A DNA stretch of 64,000 nt from Macrostomum lignano (lineage: Eukaryota), in contig NIVC01000020.1 in NCBI GenBank assembly GCA_002269645.1, positions 744,001 through 808,000 of the forward strand, given 5' to 3'. The translations under genes and the position numbers were made by a program. The notes beneath the pieces were generated by a model that had not been told where the DNA came from, ran no database searches, and worked only from the letters and a program-made list of their open reading frames with translations. This document shows positions 1-64,000 of the stretch, piece by piece. Positions within the stretch are counted from its first letter, which is position 1. Every line of letters starts with the position of its first letter.

Positions 1-1656
1 ACTCTTCAAAAAGCATCGGTGATCGGGTTTAGACTCGCGCTTTATTTCCTTTTCATTAGCTTTTTTTATATAGCTGCTTGCTTCGTAATGAAAATGTTGA
101 CAAGCTGTGGGAATCAATATCCAGGGACTCTGTAGCAACGAGAACAGAATTTGATTTACGCTGATGCTCGAATTCAAACTATTGATATAAAGTTAATAAT
201 GCTTTACGGTCTTTGTCTGCGTCGTTTACATAACATTAATTGCGTTTTATTCGTTCACTCAACATTAATTAAACTGTATTTTTTATTTTCACAGTTGTGC
301 TGCGCTTCCCAATGATAAAGGAATGACGCTCCATTTTAGGTTAGTGAACAATGCATGAAATTAAGTTTCCATTTCCCCCCAGTTGCAGTTAAAAAGTACA
401 GACGTGAAAATTCGTGACAACAAAATCAATGTTTCGGCCAGTGAGCTAAGATATAGACAGGAAAGTCTTTAAAAAGTAAATGATATATTTTCGCACATAA
501 TCTAGAGAGACAAACTGAAAACAAGAAGCTGAGACGCAAACAAGAATGCACTAACAGGCGCTTTCCTGTAGAGCAAACAGGTAGAAGCGATAACGAATGT
601 TAAAAGACTGGAGGAGTAAACGCGCAGGAAGGGTTTGCATTTTCACCCACTAGTCTTGTGGAGCAGTCGGGCAAAAAAAACAAAAAAGCAACCGGCGCAG
701 TTGACACGGGCGGCTCGGGGCGCGAGCTCCGGCAGGTAAGGCCACGCTGATCAGTAAAGCAGCAACCAGAGCTGACAAAAAAGCATTGGGATCAATTAAG
801 CATTAATAATAAAAAAGCCTCGCAGCCAAGATTTGCTGGGATATCACAGCCAGATTGTCGGGGACTAATAAGGGGGGCATTGGCCAACAGTGAGTTCGTG
901 AATTTGTGAACATAAAAGTCGTGGAGTAAACATTGCTCAGGCCAATAGCTACATGATTAGGAATAACTATATAAAGTATATTATAATACTATACACTATG
1001 AACAACACTTGTGCAGCAAAGTGCGGAACCGCAACCTGTGACGCAATCAACCAAGTGCAGCTCTGTCGCAGTCTGTGCAAGCGGCGAGGCCTGCAAATAG
1101 GATGCAAAGTCTATGGCAAAAAGGTGAAATCGGCGCGGGCCAATGCAAACAGGTTGGATCAAAGATTAGAGCCATCAACAAGATGGACCGCGCAGTATTG
1201 AATGAGTGAACAGGCATAAGTCTATCTAGCTCTTGAATAAACTTGCAGATAAATTTGCTCAATCATGCTCGACCAGCTCAACTAAATGTTCGACTCTACA
1301 CAATCAGCATGCGACTACACAGGCAAAGTTAAAAGAAGCATTCAACCAACCGGAGAGCACCCTGTCAAGTACTAAGCATAGTCAGGAAATTCCCAGTCTC
1401 CATCTGCTTCATCATTATAAAAAATCGAGATCGAATTGTTTTTTAATTTCCCTGCAATATGCGCATCAGCTACTGAATTAAGAGTAGTGTGCATGACCTG
1501 CACAGCGGAGAGAAGAGAGCGGAAAGCGACACGGGAAACTATCCCCCAAAAAAGATTGATTTTATTCAGGACAATTTAAAAACTCGGGACCGGAAACGAT
1601 TGAGTTGCCCTTGGATTTCTAATAGACCTCAAGAATGCCCCACGAGATTGCCGTGA

Positions 1657-1829
1657 GGGCACCCTGGCTGTGGCTTCGGCCCAAAGCCAGCGGCGAGGCA
1701 ATTCTGACCAGCTCGCTGGCTCCTGAGCACTAACAGGCGCGCCAGTACTCGCTCACACAGGGTTTACAGCGGCCCTGGCTTCCTAATCGTCAGGCATGTG
1801 CACTCCTGTATGCCTTGGGGTTGGCCCTC
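1657..1829 (-). mobile_element. SINE body/core segment lacking the tRNA head
   Basis: Reverse complement shares GAGGGCCAACCCC, CCTGACGATTAG, CTGTGTGAGCG, GCTCAGGAGCCAGCG and GCCAGGGTGCCC, in order, with 19581-19767. Confidence 0.6.
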
Positions 1830-2077
1830 CGCGTTGCTCGCCCACTCTGTTCTTCACTCTGCACCTTGCTGTCACCTGTAATCCTTGGGCTGATCGGTAA
1901 TCAGTAATCAGTGGCCGAATCGCTGGGCTTAGCGATGGCTCGAAAAAAGTTCGTCACAACAATTACAAAGTTAGGTAGAAGCAGGAAAACGAATAAAAAT
2001 GAACACGGCTCTCGGGGATGCAGGAGGCGAGTCGGAGCCGCAGCTGATCGGGGTTCGGACTCTGGCAAGCGCGGCCC

Positions 2078-5000
2078 TCACGGCTGCTGGCTGTACTTGG
2101 CGTGCATCCGCTGTGCCACCTCGTACACGTAGGAGATGTCAGGCCTGGCGTCCGGGCTGGGCTGGATCATGGCGCTGACCAGGTCGCGCAGCTGCGGGCG
2201 GCGGCGATGGGGAATTAGAGACCAGTAAGCTACTGTCAGTAGTGCATGTATATCGAACAGAGTGCTGGAGTAAAACAGGAATGCTTAAACTCAGAGATGT
2301 AGATATTTTAGAAAGCCGTAATTTTGACGCAGTTTTTTTACAAACTTTTTAACCTCAAGGACAAGATAAAAAATCCAGCTCATGGCTCCAGCTCTTGAAT
2401 CCAGCTCTCCTTCTCACTCTCCAGAAGAGAGTGGGAAGGAGAGGGAATACAAGATAAGATATGAGAGAAGAGAGAGGAGAGCGGAGAGAAAAAAGGGGAG
2501 AGAGAAGAGAGGGGAGAGAGGGAAGAGAGAGAGGAGAGAGTAGAGAGAGGGGAGAGGGGAGAGAGGAGAGAGGGGAGAGGGCGAGAGAGGAGAGAGTAGA
2601 GAGAGGGGAGAGAGTAGAGAGAGGGGAGAGAGTGGAGAGGGCGAGAGAGGAGAGAGTAGAGAGAGGGGAGAGAGTAGAGAGAGGGGAGAGAGTAGAGAGA
2701 GGAGAGAGTAGAGAGAGGGGAGAGGGGAGAGAGGAGAGAGGGGAGAGGGGCGAGAGAGGAGAGAGTAGAGAGAGGGGAGAGAGTAGAAAGAGGGGAGAGA
2801 GTAGAGAGAGGAGAGAGTAGAGAGAGGGGAGAGAGGAGAGAGGAGAGAGGGGAGAGGGGCGAGAGAGGAGAGAGTAGAGAGAGGGGAGAGAGTAGAGAGG
2901 AGAGAGTAGAGAGAGGGGAGAGAGTAGAGAGGAGAGAGGAGAGAGAGGGGAGAGAAGGGAGAAGAGAGGAGAGGGGAGAGAGGAGAGAAAAAAGGGGAGA
3001 GAGAAGAGAGGGGAGAGAGGGAAGAGAGAGGAGAGAGTAGAGAGAAGAGAGTAGAGAGGAGAGAGGAGAGAGAGGGGAGAGAAGGGAGAAGAGAGGATAG
3101 GGGAGAGAGGAGAGAGGAGAGGGCAGAGAGGAGAGAGGAGAGGAGAGGGGAGGTGCTTAAAAGAGACATGAACCATGAGCGGATGGGCTCGCTATCGTAA
3201 AGTTTCAAAGGACCCGACGGCCGGATAGAGAGGCTTCGCGGGTGGGAGTTTGCCGACCCCAGGGTTAGCCCAATTAAACAGTTAAGTGGATAATAAAATC
3301 TGATTTTAAAATGAGGCTATTTTTAAATCACTACTGAAAATCAGAAATCTTAAAATCAGCTTATTAAACTTGATAACAAGTTTACCTCGCTCGAGTAGAT
3401 GTCCGCAGGCAGGGGCGGGTAGTCGCACTGCTCAATCTTCTTGCACAGCGAGTACAGGTTCATCTTGTCGCCATAGAAGGGGCTCTGCAGGGCGGCCATC
3501 TCGTACAGCAGGCAGCCCAGGGACCACAGGTCCGACTTGAAGTTGTAGCCGTTCTCGTGGATGCGCTCGGGGCTCATGTAGTAGGGCGTGCCGACTGGGG
3601 GGGGGCAGCGGGCTGCTATGAGTGATCTAACAGTCCCGACTCCTGACCCAACAGTCCCAACTCCTGACCCAACAGTCCCAAATCCTGACCCAACAGTTCC
3701 TACTCCTGACCCAACAGTCCCAACTCCTGACCCAACAGTCCCAAATCCTGACCCAACAGAGCAGCAACCACTCACCAAGCGAGTGGGCATTGGTGGTCTT
3801 GGAGCTGAAGAAGCGACCAAGGCCCAGGTCTCCCAGCTTAACCTGGCCGCTGGCCGTGATGAACACGTTAGCCGGCTTGATGTCTGCGGGTATCAAAGCC
3901 GATGCATACTACTCATTAGCGATATGGGCGCCAATTTCTAAATGCTTTTAGAGATCTTTGGTGCAATCAATGCAGAACCGGATCCTGAATTTCGATCCGG
4001 TTCAAATCAATAACCAGCTTTAGCTTTGGTGCAATCAATGCAGAACCGGATCCTGAATTTCGATCCGGTTCAAATCAATAACCAGCTTTAGCTTTGGTGC
4101 AATCAATGCAGAACCGGATCTTGAATTTCGATCCGGTTCAAATCAATAACCAGCTTTAGCTTTGGTGCAATCAATGCAGAACCGGATCTTGAATTTCGAT
4201 CCGGTTCAAATCAATAACCAGCTTTAGCAAAGACGAAGCGATGGAAATGAGTTCACAGTCTTTGACTCTCGGCTCTTTCAGGGCCACTATTGAGAGAAAA
4301 GTCATGCTGAGACTGCCTGCTCCCCACACCCTCAAGTGAGAAGGCAATGCCCTCAAGCCATGGCAATAGCAGCCCACCTCTGTGCATAATCCGTTTGGAG
4401 TGCATGTGGTCCAGGCCGCTGCAGATCTGCACAAAGTACTTCCAGATGGTCTTCTCCGGGATGAGGCGCTGCTGCTTCTTGAAGTGCTGCAAGGAGGGTT
4501 GCAACGGGGCGGCGAGGGGATATGAGAGCGGGGCGGCCATTGTGCTGTGCGTGAGGATAGGGAAGGGGAAAAGTGGCACTGGGAATTCATTAAGGCACGG
4601 AGTGCTAAACCTACACATCTGGAGACTGAGCAGCTTGAAGTAGTGAGAGCGGAAGGGGTTTCCACTCCAGATATTTCTATCTAGAAGTCTGTGAGATAGT
4701 GAAATCAGAGCTTTCACTCCTGATGTTTATATCCAGGAGTCCGTGCGGCAGTAATAAAATCGAAAACGGGTTTCCACTCCATATGTCTATATCCAGGAGT
4801 CCCTGAGGCAGTAGTGAAAGTGGAGGGGTTTCCACTCCAGATGTTTATACCCAAGAGTCCGTGAGGCAGCAGCAGCTCACCTTGATCATGCGGGACAGGT
4901 CCCCGGCGTCGGCCAGCTCCAGCACAATGTTCAGCTCATTGTTCTCAATAAATGAGGCCAGGTAGCGAATGACGTTTGGGTGGTCCAGTTGCTGCGGTGT

Positions 5001-6824
5001 GCCGGGCGAGCATAAATTATTCATGAGCAAAACCGGTGGGTCAATAATTCATCTGAGGACTTTTCTTCACACAGCGCCTGCACAACCCCTTATCCCATGC
5101 CAGCTGAGCCTGAGGCTTGGGGATTAAAAGGCTGGGGCTGCGGCCCTCCATTTGTACCCACCTTGAGCAAGTCGATCTCCTTGATGCAGTCCTGCCGCGC
5201 CTTGGCGTCCATCATCTCGAAGATCTGCGGGTTGTGGCGGCGGGCGAGCTCTGCGTTTTGCCTGTTTGATCTCTGCTGGGCCGTGCTCAAATATCTCTCT
5301 TGAGTTGAGAAAGTTGAGCACTTTGTAAAGTCAATCAAGAATTAGGCAAAAACCAGCCGAGTTGTGAGTTGCAATCAGGCAAAAGTGCAAATTTGTGAGT
5401 TTGCCAGGCGCTTCGCAAATCAAGACTTGGCGGCCTGCATGGGATTCTGAAAGCTGCCTTTAGGCCGATGTGGGAAGTGAGGGTCAAGCCGGAGCTAGAG
5501 ATCAGATCCCAATATGGGAAGTGAGGGTCAAGCCGGAGCTAGAGATCAGATCCCAATATGGGAAGTGAGGGTCAAGCCGGAGCTAGAGATCAGATCCCAA
5601 TATGGGAAGTGAGGGTCAAGTCAGAGCTAGAGATCAGATCCCAATATGGGAAGTGAGGGTCAAGCCGGGGCTAGAGATCAAATCCCAATATGGGAAGTGA
5701 GGGTCAAGCCGGAGCCAGAGATCAGATCCCAATATGGGAAGTGAGGGTCAAGCCGGAGCCAGAGATCAGATCCCAATATGGGAAGTGAGGGTCAAGCCGG
5801 AGCCAGAGATCAGATCCCAATATGGGAAGTGAGGGTCAAGCCGGAGCCAGAGATCAGATCCCAATATGGGAAGTGAGGGTCAAGCCGGAGCCAGAGATCA
5901 GATCCCAATATGGGAAGTGAGGGTCAAGCCGGAGCTAGAGATCAGATCCCAATATGGGAAGTGAGGGTCAAGCCGGAGCCAGAGATCAGATCCCAATATG
6001 GGAAGTGAGGGTCAAGCCGGAGAGAACAATCCAGGAATTCCAGTGCAGAATCCAGCGCAAGGGGCAGCCGAGGCCCTACCTGGACCTTCTTAAGCGCCAC
6101 CACGCATTCGTCCTCGCGGCAGATGGCGCGCCAAACCTCGCTGAACTGGCCCTTGCCAATTTTTTTATCAATTTTGAACTTGGCCAGGGAGCCGTACTTA
6201 TTTTCCGGGTCGTGATTCGGCACCACAAAGTCAGCGTCCATGGCTGCTGCAAGACGCGCATTGGCACACAAAGTTTGAATTTAAATGAGCAGTTTTGATT
6301 GAGCGGCGCTCGGGTTACTACTATTAAATCAGCTGATCAGCAGATCGATAATTAGTCTTGCCAAGATTTGTTATTGCAGTTATTGATCGATTTGTTAGAT
6401 CGAATTTGATTAGAAAGCTGTATGGCTAAAAATGATTAGAGAGCAGCGCCGAGTTAGCAAGTTCGAAGCGGCACACTGCATAGCAACGGGCGCAATTGCC
6501 TTAGCAACGAAGCGAGGCGACATTAGCTACCTGAACTTTCTTGAGCGCCACAACCCTGCCGTCAACAATGCAGTGAGCTTTGTACACAACCGAGAACTGG
6601 CCCTTCCCTATGCGCTTCTCAATCTGCAGGTTGGCCAGCGCGGAGTAGGGGTTCTCTTGGGGCAGCTGCACTGGATAGCTGAAGTCTGCATCATAGGCGG
6701 CAGCTGCTGCCGGCACATGCGGAGCAGCAAGCGCAGTATAGTACAGAGTGCCCTGCTGTGGCTGCTGCTGCTGTTGAAGAAAAGCCTCGCCAATGTTGTA
6801 GCGATAGTCCTGCTGACCGTCCAT
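2078..6824 (-). CDS. NEK7: NIMA-related kinase 6/7 (NEK6/7), two alternative first coding exons plus six shared exons
   Basis: Exons (minus): 1a 6531-6824 or 1b 6080-6241; 5162-5224; 4881-4991; 4378-4486; 3776-3883; 3386-3594; 2078-2191 (TGA). All junctions are GT-AG and in phase. The spliced protein reads [97 protein letters not shown], near-identical to NEK6/NEK7 as recalled. About 335 aa (1a) or 291 aa (1b). Confidence 0.96.
2336..3260. mobile_element. Degenerate second copy of the Charlie-like MITE with internal GA-rich array (NEK last intron)
   Basis: 3155-3260 aligns by eye to 25562-25678 (GGCCGGATAGAGAGGCTT..GGAGTTTGCCGACCCC). The left end CAAACTTTT..ACCT.AAGG resembles 24873-24895. 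Confidence 0.55.
2462..3150. repeat. GA-rich simple repeat array
   Basis: (GAGAG/GGAGA)n, seen directly. Confidence 0.95.
3629..3758. repeat. 21-bp minisatellite, about 6 copies (NEK intron)
   Basis: Unit AACAGTCCCAACTCCTGACCC. Confidence 0.9.
3957..4228. repeat. 68-bp tandem repeat x4, each unit with a 10-bp-stem hairpin
   Basis: Unit contains GAACCGGATC-N9-GATCCGGTTC. Confidence 0.9.
4655..4868. repeat. Degenerate ~55-60-bp tandem repeat, about 4 copies
   Basis: Recurring TTTCCACTCCAGAT.TTTATA..CAGGAGTCC.TG.GGCAG. Confidence 0.7.
5471..6021. repeat. 44-bp minisatellite, about 12.5 copies (NEK intron 1)
   Basis: Unit TGGGAAGTGAGGGTCAAGCCGGAGC(T/C)AGAGATCAGATCCCAATA. Confidence 0.95.
6080..6241 (-). 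CDS. NEK7: NEK6/7 alternative first exon 1b (short N-terminus plus subdomains I-II)
   Basis: ATG 6241 (GCCATGG context); MDADFVVP...[36 protein letters not shown]; phase-0 donor CAG|GTAGGG at 6079. Confidence 0.88.
6531..6824 (-). CDS. NEK7: NEK6/7 alternative first exon 1a (long N-terminus plus subdomains I-II)
   Basis: ATG 6824; MDGQQDY...YDADFSYP...[36 protein letters not shown]; phase-0 donor CAG|GTAGCT at 6530. Confidence 0.88.
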
Positions 6825-7815
6825 TGTATGCTCTGTGTGCAGCCTACAGACTGTCAGTTGTCTAGCAAATCAGGTTGGCATGGCAACCAATGTTACAGTG
6901 ATGACCCCAGATTTCATTACTGACTTAATTATGATCTTTTTGAAGAAAAGTAGAAAAAGTAGAAGAAAGGCATTATATGTTAACAAAAGCTCACCTATAA
7001 AGCATCCCTACTAGAAATTAATGTTTAAAACCTATAGACTTTTGCTACTAAATCTCAAGAATTACCAACTCATAAGCCTTGATAAACATTAGCCTATTGC
7101 TTTGCTAAAAAATTGTCACTAAACATTTGCCAACAAAACTAAGAGCATGCTAATTTTTCTAGATACCTGCATATTTAAAAAATATCACTTATTCTAACAA
7201 AATTGTTTGACTTTATATAAAGTAATATTTTCTATTAGACCATCTTAAATTAAAAGGAACATGTTTTTAAATATTTAGATTTTTCTTTAACATTTCTAAT
7301 TAGCTTCAATTTTATTTTATCACTTTATTGACACTTAGTAAGTCAATAGAAATATATGATTTTTAATTATTCTGGCAATATAGATTAATTATAGTTGCTT
7401 AAAAAATAAGAGTAAAATTAATACAAAATGAACTAAAATAAAAAATCTGATTTCTTTAACAGTTAAATAATAAAATGTTCTTTGCAATTATGATTTTCTT
7501 TGATTGGTTAATATTCTATAGATCACATTATACTTGTCTAAATGAATACATTAGGGTAGGAATTATTTTTGCAATGAGAATAATAACTTTGACTTAAGAT
7601 AGTTTTGGGCAAAAATTAAATTTTAATTTTAATTATTCTAAAAGTACCATATTTCTTGTGAAAGGTTGCAAATACTTTTAAACAGAAATAAAACATTAGA
7701 AAGCATATCAAAATATGGTCACAGTCACATAACTATAACTATCTTTTAGTTGAAAATTGATTGGATTACTTTATTATTGAACTTTAAAATGAAGGTTAAA
7801 AAACTGTGTGTTAAG

Positions 7816-8100
7816 CATACATGCGCAACAGTCGGCCGAGTCAGCCGATCTGGCCGACCGATTTGGTGGCCAACCAAGGAAGTTGCAAAAATGCCCACCC
7901 AAAAAACAACTTAGTAGTACTAAGTAGCTGACGAGGCATTTTGGCTTAATGGGACAACTCCTGCCGTTTACCCAAAGTTGCGTTAATTTTGCCTTAGGTT
8001 TTTTTTACATGTAAGTCGCGTTTTTGGCCAAAAACTACGTCGCATTTTTGTTAAAACTAAGTCGCACGGCCGACTGAATTGTGGAGGTTGCGCATGTATG
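7816..8100. mobile_element. MITE, 285 bp, 14-bp TIR CATACATGCGCAAC, 8-bp TSD (P-element-like or hAT-like)
   Basis: Perfect TIRs at 7816 and 8087-8100; GTGTTAAG flanks both sides (7808-7815, 8101-8108). Confidence 0.85.
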
Positions 8101-9329
8101 GTGTTAAGAAATATCTTTTATGTTTTTTAGCCTTACGCTAAAATGCTTAGTCTAAGATAGGCCTAGCAAATCCTGTCTATAACAGCAATAATGCTTACTA
8201 AGCTTATTATTCTAGGGTAGGCAAGCTGCTGCTGGCAACAGTGGCAAGGGGCAAGGGCCAAAGCTTTTAGTTTGGGCAAGGGCATGGTACAAGCTAATTA
8301 ATACATGTACAGTATCCTTATAGCATGTTAATTTTTAACATTACATTTATAACGTTAATTTTGTTCGTCCATTAACGTCATATACACAAAAATTAAAATA
8401 TTTAATGATGTAGGTATGGTTAAACTGGTAATAAAAACGGCATTCTTAAGCAATCTAAATTTCTACTCTAGCTTTCTTCGAACTGTCCTGTGGCAATGGT
8501 GTAAGAAAGGGCCTGCAATGTTAGACAAAAAAATTAGATTTAGCTTGCTAATAAAATTGTTTATCTACTGCTTTTTAGAAAGCGACGCCTAGTGAATTAG
8601 ACTTAATACTACGTTTGTTTAAATTTCGCTTCTTTGCTTTACGGAGTTAGGAGCCTACAGATCTATAGATGTGTCGTTGCTTTTCAGTTGGGGACCATTT
8701 GCACTGTTATATACAGTGGTCCTTGCTCAGTCACTTTCTCAGTGTTATATACAGTTGGTCCTTGTGACTGAGCACTTAGAAAGGTATTGCAAGAATTTAT
8801 CAACGATGTAAAGCGGATTAAGGATAGATGCATGATGTGGGTAGAATTTTTCCATTTCTAAACTTATTACACGTCCAAGCTTAGTGAGTTGTTCATGGGG
8901 TTGGGGACCATGCACAGCTCATTGATAATTTTCTTGTCTCTTCATTTGTGATGTCTGTTGTGGTGACCGGGCCTAGCTGATTGCTAACTATTTTCGATCC
9001 GCACACAATTCGATTTTTTAGCTGCATGTTACAACTGTATACATTTTCTGAAATCAATAGTCTCCTATAGTGTCCTTCAACGCCAATTTTTCGCTTATTG
9101 TCAATCGTGCTGCAGGTCCTGTCCCACTGGGAATTTAAATGCTCTGTCAAGGACTAATAGCAGTATATAATTATGGTTAATAGTATGAAGCAAGAACTGT
9201 TTCTTTGATAAGTGCAGGCCGTTTAATTACTACATCGATAAAACACTGCCTCTTTGGAAGGCTAAACTAAACTTTGGATTTTTTAGTTCAGAGCAGCTTG
9301 ACTGTCTCATCTCGGTGTGCGATTAGGCA

Positions 9330-17701
<8,372 letters not shown>

Positions 17702-17962
17702 CGCGCACTGCCAGCGAGCTGCCCGAATGCCTCACCTTCTGCACGCCCCGCCTGCTTTAAGCGAGTCCCCCAGCCTCCTCCCCATCTCCGCTTCCTGGCC
17801 TCCGCGTCACTGGCCGCTACTCCAGAGAGCCAATGCACGGCTGAGGCCACTGCTAGTCCAGCTTCGCTGCAAAATTCAGCCTTCAGCCGGGAGCGTCTCG
17901 CGTTATGCCTCCATCTGCATGCTTGCGACAACACTGACTGATGTCCGATGTGCCGCATTCCT

Positions 17963-19186
17963 GTTGTGGCATGGAAGCTGTGCCAAATGACACCGGTCCT
18001 CCTGTTGTGGCATGGAAGCTGTGCCAAATGACACCGGTCCTCCTGTGTGGCATGGAAGCTGTGCCAAATGACACCGGTCCTCCTGTTGTGGCATGGAAGC
18101 TGTGCCAAATGACGCCGGTCCTCCTGTTGTGGCATGGAAGCTGTGCCAAATGACGCCGGTCCTCCTGTGTGGCATGGAAGCTGTGCCAAATGACACCGGT
18201 CCTCCTGTGTGGCATGGAAGCTGTGCCAAATGACACCGGTCCTCCTGTGTGGCATGGAAGCTGTGCCAAATGACACCGGTCCTTCTGTGTGGCATGGAAG
18301 TTGTGCCAAATGACACCGGTCCTCCTGTTGTGGCATGGAAGCTGTGCCAAATGACGCCGGTCCTCCTGTGTGGCATGGAAGCTGTGCCAAATGACACCGG
18401 TCCTCCTGTGTGGCATGGAAGCTGTGCCAAATGACACCGGTCCTCCTGTGTGGCATGGAAGCTGTGCCAAATGACACCGGTCCTCCTGTGTGGCATGGAA
18501 GCTGTGCCAAATGACACCGGTCCTCCTGTTGTGGCATGGAAGCTGTGCCAAATGACACCAGTCCTCCTGTGTGGCATGGAAGCTGTGCCAAATGACACCG
18601 GTCCTCCTGTTGTGGCATGGAAGCTGTGCCAAATGACACCGGTCCTCCTGCGTGGCATGGAAGCTGTGCCAAATGACACCGGTCCTCCTGTGTGGCATGG
18701 AAGCTGTGCCAAATGACACCGGTCCTTCTGTGTGGCATGGAAGTTGTGCCAAATGACACCGGTCCTCCTGTTGTGGCATGGAAGCTGTGCCAAATGACAC
18801 CGGTCCTCCTGTGTGGCATGGAAGCTGTGCCAAATGACACCGGTCCTCCTGTTGTGGCATGGAAGCTGTGCCAAATGACACCGGTCCTCCTGTTGTGGCA
18901 TGGAAGCTGTGCCAAACGACACCGGTCCTCCTGTTGTGGCATGGAAGCTGTGCCAAATGACACCGGTCCTCCTGTTGTGGCATGGAAGCTGTGCCAAATG
19001 ACACCGGTCCTCCTGTTGTGGCATGGAAGCTGTGCCAAATGACACCGGTCCTCCTGTGTGGCATGGAAGCTGTGCCAAATGACACCGGTCCTCCTGCGTG
19101 GCATGGAAGCTGTGCCAAATGACACCGGTCCTCCTGCGTGGCATGGAAGCTGTGCCAAATGACACCGGTCCTCCTGCGTGGCATGG
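17963..19186. repeat. ~36-39-bp VNTR upstream of the iGluR start codon
   Basis: Unit GTGGCATGGAAGCTGTGCCAAATGACACCGGTCCTCCT(G/GTT); about 30 copies. Confidence 0.95.
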
Positions 19187-19448
19187 ATCCTGGTCCTAAA
19201 AGTTTTCAAACCCCATTTGATGCAGTGCATTTGACAAAAACTGTTTATTTTGTGTGCAACTTTAGATGAATGTTCTGCCTATGAGAATATCCCAGTTCAG
19301 TGCTACAAGTTGCAATTTTTCTTTGATTTCTTTGATGCACCTCTGGCACGCAAAGTCGACCATAACACGAAATCCACTTTTACTGTCTGCCCTCTCTCTG
19401 GGCTTCCGCTTCCTGAAGCCGGTCGCCAACTCGATAAAAATCCGGGCT

Positions 19449-19790
19449 GGGGCAGAGCAGCTCAGCGGCAGACATGTCTCACTCTCGCTCCGCAGATCCC
19501 TGGTTCGATTCCGGGCGCAAACACATTTATTAGGGGCTTGTTCACTAGCAATTGGTCAGGTGGACTGTCGTGCGATTCGCACCCATGAGGGCCAACCCCC
19601 AGGGCACAGCGAATGTACATACCTGACGATTAGAAATTCAGGATCGCTGTACACTCTGTGTGAGCGCGTGTGTGAGTGCCTTCCTGCGTACAGCATTGCG
19701 CTCAGGAGCCAGCGGAATGAACAAACTGCCTCAGCGCTGTCGCTGAAGGCGTTGCGCCAGGGTGCCCAAAGCCGCCTGCGAATTGAATAT
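19449..19790 (+). mobile_element. tRNA-derived SINE
   Basis: Pol III A box AGCTCAGCGG (19459-19468) and B box GGTTCGATTCC (19502-19512). The body (19581-19767) is similar to an inverted segment at 1657-1829. Confidence 0.65.
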
Positions 19791-19829
19791 AGATATGACT
19801 GCCGGAGCACTGGCAGCATCGAGATTTAA

Positions 19830-20079
19830 AGCTGGCGCCCCTGGTGCTGGCGCCCCTGGTGCTGGCGCCCCTGGTGCTGGCGCCCCTGGTGCTGGCGCCC
19901 CTGGTGCTGGCGCCCCTGGTGCTGGCGCCCCTGGTGCTGGCGCCCCTGGTGCTGGCGCCCCTGGTGCTGGCGCCCCTGGTGCTGGCGCCCCTGGTGCTGG
20001 CGCCCCTGGTGCTGGCGCCCCTGGTGCTGGCGCCCCTGGTGCTGGCGCCCCTGGTGCTGGCGCCCCTGGTGCTGGCGCC
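19830..20079. repeat. 15-bp minisatellite (GCTGGCGCCCCTGGT)n, about 17 copies
   Basis: Perfect tandem array just 3' of the SINE. Confidence 0.95.
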
Positions 20080-20422
20080 ACTCATGCACAGAAATCGGTC
20101 AGATACTCGAATTCGTGCGTAAATTTCAAACAAAGCTGATTTTGTCTCCGCAGTAACTACCAGAAGTAGCGCGTGCGCAAAAATGTCTGTTATTCGTAAA
20201 ATTTGACATTATAAAAGCTTCCACGCAAAAATACTGAGACTCTTGGTCTAGTTTAAAGTGCTCCCAGACTGAGACCTGGTACCTAACCCAATTTTATTGT
20301 CGACCGTAAGCATATCAACCGAAGCAGGATTAAGTGGACTCATTTATGATCACGGGAATTATTATTTTGAACGTAAAAAACTGTTTTACAACAAAAACCA
20401 AGGGCGCTGTGTACTAAAGGTC

Positions 20423-20805
<383 letters not shown>

Positions 20806-21425
20806 CCCCTCGATCGCTTGCTTTTAGTGCATATTGAAAACGAAAAATGCTGCTTCGTCTGCTCAATTGAAATTCGCAGATCGTGAAAAAATGGAATATA
20901 AAAAAGAGCGCCAATGTTTAACACTGAAGCCGGTATATTTTTACATAGAATTTGTTTTAAAAGGAAGCACAAACACCAAAGAAATTTCCCATTCCTTCAA
21001 ATCCTATCGATAATTCTGGAAGCAGATGGTTCTGAGAGTTTTCTGAACAGGTAAAGCAGAACTCTGTAAACATCAAGGTTTAGGTTTTCTATTTCTATTC
21101 TAGATTCATCCATGCCGATTACGTGAAAAAAGTAAGCTCAAAACGCACCTAGCAGTTTGAAGATGCTCAAGCAAAGACAGAGAACATCCAATATCCTTCT
21201 CAAGCCAGCATTTGACACACGCGGAAATGCCTTCGATGGATTTCGAGCTGTCAATATTAATCTGATACCGACACCTGAGCGATCTAGTCTACTCTACGCT
21301 ACCGCAGGAAATGAGGTGGGGTGCAAATTAAATCTAGAAGAGATCTGTAGAGGGCAGGTGAGAATAAAGACAGTCACAGGTTTTGACATGGATGCGATGC
21401 GTCGGTCTGGGTTCGCGGCTCGAGC

Positions 21426-22817
21426 TCAGGGCGGCTCGGCGGCGCCGCCGCTTTCCGGCGTCTCCTCGAAGTCGCGCTCCTTGCTGGCCGCGTAGTCGAT
21501 TAGCTCGGCGAGCTGGCGGCTGGTCTGCAGGCCGTACCAGAAGATTGTCCAGTTCTGGTCGGCCTTCCAGCTGCCCTGGGACACGGTGTTGTACCAGGCG
21601 ATGGCCGCCCTGTTGGTGACATTCGAGCGCCAGAACAGCTGCGGGTAGTCCTTGACGATCTGGTTCCACAGCATCACGGAGATGCCCGTGCCCTGGGCGA
21701 TTTCGCTCACCGCAATCTTGTCCAGGTAGGGGACGCTCACGTTCGGCAGGCGCAGGATCACCGCGGCTGCGTTGTAGTTCTCGCTGACGTACACCGACTC
21801 CACATGGCCCTGCACTCTCTCGAAGTAGTTGCTGCGCAGCTTCTTCTGGAAGGACTCGTTGATCAGCGCCACCATGCTAGGCTTCTTCACGCTGTCCAGC
21901 GAGCTGTAGCGGAAGATCTTCTCAATCTGCCTGATCATGGTTCCAGATCCGTGGTGGGTGAACAGCTCCTCGATCACCGTGTCGGCACTGGTGAGGATCA
22001 CGGAGCTCTCGCAGGACAGGTGCTTGATAAGCTCAGTGGATCGCAACACCTTCGCCTGGTCCTCGGTGCTCAGGTGGCTATTCGAGCTGACCAGCTCGTC
22101 CAAGTCTGTCGGCAGGTAGACGTCGCTAATTACTTTCCCATTGACGTCTTTCAGGCCGGCTTTCTGGCTCAGCAACATCACTTTGAGTGGCCTGAGTGTT
22201 GAGCACAAGTGCACCATGGTCTTCTGGGCGCTGGTGTCTGTGGGGCCGAGCATCGGGCAGCAGACGATGGGCAACGTGGAGTGGCTGCTGGACAGCAGCT
22301 CGGCGGGGTTGTGCTCGTTGCCAAGGATCAGTCTTGACGGCACGCCGCGCTTGTACAGCAGGGACTGCAGAAGCTGCACATTCTGGAAGTCGCGGTCGTT
22401 GGCCAGCTGGCACACCAGCACGGATGTCAGGTTGTTCTCGAACAAGAAGGTGGTGGACCACGTCAGCTTGCGCACGCTGCTGGCGTCGCTCAGAACCTCC
22501 GGCGAGACCTGCATGACTGAGAAGGCTCGGCGCGGCGACTTCGCTGAGAAGATTTTGAAGTACTTAAACCACAGCCGGGCCTCCTTCGGCTTCCTGGTGA
22601 TGTTTTCCACGAACTTGCGCAGCCCCATCGCCCGGGTGATCTCCTCCTGCGGCTTCGGCTCGGCCGTCATCGGGTCCTGCAGCCTCACCTGGCGGAACTG
22701 CGGCTGGCTGGACAGGGAGGGGTGGCCGCCGTGCACAAAGCCGGACGCGGCAACGGTTCGCTGCACCAGCAGCGGCAGCCGCCTGCAGAGCCGCAGCGAG
22801 CAGGACGGGCAGGACAT
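21426..22817 (-). CDS. NAGS: N-acetylglutamate synthase, mitochondrial/vertebrate type (AAK-like plus NAT domain), single exon, 463 aa
   Basis: Uninterrupted ORF. Arg-rich N-terminus resembles a mitochondrial presequence. Arginine-site motif ELFTHHGSGT; NAT-domain motifs PYLDKIAV, QGTGISVMLW, LFWRS, WY, W.IFWYG. Confidence 0.9.
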   Translation of the reverse strand: MSCPSCSLRLCRRLPLLVQRTVAASGFVHGGHPSLSSQPQFRQVRLQDPMTAEPKPQEEITRAMGLRKFVENITRKPKEARLWFKYFKIFSAKSPRRAFSVMQVSPEVLSDASSVRKLTWSTTFLFENNLTSVLVCQLANDRDFQNVQLLQSLLYKRGVPSRLILGNEHNPAELLSSSHSTLPIVCCPMLGPTDTSAQKTMVHLCSTLRPLKVMLLSQKAGLKDVNGKVISDVYLPTDLDELVSSNSHLSTEDQAKVLRSTELIKHLSCESSVILTSADTVIEELFTHHGSGTMIRQIEKIFRYSSLDSVKKPSMVALINESFQKKLRSNYFERVQGHVESVYVSENYNAAAVILRLPNVSVPYLDKIAVSEIAQGTGISVMLWNQIVKDYPQLFWRSNVTNRAAIAWYNTVSQGSWKADQNWTIFWYGLQTSRQLAELIDYAASKERDFEETPESGGAAEPP

Positions 22818-24862
22818 GCTTGACTGTCGGAGGACTCGGCGAACGCTCGCATGCGAACGAAGTCTGCTGGGCTCTGCTGTCCCGTACCGCTAGCCCCGGC
22901 TTATTACCGCTTGGAGCGGAGGAGTTCGCTGGAGCGGCGGCAGTCGGACAAAAACGGGTTTGAGTGGCTGCCGGAGCGGCTCACGCACGAGGCGCTCGCG
23001 TGATCGCCAACGTGCCAATTGGGCGGCCGCGAGCGCTGGGGCCGGAGGTGTGTGCGGGCTGGCTGTAGCCGCAGCCCCATGATTTATTGATCTCGTCAGG
23101 GCAGCGCGCAGCGCCTCTCTGTCCGCCGCGCCAGTCGGCTTCCTTGGCTCAACGTGCAGTCGCTCCTCCCTCCCCTGCCCGATCCCGTATCGATCGGCCG
23201 CAAGCGAAGCGCGATAGAGAGCGCATTTTTCCTGCTAATGAAACGGAAGCGAAATTGCAGGCGCAACTTGGGGGGGGGGGGCACTCGTTCGTGTCGGACA
23301 AAAAACTTTAGCAGTACGAGCTGCTTAGAGTGCTTTTGCTCTCGTCTCAAAATAGCTCGTGCTGGTAACAGAAAATGATAAATTGAAAAATACAAGCTCA
23401 AAACATTCAGCAGGTTAAGGTCATCTTCACTCAGCCGAGCTCAAATGAACTCGCCCCCCCCCCCAAAGACGCAGCCCCAATGAGAAGTCCTGGCTAAACT
23501 GATGGTCAGATATCACAACCAGTCATCATCATGCCATCACCAGACGGTTCTGTTTGTCAAGCTCATCCACATTTTCCTTGAAAAAATGCTTTCGTACAAC
23601 AATTGAAGACTTTCTACCTAACACTACGTAAGGTAGTGTTACTTTTGATGCATAAGGAGTTCCTTACATGTGAAGCCTAAATCATCTTAGCAGACAATTG
23701 CACCAATGACAGGAAATGATAGTACTTGGTCAAACTATGTATGCATAGAGGCAGTTCTGGGAATAGAATCCACAGCTGAGACAGCTTTTGAATACTCTCA
23801 AGGTCAGTGCACGGTTTGCTGCAATGTCAGACCCTACTCTTGTTTTTGCTATTTGCCACCCCTGCACAGACAGCATTTGCAAAGCCTTGCGATTGGGGTG
23901 ACAGCTGAACAGCTGGACCAGAATTGGTAGGAATTTGTCAGAAAACCAGACTATATAGAGTTATGCAAGATAACTGACTGCGAGAAAATAGCTTGAGAGC
24001 TTGACGCATTTACTGTTACGGACGGAAGGGCGGGGCAGGCATAATTCATATGCAAAGGCATGCAGACAGACGGACAGGCTACCGACGTTCCGCCAAGTAG
24101 GCAACAAACCGCACAGTTAACTTCAGTAGGCTTGTTTAGCAGCGCAAAACTTATAAATGGCGCATCAATGCGAAAGGCTAAAATAAACCACGGATACTAA
24201 AATAACTATAGTATCCAGTTATTCTATAGTATCTGTGGGCTAAACAAATCCAATGCTGAATTGAGGAGTTAGCTTAAGATAGTCCCACAAAATCTTACTG
24301 TTTTCGTCAATATACGCTTGTATTTATGTTACATACACATGTAAACAGCTGTATAGAGAAGTACTTAGCAACCTAACAACCTTCCATGTACAACGTAATA
24401 AAACGCATTAACAAGAGCCTTAGGAAATTAACAATAGTGACTGTACAAGGTCAAAACCGATGTGTAGTTTATCAAAAAATACTTTTCTTTCTTTCTTTGC
24501 TGCCTCCCCAACGAGGGCGCAGATTTCTACTCGTGTCTAATGACTTAAAATGACTTGAAATTTTGAGCTATGTTCGAAAAGATATTTTAAAGCTCTTTTT
24601 AAAAAAACATTAAGGTGATTGGACTCCAGGGGTGTCGGAACCAGGGGGGGGGGCACGGGGGGGCTGGAGCCCCCCACTTGTTAGCATGATCCAGCAAGTG
24701 CCCTTTTTGAATTTTAAACAAGTGTCGACTGGTTTTGGGCTCTGGCTTTTCTGAGTCTTGGAAGCTAAGGGGGGTATCAGCTGATATAAAAGTTCATGTT
24801 GTTCTCAATCTCCATTCCACTACAGTTTTTATTTAATGTGCCTAAGCCTAGTGCTCTTAGTG

Positions 24863-25678
24863 CATTGGTCAGCAAACTTTTCACCTTAAGGGCCAGATTG
24901 AGGGCCCCCGTAAGCAAAACGCGCCCAGGAGTCCCAGACTGCAGGCAAGAGAAGGGAGAGAGGATAAGGAATAGAGCAGAGAATTATATGAGTGTAGGAG
25001 AAAGGAGAGGCGAGGAGAGGAGAAGGAAAGGAAAGACAAGATAAGAGGAGAGAGGAGAGGAGAGAAAAGAGGAGAGGAGAGGAGAGAGGAGAGGAGATGA
25101 GAGAGGTGAGGAGAGGAGAGGAGAGGAGAGAGGAGAGGAGATGAGAGAGGAGAGGAGATGAGAGAGGTGAGGAGAGGAAAGGAGAGAGGTGAGGAGAGGA
25201 AAGGAGAGAGGTGAGGAGAGGAAAGGAGAGGGGAGGAGAGGAGAGGAGGAGGAGAGGAAAGAAAAGAGGAAAGAGGAGAGGAGAGAAGAGAGGAGAGGAG
25301 AGGAGAGGAGAGGAGAGAGGAGAGGAGATGAGAGAGGAGAGGAGATGAGAGAGGTGAGGAGAGTAGAGAGGAGAGGAGATGAGAGAGTTGAGGAGAGGAG
25401 AGAAGAGAGGAGAGAAGAGGAGAGGAGAGGAAAGGAGAGAGGATAGGAGATGAGAAAGGTGAGGAGAGGAAAGGAGAGAGGAGAGGAGATAGGTAAGGAG
25501 ATGAGAGGAGAAGAGAGAGGAGAGGAGAGAACAGGAGAAGAATATGAGAAGAGAGCTGAGAAGAGACAAACATCGAGCGGGCCGGATTGCTATTGTGAAG
25601 ATATAAAGGATCCGAGGGCCGGATAGAGAGGCTTTGCAGGCCACATCTGGCCCTCAGGCTGGAGTTTGCCGACCCCTG
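24863..25678. mobile_element. hAT/Charlie-like MITE nested in the previous element, with internal GA-rich array
   Basis: Ends CATTGGTCAGCAAAC / GTTTGCCGACCCCTG (12/15 inverted match); flanks TCTTAGTG / TTTTAGTA (6/8). Confidence 0.65.
24945..25560. repeat. GA-rich (GAGAG)n array inside the nested MITE
   Basis: Seen directly. Confidence 0.95.
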
Positions 25679-26801
25679 TTTTAGTATTTATCGTTTCACT
25701 TTGGCGTCTCTGATCGAAATTCTGAGTCCGCCGCAATCCAAAGACTTAAACCGCAGCTGGCGCTGCAACCAAAATCGCTAAAATGCCGTCAGCTAAAATA
25801 ATAGAGACAGCGCCAAGAGGAACTGAAGGAGGCAGCCAAGAGATCCAGAAAATTACTGGTCTAGCCCTTGCAATTTTCATTCATTTGAGATATTTTACTA
25901 TATAAATTGATAATGCAATTTTTTTAATTAGTTGTGCAATGTTTGAATCAGTTAAAAATTCAAACATTTTCAGACTTTTGGCTACTTCCAACTCAAAATT
26001 GAATATCGGCCTGGTTGTCACAATTTCACAAACTGATATAACAGCAGGAGTTTGGGTGCCTTTAGATTTAAAGAAATTATTTGCAATGTGCCCTCCCACC
26101 AATAGCCCCCCACTTTGAATTAATGTTCCGACACCGCTGTTGGACTCTGTCGGTATATAGATGCGATTTATACGTAAAATCGAGTAGAAGAAGCGAAAGA
26201 TAAAATTCTCAAATTGTCGATTTTAATCACCAACAGAACATGTGATGAAAACACTGCAAGCGACAATTAACATTCACAGTACTGTATTTATCTGAAATGC
26301 GCAAGCTTTACTACATGTAAAAGCTATAGAACATGTTTAATAATAATTTGCTATCGTTGTAATAATTAAACAATGATTTAATAGTAACATTGCTGGTAGC
26401 CAAGACAAAGCAGATTACATAAGCAGATAAAGGAAGTGGGTTAGGCGATTAACAATAATTATAGGCGAACTCACCATTTGCCTGTATATTTTTCCATGTA
26501 CACAGCTATTGGCCGAAATATCTGATAAATTTAATGGAAAATATTCTAAAGAAGCCGAAAAGGTATATAACTTAAGATAAGCATTATGGTTTGCAGCATT
26601 TATTTGGTCTTTGCTGTTATAATAGAAAAACATTTGTTAAGTTTTTTTGTATAAACAATCAGGTTTTAACTTCTTTATTTCGAGACGTTTTATTTCCGTT
26701 TGTGTGTGTTACTGTTATATTGATTAAAGGAAAAAGCTCATTGTACTTTAAGCTAACTGACTGGTTGCCTCCGTTGCAGGCAGCGTTTTCGCTTTATAAA
26801 A

Positions 26802-29800
26802 ATGGCCGGAAAAGCTATCAAGCAGCTATCAAGTGGAGGAAGTGGTCAAAGCCTGAGCGACCGAATGACTTCTGCAAAGCATATAATATCTGGGTCTGGT
26901 CTCGGCCGAGCAGTTTGTAAAGCTACTACTGAGGAGATTATTGCTCCAAAGAAAAAACATCTAGGCTGTAAGTTAATTCATCATGAAATAATGTATGATG
27001 CCCTAATTCGTATATTTTCAAACTATTTCTAAAGTAATTTTTCTTAATAAGCAAAGAGCTTTTTAATTTAGATAAATAATTTAAGATAATACGATAATAG
27101 GATAGTTAGACAATTTAGAAAGGAAAGTATTTTAGAATCAAAATTTTAATAAAACTGATTGTATTATTTAGTATAGGCCTATGGCTATGGTATATATTTG
27201 TCATTATTTTATTTTATTTTGTTTTTTTTTCCATAATTTTTTTGTAGCTGTAATAAAATATATACAAATAATTATATATTTTATAATTAAAAATTTAAAT
27301 TTAAATTTGATTTTAAAGATTAATATACTAATGAGGAAGACAAAGAGAATTGGTCTATAGGGTCTGCGGTCATTTCGTCTGCCGCCTTTTCGTCTGCCAA
27401 AGAATTTTAGCAGATGAAACGACTTTTTTATTTATGTTTATTTTGGTTCACTTATTTAGTATTTTTTATGTAGGGAATTAAAATAAATTAGTATAAGCAA
27501 GTTTTAGGTATGTTTTCTTATTTATATTGATACATTTTGTTTTTCTTCATTTTCTACGAAACCTAACTAACCTATATAATACTTTTGACGCATCGATGCA
27601 AAGTTATTTTCTGAGAAAGTGGTGTTATCGATAATGCACTACTGTGCGACTTGTGCAACAAATGGCAGCATCGGACATGCAATTCTCCAAACGGTTGGAG
27701 ATATTTGCTTCTGGCTTTGTGTATTCATATGCAACATATTAGCTCCGGAACTTTTAGAAAAATCCTAGCATTATAATAAATTATAATTAATAAGACATTT
27801 ACATTACACTTCCATGCGAAGCTTGATGACATAATTAGTTATTCCGATTTATATATTATATATATTGGCAGACGAAACGACTATATTGTATATTGGCAGA
27901 CGAAAAGGCGGCAGACGAAATGACTGTCAACCGTCTATAGGCCCTATTTTATACAAATCTCCTTGGTTCCACTTTATAATTTTAGGTCTTTCTAAAATTA
28001 GAGAGCCATTACCATTCTATACTTGGGTTACTCTTTTAATGAGTCTAATTATTATAAAAGAAACAATTTGATCATAGTCAATACAATATTTTAACAAATC
28101 AAATAGTATATTACTATATATGTGTAATTATAATTACTATATTAATATGTATGTCATGTATATTAATGTTGGAATTAGTGACAATAAGTTACTTGAAATT
28201 ATTATCAAGATTGGAAAAGCTATGTTACAAATAATAAAAGAATTAATTATATATTTTTCTTTCATTTAAAAACTTTTTTTCATTTTCAGTATTATTCAAT
28301 GTATTGGTTGAAAGATCTTCATTTTAAAAATAATAAATATTAAATAGTCTATAGCAAACATTTTTATTCATAGGAACAAAAACTTGTTAGTGTTTATAAT
28401 ATCTCAAAAGGTAGCAGTGCTAGTTTTTAAAAATAAAAATCTACCCTATATGGTAACTAGGATTAAGCATAAAATTAATGAGCACTTACTAGCTTTTCAT
28501 TTATTAGATAATTGTTCATGTACAATTAGCATTAAGTTGTGGAAGTGCACCAACAGTCATGTTAAACCTAAATTTTGGCGCAGACCTAATTGAGTGCACC
28601 AACCAAAGCAATGTCAGCATCCCAGAGCTGGCCAATGCCCTGCTGGAGAGGCTGTCCAGCTCCAACTGGGTGGTGGTATTCAAAGCCCTGGTCAGCATCC
28701 ACAGCGTCATGAACTATGGCAACGAGCGGTTCACGCAGTACCTCGCCTCCAACAACTGCAATCTGTCGCTGCGCAACTTCTACGACAAGTCCTCCGTGCA
28801 GGGCGCTGACATGTCGCGTTTCATCTGCCGTTACAGCGCCTATGTGCAGGAGAAGGCCTTCGCCTACCGCAGCCTGGCCTACGACCTGTGCAAGGTGAGG
28901 CCGCGATATGACCTTGCCCTGAGATTGGGAAGAAAGGGTAGGAGATATGAAATGCACGAATAGGAAAGAAAGCGAGGAGAGAGGGAGAGAAAAAGAGGGT
29001 ACGAGGTGAAAACTGGTAGCCAATCAGAATGAAGCGAAAAAGATTCCGCTGACCCCTGAGCACGTGCACCGATATGTACGCAGGCACACACACACAGCGT
29101 GTACAGCGGCACTGACTTTCCCATTGTCAGTCAGTGCACACTCTGCCACTTGGGGCCGGCCCCCGGCCTGACTGACTTTCTCATTGTCTCTTTGGCGCGA
29201 GAGCCGGACGGGTGTTTGAAGCTTGCAGTTTATTTCTTTTCAGGTGAAACGCGGCTCCGACGACGGCGCCTTGCGTACGCAGAGCGTCGAGAAGCTGCTG
29301 CGCTCCCTGCCGGTGCTCATCGCCCAGTTCGACGCCCTGCTGGGCTTCGACGCCACGCCCAGCGAGCTGAGCAACCCCATAATAAATGCGGCCTTCCTCA
29401 TGCTCTACAAGGACGCCAGCCGTCTCTTTGTGGTCTTCAACGACGGCGTCATCAACCTGCTGAGCACTTTCTTCGAGTCCATGAACCGCAAGCAGTGCCG
29501 GGAGGGCCTGGAGCTCTACAAGAAATTCCTCGTCCGCAGCGAGCGCCTCGCCGAGTTCAGCCGCGTGGCCGAGTCCGCCGGGGTGGACAGGGCGGACGTG
29601 GCCAACCTGGAGCGGCACCCGACCTCCTTCCTGGAGGCCATGGAGTCGCACCTCGCCCAGCTGGAGGGCCGCCGCATCTCCCGCTCCAACTCCAGCAACA
29701 GCATCGGCTCCGCCGCCTCGCCTACTCCTCCGACAGCCGCTGCCGTCTCCGCCTCGGCCGCGGCTTCCGCTGCCCCAGTATCGTCCGCCAGCATGAGCGA

Positions 29801-30594
29801 AGCCCAGCGCCAGGCCCTGCTGATGGAGGAGCAGCGGCAGCTGGACCTACTCAAAGCCGAGCGGCAGCGAAAGCTCGCCAGCAGCAGCAGCAGTGGCAGC
29901 GGCAGTCAGGGCGCCGCAAAGCCGCCTCAGCAGCCTCAGCAGCAGCCGCCTCAGCAGCCTCAGCAGCAGCCGCCGCCGCAGCAGAAGAGCAACGACGAAG
30001 ACAACCTGCTGAACCTGATGGATTCGACTCGTACGTGCTATTTGCGGGTGTCCGGACCCAAACAGATCCATCCTCCATTTTTTTAAATTTGCATTTCATT
30101 TCAAACTTCTATTTCAAAGCATAAAGATGCAAATGTGAGTTTGCTACTCACTGTGGACTGACCATGACCTTAGTGACCTGATTTGACCTCACTGGCCTGA
30201 CCTCAGTAACCCTGACCTCACTGGCCTGACCTCAGTAACCCTGACCTCACTGGCCTGACCTCAGTAACCCTGACCTCACTGGCCTGACCTCAGTAACCCT
30301 GACCTCACTGGCCTGACCTCAGTAACCCTGACCTCACTGGCCTGACCTCAGTAACCCTGACCTCACTGGCCTGACCTCAGTAACCCTGACCTCACTGGCC
30401 TGACCTCAGTAACCCTGACCTCACTGGCCTGACCTCAGTAACCCTGACCTCAGTAACCTGACCTCAGTAACTTGACCTCAGTAATTTGACCTTAATAACC
30501 TGACCTCAGTGACCTGACCTCAGTAACCTGACCTGACCCCTGCCCATATTTCAGCGGCTATCTCCTCGACGGTATTTTCGCCGTTCCCCCCGGC

Positions 30595-30630
<36 letters not shown>

Positions 30631-33600
30631 GGCATTTGGTGAGTCGCTCGCAGCCTCTCGCTACAGCACCATCATTGCTAAGCATTGATAATCCACAACT
30701 TCTTTGCGCATCTGGTTTGAAAAAATCCCCTTCCGTTCCTTTCAGCTCCATTCTCCACGGCCAGCTTTTCCGCGTTTCCGCCAACAACGGGTGAGTGCTT
30801 AAAGACAGCTCAAGAACTGGAAATCTCATGCCTGATGTCTTGAACTCCATCACTATTGCAGCATTCCCGGCAGCGGCTTACTCCACAGCTCCTGCCGCAT
30901 TCTCTGCAGCGCCTCCTCCCGCATCCGCAGCATCCGGTGAGTCACATGGGGCAGCTCAGGCGGGCATTGCGTAACACAGAATTGATGCTACCCGTTTCAT
31001 AGCCAGCCAGCCAGCATACCAGAAGCAGAAATAGCCGGAATTACTGCTGCAAATTGGCTAGTGAAATTTCAGGCTGCTGCGGTAAGCACAGCGGCCTGAC
31101 CGGGGTGCTGGAGGCTGTAAAAGCATGAAAATTTATGATCCGGTCCGCATGGCGGCAGGTGAGATTTTAATCGGCAAAATATTTCTCACGCGCTGCGCAG
31201 CCGCACCGCGTTTTCTAATCTGCTGGGTAAAGCCGCGATTAATTCGGGTTGCAATCTTCAACACCCTACTGTTAGTAGCAGCCTTTGCTTTTTAATAGAT
31301 TTATTAGGAAAATCGATTATTAGAAACCGTTTCGGGCTATTTGAAGGTTTCAAACCTGTTTACACCTGATCTGTGCCGTAATGCTGTTGCTGGGAAATCT
31401 TTCAATTTTCTCCACATCCTCAGTTTTCACTCCAAAATTCCCACATTTCACCACCATCCCCATTGTTATCCCAGATCATCAATTTTCAACTTAGACCCAA
31501 AATATTAACCTCGCATCATAAAAGCTCATCCCAGATCCAAAACTTGCATCCCAGATCCCAAACTTGCATCCCGCAGATCCCAAACTTGCATCCCGCAGAT
31601 CCCAAACTTGCATCCCGCAGATCCCAAACTTGCATCCCGCAGATCCCAAACTTGCATCCCGCAGATCCCAAACTTGCATCCCGCAGATCCCAAACTTGCA
31701 TCCCGCAGATCAAAAACTTGCATCCCCAGATCCCAAACTTGCACCCTCAGATCCCAAACTTGCATCCCAGATCCCAAACTTGCATCCCAGATCCCAAACT
31801 TCTATCCCAGACCCCAAACTTGCATCCCGCATTCCAATCTCACATGTCAGTGTTTGACCCGTTCGGCGGTGTCCTGGAGCCGACCCGGCCGGGCCAGCAG
31901 GCGCAGCAGCGGTCGGCGGCGGGTGCCCCGGCCGGTCAGGCGGCTCCGGTTGGCCACTCCGGCCTCACGGGCGACCTGGACTCGAGCCTGGCCGCGTTGG
32001 CCGGCCGCCTGGATATGCGCGGTCCGCAGTCCGGACAGTCGATGGGCGCCGGCCGTCAAGGCGTCAACTGGGCGCAGGCGGGCGGCGCCAATTCGGCGCG
32101 CACAGTCGGCGGGGGCGGCCCCGCAGCTCCGGTGCCGATCGCGCCAGGTCCGACTGTCAACTGGGGCGGCGGCGCCATGGCGCTGACCAGCCAGCCGGCG
32201 AGGTTCGCCATGCCGGTGAGCCTGGGGTCAGATGTAGCCATTGCTTGAACTGGTCCTCTGCTGGTTAGACTTGATCAAGTCTTGTGCAGCTTTCAGCTAG
32301 CATTATTCATGGTTTAGTCAATTTCAAGGGTCAGTTTAGGCTACTTTATGTCAGTTTTAGTTAAGTTTAGGCAAGATTTTTAACCATGATTTAGTCAGAT
32401 TTAGTTTAATTTAGATTTAGAAGAACTACCACTCTATATCAGGTTTATTCTATTTTAAGATCAGGTGTATTCCAGTTTAGGTCAGACGTATTTCAGTTTA
32501 GGTCAGGTGTATTCCAGTTTAGGTCAGGTGTATTCCAGTTTAGGTCAGGTGTATTCTAGTTTAGGTCAGGTGTATTCTAGTTTAGGTCAGGTGTATTCCA
32601 GTTTAGGTCAGGTGTATTCCAGTTGACCAGTTTAGGTCAGGTGTATTCCAGTTTAGGTCAGGTGTATTCCAGTTGACCAGGTGTATTCCAGTTGACCAGT
32701 TTAGGTCAGGTGTATTCCAGTTTAGGTCAGGTGTATTCCAGTTTAGGTCAGGTGTATTCCAGTTGACCAGTTTAGGTCAGGTGTATTCCAGTTGACCAGT
32801 TTAGGTCAGGTGCATTCCAGTTTAGGTCAGGTGTATTCCAGTTGACCAATTTAGGTCAGGTGTATTCCAGTTGACCAGTTTAGGTCAGGTGTATTCCAGT
32901 TTAGGTCAGGTGTATTCCAGTTGACCAGGTGTATTCCAGTTGACCAGTTTAGGTCAGGTGTATTCCAGTTTAGGTCAGGTGTATTCCAGTTTAGGTCAGG
33001 TGTATTCCAGTTTAGGTCAGGTTTATTCCAGTTGACCAGTTTAGGTCAGGTGTATTCCAGTTGACCAGTTTGGTCAGGTGTATTCCAGTTTAGGTCAGGT
33101 GTATTCCAGTTGACCAATTTAGGTCAGGTGTATTCCAGTTGACCAGTTTAGGTCAGGTGTATTCCAGTTTAGGTCAGGTGTATTCCAGTTTAGGTCAGGT
33201 TTATTCCAGTTGACCAGTTTAGGTCAGGTGTATTCCAGTTGACCAGTTTGGTCAGGTGTCCCAGTTTTGGTCAGGTCAATTCACATTTTTGAACAGCTTC
33301 TATAGAATAATTCGGTGCTTTGATCAGAGTGCTCAGATAATTTGCCAGACTTAGCTGGGCGTTGTTAGTCTTGAATGGAAGATCACTGGAAGGTCACCAG
33401 CTTAAATTGCTCCGCCGCTGTCACCTGCAAGCAGCAGTTTGGCTCGGCTTATGCGCCTGCCTATGGCCCAGGCTATGGCCCCTATGGCCCAGGACAGCAG
33501 CAGTGGCTTGGCCATCCCACTGGCCCCCAATACCAGCCAGGGCAGCCAACCAGTGGCCAGGTAAAACCAGCTTTGATTATATCTGAGAATCGTTTGAGCT

Positions 33601-34279
33601 AAACTGATGAGGCGGAAGCTGGCAGCTGGCTGCTCACGCGCCATGACCAGAAGCTAACAGCGTTGACTTGCTCTTGTAAAAGTACTTTTAAAATCGTGAA
33701 ACATAGTTGCTTACATTCTGATTTTTATAGTTTAACCGCAGCAATGCGCTGGAATACGTTGAGATAAGGCAGAGTTGGCAAGGGGGTCGCCCCCCTCCCC
33801 CCTCCCCCCTAAGTAGACTGGCGCCCCCTTGACAGCTGATTTGTTCCCAATTTTAGCAGTTTGCCTACAAGCTGCTGGCGAACCCTAAGATAGCCCTCCC
33901 GAGTTGGCGCCAAAAAATCCTGGCTGTGCCCCTGAGATAAGATAAGATCACATTATTGGGAAGCACTTTTAAAGGCGATAAGGATTGATATTCAATAGCA
34001 GATACGAATTATCGGGAGTCATCAGTTATCGGTGTTAATTAAGCTAATTGGCTGGGTGCGCACCCCCCCCCCCCGCAATCAGTGCCTTTGGGACAGAGTG
34101 CGAAGTTTATCTACGTTTCTGTTAACTGTTTGTTTGCTTTGGCTTTAATTATTTTTGCAATAAGTTTTCTCATAAAAATTTTCCAAACCAAGCGTCTACT
34201 ATGAGTAGAAATGCGAACATTTTAACGACTATAACAATTTCAGCAGAATGGCAGCAGCGACCCGTTCGGCGCGCTCTGA
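26802..34279 (+). CDS. PICALM: Phosphatidylinositol-binding clathrin assembly protein (PICALM/AP180/LAP; ANTH domain), about 664-667 aa
   Basis: Exons (+): 26802-26967, 28584-28894, 29244-30030, 30555-30638, 30746-30790, 30862-30936, [31073-31081 candidate], 31851-32215, 33435-33560, 34244-34279 (TGA). Motifs: [75 protein letters not shown]-terminal DPFGAL. Confidence 0.94.
27361..27932. mobile_element. MITE, about 570 bp, GG...CC ends, 8-bp TSD (Merlin- or MULE-like), PICALM intron 1
   Basis: TIR core GTCATTTCGTCTGCCGCCTTTTCGTCTGCCAA inverted at both ends; GTCTATAG at 27353-27360 and 27933-27940. Confidence 0.75.
30170..30540. repeat. 29-bp minisatellite (TGACCTCACTGGCCTGACCTCAGTAACCC)n
   Basis: PICALM intron 3. 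Confidence 0.95.
31073..31081 (+). other. Candidate 9-nt phase-1 microexon of PICALM (adds G-C-C)
   Basis: AAATTTCAG|GCTGCTGCG|GTAAGC: consensus acceptor and donor, frame-preserving between phase-1 exons. Confidence 0.5.
31530..31830. repeat. 22-bp minisatellite (GATCCCAAACTTGCATCCCGCA)n
   Basis: Abuts the PICALM acceptor at 31850. Confidence 0.92.
32460..33265. repeat. 21-bp minisatellite (AGGTCAGGTGTATTCCAGTTT)n with GACCAGTT variants
   Basis: Seen directly. Confidence 0.95.
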
Positions 34280-34884
34280 CGCCTTCGACTCCTCCGGCTT
34301 GACAAATCGCTGCAAATAAATGACAGATGGATGATGAACAGCTTGACTATTCCCACACTGCGACAGCATTGCACTTGCTTATTGTAGATGCCCTAGAATC
34401 TTACAAATATCTGAACTGCGCTCTCGTGTTTCTGTTGTGCGCGTCATCGATCTGCTTTCCGCTTAACCATCTACCAGCTTCCCCGATCCGCCATCAGCTG
34501 CCCCATCAGCCCCCTACGCCTCGCTGTCAAGTTTTATTGCGGCCCGCTGAGGCTCCTCATTCGCAGCCGCTCTGCCCGTCTGTCACAATGCGCTTCTTTA
34601 CACAGTGCGACACTCAATCGAAATTTCAATGCTCTTTCAGTCGGCCCCGGGCCCGCGGCAGCCCTCAGTTTTCTGATGACTCCCGCCCGCCTTTTTTGCT
34701 ATCAACAAATTGGATTTGCATGCCCGCAGCTGCGCTAAAAATTGAAAATCCCTTTTTTAAATTAAATTTTCTCCCATTGCGTTCTCTTTTCTCGTTTTCA
34801 ATCCCTTCTTTTGCCTGTTTTAGTATTTCTAACTGCGGCGGCGGCCGGCGGGCAGCACGGTGGCTCTTGGCGATTCCCCACCGA

Positions 34885-35225
34885 CGTCCCTCTGACATCC
34901 CTCCGACATTCTACCGACATCTCCGACATCCCTCCGACATCCTACCGACATCTCCGACATCCCTCCGACATCCTACCGACATCCCTCCGACATCTCCGAC
35001 ATCCCACCCGCAATCCCTCCCACATCCCTCCGACATCCCTCCGACATTCTACCGACATCTCCGACATCCCTCCGACATCCTACCGACATCTCCGACATCC
35101 CTCCGATATCCCTCCGACATCCTACCGACATCTCTCCGACATCCCACCCGCAATCCCTCCCACATCCCTCCGACATCCCTCCGACATCCTACCGACATCT
35201 CTCCGACATCCCACCGACATCCTAG
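34885..35225. repeat. Degenerate CCGACATCC(CT/TA) repeat
   Basis: Seen directly, 3' of PICALM. Confidence 0.85.
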
Positions 35226-35837
35226 CAATACTCCACCAACCGACATGCCATCGCTTGTCCGCGGCCGCCCGAGCCGCCCGAGCCGCCTAATCGCACTACA
35301 TTAATCCGCGCGGGTGCGGCCTCACCGACCTCGTGCACTTTTTCACTTAGCAGAAATTGAAATGAGAATTACACTTTTTGGACCGATCGAAGAGAGTATT
35401 TCGAAGCACCGAGGAATTTTTGCAATTCCAAAGTACATTTTGCTGCGCTGGCACATACTTTTTCTTCATTATACTGTGCTGTCCTGGGCTGAAAATTGCA
35501 GAAGTTATCCGTCATTGTCCAACTTATAGGTAGTAAATGATCAATAGAAGGAAAAGTTAAAATCCGATTCATTAGTTTTGTCTGTACGCACGTATAAGCC
35601 GCCATCATAGATAATAGAATAACTGATGTCATTCACAGTTAAAGTTGTGAAGAATATTGTAGTTTCTAATTTGTTTTTAGTAGTCTGCGTGCAGTGTCAC
35701 TTTAATTTAATTTGGCAGTTAAGATTTCCTTTCCTTCCTCAAGGTTTGTGGCCTTCAGGAGCATATGATATAGGCTAAGAATAAACAACTCGATGTACTA
35801 AAGTGAAAGCAAGACGGACGAAACTCAGGGGCAGGCC

Positions 35838-36075
35838 CTATCTGGCTCAGCCAATGACAGAGCTGTAAGGAAAGAGGTCGAAGACAGACGAAACGCAGCC
35901 TGGGGGGGGGGCTATCTGGCTCAGCCAATGACAGAGCTGTAAGGAAAGAGGTCGAAGACAGACAAAACGCAGCCTGGGGGGGTCTATCTGGCTCAGCCAA
36001 TGACAGAGCTGTAAGGAAAGAGGTCGAAGACAGACGAAACGCAGCCTGGGGGGGGCTATCTGGCTCAGCCAATGA
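35838..36075. repeat. ~73-bp tandem repeat, about 3.3 copies, containing CCAAT
   Basis: Unit TATCTGGCTCAGCCAATGACAGAGCTGTAAGGAAAGAGGTCGAAGACAGACGAAACGCAGCCTGGGGGG. Confidence 0.9.
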
Positions 36076-38550
36076 GAGCAGTGAGGAAAGGGGTCAAAGC
36101 CAGATACTAGCTGGCAATAGGAAAGTCAAACTGTTAACGGCCTGACTGGGGACTGAGACAACCCAACCCCTTTTCTCTCTTGCTCGCGTCGCAATGCACA
36201 CGCACTTTTGGGTTTTTCAAGCCATGCAAGAAAAGGCCAGAGGTGGTTGTTGCCAGTAGCAAATTCCGGAGAAAAAATTGCTTCTCCCCCAGAAATTCCA
36301 GGGAAAAAATCCTCTATACACCCCCGAAAAATCCTGGCTGCGCCTCTGGTTGCTGCAGTTTAAAAAACGTATAATTTGAATTTTATAACCATTTAGGCAA
36401 AAAATTATTTTGCTACTGAAAAAGGCCGCATTTTTTGAAAAAGACTGAAAAAGATCGCATTTTATCGAGTTTGCATCTACTTATGTGTGGTACCAGCTAT
36501 AAGCAGTTTTTGTTTTCCTTAGAAAGGAGAGCTCCTTCATACCGCCATTAATTAAGGCATCACTTCACAAGTGATGCGCAAGGCTTCAAAGTTTGCGTAA
36601 ATAATAATGACCACGCAAATTTTGGCGCAAATGATAATTTAGGAGCCAAATGTTCATGCAGTGGTCATTTGTTTTACATGAAAAATTCGTTAAGTGGTCA
36701 CTAAGCTTCACATCCCACCCCTAATTCCATGACTCGCTCAGCTTCACAGCTTCCCTCCTGACTTATTCAGCCTTGCAGCGTCCATGGTTGTGGACAGTAG
36801 CCGAGTCCTCTTTGCCATCTTCCATCTCTCATTCGCGCCACCCGAGGCACCACAGAAAAGCAAAAATGACGTCCCAAATCACGTGAACCGAATCACGTGA
36901 ATTTTCTCCACGTGTACCGCGGTGCCCCAGCTTGTTCTTCCCCGTGGCGTGCTGATTTTGCCTGTGCCAGACAGATATTGTCTTTGACTGTGTCTTTGAG
37001 CTGCTCCAGTCCGACACGCCAATTAGAAAGTCGCTACGAGTTCGAGCGGCTCAAAGTCTGTCTGCGGCAGCTGCTCCCCGAAATTCGAATAGTGGGACGC
37101 GAGTAATTAAACAGATGCGCGCAGTCGCTGCCTCGCGTGCCCGCCAGCAGCTGCCGCGAGTGGCCGACAGGCCGGCAGCCCCGCGCTAATTTGATTTCGA
37201 GTGCGCGTCTGCAAAACACGCCGGCTCGACCCTGACACCTGCCCGCCTGCCAGCGAGGGGGGAGGCTTAATGAGGCTCCGCGAATGCGACCGCGTCTGCC
37301 GGCCTCACATATCTGGGCCAATTTACGGACTGAGGCGGAGTCGCTGATATTTGCGCCTGCAACAATTCCTGCTGTCTTCAAAACCGACTTTTACGTGACC
37401 AAATATGACAGCTGCTGGTGCTCATCAAGCCTTCTGCATGTGTCCTGGATAATCTCTACACTTGTCCACCGTCATCTCTGCATGAATGTACATCCACTCT
37501 GCATTCTTAATGTGTCTAACCACGGTTTATAAATGTCTGCATGTGATGCAAGGATATCTCGTGTTCACGATGATGCGTCCACACAATGATTGTTTATGTC
37601 CACGAGATGCTTTCCAATTCTAACCTCTACTATAGCTTCTACACACGCGCCAGCAATGTCGGCTGTGTGCTCATGAAAATGTCCAGGGCCTTTGCAGCAG
37701 GTGTCCGCAATAAGAATTGATTGTCAAACGATTCCCAGTCATCTTTGTCGCATAAACCACGCCTCCGCGCTTCACTGCAGCGGCTGCTGAGCCGGATTTC
37801 TACACAGATGAACCGAAATGCGCGGGCTGTGACGGATCGCGGGATCAACGCGGCTCAGTCATGCCGGGATGGGGGGCGGCGCCTGCGCGGATTAAAACGA
37901 AAGCCAGCCTACGGAACCGAGCTACCGGATGGGGAAGTCGCTGGCCGATGAGCTCCCTGATTTATCTGCCGCAGCTGCCCCCCCCCCCTGTCCGGGACGC
38001 CCAAGGCTTGGCAAAGAGTTTCTTCGGCCGCAGGAATTGCAGGAAGTTCGGGCAAAAGGACCGGAAGCCGCTGCGCTGAAGCATTCATTCAGGCCGGCTG
38101 GGGAGCCCCCAAGATGGAGAGCATCGAAGGGTCCCAGAGGGTCTCTTTGAATCGCTGAGAGAAGAGCGACATCATACAAATTTTAAATTTTTAATAGACA
38201 GCAGGTTGCATCAGAAGCCAGTGAAGCATAATGATTTATAATCAGCTGCTGTGCAATTATTGAGACGCTGGAGACGCTGGGCACGAAGGCGAGCGCCAGC
38301 CTTTTCGCTTCCTCCAATCCGACGCTGCCGCGGCGCCATTGGGCGGGGCTGCTGCAGTAAAAGCTGCCGCCCGCGGCTGCCGAGCCGGCGCGCACTGGCG
38401 GGGAGCGAGGCCTGAATTCTCCCTGAGCTCGAGATTTGAATCACCTTAGCTGAGGACTTCGCATACGGTTAGTCTGACTCGCTCGTTTTCACTTCCATTG
38501 AGTTCAAATAGAATAGAATAGTATTAGTAATAAATCATGTTCACTGCACT

Positions 38551-38750
38551 TCCCTTCATTCACAGCGCCTCCCTTCATTCACAGCGCCTCTCTTCATTCA
38601 CAGCGCCTCCCTTCATTCACAGCGCCTCCCTTCATTCACAGCGCCTCCCTTCATTCACAGCACCTCCCTTCATTCACAGCGCCTCCCTTCATTCACAGCG
38701 CCTCCCTTCATTCACAGCAACTCCCTTCATTCACAGCCCCTCCTTTCATT
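38551..38750. repeat. 19-bp minisatellite (CTTCATTCACAGCGCCTCC)n, short copy, about 10 units
   Basis: Same unit as 44823-47455. Confidence 0.92.
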
Positions 38751-39063
38751 CAAATTTGCACGACTTGCGAGTGTAGCAGATAAATAAAGGAGGAATGAAA
38801 GCTCACAGGCTGCTCTAAAGGACTGGCAGGCACCGCATCGTGTCGGATTGAATGTACACTTGGCTGCACTGTCTATGGCCGGAGTCGCAAGCAGAGGTTT
38901 AACAGAGCATTGGCTATTGCACTCTCTATGGCACTTGGCGAAACTCAATCCTAGCAAGGAATTCCTAATTCCTTCCTGCTTCCGACTTTGTTAACCCCCT
39001 GACTCTCATCTTCTCAATCCTCTCCGCTCTCCGGCAGAGCTGCTCGAATACAAAAGCAGGGCG

Positions 39064-42000
39064 ATGAAGCTGCAGTTGCCACTGCTTCTCCTGCCGCTGC
39101 TTCTGCCGCTGTCGGCCGCCACCGCCGCCGCAACCGCCGCCGCCGCTGCCGATTCGAAGGTCGCGACTGCCGACGCGCTGCAGGCGACGCTGGACGCTCT
39201 GACGGCCGCGGTTGATTTTGTCAGCAACAACATTGACAGCGTCAACTTGGACGGCGCCATCGGCCTGCGGATGGCCGAGGGTACGCTGGGGCTTCTGGAT
39301 GTCACACGAAGCTGTCACTCTGGATGTCACACTAACCTGTCCCTCTGAATGTCACAAACTTGTCACTCTGGATGTCACAAACCTGTCACTCTAGATATCA
39401 CAAACCTGTCACTCTGGATGTCACACTAACCTATCACTCTAAATGTCACATTAACCTATCCCTCCGAATGTCACACACTAACCTGGCACTCTGGATGTCA
39501 CACTAACCTGTCACTCTGAATGTCACACACTAACCTGTCACTCTGGATGTCACACTAACCTGTAACTCTGGATGTCACACTAACCTGTCACTCTGGATGT
39601 CACACAAACCTGTCACTCTGGATGTCACACTAACCTGTCACTCCGGCTGTCGGTGAACACAAAACACCCCTGATTATTATAAAAGATTTTTGAAGTGATC
39701 AGAGAAGAGCCGCTCGAACCCGCAGGCCAAACGAAGGCGCTGCTCGCCCACTACTGGAGCCGCCTGCCTCAGGGCGCGGTCGCCCGCCTCGCTGAGCTGC
39801 ACAGCCGGGCCGGCCGAGCCGCCAACCGGGCCGTCCAGTCGGTGCGCAGGCGGACGCCGGTGTACTACGCCAGTGAGTGACAGCCGCGCCCGTAGCAACA
39901 GAAGCCGCCCCATTCCGACCAGGGCAGCCCTGGGTCTGAGCCGCTGTGAATCTGAGATGCGTACTCGCTTGTTGGCTGCAACAAGTCGGCTTCTCCCATC
40001 GCATCCATTATCTCTAATCCTCTTGTGATTCTTTAATCCCTTCGTTTCGCATGCAGACGCTGGCAACATGATCCGAGAGCACTTCTGGGACACCTTCTAC
40101 CCCGCCCGGCCGCTGCCTCCCGCCGCCGTGCGCGCCGCCGACAAGGACAAGGACTTTGATGAGAAATTCAGCGATGACTGCATCAAAGAGTTTTATGGGC
40201 CCGACGGGTGAGTGACGACTCGCTGCTTCTTGTCCCTTCAGAGGTTTCTGTGTTCCTCTTGGGTCTCGTGAGGGTTTGGCGGGCGTGTGCTTTTATTCCA
40301 TGTTGTAATCGTTCCTGATTTTAACTCCATGCGTGTGCTCATTGTCCAGTGCTCACGCTCTTTGGACGTCTCTCTGCTCTACCGTAACTTAAATTAATGT
40401 ACGAGTACTTGGTTGGTGTTTTTAGCCCTTGGGTTGGGGTTGCTGCGATTGAACCTCGTTTATGCGAGTAATAAATCGTTTCGTTGTTTGTCAGTGCCAC
40501 TCAGCACTTTTGTCTCGCCTCGCATACTCTCTGCTCTTGACTTGCTCCTTTAACAGTTCCCTTCCCTGAGCTGTCTGTGTTCCCTTCCCTGAGCTGTCTG
40601 CGTTTTCTTTTCCCTGAGCTGTCTGTGTTCCCTTCCCTGAGCTGTCTGCGTTTTCTTTTCCCTGAGCTGTCTGTGTTCCCTTTCCTGAGCTGTCTGTGTT
40701 TTCTTTTCCCTGAGCTATCTGTATTCCCTTGCCTGAGCTGTCTGTGTTTTCTTTTCCCTGAGCTGTCTGTGTTTTCTTTTCCCTGAGCTGTCTGTATTCC
40801 CTTCCCTGAGCTGTCTGTATTCCCTTCCCTGAGCTGTCTGTATTCCCTTCCCTGAGCTGTCTGTATTCCCTTCCCTGAGCTGTCTGTATTCCCTTCCCTG
40901 AGCTGTCTGTATTCCCTTCCCTGCGCTGTCTGTATTCCCTTCCCTGAGCTGTCTGTATTCCCTTCCCTGCGCTGTCTGTATTCCCTTCCCTGAGCTGTCT
41001 GTATTCCCTTCCCTGAGCTGTCTGTATTCCCTTCCCTGAGCTGTCGTAAGGGTTTCTTTCCCTCTATCATCTACCATGCCCGCCACCATCAGCTGCCCGC
41101 CACCATCAGCTGCCCGCCACCATCAGCTGCCCGCCACCATCAGCTGCCCGCCACCATCAGCTGCCCGCCACCATCAGCTGCCCGCCACCATCAGCTGCCC
41201 GCCACCATCAGCTGCCCGCCACCATCAGCTGCCCCACTCCACCCCACCGCGCCTCTTCAGGAAGTCGCCAGGCTGCTCGGTCTCAGAGCGCTGCTGGCGA
41301 GGCCTGGTGCTGCCCACAGGACTCACGGGCTACTCGCTGACTCACCAGCTGTTCTACCTCATGAACGGCGTCCAGGTGAGGCGTTATACCTGTTGCTCAA
41401 TCATAGCGAAATTTTGATGAAAGTTCCTTAGCTAACAAAACACTTCATGCCGAGGCAAAGCTGCCCCTCTGTTCGGAGAAGGTTTCTTCTTGCAGCTCGA
41501 GTCCACTGCACCGTCCCGCAGGCCGGCTGCCTGTCCAACCTGACCGCCCAGGCTCGTGCCCACCCTCCCGCCGGCACCGACGGCAGTCTGGCCGGCGTCT
41601 TCGACAACTTCTGCGCAAGGATCTTCGTTGAGGCCAGCAAGCTAGAGACGGCCGGCTTCCCCAAGCCGGACAGGGACCTCTTCATGGAGCAGGGTGAGCG
41701 GGGTCAATGACCTCTTCATGGAGCAGGGTGAGCGGGGTCAATGACCTCTTCATGGAGCAGGGTGAGCGGGGTCAACGACTTCTTCATGGAGCAGGGTGAG
41801 CGGGGACAATGACCTCTTCATGGAGCAGGGTGAGCGGGGACAATGACCTCTTCATGGAGCAGGGTGAGCGGGGACAATGACTTCTTCATGGAGCAGGGTG
41901 AGCGGGGACAATGACCTCTTCATGGAGCAGGGTGAGCGGAGTCAATGACTTCTTCATGGAGCAGGGTGAGGGGGACAATGACCTCTTCATGGAGCAGGGT

Positions 42001-42817
42001 GAGCGGAGTCAATGACTTCTTCATGGAGCAGGGTGAGCGGAGTCAATGACTTCTTCATGGAGCAGGGTGAGCGGGGACAATGACCTCTTCATGGAGCAGG
42101 GTGAGCGGGGACAATGACCTCTTCATGGAGCAGGGTGAGCGGAGTCAATGACTTCTTCATGGAGCAGGGTGAGCGGGGTCAATGACTTCTTCATGGAGCA
42201 GGGTGAGCGGAGTCAATGACTTCTTCATGGAGCAGGGTGAGCGGGGACAATGACCTCTTCATGGAGCAGGGTGAGCGGAGTCAATGACCTCTTCATGGAG
42301 CAGGGTGAGGGGGACAATGACCTCTTCATGGAGCAGGGTGAGCGGAGTCAATGACTTCTTCATGGAGCAGGGTGAGCGGAGTCAATGACTTCTTCATGGA
42401 GCAGGGTGAGCGGGGACAATGACCTCTTCATGGAGCAGGGTGAGCGGGGACAATGACCTCTTCATGGAGCAGGATGAGCAGGGACAATGATCGTAATTCA
42501 TCCATCTGAAGCTGAACATGCTGCACCCCGCCCCCCCAGTGGGTCTCTGTGGCCTGGCGGGCTACCCGGAATTCGCCCGATGGCGCTGGCTGCCGGTGCT
42601 GCTGAGCTGGCAGCGGGCCAACGGCTGCTTTGGCGAGTTCCCCGGCGAGCTCATCAATCCTTCGAACTTCGATCCCGGTCTCTATGGCAACTACAAGCGC
42701 AGGAGGAAGCGCGCCGAGATGCGGATGCCGGAGGGCTGCCTGTCGCACCGGACCTCGGTGGCCATAGCCGGGCTGACGGCCTACTGCAGGCGGCTCGTGG
42801 AGACGCTCGCCAATTGA
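39064..42817 (+). CDS. C16orf89: UPF0764/C16orf89-like (DUF4735) secreted protein, 359 aa, 6 exons
   Basis: Exons (+): 39064-39280, 39726-39872, 40057-40207, 41261-41375, 41522-41693, 42540-42817; phases 1,1,2,0,1. Hydrophobic signal peptide; NLDGAIGLRMAEGQ, SDDCI, GYSLTHQLFY, RDLFMEQVGLCG, SWQ..GCFGE, GCLSHRTSVA. AATAAA at 42850-42855. Confidence 0.85.
39293..39645. repeat. 25-bp minisatellite (CTGTCACTCTGGATGTCACACTAAC)n, C16orf89 intron 1
   Basis: About 14 units; related array at 49567-49736. Confidence 0.9.
40555..41045. repeat. 23-bp minisatellite (TTCCCTGAGCTGTCTGTATTCCC)n
   Basis: C16orf89 intron 3. Confidence 0.92.
41077..41234. repeat. 17-bp minisatellite (TGCCCGCCACCATCAGC)n
   Basis: About 9 units, next to the acceptor at 41260. 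Confidence 0.92.
41675..42490 (+). repeat. 34-bp exon-end plus donor-site tandem array, about 24 copies
   Basis: Unit GACCTCTTCATGGAGCAGG|GTGAGCGGGG(T/A)CAAT; the first copy is the end of C16orf89 exon 5. Confidence 0.95.
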
Positions 42818-43120
42818 GGAACCCTCCGTGTGCTCGCAGAGAGAGTGAAAATAAATTTGGAATTTCGGCAATGAAAAAATCCCACCCACAGCCATCTCTG
42901 TGACCTGGGGATGCAGCTATTTTTCTGAGCTTCATCAAAAGCAACATTTTCTTTGCTGGCTTGCGGAAGCTTCTTATTTGGGTTCAGTTGAGCCCGGGTT
43001 TGCCCCAGTGATAGTCTCAGCTCTGATAGGACAGGCAGGCAGAAGAAATGAATGAAGAAGAACCCGGCAGCCAATCAGAAGGCGAGGAGGGAGAGGCTTT
43101 AAGGAATGAAAAAATACGTT

Positions 43121-43170
43121 GGAGTCCACGAGGAAGCCTGGCCGTAGCGGGTAGGGAAGTTGCCCAGCAT
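43121..43170 (-). pseudogene. MOB2 exon-2 remnant
   Basis: 46 of 49 positions match 50661-50709 (encodes MLGNFPTRYGQA, then a 1-nt deletion frameshift). The acceptor-side sequence is deleted. Confidence 0.85.
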
Positions 43171-43177
43171 GTGAGCG

Positions 43178-43402
43178 CACCCACCCCACCAATTATTTCC
43201 GCTGGGGATCTTAGTGTAAAGTGGCGCATCCACCCAACCAATTATTTCCGCTGGGGATCCCAGTGTACAGTGGCGCATCCACCCCACCAATTATCTCCGC
43301 TGGGGATCCCAGTGTACAGTGGCGCATCCACCCCACCAATTATCTCCGCTGGGGATCCCAGTGTACAGTGGCGCATCCACCCCACCAATTATCTCCGCTG
43401 GG
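43178..43402. repeat. ~49-bp minisatellite (CCACCAATTATCTCCGCTGGGGATCCCAGTGTACAGTGGCGCATCCACC), 4-5 units
   Basis: Paralogous to 50835-51316. Confidence 0.9.
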
Positions 43403-43849
43403 GATTCAAGTGCTGATTCAAATCGTTGATTTATCAACTGACTTCAACAAAGCATTCGCCTTCAGTCCATTAAAACAATTGAGAAGAATTTACAGCCCAC
43501 TGACTCGAGCATTTGCCCTCACTGCGACACGCACCGACTGACTTCTTTTCAGCTGAAAGCATTAATCGGCAGTCACGGTCTGAGCGATTTTAAAAAGCAT
43601 TGAAAACAATCGGAGAAAGCATTAGCCCGGAGCTCGAAGGTAAAAAACCAGACCTAGCGCTAATTGCAATACCTGCCTGCCAATCGCCTGAGCCACTCAG
43701 CTCGATTGGAAATGATTGCAAGCAGAATTTTCCCCCACTCAACCGGTAAGAGAGAGGCGCCTTGTCTAGACTGCTCAGACTAAAATCTGCCGAGTTAACC
43801 TAAGCCGTAAATGAAGCATAGTCTCGAGATGGTCTCGCTTTTGATTCAT

Positions 43850-44606
43850 GAGTCCGAGCTGCCCCCTCACTGAGTCCCCAGACTGAGCTGCCCCCCCTCA
43901 ATGAGTCCTCAGACTGAGAGCTGCCCCCCCTCAATGAGTCCTCAGACTGAGCTGCCCCTCCCCTCAATGAGTCCTCAGACTGAGCTGCCCCTCCCCTCAA
44001 TGAGTCCTCAGACTGAGCTGCCCCTTAATGAGTCCTCAGACTGAGAGCTGCCCCTTAATGAGTCCTCAGACTGAGAGCTGCCCCCTCAATGAGTCCCCCC
44101 CCCTCATGAGTCCTCAGACTGAGAGCTGCCCCCTCAATGAGTCCTCAGACTGAGCTGCCCCCTCACTGAGTCCTCAGACTGAGCTGCCCCCTCATGAGTC
44201 CTCAGACTGAGCTGCCCCCTCATGAGTCCTCAGACTGAGCTGCCCCCTGATGAGTCCTCAGACTGAGCTGCCCCCTCATGAGTCCTCAGACTGAGCTGCC
44301 CCCTCATGAGTCCTCAGACTGAGCTGCCCCCTGATGAGTCCTCAGACTAAGCTGCCCCCTCATGAGTCCTCAGACTGAGCTGCCCCCTCACTGAGTCCTC
44401 AGACTGAGCTGCCCCCTGATGAGTCCTCAGACTGAGCTGCCCCCTCACTGAGTCCTCAGACTGAGCTGCCCCCTCATGAGTCCTCAGACTGAGCTGCCCC
44501 CTGATGAGTCCTCAGACTGAGCTGCCCCCTCATGAGTCCTCAGACTGAGCTGCCCCCTCATGAGTCCTCAGACTGAGCTGCCCCCCTCAATGAGTCCTCA
44601 GACTGA
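43850..44606. repeat. ~28-bp minisatellite (GAGTCCTCAGACTGAGCTGCCCCCTCAT)n
   Basis: About 27 units; degenerate 2-3-unit relative at 51407-51505. Confidence 0.93.
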
Positions 44607-44822
44607 TTCACTTTGCTTCACACCCCTTCACGCGCTGGTGGGGAGCGGGTCCTGAATTCCCCCTTAATCTCGAGACCGCCTTGGCTGGGGACTTCGCATA
44701 AGATTAGTCTGACTCGCTCGTTTTCTCCAATGGGTTCAAATAGCTTAGTTAAGGACTCATTGAGCGCGGCAGATAGGTGTGAGTATTAGTTATAAGATAA
44801 ATAATCATGTTTACTTGCGCTC

Positions 44823-47455
44823 TCCCTTCATTCACAGCACCTCCCTTCATTCACAGCGCCTCCCTTCATTCACAGCACCTCTCTTCATTCACAGCACCTC
44901 CTTTCATTCACAGCGCTTCTCTTCATTCACAGCACCTCCCTTCATTCACAGCGCTTCTCTTCATTCACAGCACCTCTCTTCATTCACAGCACCTCTTCAT
45001 TCACAGCGCTTCTCTTCATTCACAGCACCTCTCTTCATTCACAGCACCTCTTCATTCACAGCGCTTCTCTTCATTCACAGTACCTCCCTTCATTCACAGC
45101 GCCTCCCTTCATTCACAGCGCCTCCCTTCATTCACAGCACCTGATCCCTTCCTTCATTCACAGCGCCTCCCTTTATTCACAGCACCTCCCTTCATTCACA
45201 GCGCCTCCCTTCATTCACAGCACCTGATCCCTTCCTTCATTCACAGCGCCTCTCTTCATTCACAGCACCTCCCTTCATTCACAGCGCCTCCCTTCATTCA
45301 CAGCACCTCTCTTCATTCACAGCGCCTCCCCTTCATTCACAGCGGCTCCCTTCATTCACAGCGCCTCCCTTCATTCACAGCGCCTCCCTTCATTCACAGC
45401 GGCTCCCTTCATTCACAGCGGCTCCCTTCATTCACAGCGCCTCCCTTCATTCACAGCGCCTCCCTTCATTCACAGCGCCTCCCTTTCATTCACAGCGCCT
45501 CCCTTCATTCACAGCGCCTCCCTTCATTCACAGCGCCTCCCTTTCATTCACAGCGCCTCCCTTCATTCACAGCGCCTCCCTTCATTCACAGCGCCTCCCT
45601 TTCATTCACAGCGCCTCCCTTCATTCACAGCGCCTCCCTTCATTCACAGCGCCTCCCTTCATTCACAGCGCCTCCCTTCATTCACAGCGCCTCCCTTCAT
45701 TCACAGCGCCTCCCTTCATTCACAGCGCCTCCCTTTCATTCACAGCGCCTCCCTTCATTCACAGCGCCTCCCTTTCATTCACAGCGCCTCCCTTCATTCA
45801 CAGCGCCTCCCTTCATTCACAGCGCCTCCCCTTCATTCACAGCGCCTCCCTTCATTCACAGCGCCTCCCCTTCATTCACAGCGCCTCCCTTCATTCACAG
45901 CGCCTCCCTTCATTCACAGCGCCTCCCTTCATTCACAGCGCCTCCCTTCATTCACAGCGCCTCCCTTCATTCACAGCGCCTCCCTTCATTCACAGCGCCT
46001 CCCTTCATTCACAGCGCCTCCCTTCATTCACAGCGCCTCCCCTTCATTCACAGCGCCTCCCCTTCATTCACAGCGCCTCCCTTCATTCACAGCGCCTCCC
46101 CTTCATTCACAGCGCCTCCCCTTCATTCACAGCGCCTCCCTTCATTCACAGCGCCTCCCTTCATTCACAGCGCCTCCCTTTCATTTACAGCGCCTCCCTT
46201 CATTCACAGCGCCTCCCTTCATTCACAGCGCCTCCCTTCATTCACAGCGCCTCCCTTCATTCACAGCGCCTCCCCTTCATTCACAGCGCCTCCCTTCATT
46301 CACAGCGCCTCCCCTTCATTCACAGCGCCTCCCCTTCATTCACAGCGCCTCCCTTCATTCACAGCGCCTCCCTTCATTCACAGCGCCTCCCTTCATTCAC
46401 AGCGCCTCCCTTCATTCACAGCGCCTCCCTTCATTCACAGCGCCTCCCCTTCATTCACAGCGCCTCCCCTTCATTCACAGCGCCTCCCTTCATTCACAGC
46501 GCCTCCCCTTCATTCACAGCGCCTCCCCTTCATTCACAGCGCCTCCCTTCATTCACAGCGCCTCCCTTCATTCACAGCGCCTCCCTTTCATTCACAGCGC
46601 CTCCCTTCATTCACAGCGCCTCCCTTCATTCACAGCGCCTCCCTTCATTCACAGCGCCTCCCTTCATTCACAGCGCCTCCCTTCATTCACAGCACCTGAT
46701 CCCTTCCTTCATTCACAGCGCCTCCCTTTCATTCACAGCGCCTCCCTTCATTCACAGCGCCTCCCTTTATTCACAGCACCTCCCTTCATTCACAGCGCCT
46801 CCCTTCATTCACAGCACCTGATCCCTTCCTTCATTCACAGCGCCTCTCTTCATTCACAGCACCTCCCTTCATTCACAGCGCCTCCCTTCATTCACAGCAC
46901 CTCTCTTCATTCACAGCGCCTCCCTTCATTCACAGCGGCTCCCTTCATTCACAGCGCCTCCCTTCATTCACAGCGCCTCCCTTCATTCACAGCGCCTCCC
47001 CTTCATTCACAGCGCCTCCCTTCATTCACAGCACCTCTCTTCATTCACAGCGCCTCCCTTCATTCACAGCGGCTCCCTTCATTCACAGCGCCTCCCTTCA
47101 TTCACAGCGCCTCCCTTCATTCACAGCGCCTCCCCTTCATTCACAGCGCCTCCCTTCATTCACAGCACCTCTCTTCATTCACAGCGCCTCCCCTTCATTC
47201 ACAGCGCCTCCCTTCATTCACAGCGCCTCCCTTTCATTCACAGCGCCTCCCTTTCATTCACAGCGCCTCCCTTTCATTCACAGCGCCTCCCTTTCATTCA
47301 CAGCGCCTCCCTTTCATTCACAGCGCCTCCCCTTCATTCACAGCGCCTCCCTTCATTCACAGCGCCTCCCTTCATTCACAGCGCCTCCCTTCATTCACAG
47401 CGCCTCCCTTCATTCACAGCGCCTCCCTTCATTCACAGCGCCTCCCTTTCATTTA
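44823..47455. repeat. 19-bp minisatellite (CTTCATTCACAGCGCCTCC)n, expanded copy, about 135 units
   Basis: Seen directly. Confidence 0.97.
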
Positions 47456-48359
47456 CACACATCTCCGTCAATTCAATAGCTAATAATGATGCAATTTGTG
47501 CTTGTCAAGCTCTCTGTCAGGACAGCAGCTGGCATGCAGATGCTTCACCTACATGCTGTGCACGGATTGCACAGCAGGTGCGCCAGTTTTGATTTACAAA
47601 AAAATCTGCTCTGGCGTAGCGCGAACAGGCGGCCCTCGCATTGCTTCTTGGCTGCATGGCTTAGTTAAATGTTGTAGCATTTGCAAGTATTGATCTTTGT
47701 TTCACGTATTTAAGTTATTTTAACAGTAGCAATATCAAGCCACTACCCGCCCGTTTACGCCCGTAAAAAATACCAATACATTTTTCTTGCTGCACCCGAA
47801 CGGAGCAATCCAGGAACACGAAATTCGAATTGGATTTTACAGTAAGCGCGAACGCATTCAGTGCAAACCCTTGTGCGCCAACCAGCACTGCGCCTCAGTG
47901 CGTCCTTGCCAAGCTTTCAGATTTCACCAGCAGGTTTACCGCATGTGTCTGCATCAGCTCCGACTTCAGTGGCCACAGGTAATTGCCCGGGTAGAGCTCC
48001 TGAACCTTTGGAGACCATGTTGCGACTGTGTCCTGCAGTCTAATGTCCAATGGGCATTGTACAATGTCCTCTACCCAATGTCATAAATTTTTCTGGCAAG
48101 TCCTGATTATTGGCAAACCTCAACTGCTGAACATTCTCAGCTAGTCTTTCAAGCATTCAGTCATCATCCTGACGCTGTCGGCATCTTCAGCATGAGGCAC
48201 TCGCTACATCTACCCGTAATCAACCTGCTGGATACTCTGTAATTCTCGCAGTTCAGTTAATAACTGTGGCATTGAGCTTAGAATTTCAGATTCATGAGAC
48301 TGCGCGATTGGGTCTCTGTGGATAGTATTCTCTCTGCATCTCTAGAGAGATAGATAGTA

Positions 48360-48812
48360 TCTCCTTATCTCCCTGCATCTCCCGGCTCCCTGCATCTCCC
48401 GTCTGTCTGCATCTCTTTATCTCCCTGCATCTCTCATCTCTGAGCATCTCCCGGCTCCCTGCATCTCTTTATCTCCCTGCACCTCCCGTCTCTCTTTATC
48501 TCTGCGTCTCCCTGCATCTCCCGTCCCACTTCATCTCTCGGCCGTTCCCTGCATCTCCCATCCCTCTTCATCTCTCGGCCGTTCCCTGCATCTCCCGTCC
48601 CACTTCATCTCTCGGCCGTTCCCTGCATCTCCCGTCCCACTTCATCTCTCGGCCGTTCCCTGCATCTCTTTAACTCCCTGCATCTCCCGTCTCTCTTTAT
48701 CTCCCGGCTCCCTGCATCTCCCGTCCCTCTTCATCTCTCGGTCGTTCCCTGCATCTCCCATCCCTCTTCATCTCTCGGCCGTTCCCTGCATCTCTGCGTC
48801 TTCCTTCATCTC
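48360..48812. repeat. Degenerate pyrimidine-rich TCCCTGCATCTC repeat
   Basis: Seen directly. Confidence 0.8.
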
Positions 48813-49566
48813 CCGTCTATCAATATACGCTCGTATTTGCACACCAGCCTAACAAACGAGGCCGGCAGAGCCGCCCCGCAGTGAGAGTGGCCGCAGGGAT
48901 TCCAGCAGTCCCAATCAATCTTCTCTGCATCGGAAGCAGCTGGGCCGGGCCGGGGTGGCGCAGAGGAAGCGGCGGGCAGCGGACCGCCCGCCACAATCAG
49001 CCCAGGTGCCCGACCGCCTCACCCGGCCTCACAAGATGTAGAAAATGTTGATCCGAGAGTCGGGATGCATGGGATGCTGGGCCACCCCCCTCCCCACCGA
49101 TACCCCGCTGATCAATGAGCCGCAGCTCTCGCACCGAGAGCAGCATTGCAGTTTATTGCGGAACGCAGACGCGAAGCCCCACAGCGGAACTTCAGCAACA
49201 AAAGCAGCAGCTGCTTTCGCTGCGCTGAATGCGGACAGCGGGCTCTGAAGCCTTTGTGAGACATTGCTGAACTAGAAATAGAAATTCATTCGTTTCATGC
49301 TCTCTCAGAATGTCTTTGAATTCTGCTAAGCTCTGCGTTATTTTGCTTAAGTCCCGCTCTGCTTCAACTCCTGTGAGCACCAAAATGCAGTGGAACCAAA
49401 TTATTCTAGGATCTTGAGTAGTGCGAATTTCCAAGTGAATCTGGCCAATGCGTTTTGCAGCAAAAGCAGACCTGCACTGAAATTTGCACGACTTGCGAGT
49501 GTAGCAGACGAATGAAGGAATGAAAGCTCACAGGATTGGCAGGCACATCGTGTCGGAGGGAATAGC

Positions 49567-49736
49567 CTGTCACTCTGAATGTCACACTAACCTGTCACTC
49601 TTACTGATACACTAGCCTGTCACTCTGAATGTCACACTAACCTGTCACTCTTACTGATACACTAGCCTGTCACTCTGAATGTCACACTAACCTGTCACTC
49701 TTACTGATACACTAGCCTGTCACTCTGAATGTCACA
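49567..49736. repeat. 25-bp minisatellite with alternating variants, relative of the C16orf89 intron-1 array
   Basis: CTGTCACTCTGAATGTCACACTAAC alternating with CTGTCACTCTTACTGATACACTAGC. Confidence 0.88.
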
Positions 49737-50418
49737 CAAGAGAGACCAGGCAGCCAATCAGGAGGCGAGGAGGGAGGGGCTACAAGGAACGAAGAGAGAC
49801 CAGGCAACCAATCAGGGGGCGACTAAAGACAGACTCTGCATTGTTCGGCCAGGTTCCAGTCCAAAAGACACTGAAATAACAAACACACGCAGGACAAGAA
49901 AAGCACGATTAAATACAGGCTAATCCAGTTAAATAAAGCATCATAATGCGCCTATTTGGATAGCAAGATATATATTGTGCATTGATACAGAGGGACTCTG
50001 CAACTGTCGCTAGAACATCAGCGGCAAGTCAGTCAGATCAGGAATAGGTGCAATAATAGTTAACAAATTGCTCTAAGGTGCGAGGCCAATGAAAAACAAA
50101 TGAGGCGAAGGCCCGGGCCTTTGTGTACAAACTCAGTTAGCGCCGCGAATGCATCCAGTTTTTAGGGATCATAAATCATCAGCTCGAGAATCTGGGTTAC
50201 GCAGATAAATAGTTAGACATCGGAGCGGGTGGATCACAGCTGTAGAATTCGGATTAACAGCGGGTCGGAGGGGAATCAGACCCTGGGACAGCGAGGCGTG
50301 GCAGCCCCAGAAATGAAAAGGACCAGGGCCCAAAGCTGAAAGACCAAGATGGAGCAGCCTTGCCAAGTCTGCAAAGGTCATGGGCTTCAGAGGAGGCCGG
50401 CTGGCCGATCCCGGCAGC

Positions 50419-52083
50419 TCAGGCGGTGGAGCAGCCGGCGACATCCACCGGTCGCATGAGGGCCGCCTGCAGATCCGCTAGCACTTCAACGTCCTTGTCG
50501 TCCACAATGCGGAATTTCAGGTTGAACGCAAGCAGGTGCCGCGCCACTGTGTTCAGGTGGGGCGTCAGGTCCATGCGGAGCACGGAGTCAAAGTGGCAGG
50601 CGTACACGTGAGCCAGGATGTGCAGCAGGTGCCGCAACACGCAGGCGGACACGGCGTGGAAGTCCATGAGGAAGGCCTGGCCGTAGCGGGTTGGGAAGTT
50701 GCCCAGCATCTCCTGGCACTGCGTCAGCAGGCTGTCAATGTGGTTGCGGGCCGAGGACCGGGCCTGCAGGGGTTCGGCGTGCGAACAAATGAGCTGTGCT
50801 CAGACTGATCTCTTGTGAAACTGCGGAAATTTGCGCACCCACCCCATCAATTATCTCCGCTGTGGGTCCCAGTGTATAGTGGCGCACCCACTCCACCAAT
50901 TATCTCCGCTGTGGGTCCCAGTGTATAGTGGCGCACCCACCCCACCAATTATCTCCGCTGTGGGTCCCAGTGTATAGTGGCGCACCCACCCCCACCAATT
51001 ATCTCCGCTGTGGGTTCCAGTGTACAGTGGCGCACCCACCCCACCAATTATCTCCGCTGTGGGTCCCAGTGTATAGTGGCGCACCCACCCCACCAATTAT
51101 CTCCGCTGTGGGTCCCAGTGTACAGTGGCGCACCCACCCCACCAATTATTTCTGCTGGGGTCCCAGTGTACAGTGGCGCACCCACCCCACCAATTATCTC
51201 CGCTGTGGGTCCCAGTGTACAGTGGCGCACTCACCCCATCAATTATCTCCGCTGTGGGTCCCAGTTTACAGTGGCGCACCCACCCCACCAATTATCTCCG
51301 CTGTGGGTCCCAGTGTTGATTTGAATCGTTGATTGATCAATTGATTTCAAAAAAAAACATTCGCCTCCAGTCCATTAAAAAATCGAGTAAAATATACAGT
51401 CTATTGAGTCCTCAGACTGAGCTGCCCCCCTCAGAGTCCTCATTGAGTTCATTTGACTGCTCATTGACTGCTGCCCCTTTCAATGAGTTCTCAGACTGAG
51501 CTGCCATAGTGGAGTTGCTGATGTCTTTTTGCTGATCTAAAATCACGCATCAAACCGCCTATGCAAATACGCAGGCAAATAAGTAAAAAACCCATAGTGA
51601 AGACTCACACTATTCCAAAAGTTTTCACCAGCCTCACCTGAGCCATAATGTATCAAATTTAAGTGCAATTTCAATCCCGAAACCCAGAACGCCTGAGAAC
51701 TACAGTAACACTGATTGCATACAAATTCTCACAAGCCATCAGAAAATGCACACCTTCTTAGTCTTTTCTTCGGGAGCGCAGAAGTTCACCCCGCCCGGCC
51801 CGGTGAACTTCTCGCAATTGCAAAAGTCGTACACGGCCTCGAACACCGTGCTGACGTTCTCATACAGGGCGCACACGTGGGTGGCCACCCATTCATTTTG
51901 CTGCAGCAGCAGCGGCTGCTCAAGCAGCTGGTCCAGATCGGTGCCCAGCACAATCTGCTTTGCCGCGTGCTCCGGCTGGGTGTACAGACGGCACTCCTCG
52001 CTGCTGTTGTTGCCGGCAGACGACGGGCTGCGGTCGGCGGCTGAGCCGGGCCGGCCGCGGGCCTTGCCGATTAACCAGTCCAT
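50419..52083 (-). CDS. MOB2: MOB kinase activator 2-like, 224 aa, 2 exons
   Basis: Exons 51754-52083 and 50419-50763 (phase 0). MDWLIGK, NEWVATH, FC, FPTRYG, HLLHILAHVYACHF, HLNT match MOB2 as recalled. Confidence 0.88.
50835..51316. repeat. ~49-bp minisatellite in the MOB2 intron, about 10 units
   Basis: CCACCAATTATCTCCGCTGTGGGTCCCAGTGTATAGTGGCGCACCCACC. Confidence 0.93.
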
Positions 52084-53469
52084 GCGGCCGCGGCTGTCTG
52101 CGGGAAGGCGAAAAATAATTAGGCGCTCAATGCAGACTACTGATAATAGCAAGTCAGTAGCACAGAGAATATCGCTAGTAAATTCTGCTTTCGCACAGTA
52201 AAAGAAAAGCAATACAATTTTTCCTAAACCCAGTGTTCGGTATGATTGTTAATATTTGATTGGAGTCAAGGTCTTGTTTAGTCCCCACACAATCAGTAGT
52301 GTATATAAATCGAATTGGTTTTGGGTTGAAACATTAAAGACAAGGATCGATATATGATTATTGGGATGCTATAGATTCTTCAATTGGGATTAGGATCAAA
52401 TATATGTTGTAAGTCTATAATATGAGCTCCTGAGTACATATAATGACAGCTATACCTCTTCACTGAGCATAAAAGCATGTATGCTAGAATATTTTCCCCT
52501 TACAACTGTTATCATTTATTTGTATTTTATAAAAAAGAATACATGTGCTTTTGGTGCCCAAATATAGTGTCATATATTTTCAATAAGATTTTTACTATAG
52601 ATAGGAGGCCTGTTGTCACAACTGGCAAAATGAATTTGTGCCCATTCTGCTGACTCCTCTGAGTAGGCATATCACAGATATATATACAGTTATATGCACA
52701 GGCACATGCTTACAAGAGTGTACAGTAGCCCTAACTTTATTTATTGTTAGGCATGTACACTTCACTATACCTTTGAGATTAGACTTTAAGGATGTTGATT
52801 ACACAAGTAGGTCAAAGCTGAGATTTAAATTTAGTCCCAAATTTTAATGTTACTGCACTTGGAATTGAGCCTAGGTTGCTGGCTCATAAGACTACTTTGT
52901 TAGACCAATAAGGTTATAGTTTTAACTCAAGAAAAGAAAAACATCAAAGTCTTATATAGTAGATCATAGTCTAATAGACATTTAAATCTAGTATATATAC
53001 TTAGCAACATTGAAAAGTCACCATCATAGAAGATTCTGCCTGTGGTTACAACTTTTGCAAGTGCAAGTAAAGTCTCTCAATCTTCTTGAGTGACACAACT
53101 TAGCTATACTGCAACAGACTTGAGTTGAGGAATGAAGTGGAGGAGCAGTGTGCGAGAGTTAGACAGATTCAAGCTATCCTAATCAGTGTTTTTGTATCTT
53201 TTATTTCAGAATAGTTCAAGATAAATTGCTCACTGGTGCATAGAATGGCAAATTTTCAATGTTGTTGAGTATAGATATAGCATATATATTCTTAGAACCT
53301 ATGAATTGAAATTGGTGCTTTGTTGCTAAGTATATATTTTTTAATATATATATATTTAAAAATTTCTTTTTCCATTAATGCACTAATATGATTGAAGCTA
53401 CAAATGTGATCTTAAAGTCAAAATTTAAAGTCATAGAAAGTGATAAAGCTCATTCAATGATAATTCAAG

Positions 53470-53611
53470 CAGTAGCACAACTAAGAACTTGTTGGAGGGT
53501 AGTGGCTCTGTTTTTTGAAAAAATTTGCTTGGTCCCCCTTTTGTTTTTTTAGGTCTCTGTTTAAATAGGAGGGGTAACTGTCTCCCTGTCTTCCTCTTAG
53601 TTGTGCTACTG
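53470..53611. mobile_element. Short hAT-like MITE, 142 bp
   Basis: Perfect 16-bp TIR CAGTAGCACAACTAAG; flanks AATTCAAG / AATTTAAG (7/8). Confidence 0.7.
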
Positions 53612-54821
53612 AATTTAAGACAATAGGACTATTGAAGATGCCAAATATATAGAAAACATGGTGTCTGACTTCAAAATAAACCATTTAATATAGATCCATG
53701 GCATGTTTCTGGTATATTATATTTGAAGTAGATATACATTTGATAAACATTTTATAGGTTCTAGCTAAGTTAAATATAAAAATTTAATAATTTAAAGCAA
53801 CCTCCATTGAATTTCTTATTTGTTTCTTTTTTCTTACTTATAAGACTATGTGATCTAATTAAACTCAAAATTATCAAATTTTAATAAAAATTATCCTTTC
53901 TTTGGCTTAACATTTTTATAAATTATATTTGCAAAATGTTATAAATATTCTGTTATTACAATCAATAGCTACCAAAATGTGATAAGACTAAAAATCATAT
54001 TTAAATGATTCAAATCATCTATAGTCTTGTAGAGACCCTCTTTGGTGAAAATTCCCATGTCTATGGGCTTTTGAATATCTATGCTATAGAGCTATTTTTA
54101 CCAACATGTAGCCATGTGCTTAGTAAGCATAGCAAATTGTGTGCTACCTAATTCCAGAAGATGTAATGCATGCCAGAATTTTCTAGCATGCATTTGAAAA
54201 TGTCAGCGTACATGGCATGCAATAGAAAGAAAGTGTAGGCCTAGTAGTCAGGGTGCATAATTGCCTTGCAATCTACATTATAGCATGCCAGTGTGAGGCA
54301 TATGATGGATAGACATTAAAGTTATTTGTAGCAAAAAGTAGAATATATTTATGATTAGAGGAGAAATTAGAAAAGCAGTTTTTACTATAGGTGGAAATTT
54401 AGAAAAATGACATGTATTTAATCAAGAATCTATAGGCCTAAACAGTTTGTTAGTAGCAGCCAAAAATGTTTCCATGTGGCTGGCATGTCCACAAGACTTA
54501 AGACTATGGAGTATCATATTATATTTTTTAGCAAGAGAGCTTTCTTTGAGCTATCTTTTGTTTATCATTTCGGAAAATGTTTTCTTTAAATTCATAAACT
54601 AAATGGCTTAAGTACAATGGAAAGTTCATTATTTAATAAAATAATTTTATATAAGAAGATACAGACAAACCATTTTTAGTATATAGGATTAGCAATCTTT
54701 GCCCCCTAATGTGGGACATCTGGATAGAATCTTTGTTCTTTACAAGAATAAATAGACAGCAAAATAAAGCCTTCATAAAAAAAGCAGACATTCCCTCTAA
54801 AAAGAAAATATTCCAATATAG

Positions 54822-54985
54822 CAAGCATCCCCAGACAGCATGCAAGCATCCCCTAGATAGTAAGCACCCCCCCCCAATAGCAAGCATCCCCCAATACCAA
54901 GCAACCCAAGATAGTAAGCATCCCCCTGATAGCAAGCATCCCCCTAATAGCAAGTATCTATCTTTAAATAGCAAGCATTCACTAG
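54822..54985. repeat. Degenerate AGCAAGCATCCCC tandem repeat
   Basis: Seen directly. Confidence 0.75.
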
Positions 54986-55064
54986 ACAACAAGTAGCTAG
55001 AGCAACAATTTCCTTAGCTTTATAGTTTCTCCATTTTGCTTGGCATGACATTTACTTTCACATT

Positions 55065-56160
55065 TGAAATGGTGTCTCTTTTATGTGTGACATGGAGGCT
55101 CTTTTATGTTTGGCAAGGTGGCTCATTATTGTTTGACATGGTGGCTTTTTAATGTTCAACATAGTGGCTCTTTTATGTTTGACATAAAGTCATGTATATG
55201 TTTGACATGGTGGCTTTCTTATGTTTGACATGATGGCTCTTTTATGTTTGACATGGTAGCTCTTTTATGTCTGACATGGTAGCTCTTTATGTTTGACAAG
55301 GTGGCTCTTTTATGTTTGACATGCAGTCACATATATGTTTGACATGCAGTCACATATATTTTTGACTTGGTGGCTCTTTTTGTTTGACATGGTGGCTCTT
55401 TAATGTTTGACATGGTGGCTCTTTAATTTTCAACATAGTGGCTCTTTTATGTTTGACATAGAGTCATTTATATGTTTGACATGGTGTCTCTTTTATGTTT
55501 GGCTCTTTAATGTTCAACATGGTGGCTCTTTAATGTTTGATATGGTGGCTTTTTGATGTTTGCCATGGTGGCCCTTTTATATTTGAAATCGTGGCTCTTT
55601 AATGTTTGACATGCAGTCATGTGTATGTTTGACATGGTGGCTCTTTAATGTTTGACATGTAGTCACGTGTGTTTGAGATGGTGGCTCTTTTATTTTTGAC
55701 ATGGAGTCAGGTATATGTTTGACATGGTGCCTTTTTTATGTTTAACATGGTGGCTCTTTAATGTTTGACATGGAGTCACGTATATGATTGACATGGTGGC
55801 TCTTTAATGTTTGACATGGAGTCATATGTATATTTGACATAGTGGCTCTTTAATGTTTGACATGGAGTCACGTATATGTTTGACATGGTGGCTTTTTTAT
55901 GTTCAACATGGTGGCTCTTTTATGTTCGACATTGTGGCTCTTTTATGTCTGACATAGTGGCTCTTTAATGTTTGACATGGAGTCACGTATATGTTTGACA
56001 TGGTGGCTTTTTTATGTTCAACATGGTGGCTCTTTTATGTTCGACATTGTGGCTCTTTTATGTCTGACATAGTGGCTCTTTAATGTTTGACATGGAGTCA
56101 CATATATGTTTGACATGGTACTACTCTTATTTTTTACATTGTGCTCCTTTTATGTTTGGC
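55065..56160. repeat. Degenerate ~23-bp minisatellite (ATGTTTGACATGGTGGCTCTTTT)n
   Basis: Seen directly. Confidence 0.9.
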
Positions 56161-56699
56161 ATTTTGTGTTTTTAAGGTATTTAATTATTTTGCACTTCTA
56201 AGATTTAAACCCAGGTCGCTATATTAGCAATCTAGTCTGTTTGCATCTAGGCTGTCTCTAATAATTGGAGAACATGAATTGTGACCCTTATAATTCAATA
56301 CTTATAGCAAGTCAGTTAGAGTAAAAAGTTATGACATAATCAATTTCTTAGTCTCAATATCAGTCTTACTCAGCCAGTATCAGTCTCAATTTAAGTTAGC
56401 AATATGGTTACGCAATTTCAATCAAGTCTTGTGCACATTTCTTTGACACTGTTTTCAACTTGTTGTGATGTTATCTTTATCAGAATCAAAATTCAGCCAG
56501 TTAGTTTTGTCTTTAGCATTCTCACAATGTGTTTCAAGTCAAAAATTTTGCTTGACCTTTGCAAAAAAACATGTTTTTTAATGTTTAATCCCTTTAACAT
56601 TGAGCAATTTCCTAGCCAAAATGCATGTACCAACTCAGGAAAATTTCTGATCAAATGGTGCAAGTTTGAAGAAAATCAGTTGAGCCGTAATTTCTGAAA

Positions 56700-57301
56700 G
56701 GCAGTGCCCATCCCCACGGTACCATAGGAATAATTTCTGTCTTATTCCAACGGTACCGTGCCAATAATTTTCTGCTTATCCGCACGGCACACCGACGAGA
56801 TAGCCGCCCTATCTTCTGCATATGCCGTGGGAATAATTTTCTGCTTATACGCACGGCACACTGACGAGATAGCTGCCCTACACGTCCTCTGTTTTATTCC
56901 CTCTGCTTTACTAGCTGCCCTATCTGCTATATATACCAGGTATATGTTGTGCGTGAATGGTTTATAGCTTATTGAAAGGGAATTTGAACTGAGGATACTA
57001 AGAAGCTGTTGATCTTGATGTATAAACTCGAATCAGTTCTAGACTAGTATATGCATGTGTAAATGCATGTTTTTCTGCTTTACTGATACCCTTCTGTATA
57101 CTTATTCAACAATAATTCAATAAAGTTGTTATACTGCACTCAAATTGTATGTACTCTTACTAAACTTCCCACACGGCATATGTAGAAGATAGGGCAGCTA
57201 TCTCGTCAGTGTGCCGTGCGGATAAGCAGAAAATTATTCGCACGGTACCGTTGGAATAAGACAGAAATTATTCCTACGGTACCATGGGGATAAGCACTGC
57301 C
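56700..57301. mobile_element. Mutator/MULE-like MITE, 602 bp, about 130-bp TIRs, 9-bp TSD
   Basis: TIRs GGCAGTG... / ...CACTGCC with few mismatches; TTTCTGAAA at 56691-56699 and 57302-57310; internal tandem duplication of the sub-terminal left arm (~56830-56880). Confidence 0.85.
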
Positions 57302-58084
57302 TTTCTGAAATCAATTGCATAGCTAGATACAGACAACTCATTTTTAGTAGATAGGATTTTACATGGAGTGAATTGACATATAGTTTTCATTTTTAGTAAA
57401 TTAGATAATAGTAAACATAACATTGTAGAAAACAATTAAATAACTAACTGTATGTACTATGTAAGATATTATTAGGATTTATTAAATGTCATGGAGGCCT
57501 AACTTACCACGTCAATTTATAAAAAGTATAACGTAGCAATAGAGTGCAAAAGCGCAAAACTTAAGATAATATACAAAATGGGTAATAGCAACAGGAAAAG
57601 TGGAGCATATCCGAAGAAAATACTTAGGTTAGTATCAACTTGAACTTCACTTTTAAAGACAAAGTTATGCTAGCAACAGAAAGTAATAAAATTTTCAATA
57701 CTTGCACGGCCGAATGATTTTTTTGAATATCTGGCAGTGCAATAAGAGTTCTTGTTAGCCTTGGCTGGTTTATCAGTCCGTCTGCTACGCCTAGGCCTAA
57801 GCTGATAATAATAAATAATGTATATATACATGGTTCTTAGAATTCTAAATGATTTAAAAACTATCAAAAATAGAATTTAGGCATTTTAAACAAAGTATTT
57901 GTAAAATTTATTGGCTTATCTACCAGTTTTAGAGATTTTAGTACACTTAAATTCTACTATGTTTTTATTTTATGATAATGTTAGGATTTGTATCATTGAG
58001 ATTCTGACGTTTTTAACGATGAAGGTAAAAAGATTCAATAAAAGTTTCCACCATGCATTGATTAACTGCATCTGAGGGACTTGA

Positions 58085-58875
58085 ACTTTGCTGTTATATA
58101 AAATACTCATCTGATAGTTGCTGTGCCATTGGCATTTTCAATTTTTCATAGCCGATGGCGATAGGCCTAGCTAGGATCAATCAATCAAACGGTCTCTACG
58201 AGTCTACTCTAACTAGCCTAAAACTAGGCCTAACTCTAGGCAAGCTAAGCTAAGGAAGGCTTAGCTGGCATAGCTGAGTCAAGACACTAAGAAAATATTG
58301 GATAAAATTACTAGAATAGGCCTAGTATTTGATGTTATTGATCATTAATAGAATATATTGATGATTTTGGTATTGATTTCATGATTTCACTTCAACAATT
58401 TTTTCAACTTAAATGAATGCCAAAGCATATTTATTGTGATGGGAGACACATTTAATGACACAAAACTATGCAAAAAACAGCACAACTTGTCAGGTAGACA
58501 GACAGTGTCAGTGATAAAATTTTAGTAGGTTACAATAGATGTAGGCTTAGTGCCATGGTAATCCAATAGAGCATCTAACCAAACTGCCCTGTAGGTTAGG
58601 CTAAGGCCAAATGAGCACAGATTTTTGGTTAAGCCGAGTTTTGAGTCAAGACATGGGTGCTTATATCAAATAGTTGAGAGATGTTAGCAAATAATCTGCA
58701 TATTTTTATGTAGACCTAGCATTTTCTATAGGATAGGCCTAGTCACTCTATTTTTATAATGTCATTTCATACAAAGATTTATTGACACTGTTGTTATATA
58801 AAATACTTATCTGATAGTTGCTGTGCCATTGACATTTTCATAGCCGATGGCGATAGGCCTAGCTAGGATCAATCA
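58085..58875. repeat. ~90-bp direct repeat pair (58090-58185 and 58790-58875)
   Basis: Both copies read TGTTATATAAAATACT.ATCTGATAGTTGCTGTGCCATTG...TAGCCGATGGCGATAGGCCTAGCTAGGATCAATCAA. Confidence 0.8.
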
Positions 58876-58877
58876 AG

Positions 58878-59237
58878 GCTTACAAAGGTAATTTCTTAGA
58901 TGTCAAGGCTTACAAAGGTAATTTCTTAGATTTCAAGGCTCATTAAAGGAATAGTTAAGATTTCAAGGCTTATAGAAAGAATTGTTAAGTTGTCAAGGCT
59001 TATAGAAAAATTGTTAAGTTGTCAAGGCTTATAGTTATAGAGGGGATCACTAAGATTTCAAGGCTTATAGCAAGGAATTCAAGGCTTAAGGAGGGATAGC
59101 TAAGATGTCAAGGCTCATAAGTAGATCTCTAAGATGTCAAGGCTCATAAGTAGATCTCTAAAATGTCAAGGCTCATAAGTAGATCTCTAAAATGTCAAGG
59201 CTCATAGGCCTAAGTAGATCTTTAAGATGTCAAGGCT
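58878..59237. repeat. Degenerate ~30-bp repeat with core TGTCAAGGCT
   Basis: Seen directly. Confidence 0.8.
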
Positions 59238-60164
59238 AAAGTCAATAGTTACATATAGTTTAGTCAAAAATTGTATTCTATTCTTTTTTGGCTCCTCCTC
59301 AATAGGGATGCTGATTATTAATATTATATTATACAAGTAGAATTCCTTTGGAGGAAAAAGGGGAAGAACTCTCATTGCCAGAATTCAGAATTTGCCTTGA
59401 ATCCCATCTTCCAAATTGTCTCTAAATTTTTTTTATAAAACCTTTTAACTATCATAGTCCATATATTGTTTTCCCTGTTTGAAAAAACTGATTGCTATTG
59501 TCTAGACTCAGACTCTCATGTCTCCTCTCCTTTGCACTCTCATTGTTACTCTCTTCCAGTGTTGCCACCACTGCAATTTTTTACCACTCAGCGATAATTT
59601 TGTCTATTTTGCTCTTTTCCTGCGATTTTTCGTGGATACCAATTCTTTCAACTTTTTTCAAGTACTGTATTTCATTTTGTGCTCAATTTAAGTGTCATGA
59701 ATGTCATCAATATAGCGTGAGGCTGTGCAAGCCTCTGGTTTTGAAGCTCGGCGAAAGGAGATTAAGCATGCTGCAGTCAAGCGAGCACTGAAGAAAGCTG
59801 CTGACAAAATGGCTTGGCAAAAGAGACAGGTGGAGTTTGGCACTCGATCTGTCCTACCAAAGGTTCCAAAGAAAAATGAACATCCACTGAAGAGCCTGCA
59901 GTTTTGCCTGACTAACGTTTGACTAGCCAAACAAAGATTCACGTAAAAGTATTTCTTCCCCTACAGTAACCCACATTGATCAACAATTAAAATATTAAAA
60001 GAATTCATCTCAGCTATATAGAATTGAGAACAGATTCAGACAACTGGAATATAGCACAAAATTTAGTTGTAAAATTGTTATTACTCATCAGCGGTCGTAG
60101 CGTCTTGCGTTTTAATTGGTTGCTTGGGTTGATTCCATAATGAACATCAGTAATCTATATTATA

Positions 60165-60786
60165 CACTCAGCAACAGTCAAAATGACTCAAAACCGCCAC
60201 CCTACCGAGAGAGGCAACTTCTCTCTCATCTCAACTGCAAGTGACGTAACTTGTGCCACGGCGTGGCTAAAGCTGGGTGTGAGTGAATGCAGGAGAGGGC
60301 AATCAGGGGATGCCCCATCTGCTTCTTTCACCCCACATTAGACAGAGCAGGGTGGCTGGCACAGTCAGAGTTCGCCTGACAATCCACAGCAGACGTCAAT
60401 TTGCCCTGGCTGTTGAGCCGCGGAGATCATGGCGCTGGCTGCCTATGGCTGCGTGCTGAACACTACCAGTCTCTTGGGACTTCGTTAACAGCGCTCAAAT
60501 TGTTGAACGTGATTGGCCAAATCAGCGAGCAACTGCGCTGATGGATGCACCAGCTTCTAGCATGCCAACAGCGCGCCATCGTTCAGCGTCTGTCATATGC
60601 CTGACCATTGTCACGTGTACTGTTGCACCCCCAACCCCAACTCCAGCCCCTTTTGTACTCTCACCCTGGAATTCACTCACACCCAGCTTTAGCCACGCCG
60701 TGGTGCAAGTTACGTCACTTGCAGTTGAGGTGAGAGAGAAGTCACCTCTCTCTCGGTAAGGTGGCAGTTTTGACTGTTGCTGAGTG
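60165..60786. mobile_element. Tc1/mariner-type MITE, 622 bp, about 130-bp TIRs, TA TSD
   Basis: CACTCAGCAACAGTCAAAA...GCTAAAGCTGGGTGTGAGTGAAT is inverted at 60670-60786; TA flanks both ends. Confidence 0.8.
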
Positions 60787-61039
60787 TATATATGCCTGTC
60801 TTCCCTTAAGAAAATGCTTGTGTTGTATGACTACTTCACTGATTCGGCGTAAATGAGAGTTGCATGCAGTTATTGCAAATTGTAGTAGTTTTTTTAGTCA
60901 AATAGAAGATGGAATTAGAAATGGAAAGCTAAAAAAGAAAGTTTTTTTCGCATACTGGCACCTTTTTCTCTATGACAAATAAGAAATTTGTTCCTGCAAT
61001 TTTTTTCTTATCCTGCAATAATTTCTTTGGTTGCTGTAG

Positions 61040-61880
61040 TGGCAACACTGCTCTCTTCTCTCTCCTCTAATCTCTACTCCCTTATTTATCTCTTCTCCCT
61101 CATCTTTCATCTATTATCTCTCCTGTTTCCTCTCTCCTCTTTCCTCTCCTCTCTTATCTCCCCTCTCTTCTCCTTTCTCATATCTCATCTCTAGTCTCTT
61201 ATCTCTAGTCTTTTTTCTACCCTCTCTCATCTCTTTTCTCTCTTCTCTCATTTCTCATATAACCTATATGCTCTCACATCTCCTCTCCTTTTTTATCTCC
61301 CATCTTTCTTCCCTCCTTTCTACCATCTCCTGTCTTCTCTCCTGTCTTCTCTCTTCTCCTTTCTCCTCTCATCTTCCCTCTCTTCTCTAATCTCTAATCT
61401 CTTCTCTCTCCTATTTTCTCACTCCTCTCTTTTTTCATTGCCTCTCATCTTTCCTCTTGCATTCTTATCTTTACCCTCGTCTTTCTCCTCACTACTTTCT
61501 TTATTTAACTCTCTCATGTCTGATATTTTATCTCTCTTCTTTCCTTTCTCCTCTCACTTCTATCTTCTCTCATTTCTAACTCCCTTATTTATTTCTTCTT
61601 CCCTTATTTACAATCTTTTCTTTTCTATTTCCTCTATATGCTCTTATCCTTCCTCTCTTCTCTTTTCTCTAATCTCTCCTGTCTGTCTCCTCTCTATAAT
61701 CTCATATCTCCCCTCTTATCTCCTTTTTCCTTTTCTCTTCTTTCTCCCTCTTCATTCCTGCCTAACTTATCTCTTCTCTTCTATCTAATATCTCTAATCT
61801 GTCTTCTTTCATATCTGCTCTCTTTTCTATCATCTCTTCTTTCTTTTCTTTTCAATCTTCTCTCTATTCTCTTATCTGAC
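61040..61880. repeat. CT-rich low-complexity tract
   Basis: Seen directly. Confidence 0.9.
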
Positions 61881-64000
61881 TTACTGAAGGTGCCAAATCC
61901 ATCAAAATCCTCCCTGTGCAACAGAACTCTACAAATTTTCTTCATGAAACTAAAATGCTCTCTATCATCAAAATGCTCTCTGTCAAGCTACAATCAATTG
62001 ATTTAATCAATATCAAATTGCAGTCATAATCATGCAGTCAATTAATATCAAATATTCAATGTAAAGGCATTAGCAGTTAGAGTTAGGGTTATGGTTAAAA
62101 CATTTCATTCATTGTTAGTCACAGCCTCTCCACTGGGGGTGCAGTGAGGGCCGCAAAAGAAGTAGTTCTAAAACTCAGTACTTTGCTATGTACATTGAGC
62201 CCTATTGCCATTAACCCTTAGCATGGGGGTATTTGCATTAAACTCAGAACATGTGTCAAAAAATTAAAAGTATAGAATTTTTTGAATGCTGTGCTTTCTA
62301 TTTTCATATTTAAAGCAGACAACTTATATCCCAAACTCAGCATTGCAAGATCTTTCTAGCAGTATAAGTCTTTCCTTTCAAAGTTTAAAACTTAAGGAAC
62401 AGTTAGCATTTGAAATTTCCTAACTTCCCAACTGCTTGCTTGAGAAGCTCGCAAGTTTATTTATTGAATTTCACTGCTTAGCTAATATACAAGGCTGCCT
62501 ATTGAAAGGCAGCAATAATAAAACCAATTGAATCTGCACAGTACTAGCTATCTGCTTACACTGTACAATTGCTATGTACACTCAGCTTAAGCCCAACCCC
62601 CCTCCTAATTCTGAGGGAATCATTAAATTTAATTGCACCCCTGACACAAGAAGGGTTGTTTGGCTTGACATGGAACATGTGTGCACCTATCTCCCCAATA
62701 CACAGTGACTTGCTGATGGAGGTTAGGGTAGCTTTTTACAAACAGGCTGCAACCCCTCTACTAGAAAGGCAGAGTGGCCACAGAGAGGCTAAAGAAGGTT
62801 AAGAAATCAGTTTTTTGCTTTTTTAAGGATCTTAAAATATAAAAATGAAAGATTAAAATAGCCTAAAGCCTGATCTGGAAAATTTGCAGTTTTCCCATTT
62901 AAGTTTTAATGCTGACTTGCCAGTAGTGTAGGAGTTCACTTGCAACATACACACACAAACATTGCATTAGTTTTAGTAGTGAAACAATCTCCGTCTTATT
63001 GAAGTTATTACTTAAAAATTTTAACAACAACCAGATAAGTTCAATAATAAAAACCAAAGAATATTTAAGTCTTGAGATATGTGATTTTTAAACTAGTCTT
63101 TATGCTTACATTTAAAATAATTTTGATAAATTGTTGGTTTCATATAGTTTTTATTAGTTTAAAAAATAGGGCATTTTTATGCTATTAAAGTAAGCTTTAT
63201 GTAGGTGAGAGTCTTGCTATAACTAAATTTTCCATATACATTTTAATCTTTTTTTAAACTATAGCTTTTTTCCATCTAGTTTTTTCTCAGCCTATTGGTA
63301 TAAATATACTTGTATATACATAGCTAATAAATTTTGCATGACTTAATGGCAGCAAGTCAAATGGCAGTAGTTCTTTTATCTTTTTTTTTCTAATTTGATC
63401 TAAAATCTATGATATATTTAATAGTAATAAAATAAATAGTAATGTTATAATGGCTTTATCTATCATTCATTAATATCCCCCCTCTAACAATTTACTAGCA
63501 ATCTAGTGCCCCCCTTAGGGGTGCCTATTAAGCAAGGGCAAAGTTATTCATGCCAATCCATTAAAAAAGCACATTTTCTTAGGAACCAATTCCTTCTTTA
63601 GTTTTATAAATAACCTTAATTGAGTGGATTATGATGTTATGATAAGTCTCTATTTCTTAAGTCCTTGAAATTGTATTATGTTTGTGCCCTAGCCAAATAT
63701 TTTAATAATTTGCTTATGGCTTGTATCAGCTTAGTAGGTTAATACATTTAGGTAGTAATTAGTAAGTTTTAATAAGTTTGGTCAGTAAGATTTGCTTAAA
63801 CCTTGATTTTTGGCCCTATTATGGCCAAGGCTAAAACTGCCATATAGTTATTCAAGTATATTAGATAAGTTGTAAAAGTGCTTTCTTTGTTTTGTAGCCT
63901 TACCTTGCCTTTCTTACCTTGGTATTCAAGTAGGTTGATTTATTGACTTGTTTTATTTTCATAATCATGTTGAGCAATAAGTTTATTATCCATCTACCAT

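Follow-up and report, generated by a model that had tools for sequence, protein, structure and literature searches.

Tandemly duplicated first coding exons of a NEK6/7 kinase gene in Macrostomum lignano probably encode alternative N-lobe segments

We describe a NEK6/7-subfamily gene of the flatworm Macrostomum lignano in which two adjacent, homologous exons, 1a and 1b, each offer a first coding exon for the same kinase. The reading that we consider probable is that an old tandem duplication gave the gene two copies of its first coding exon, that both copies have been retained as coding sequence, and that two isoforms, A and B, are made. Judged from the sequence, one gene likely gives rise to two kinases with distinct N-terminal tails and outer N-lobes.

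Gene structure and kinase identity

The window, by which we mean the whole 64-kb stretch of DNA that was analyzed, is an exact match to contig NIVC01000020.1 of M. lignano Mlig_3_7, and window positions are used throughout. The gene lies on the minus strand (Table 1), and joining either 1a or 1b to exon 2 onward gives a clean open reading frame of seven GT-AG exons, 335 aa long for isoform A and 291 aa for isoform B. As the preliminary description had it, both donors are in phase 0 and fit the exon that starts at 5224, and both translations contain a start Met, the DADF motif, the Gly-rich loop, and the strand VALKKVQ; the loop motif common to the two is IGKGQFS(V/E)V(Y/W). The ATG of exon 1a sits in the context ACAATGG and is followed by a 43-aa Q/A-rich extension, the DADF tail, the Gly-rich loop, and beta3 (VALKKVQ), up to the donor CAG/GTAGCT (GT at 6530-6529). 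Exon 1b opens with an ATG in a strong context, GCCATGG, and ends at the donor CAG/GTAGGG (GT at 6079-6078). The intron between 1b and exon 2 measures 855, 1523, and 2360 nt in the three genomic copies of this gene, the excess consisting of added copies of its 44-bp repeat. No Rfam family reached threshold anywhere in the window, introns included, and a search for long-range intron pairing of the docking-site/selector type found none, only short local palindromes.

Table 1. Features of the M. lignano NEK6/7 gene in window positions.
Feature	Position	Strand	Remarks
5' UTR of isoform A, minimum extent	6825..6854	(-)	from the N-terminal translation of P0194/P0316
Exon 1a, alternative first coding exon	6531..6824	(-)	294 nt, 98 codons
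1a-1b intron	6242..6530	(-)	289 nt, 44% GC
TTGCAG 3' splice site	6247..6252	(-)	5 nt before 1b ATG; further AG at 6245-6244
Exon 1b, alternative first coding exon	6080..6241	(-)	162 nt, 54 codons, MDADF tail
1b-exon 2 intron	5225..6079	(-)	contains 44-bp minisatellite, 5471-6022, 12.5 copies
Shared exon 2	5162..5224	(-)	phase 0 at both ends; acceptor ...CCGCAG/ATC
Shared exon 3	4881..4991	(-)	
Shared exon 4	4378..4486	(-)	
Shared exon 5, HRD and DLG region	3776..3883	(-)	
Shared exon 6	3386..3594	(-)	
Shared exon 7	2078..2191	(-)	stop TGA at 2080-2078

The earlier assignment to the NEK6/7 subfamily was borne out. A phmmer search against PDB aligned query residues 56-329 to residues 24-297 of human NEK7 at E = 1e-157; the best database matches were all named NEK6-subfamily or Nek7, and Pfam PF00069 is recorded for the GenBank model P0194. 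The flatworm kinase shares 83% identity with human NEK7 over the core, and it has the layout of the subfamily, a kinase domain with a short N-terminal extension and without a C-terminal domain. VALKK is encoded by both first exons, and the shared exons supply the HRD and DLG motifs as well as the conserved residue aligned to the autoinhibitory Tyr97 of NEK7 (..NVIRYLASF). Asn90 of human NEK7 is replaced by Asp in the flatworm kinase.

Isoforms A and B share the entire catalytic core from alphaC onward and differ at 16 of 41 N-lobe positions, which lie in beta1, beta2, and the beta2-beta3 loop. The conserved N-terminal tail also differs between them, and the Q/A-rich extension belongs to isoform A only. 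The two exons had been proposed to swap the ATP-binding segment, with differences spread over beta1-beta3. The differences in the tail, beta1, beta2, and the beta2-beta3 loop are indeed there, but the Gly-rich loop, the beta3 Lys strand, and the ATP-contacting motifs are identical in both. We infer that the exchange likely alters activation, dimerization, or partner choice rather than catalysis.

Isoform A and the public annotation

The GenBank models of M. lignano derive from a genome-guided transcriptome (PMC5730564), and at all three copies of the gene they use 1a only. Two of them, P0194 and P0316, equal isoform A exactly apart from translated 5' UTR: their N-terminus, (L)TVCRLHTEHT, is the in-frame translation of the 30-33 nt just 5' of the 1a ATG, a stretch that is identical across the three genomic copies. 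The annotated transcript is therefore colinear into exon 1a, and the predicted junction 6531>5224 is present in these transcript-derived models. The mRNA of isoform A would begin 30 nt or more before the 1a ATG, with the donor at 6531/6530 joined to 5224 and 1b skipped.

For 1b joined to exon 2 at this locus, no transcript or annotation was found in the collections queried. Exact isoform B, with or without a leading Ala, was absent from a collection of ~15 billion proteins, as were six variants of the out-of-frame products of 1a plus 1b. Exact look-ups of isoform A and of the full protein of a second M. lignano paralog (type II, below) in the same collection were also unmatched. Fragment queries made of 1b or 1a plus exons 2-3 gave no match above ~81% identity over the whole query among the matches listed, none of which was longer than ~1.75 times the query; a full-length profile then identified the species as M. 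lignano. The literature and supplements searched contained no mention of Mlig033112, Mlig032735, Mlig024690, or Mlig032178, or of Macrostomum together with NEK7.

Directly upstream of the 1b ATG, the only acceptors are the AGs at 6248-6247 and 6245-6244. Splicing of 1a to either of them causes a frameshift that leads to a TGA in exon 2, in keeping with the earlier claim that inclusion of both exons is non-productive. Such a transcript, out of frame and with a stop in exon 2, would probably be cleared by nonsense-mediated decay. WormBase ParaSite and UniProt nevertheless hold two models (P0193, P0315) in which a single mRNA contains both exons and encodes a kinase of 398-439 aa with a duplicated N-lobe segment (A0A1I8GQY4, A0A1I8ICQ9). 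A 22-nt extension of 1a, to 6509, combined with the acceptor at 6246 reproduces these models, which take the TTGCAG before 1b as acceptor. We regard a functional fusion of this kind as very improbable indeed: it needs the donor C/GTTGCT, which departs from the M. lignano consensus GT[G/A]AG, while the strong CAG/GTAGCT donor 22 nt upstream would go unused, and two Gly-rich loops with two catalytic-Lys strands in tandem do not fit a kinase N-lobe. Moreover, the double loop occurs in no other protein of the 320 retrieved besides these two models, and the transcript-based GenBank models give it no support. The fusion of both exons through a weak donor is probably an artifact. Public annotation of the locus is incomplete in GenBank, which holds 1a only, and probably wrong in WormBase ParaSite/UniProt.

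Homology and age of the two exons

Exons 1a and 1b, which lie 289 nt apart, are true tandem duplicates, as had been proposed. They are 59% identical in amino acids over 54 aligned residues, and because reciprocal tblastn recovers one from the other at E = 5e-15 and 3e-14, their homology is not a matter of chance. There is no third copy of the exon and no second NEK gene in the 64-kb window. Comparison of the flanks of 1a and 1b found no residual similarity above shuffled controls, which indicates that the duplication is old; between the exons themselves dN is 0.46, dS about 2.9, and omega about 0.16. The DADF motif was considered as a mark of a recent, lineage-specific duplication and rejected, as it is the local form of the PMDF/MDL motif that sits near the N-terminus of many bilaterian NEK6/7 proteins.

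The suggestion that this single gene stands in for both NEK6 and NEK7 did not hold, since M. lignano has a second, old NEK6/7 paralog. We refer to the gene in the window as type I and to the paralog as type II. The sole first exon of type II is of the 1b type, and two transcript-based GenBank models, P0313 and P0314, carry this exon only, by which the 1b-type N-lobe works in M. lignano. No 1a-like relic was detected within 10 kb upstream of type II, even at E = 50. In a tree of the exons, 95.5% of bootstraps unite 1b with type II and 0 of 200 unite it with 1a, and 1a keeps the ancestral residues N33, E37, and Y49 (human NEK7 numbering), which are lost in 1b and type II. Exon 1b corresponds to the first exon usual in spiralians and to the one first exon that type II has. 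Because 1b matches the type II exon while 1a keeps more of the ancestral residues, the duplication probably predates the split of the type I and type II paralogs, and type II probably lost its 1a copy.

The same tree, in which 1a never pairs with 1b, and the same ancestral residues, held by 1a and lost by both 1b and type II, would also suit a different history, in which two tandem NEK6/7 genes collapsed and the upstream one was reduced to 1a, now splicing into the downstream gene; that the genome holds a second NEK6/7 paralog is likewise in its favor. We think such a collapse unlikely. The window, including the interval from 1a to 1b, contains no relic of the other exons of an upstream gene, the spacing of the two exons is only 289 nt, and the brachiopod Lingula shares the compact layout. 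Present-day function is the same whether exon duplication or gene collapse gave rise to the pair.

Selection on exon 1b

A further alternative to exon duplication with two coding products is that 1b makes no protein at all, being a silent relic left by the duplication or else a poison exon that cuts kinase output through nonsense-mediated decay. The GenBank models, 1a-exon 2 at three of three copies, are as this would predict, and the good 3' splice site before 1b allows it to follow 1a, with a premature stop in exon 2 as the outcome. We nonetheless give this alternative little credence. Neither a relic nor a poison exon needs a reading frame of its own, yet 1b keeps its ORF, its strong-context ATG, and its donor. 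The three type I genomic copies differ by ~4.5% overall in the region, by 5.2% in the 600 nt upstream, and by 3.1% in the 1a-1b intron, where a 10-bp indel lies 24 nt before the 1b ATG. The variable sites among them, three in 1b and eight in 1a, are all at synonymous third positions, although for 1b the test rests on those few (3) sites; the 1b acceptor, ATG, and donor are identical in all three.

Comparison with the paralog points the same way. Exon 1b and the first exon of type II are 80% identical in protein, with a pN of 0.12 against a pS of 0.96, at which synonymous sites are saturated, and identity to type II is 88% in the kinase-core part of 1b, on a level with the 89% of the constitutive exons 4-7. 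Five of the six polarizable differences are derived in type II and one in 1b; that is, 1b has changed less than the constitutive first exon of the paralog. GC3 of 1b is coding-like (0.74, vs 0.44 GC in the adjoining intron), and the Lingula counterpart is equally intact. By these measures exon 1b is clearly under purifying selection at the protein level.

The 5' end of isoform B

The mRNA of isoform B would begin at or just before 1b and would have the donor at 6080/6079 joined to 5224, with the 1a-1b intron serving as outron or promoter. We rate the prospect that its 5' end is formed by spliced-leader trans-splicing onto the TTGCAG at 6247/6246, in competition with cis-splicing of the 1a pre-mRNA, as not far short of even. 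A promoter within the 289-nt 1a-1b intron is a serious possibility, if a doubtful one, and cis-splicing from an unrecognized non-coding exon upstream has slim prospects.

The M. lignano spliced leader is 35 nt long and ends in AUG. Joined at 6246 or 6243, this AUG would, as read from the sequence, be out of frame with the AUG of 1b and open an overlapping ORF of ~60 codons, so translation of isoform B would need leaky scanning. The spliced-leader acceptor motif of M. lignano is [T/C]TNCAG, and roughly 30% of genes are trans-spliced (PMC8629364). The TTGCAG before 1b fits this motif, which occurs in the window at a density of about 1.1 per kb per strand; it is also a plain, good cis 3' splice site, and the acceptor of exon 4 has CTTGCAG. 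The published annotation places no gene boundary at 1b, though its pipeline cut transcripts at peaks of spliced-leader reads, which speaks against a strong spliced-leader site at that point. This counts for little because the pipeline also discarded isoforms that fell below 75% of the major one (TACO --isoform-frac 0.75).

Discussion

Mutually exclusive homologous exons are found in kinase genes such as MAPK8/9 (JNK), with exon 6a/6b, and MAPK14, with its exon 9 pair. Like them, 1a and 1b are adjacent, end in the same phase, and encode the same structural segment of a conserved domain; here too the duplication is old, both copies are under purifying selection, and joint inclusion breaks the frame. 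Unlike them, the two exons differ in length (294 vs 162 nt). The preliminary description called the pair mutually exclusive exons, and a downstream exon is indeed shared, but no upstream exon is: there are two ATGs, one per copy, and a separate 5' UTR for 1a. The term alternative first coding exons suits the pair better than classical internal mutually exclusive exons does, and the separate ATGs together with the 1a 5' UTR suggest that selection between the two probably takes place at the 5' end, by promoter or spliced-leader addition, rather than at internal splice sites. Substitution of tandem-duplicated homologous exons in human genes has been reviewed (PMC9741552, PMC8373072), and the term NEK does not occur in either survey. 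The flatworm exon pair adds to this already known class of duplicated alternative exons.

Internal spliced-leader acceptors that compete with cis-splicing are documented in Schistosoma mansoni (PMC5832876), and sma-9 of C. elegans undergoes alternative spliced-leader trans-splicing at an internal acceptor (PMC2904332). As in these cases, the candidate site before 1b is an internal 3' splice site that could be used in cis or by the leader to give differing 5' coding ends. The shorter isoform in S. mansoni and sma-9 usually goes without a domain, whereas isoform B of the flatworm would carry a homologous replacement.

Vertebrate NEK6 and NEK7 have near-identical catalytic domains and differ mainly at the N-terminal extension (PMC2807034, PMC3053220). 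The M. lignano isoforms, B being the predicted one, similarly share a catalytic core and differ at the N-terminus. The vertebrate proteins, however, come from separate genes and differ along their full length, whereas in the flatworm one exon is swapped and everything from exon 2 onward is literally identical. Unlike in vertebrate NEK6 and NEK7, the swapped part includes beta1-beta3 and not the extension alone, and M. lignano has, besides the exon pair, a second NEK6/7 gene of its own.

A similar arrangement is found in the NEK7 gene of Lingula anatina (LFEI02000073.1, locus L006), which has the same exon architecture and order as M. lignano type I. Its upstream first exon (10001-10180) is of the SVVY/IEK type and its downstream one (10808-10978) of the SEVW/IDK type; both have an ATG and a phase-0 GT donor, and exon 2 follows about 1.9 kb beyond the second. 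An AG acceptor precedes the second ATG by 5 nt, and joint inclusion shifts the frame. The NCBI name of the Lingula protein, "isoform X1", implies that more isoforms are annotated. The upstream exons of Lingula and M. lignano, however, share only 59% identity and are not placed together by the tree, so a common origin of the two pairs is unproven. We hold only tentatively, and on balance think it unlikely, that the pair is an ancient spiralian one rather than new in Macrostomum, duplicated before the flatworm-brachiopod split and kept in order, an ancestral-like SVVY/IEK exon upstream and the SEVW/IDK exon downstream, with the choice in the flatworm made by competition between cis-splicing and spliced-leader addition; the sampled mollusc and annelid (Lottia, Owenia) would then have lost the pair. 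Alternative exons in crinoids (SVVY in Anneissia, SEVY in Antedon) were considered and rejected: the first exon is 72% identical and the rest 96%, as in hemichordates with a single type. The comparison also shows V/E at this position to be a weak marker that switches readily. Separately, the transcript P0200 (Logan assembly, run ERR1712226) has a 1a-like QQQQQPxQG...ENPY tail.

Should the Lingula arrangement prove homologous, the pair would be an old, overlooked alternative-exon module of a cell-cycle kinase, and an ancient pair, dating back hundreds of millions of years, would parallel at the exon level the two genes NEK6 and NEK7 of vertebrates. Production of isoform B by spliced-leader addition would provide a clear example in which trans-splicing selects between homologous protein segments. 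In vertebrates, the separate roles of NEK6 and NEK7 are ascribed for the most part to the N-terminal extension and to activation mediated by the N-lobe. A natural swap of that segment alone on an identical kinase would isolate its contribution, and M. lignano is a transgenic, regenerating laboratory model in which the role of the segment is testable.

Gene structure and kinase identity

On its minus strand the window carries a compact NEK6/7 gene of seven exons, in which every intron is GT-AG and the first coding exon is present in two versions, 1a and 1b. Both versions end in phase 0 (...AAGAA(A/G)GT(T/C)CAG^GTAG, the caret marking the splice point), and joining either to exons 2-7 yields an uninterrupted kinase ORF, of 335 aa with 1a (isoA) and 291 aa with 1b (isoB). 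The proteins encoded by 1a and 1b are 59% identical over 54 aligned residues and share DADF, IGKGQFS and VALKKVQ. Just 5' of the 1b ATG the sequence offers only two AGs, 6248-6247 and 6245-6244, and splicing 1a to either shifts the frame and leads to a TGA in exon 2. The sequence observations of the preliminary description were thus correct in every part: two adjacent exons with a Met, DADF, Gly-rich loop and Lys strand, phase-0 donors that both fit exon 2 at 5224, and a non-productive product when both exons are included. No third exon copy or second NEK gene was found within the 64-kb window.

A full-length profile search matched M. lignano proteins at 100% identity, and the window agrees with NIVC01000020.1 of the Mlig_3_7 assembly without a difference. 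The window protein aligned with human NEK7 over NEK7 residues 24-297 (E = 1e-157). It has kept the catalytic Lys, the HRD and DLG motifs and the autoinhibitory Tyr97, and is a NEK6/7-subfamily kinase.

Coordinates of the NEK6/7 exons, neighbouring features and related first exons
Feature	Location	Strand	Remarks
Exon 1a	window 6824-6531	-	98 codons; ATG context ACAATGG (good)
Exon 1b	window 6241-6080	-	54 codons; ATG context GCCATGG (good)
Exon 2	window 5224-5162	-	common to isoA and isoB
Stop codon (exons 3-7 part)	window 2080-2078	-	end of both ORFs
GA-rich microsatellite, ~690 bp	window 2463-3152		intron of NEK gene
21-bp unit x6	window 3629-3759		intron of NEK gene
68-bp unit x4	window 3956-4228		intron of NEK gene
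58-bp unit x4	window 4639-4869		intron of NEK gene
Ligand-gated ion channel ORF	window 10478-11047	-	Pfam Lig_chan, E = 1.5e-47; upstream of NEK gene, same strand
41-bp tandem repeat, 7.9 copies	window 11183-11505		98% matches; adjoins ion-channel ORF
463-aa ORF	window 21426-22817	-	N-acetylglutamate-synthase-type NAT domain (PF04768, E = 9e-41)
Type II first exon	L002 9986-10147 (NIVC01002209.1)		1b type
Type II first exon	L003 9986-10147 (NIVC01003182.1)		1b type
Lingula upstream exon	L006 10001-10180 (LFEI02000073.1)		contains ...FEIEKKVGRGQFSVVYRA...; SVVY/IEK type
Lingula downstream exon	L006 10808-10978 (LFEI02000073.1)		57 residues; SEVW/IDK type

Tandem arrays occur in 5/7 introns of the gene, and most of the 1b-exon 2 intron is occupied by a minisatellite (44-bp unit, 12.5 copies, 97% matches, window 5471-6022). 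The ion-channel ORF may be gene g1 of a transcriptional unit whose g2 is the NEK gene.

Public annotation of the two exons

The GenBank models PAA93825 and PAA48738/PAA67148 are exactly isoA, preceded by 30-33 nt of translated 5' UTR. Because M. lignano GenBank models were made from a genome-guided transcriptome (PMC5730564), the 1a-to-exon 2 junction that skips 1b has transcript support. In the UniProt/WormBase ParaSite models A0A1I8GQY4 and A0A1I8ICQ9, both exons are instead read in frame. We could reproduce this fusion only if the strong 1a donor was passed over: 1a must run 22 nt further, to a weak donor (C^GTTGCT) at 6509, and be joined to the acceptor at 6246 (minus strand). In the resulting product the Gly-rich loop and the Lys strand would each occur twice. 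Given the weak donor and the doubled elements, we set these models aside as probable prediction artefacts. A 1b-only form of the locus was absent from every protein and annotation collection queried, which is weak evidence since the pipeline dropped isoforms below 75% of the major one (TACO --isoform-frac 0.75; PMC5730564).

Exon 1b is under protein-level constraint

The assembly holds three copies of this gene (type I), in accord with the hidden polyploidy of M. lignano and the extra chromosome duplication of the sequenced DV1 line (PMC8629364). Divergence of the window copy from the others was 5.2% in the 600 nt upstream of 1a, 3.1% in the 1a-1b intron, 2.0% in 1a and 1.2-1.9% in 1b. All variable sites among the three copies, 8/8 in 1a and 3/3 in 1b, were synonymous third positions, and the TTGCAG acceptor, ATG and donor of 1b did not differ at all. 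The 1b-exon 2 intron measured 855, 1523 and 2360 nt in the three copies, the surplus consisting of additional repeat copies.

The genome also contains a second, much older NEK6/7 paralogue, type II (GenBank PAA59953 and PAA52793), so the proposal of a single gene in place of NEK6 and NEK7 was not borne out. Its introns could not be aligned with those of type I, its first intron is ~105 nt, and its single first coding exon, of 54 residues, is of 1b type, with no 1a-like sequence within 10 kb upstream. Since type II has only this first exon, a 1b-type N-lobe is functional on a NEK6/7 core in M. lignano. Between 1b and this exon pN was 0.12 and pS 0.96, synonymous sites being saturated as GC3 is 0.41 in type II and 0.74, a coding-like value, in 1b (the intron adjoining 1b is 44% GC). 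The kinase-core part of 1b was 88% identical to type II, compared with 89% for constitutive exons 4-7, and with 1a as outgroup 5/6 polarisable differences arose in type II and 1/6 in 1b. A relic or mere poison exon would not be expected to show such constraint, and the synonymous-only copy differences, low pN and coding-like GC3 speak against that reading; from these sequence patterns we conclude that 1b has been translated through most or all of its history.

Origin of the exon pair

The two exons are anciently diverged (dN 0.46, dS ~2.9, omega ~0.16), and no similarity was retained between their flanks. Compared with the consensus of 115 metazoan NEK6/7 proteins, they were equidistant (63% identity each); 1a retains the ancestral N, E and Y (human NEK7 33, 37 and 49), whereas 1b and type II have the derived K, D and W in common. 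In a bootstrapped neighbour-joining exon tree, weak because it rests on 42 columns, 1b joined type II in 95.5% of bootstraps and never joined 1a. Most simply, the exon was duplicated before type I and type II split, and type II later lost 1a; a less likely alternative is that two tandem genes collapsed into one.

We looked for a duplicate of the first exon in NEK6/7 loci from other animals. Like the flatworm gene, the NEK7 locus of the brachiopod Lingula anatina has two tandem ATG-bearing first exons, SVVY/IEK upstream and SEVW/IDK downstream, each with a phase-0 GT donor; exon 2 lies ~1.9 kb beyond the downstream one, an AG stands 5 nt 5' of the second ATG, and including both exons shifts the frame. 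The DPxNxY tail, IDK and a rare Trp are common to the downstream exon and 1b, and the downstream exon resembles the single first exon of molluscs and annelids. Both upstream exons retain SVVY/IEK. They are only 59% identical and lie apart in the tree, and the V/E of SVVY/SEVY flips between close relatives, so a common origin of the two pairs is possible but unproven, and we consider it rather doubtful. The exon is single in Lottia, Owenia, Priapulus and Nematostella (gene +/- 10 kb), and likewise in Echinostoma, on a short contig. A Logan transcript contig (ERR1712226_298957, 182-1150) encodes a NEK6/7 protein whose N-terminus, ..QQQQQPHQG..PQNENPYCRLVNFEIEKKIGRGQFSVVY, is like the flatworm 1a extension plus core; over the remainder of its length it matches the flatworm kinase at 88% identity.

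A possible route to the isoB mRNA

Exon 1b is skipped in isoA mRNA, as the transcript-derived GenBank models indicate, and isoB is likely, though unproven, to be made from the window locus. Its mRNA would start at or just 5' of 1b and use the 1b donor. A textbook-quality 3' splice site stands in front of 1b (cgtcTTGCAG^CAGCC ATG), something a true promoter-proximal first exon could do without. TTGCAG agrees with the [T/C]TNCAG motif of M. lignano spliced-leader acceptors (PMC8629364), a motif whose density in the window is roughly one per kb on each strand; ~30% of M. lignano genes, preferentially conserved ones, are trans-spliced (PMC8629364), and in Schistosoma mansoni the leader is also added at internal acceptors, in competition with cis-splicing, which gives alternative isoforms (PMC5832876). 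On these grounds we favour spliced-leader trans-splicing between 6247 and 6246 (minus strand) as the source of the isoB 5' end, with 1a discarded within the outron. Against this, the leader ends in an AUG that is here out of frame, leaving the strong 1b AUG reachable only by leaky scanning, and the published annotation used spliced-leader peaks yet placed no gene boundary at 1b. Nearly as likely as trans-splicing is a promoter inside the 289-nt 1a-1b intron.

Possible consequences for the kinase

In human NEK7 numbering (isoA residue i is NEK7 residue i-32), the exchanged exon reaches as far as Gln66. It takes in the N-terminal extension, strands beta1, beta2 and beta3 (the last with Lys63), the Gly-rich loop and the beta2-beta3 loop. 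The 16 differences between 1a and 1b fall at NEK7 27, 29, 30, 33-35, 37, 39, 47, 49, 50, 52, 54, 55, 57 and 58, with 5/16 in two short segments, and isoA has an extra 43-residue Q/A-rich extension. The structural interpretation first offered is largely right, with adjustments: the exon does cover the extension to beta3, but the ATP-binding motifs IGKGQFS and VALKKVQ are identical; the exons are homologous and their joint inclusion is non-productive, but they are better called alternative first exons than classical mutually exclusive ones; and DADF, though in both, is an old motif. We infer that the functional difference between isoA and isoB would concern activation, self-association or the recognition of partners, and not catalysis.

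Tandem exon duplication yielding homologous alternative protein segments is well known, kinases included, and this locus is a further example. Our literature search found no description of such an exon pair in NEK6/7 or in M. lignano. Its significance is moderate; homology of the Lingula pair, or a choice between the two exons made through trans-splicing, would raise it.

What the first reader, a model, noticed from the sequence alone, without database searches (positions are those of the whole stretch)
38395..51505. Tandem segmental duplication with reciprocal gene loss (C16orf89 kept in copy 1, MOB2 kept in copy 2)
Seen: homologous landmarks occur in the same order in 38.4-44.6 kb and 44.6-51.5 kb. 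These are: GACTTCGCATA..AGTCTGACTCGCTCGTTTT (38455/44692); the 19-mer array; AAATTTGCACGACTTGCGAGTGTAGCAGA..GTGTCGGA (38752/49480); the 25-mer array (39293/49567); CAGCCAATCAG.AGGCGAGGAGGGAG (43069/49751); MOB2 exon 2 (43121 remnant/50419-50763 intact); the 49-mer array; GATT..AATCGTTGATT..CAGTCCATTAAAA (43416/51318); and the 28-mer array (43850/51407). Copy 1 has a full C16orf89 but only a frameshifted 50-bp MOB2 remnant. Copy 2 has an intact MOB2 but shows no recognisable C16orf89 exon. Inference: duplication followed by complementary deletions restored single-copy dosage.
Basis: partly seen in the sequence, partly recalled or inferred. Interest (0 to 1): 0.72.

Follow-up and report, generated by a model that had tools for sequence, protein, structure and literature searches.

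The report
Old tandem duplication, inner copy decayed
A roughly 6-7 kb stretch of a flatworm (Macrostomum lignano-type) chromosome was duplicated head-to-tail long ago and the redundant inner parts have since been whittled away, which is a real but ordinary kind of genome change.

Summary
Blocks 38383-44606 and 44622-51505 share eight landmarks in the same order and on the same strand: five unique islands (BLAST E 1e-11 to 1e-17, the fifth within a 1e-105 match) and four minisatellite arrays. A reversed-sequence control gives 0 matches against 230 real ones. None of the landmarks occurs in 114 kb of other DNA from this genome.

The window is Macrostomum lignano-type DNA. Two independent contigs of assembly GCA_002269645.1, about 97% identical to the window in unique sequence, carry the same two blocks with the same junctions. 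Copy 1 and copy 2 are only about 78-80% identical, so the duplication is about 7 times older than the split between these loci. It is not an assembly or haplotype artefact.

The DUF4735 (C16orf89-like) gene is intact in copy 1 and absent from copy 2. The Mob-family gene was never duplicated whole: the unit ends inside its single intron, so only its last exon was copied, and the copy-1 remnant is a decayed orphan exon. "Restoring single-copy dosage" has no support, because at least three paralogous loci carry both genes. The "MOB2" subtype label is unverified. This is an ordinary duplication followed by loss of function, so interest is low.

The parts
38383..44606 (+). Copy 1 of the duplicated unit. 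It holds the intact DUF4735 gene and a decayed piece of the Mob last exon.
   Evidence: Self-BLAST. The boundary comes from the 4-way alignment and the junction print-out.
44607..44621 (.). The single novel junction of the tandem duplication: the end of the copy-1 28-mer array, a short filler of unknown origin, then the start of copy-2 island A.
   Evidence: J7. The same junction is present in L001.
44622..51505 (+). Copy 2 of the unit. It has no DUF4735 exons, and it holds the functional last exon of the Mob gene and part of its intron.
39064..42817 (+). DUF4735 / C16orf89-like gene with 6 coding exons (39064-39280, 39726-39872, 40057-40207, 41261-41375, 41522-41693, 42540-42817), encoding 359 aa. 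An AATAAA signal lies at 42850.
   Evidence: Gene model. Pfam PF15882 at 3.5e-57. The protein is 99% identical to the annotated M. lignano protein BOX15_Mlig015391g1.
50419..52083 (-). Mob1/phocein-family gene: exon 1 at 52083-51754, a 990-nt intron, exon 2 at 50763-50419, encoding 224 aa. Only exon 2 and 741 nt of the intron lie inside the duplicated unit.
   Evidence: Gene model. Pfam PF03637 at 1.3e-34. The protein is 99% identical to BOX15_Mlig003624g1.
43120..43170 (-). Frameshifted 51-bp remnant of Mob exon 2 in copy 1. It matches 50657-50709.
   Evidence: BLAST 92.5% identity, E 1e-15. tblastn finds 15 aa at 87% identity. The 1-base deletion shows. L001 and L004 have the same remnant.
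38391..38511 (+). Island A in copy 1. Its partner in copy 2 is 44631-44743.
38540..38752 (+). 19-mer minisatellite in copy 1 (11 units). Its partner at 44817-47457 has 136 units.
38752..38852 (+). Island B in copy 1. Its partner in copy 2 is 49480-49560.
39294..39651 (+). 25-mer minisatellite in intron 1 of DUF4735. Its partner at 49563-49737 is the only trace of the DUF4735 gene body in copy 2.
43055..43110 (+). CCAAT-containing island downstream of DUF4735. Its partner at 49738-49793 is itself partly repeated up to 49822.
43171..43495 (+). 49-mer minisatellite plus an 83-bp unique flank in copy 1. The partner at 50827-51399 lies in the Mob intron.
43856..44606 (+). 28-mer minisatellite in copy 1 (26 units). 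Its partner at 51405-51505 is a degenerate remnant.
47458..49479 (.). Segment X, present only in copy 2. It contains its own 17-52-bp array at 48360-48818. It has no terminal inverted repeats and no Pfam domain, and it is conserved in L001 and L004.
43496..43855 (.). 360-bp segment present only in copy 1, between the 49-mer flank and the 28-mer array.

Best explanation
This is an old, fixed tandem duplication of a unit about 8-10 kb long. The ancestral unit ran from about 680 bp upstream of the DUF4735 (C16orf89-like) start codon, through the whole DUF4735 gene, across the tail-to-tail intergenic region, and into the convergent Mob-family gene. It ended inside that gene's only intron.

The duplication placed a second unit head-to-tail with a single new junction at 44607-44621. 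The Mob gene went on using the exon-2 copy next to its exon 1, which lies in copy 2. The other exon-2 copy, stranded about 7 kb away in copy 1, had no function from the start. Of the two DUF4735 copies, the one in copy 2 was lost.

The redundant material lies between the intact DUF4735 gene and the intact Mob exon, at roughly 43055-49793. It then decayed through at least six insertion or deletion events, plus expansion and contraction of the minisatellites.

What is shown: the two collinear copies, the single junction, which pieces are present or absent, the position of the boundary inside the Mob intron, and the presence of the whole structure in three diverged loci. What is inferred: that copy 2 once held a complete DUF4735 gene, that the differences arose as deletions after the duplication, and that the losses were neutral. 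The structure has no evident function of its own.
For: Eight collinear same-strand landmarks are present; the unique islands score E 1e-11 to 1e-17 and the reversed-sequence control gives 0 HSPs. The landmarks are absent from the rest of the window and from 114 kb of other M. lignano DNA.

One landmark is a piece of a coding exon and another is an array from a DUF4735 intron, so the unit was gene-bearing DNA and not a mobile repeat.

Loci L001 and L004 come from two different contigs of GCA_002269645.1. They show the same blocks, the same absent segments and the same junction sequences.

In the 4-way alignments, pooled over islands A, B, the Mob remnant and the 49-mer flank, window copy 1 against L001 copy 1 is 96.8% identical and copy 2 against copy 2 is 96.5%. 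Copy 1 against copy 2 is 79.5% in the window and 77.4% in L001. The Jukes-Cantor distances are about 0.24 and 0.034. The duplication therefore predates the split of these loci about 7-fold.

The window differs from L001 and L004 by 2-3.5% mismatches plus indels. That is close to the published divergence between the three subgenomic copies of M. lignano, 1.9-2.4% SNPs with many indels (PMC10733133).

The Mob gene model places exon 1 outside the unit.
Against: No pre-duplication (single-copy) state was found, so each insertion or deletion cannot be polarised and the ancestral unit is a reconstruction.

The shared unique islands are short (50-120 bp). A 51-bp exon island bounded by two gaps (863 bp and 117 bp) takes two separate deletions to explain, and a one-step patchwork event would explain it as well.

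Gene conversion between the copies, if any occurred, would bias the age estimate.

There is no expression evidence that the inner region is silent.
Confidence: 0.8

Rival explanations
1. One-step complex rearrangement. A replication template-switching event of the FoSTeS/MMBIR type copied a series of short segments (A, 19-mer, B, 25-mer, CCAAT, exon piece, 49-mer, 28-mer) in order. Under this reading a complete second DUF4735 gene never existed and few later deletions are needed.
For: The shared unique islands are short and strictly collinear. Six of seven junctions abut minisatellites. Copy-2 island A contains a possible inverted fragment of the 28-mer unit at 44742-44772, about 120 bp from the duplication junction and shared by L001 (E only 0.026). 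Junction J5 has a 4-nt filler.
Against: Segments unique to each copy (X at 2 kb; the 360 bp at 43496-43855) still need extra events. Abutting an array is expected for about 77% of random deletions, because arrays make up 52% of the region and a breakpoint inside an array looks like one at its edge (my arithmetic gives P(>=5 of 6) of about 0.5). The inverted fragment is statistically marginal.
Confidence: 0.13
2. Assembly artefact: two haplotypes or homeologs of one locus were joined end to end.
For: M. lignano assemblies are known to be redundant and error-prone for paralogous copies (PMC10733133; PMC5730564).
Against: The same structure appears in the window and on two other contigs. The two blocks differ by about 20% in unique sequence, while the known paralog divergence is 2-3%. 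Each block lacks an essential part of one gene, which is not expected of haplotypes.
Confidence: 0.02
3. The landmarks are dispersed repeats, or parts of a composite mobile element that carries satellites, and they happen to lie in the same order.
For: 26% of the window is minisatellite. Another array family does occur at three dispersed sites: 2423-3236, 24943-25634 and 61048-61710.
Against: The landmarks and array units have no hits outside the two blocks, either in the window or in 114 kb of other loci. Eight of eight are in the same order and on the same strand. One landmark is a host-gene exon piece. X has no terminal inverted repeats or transposase domains. Only about 165 kb of the genome could be sampled.
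Confidence: 0.03

Closest known systems
Tandem segmental duplication followed by loss of function of the redundant copy (the classical fate of duplicates; established knowledge)
   Same: There are two adjacent same-orientation copies, one novel junction, one intact and one degraded version of each functional element, and higher divergence between the copies than between orthologous copies.
   Different: Decay here is almost entirely by large deletions, not point mutations. Only 50-120-bp islands and minisatellites survive as evidence.
Reciprocal gene loss / divergent resolution of duplicates (described after whole-genome duplications, for example in yeasts and fishes; cited from my own knowledge)
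   Same: Superficially, each copy keeps a different gene.
   Different: That concept needs both genes to have been duplicated whole, and usually concerns different lineages or populations. Here the Mob gene was duplicated only in part, so which copy survived was fixed by the position of exon 1. Nothing suggests selection on dosage.
Partial gene duplication that leaves an orphan terminal exon
   Same: The breakpoint lies inside an intron, the duplicated 3' exon is separated from the rest of the gene, and that exon is now frameshifted and truncated.
   Different: The orphan exon was not recruited into a chimeric gene or an alternative 3' end, as far as the sequence shows. This was not tested with transcripts.
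Replication-based complex rearrangements (FoSTeS/MMBIR)
   Same: Short collinear templated segments, a filler at a junction, and a possible inverted templated fragment near the junction.
   Different: No junction shows clear diagnostic microhomology. The pattern is equally explained by serial deletions in an array-rich region.

Membership tests
Tandem segmental duplication | Two adjacent copies in the same orientation, with several independent markers in the same order | tested here: met
   Eight landmarks, all plus/plus and collinear. The reversed control gives 0 HSPs.
Tandem segmental duplication | A single novel junction where the end of the unit meets the start of the unit | tested here: met
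   The end of the 28-mer array at 44606 is joined to island A at about 44622, with a short filler between them. The junction is identical in L001.
Tandem segmental duplication | Real in the genome, not produced by the assembly | tested here: met
   The structure is present on two further contigs, NIVC01001057.1 and NIVC01001504.1. Divergence between the copies is about 20%, against about 3% between loci.
Tandem segmental duplication | A single-copy state in an outgroup, to give polarity | not testable with these tools
   The paralog loci L002 and L005 and the cestode loci L006 and L007 are not syntenic. No sister-species genome was reachable.
Reciprocal (complementary) gene loss | Both genes were completely duplicated | tested here: not met
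   Mob exon 1 (52083-51754) lies outside the unit, which ends at 51505. There is no exon-1 homology in copy 1.
Reciprocal (complementary) gene loss | Each copy retains a different functional gene | tested here: met
   DUF4735 is intact only in copy 1, and Mob exon 2 is intact only in copy 2.
DUF4735 / C16orf89 (UPF0764) protein family | A match to Pfam PF15882 above the gathering score over the full domain | tested here: met
   194.6 bits against a cut-off of 31.2, covering profile positions 1-281 of 283.
Mob1/phocein protein family | A match to Pfam PF03637 above the gathering score | tested here: met
   120.1 bits against a cut-off of 27, covering profile positions 6-169 of 170.
MOB2 subfamily specifically | Closer to MOB2 than to MOB1, MOB3 or MOB4 (phocein) | tested here: inconclusive
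   The best solved-structure matches are MOB1A/B (1e-19), ahead of yeast Mob2 (9e-15). No animal MOB2 reference was available and no phylogeny was made.
Mobile element / dispersed repeat | Copies elsewhere, terminal repeats, and transposition proteins | tested here: not met
   No hits in 114 kb of background DNA or in the rest of the window. X has no terminal inverted repeats. The X ORFs have no Pfam domain.

The most novel reading that the evidence does not exclude
The two-block structure was made in a single replication template-switching event that hopped between minisatellites. More generally, the minisatellites that fill a quarter of this window would then be the main drivers of the very large indel divergence reported between M. 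lignano subgenomes. In that case the locus would be a fossil of array-driven complex rearrangement and not a case of duplication followed by decay.
Probability: 0.12. Interest if true: 0.4.

Novelty: new member of a known kind. Interest (0 to 1): 0.2.

Why it matters
The main value is as a clean annotation result. It explains a confusing 13-kb repeat-rich stretch between two real genes, and it shows that the stretch is not an assembly error in a genome known to be hard to assemble. It also gives a dated marker: the duplication predates the divergence of the paralogous genome copies of M. lignano. It shows, too, that "each copy kept a different gene" can follow simply from where a duplication breakpoint falls inside a gene, without any selection on dosage. 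It does not open a new biological question.

Tried and rejected
(1) I looked for a pre-duplication locus. The DUF4735 paralog locus L002 (47% aa identity) has no Mob neighbour. The Mob paralog locus L005 (70% aa identity) has no DUF4735 within 10 kb. The cestode DUF4735 loci L006 and L007 have no Mob gene within 10 kb. None of them is informative.

I did not attempt it by any other route.

(3) P0004 (75% identity, named 'transposase' in UniRef) looked like a possible relocated second copy. Its sequence shows it is a frameshifted model of the same gene from an older assembly.

(4) I tested segment X for mobile-element features. It has no terminal inverted repeats and no protein domain.

(5) Scans for Rfam families and tRNAs across the window found nothing.

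(6) I considered that minisatellites are deletion hotspots, because 6 of 7 junctions abut an array. I set this aside as unproven. Arrays cover 52% of the region, so about three quarters of random deletions would look the same.

(7) I searched for hidden homology in the copy-specific segments with word size 7. Only chance-level hits appeared.
Full report
**What the sequence is.** The region holds two real genes. On the + strand, six exons between 39064 and 42817 encode a 359-aa protein. It matches Pfam DUF4735, the C16orf89/UPF0764 family, at 3.5e-57. It is 99% identical to Macrostomum lignano protein BOX15_Mlig015391g1. On the - strand, two exons (52083-51754 and 50763-50419, separated by a 990-nt intron) encode a 224-aa Mob1/phocein-family protein. 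That protein is 99% identical to BOX15_Mlig003624g1. The two genes are convergent, tail to tail. The window is therefore flatworm DNA of the M. lignano type. Minisatellites with periods of 10 bases or more make up 26% of the window and 52% of 38383-51505. The published genome-wide figure for simple and tandem repeats is 15% (PMC5730564).

**Checking the observation.** All are on the same strand and in the same order.
- Island A: 38391-38511 / 44631-44743.
- 19-mer array: 11 units in copy 1, 136 in copy 2.
- Island B: 38752-38809 / 49480-49534.
- 25-mer array: 39294-39651 / 49563-49739.
- CCAAT island: 43055-43110 / 49738-49793.
- Piece of Mob exon 2: 43120-43170 / 50657-50709.
- 49-mer array with an 83-bp flank: 43171-43495 / 50827-51399.
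- 28-mer array: 43856-44606 / 51405-51505.

The unique islands score E 1e-11 to 1e-17. With copy 2 reversed as a null, no HSP appears at E<=10, against 230 real ones. None of the islands or array units occurs elsewhere in the window or in 114 kb of other DNA from this genome. The Mob remnant has a 1-base deletion, so it is frameshifted. Copy 2 holds no DUF4735 exon trace by tblastn at E<=10. The segments private to one copy have no hidden homology in the other.

**Is it real?** Two other contigs of assembly GCA_002269645.1 carry the same gene pair: NIVC01001057.1 (L001/L003) and NIVC01001504.1 (L004). L001 and L004 are 99.7-100% identical to each other. They differ from the window by 2-3.5% mismatches plus indels. 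That is close to the 1.9-2.4% SNP divergence, with abundant indels, published for the three paralogous genome copies of M. lignano (PMC10733133). Both loci show the same two blocks, the same missing pieces and the same junction sequences.

In four-way alignments, pooled over islands A, B, the Mob remnant and the 49-mer flank, each window copy pairs with its counterpart in L001 at 96.8% and 96.5% identity. Copy 1 and copy 2 are only 79.5% identical in the window and 77.4% in L001. With the Jukes-Cantor correction these are about 0.034 and 0.24. The duplication and essentially all of its decay are therefore about seven times older than the split between these loci. This rules out a mis-joined haplotype.

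**What happened.** The unit runs from about 38383 to 44606 in copy 1 and from about 44622 to 51505 in copy 2. The only new junction is the end of the 28-mer array joined to island A through a short filler. The right end of the unit lies inside the Mob intron, 249 bp from exon 1. No copy of exon 1 exists in copy 1 in either locus tested, the window or L004.

The duplication therefore copied the whole DUF4735 gene but only the last exon of the Mob gene. The exon-2 copy next to exon 1 stayed in use, and the other was an orphan from the first day. The 25-mer array lies in intron 1 of DUF4735 in copy 1 and sits between islands B and CCAAT in copy 2. It is the evidence that DUF4735 gene-body sequence was once part of copy 2.

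The redundant inner material lies at about 43055-49793. Compared with the intact versions it has gaps of 441 bp (5' UTR plus exon 1), 3.4 kb (exons 2-6), 863 bp and 117 bp (on either side of the Mob remnant), 360 bp, and 2 kb (segment X).

The arrays have changed length freely. The 19-mer array has 11 and 136 units in the window, but 33 and 34 in L001. The 28-mer array has 26 units in the window and about 4 in L001.

**Mechanism and rivals.** The best-supported reading is tandem duplication followed by neutral loss of the redundant parts (confidence about 0.8).

A one-step template-switching rearrangement would give a similar patchwork and cannot be excluded (about 0.13). Three points favour it: the islands are short, one junction has a 4-nt filler, and a marginal (E 0.026) inverted fragment of the 28-mer unit lies at 44742-44772 near the junction and is shared by L001.

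Six of seven junctions abut a minisatellite. I do not count this as evidence that the arrays cause breakage. Arrays fill half of the region, and a breakpoint inside an array cannot be told from one at its edge. About 77% of random deletions would therefore look like this.

Assembly artefact and dispersed repeats are each at 0.03 or below, for the reasons given above.

**Comparison with what is known.** This is the classical fate of a tandem duplicate. It is not a member of the 'reciprocal gene loss' category, because one of its defining features failed when tested: both genes must have been duplicated whole. The idea that deletions 'restored single-copy dosage' has no support, since at least three paralogous loci each carry both genes. 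The 'MOB2' subtype label is unverified. The solved structures that match best are MOB1A/B.

**What could not be done.** No single-copy outgroup was found. The paralog loci L002 and L005 and the cestode loci L006 and L007 are not syntenic. Only about 165 kb of the genome could be sampled for repeat copy number. No transcript data were available.

**Verdict.** This is an ordinary, old tandem duplication with a decayed inner copy. I score interest at 0.2 and rate it a new member of a known kind.

Noticed in passing
window 41668-42490 (also L001 12983-13739): A 34-bp minisatellite of 24 units starts inside exon 5 of the DUF4735 gene, and each unit repeats the exon end plus the splice donor (…ATGGAGCAG|GTGAGCGG). 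Only the first donor (or one 9 nt later) gives an open reading frame. All later donors would put a stop codon in the message. The array is conserved, with 22 units, in the paralogous locus. How the spliceosome picks the first of 24 near-identical donors is unexplained.
   Followed up: partly
window 1-64000: 36 minisatellite arrays with periods of 10 bases or more cover 26% of the window. Many lie inside introns, for example the 23-mer and 17-mer arrays at 40557-41234 in DUF4735 intron 3. Their unit numbers differ widely between the window and L001.
   Followed up: partly
window 2423-3236, 24943-25634, 61048-61710: One array-like repeat family occurs at three dispersed sites in the window, unlike the landmarks of the finding.
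   Followed up: no
window 60188-60288 and 60671-60773: A pair of 103-bp inverted repeats, 91% identical, overlaps the start of a short ORF (60522-60680, - strand). The ORF has a weak helix-turn-helix similarity that is below the Pfam cut-off (E 0.02). This may be a remnant of a DNA transposon.
   Followed up: partly
window 52500-54000: G+C falls from 0.50-0.62 in the gene pair to 0.26-0.32 just upstream of the Mob gene.
   Followed up: no
window 44742-44772 (also in L001 copy 2): A 39-bp insertion in copy-2 island A, absent from copy 1, resembles the 28-mer array unit in inverted orientation (E 0.026). It lies about 120 bp from the duplication junction.
   Followed up: partly
window 49738-49822; L001 18394-18528: The CCAAT island is single in copy 1. 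In copy 2 it is becoming a 54-56-bp tandem repeat, with about 1.5 units in the window and 2.5 in L001.
   Followed up: no
L005 10001-10757: The 70%-identical Mob paralog has an intron of only about 70 bp where the window's gene has 990 bp. Most of that 990 bp is the 49-mer and 28-mer arrays.
   Followed up: no
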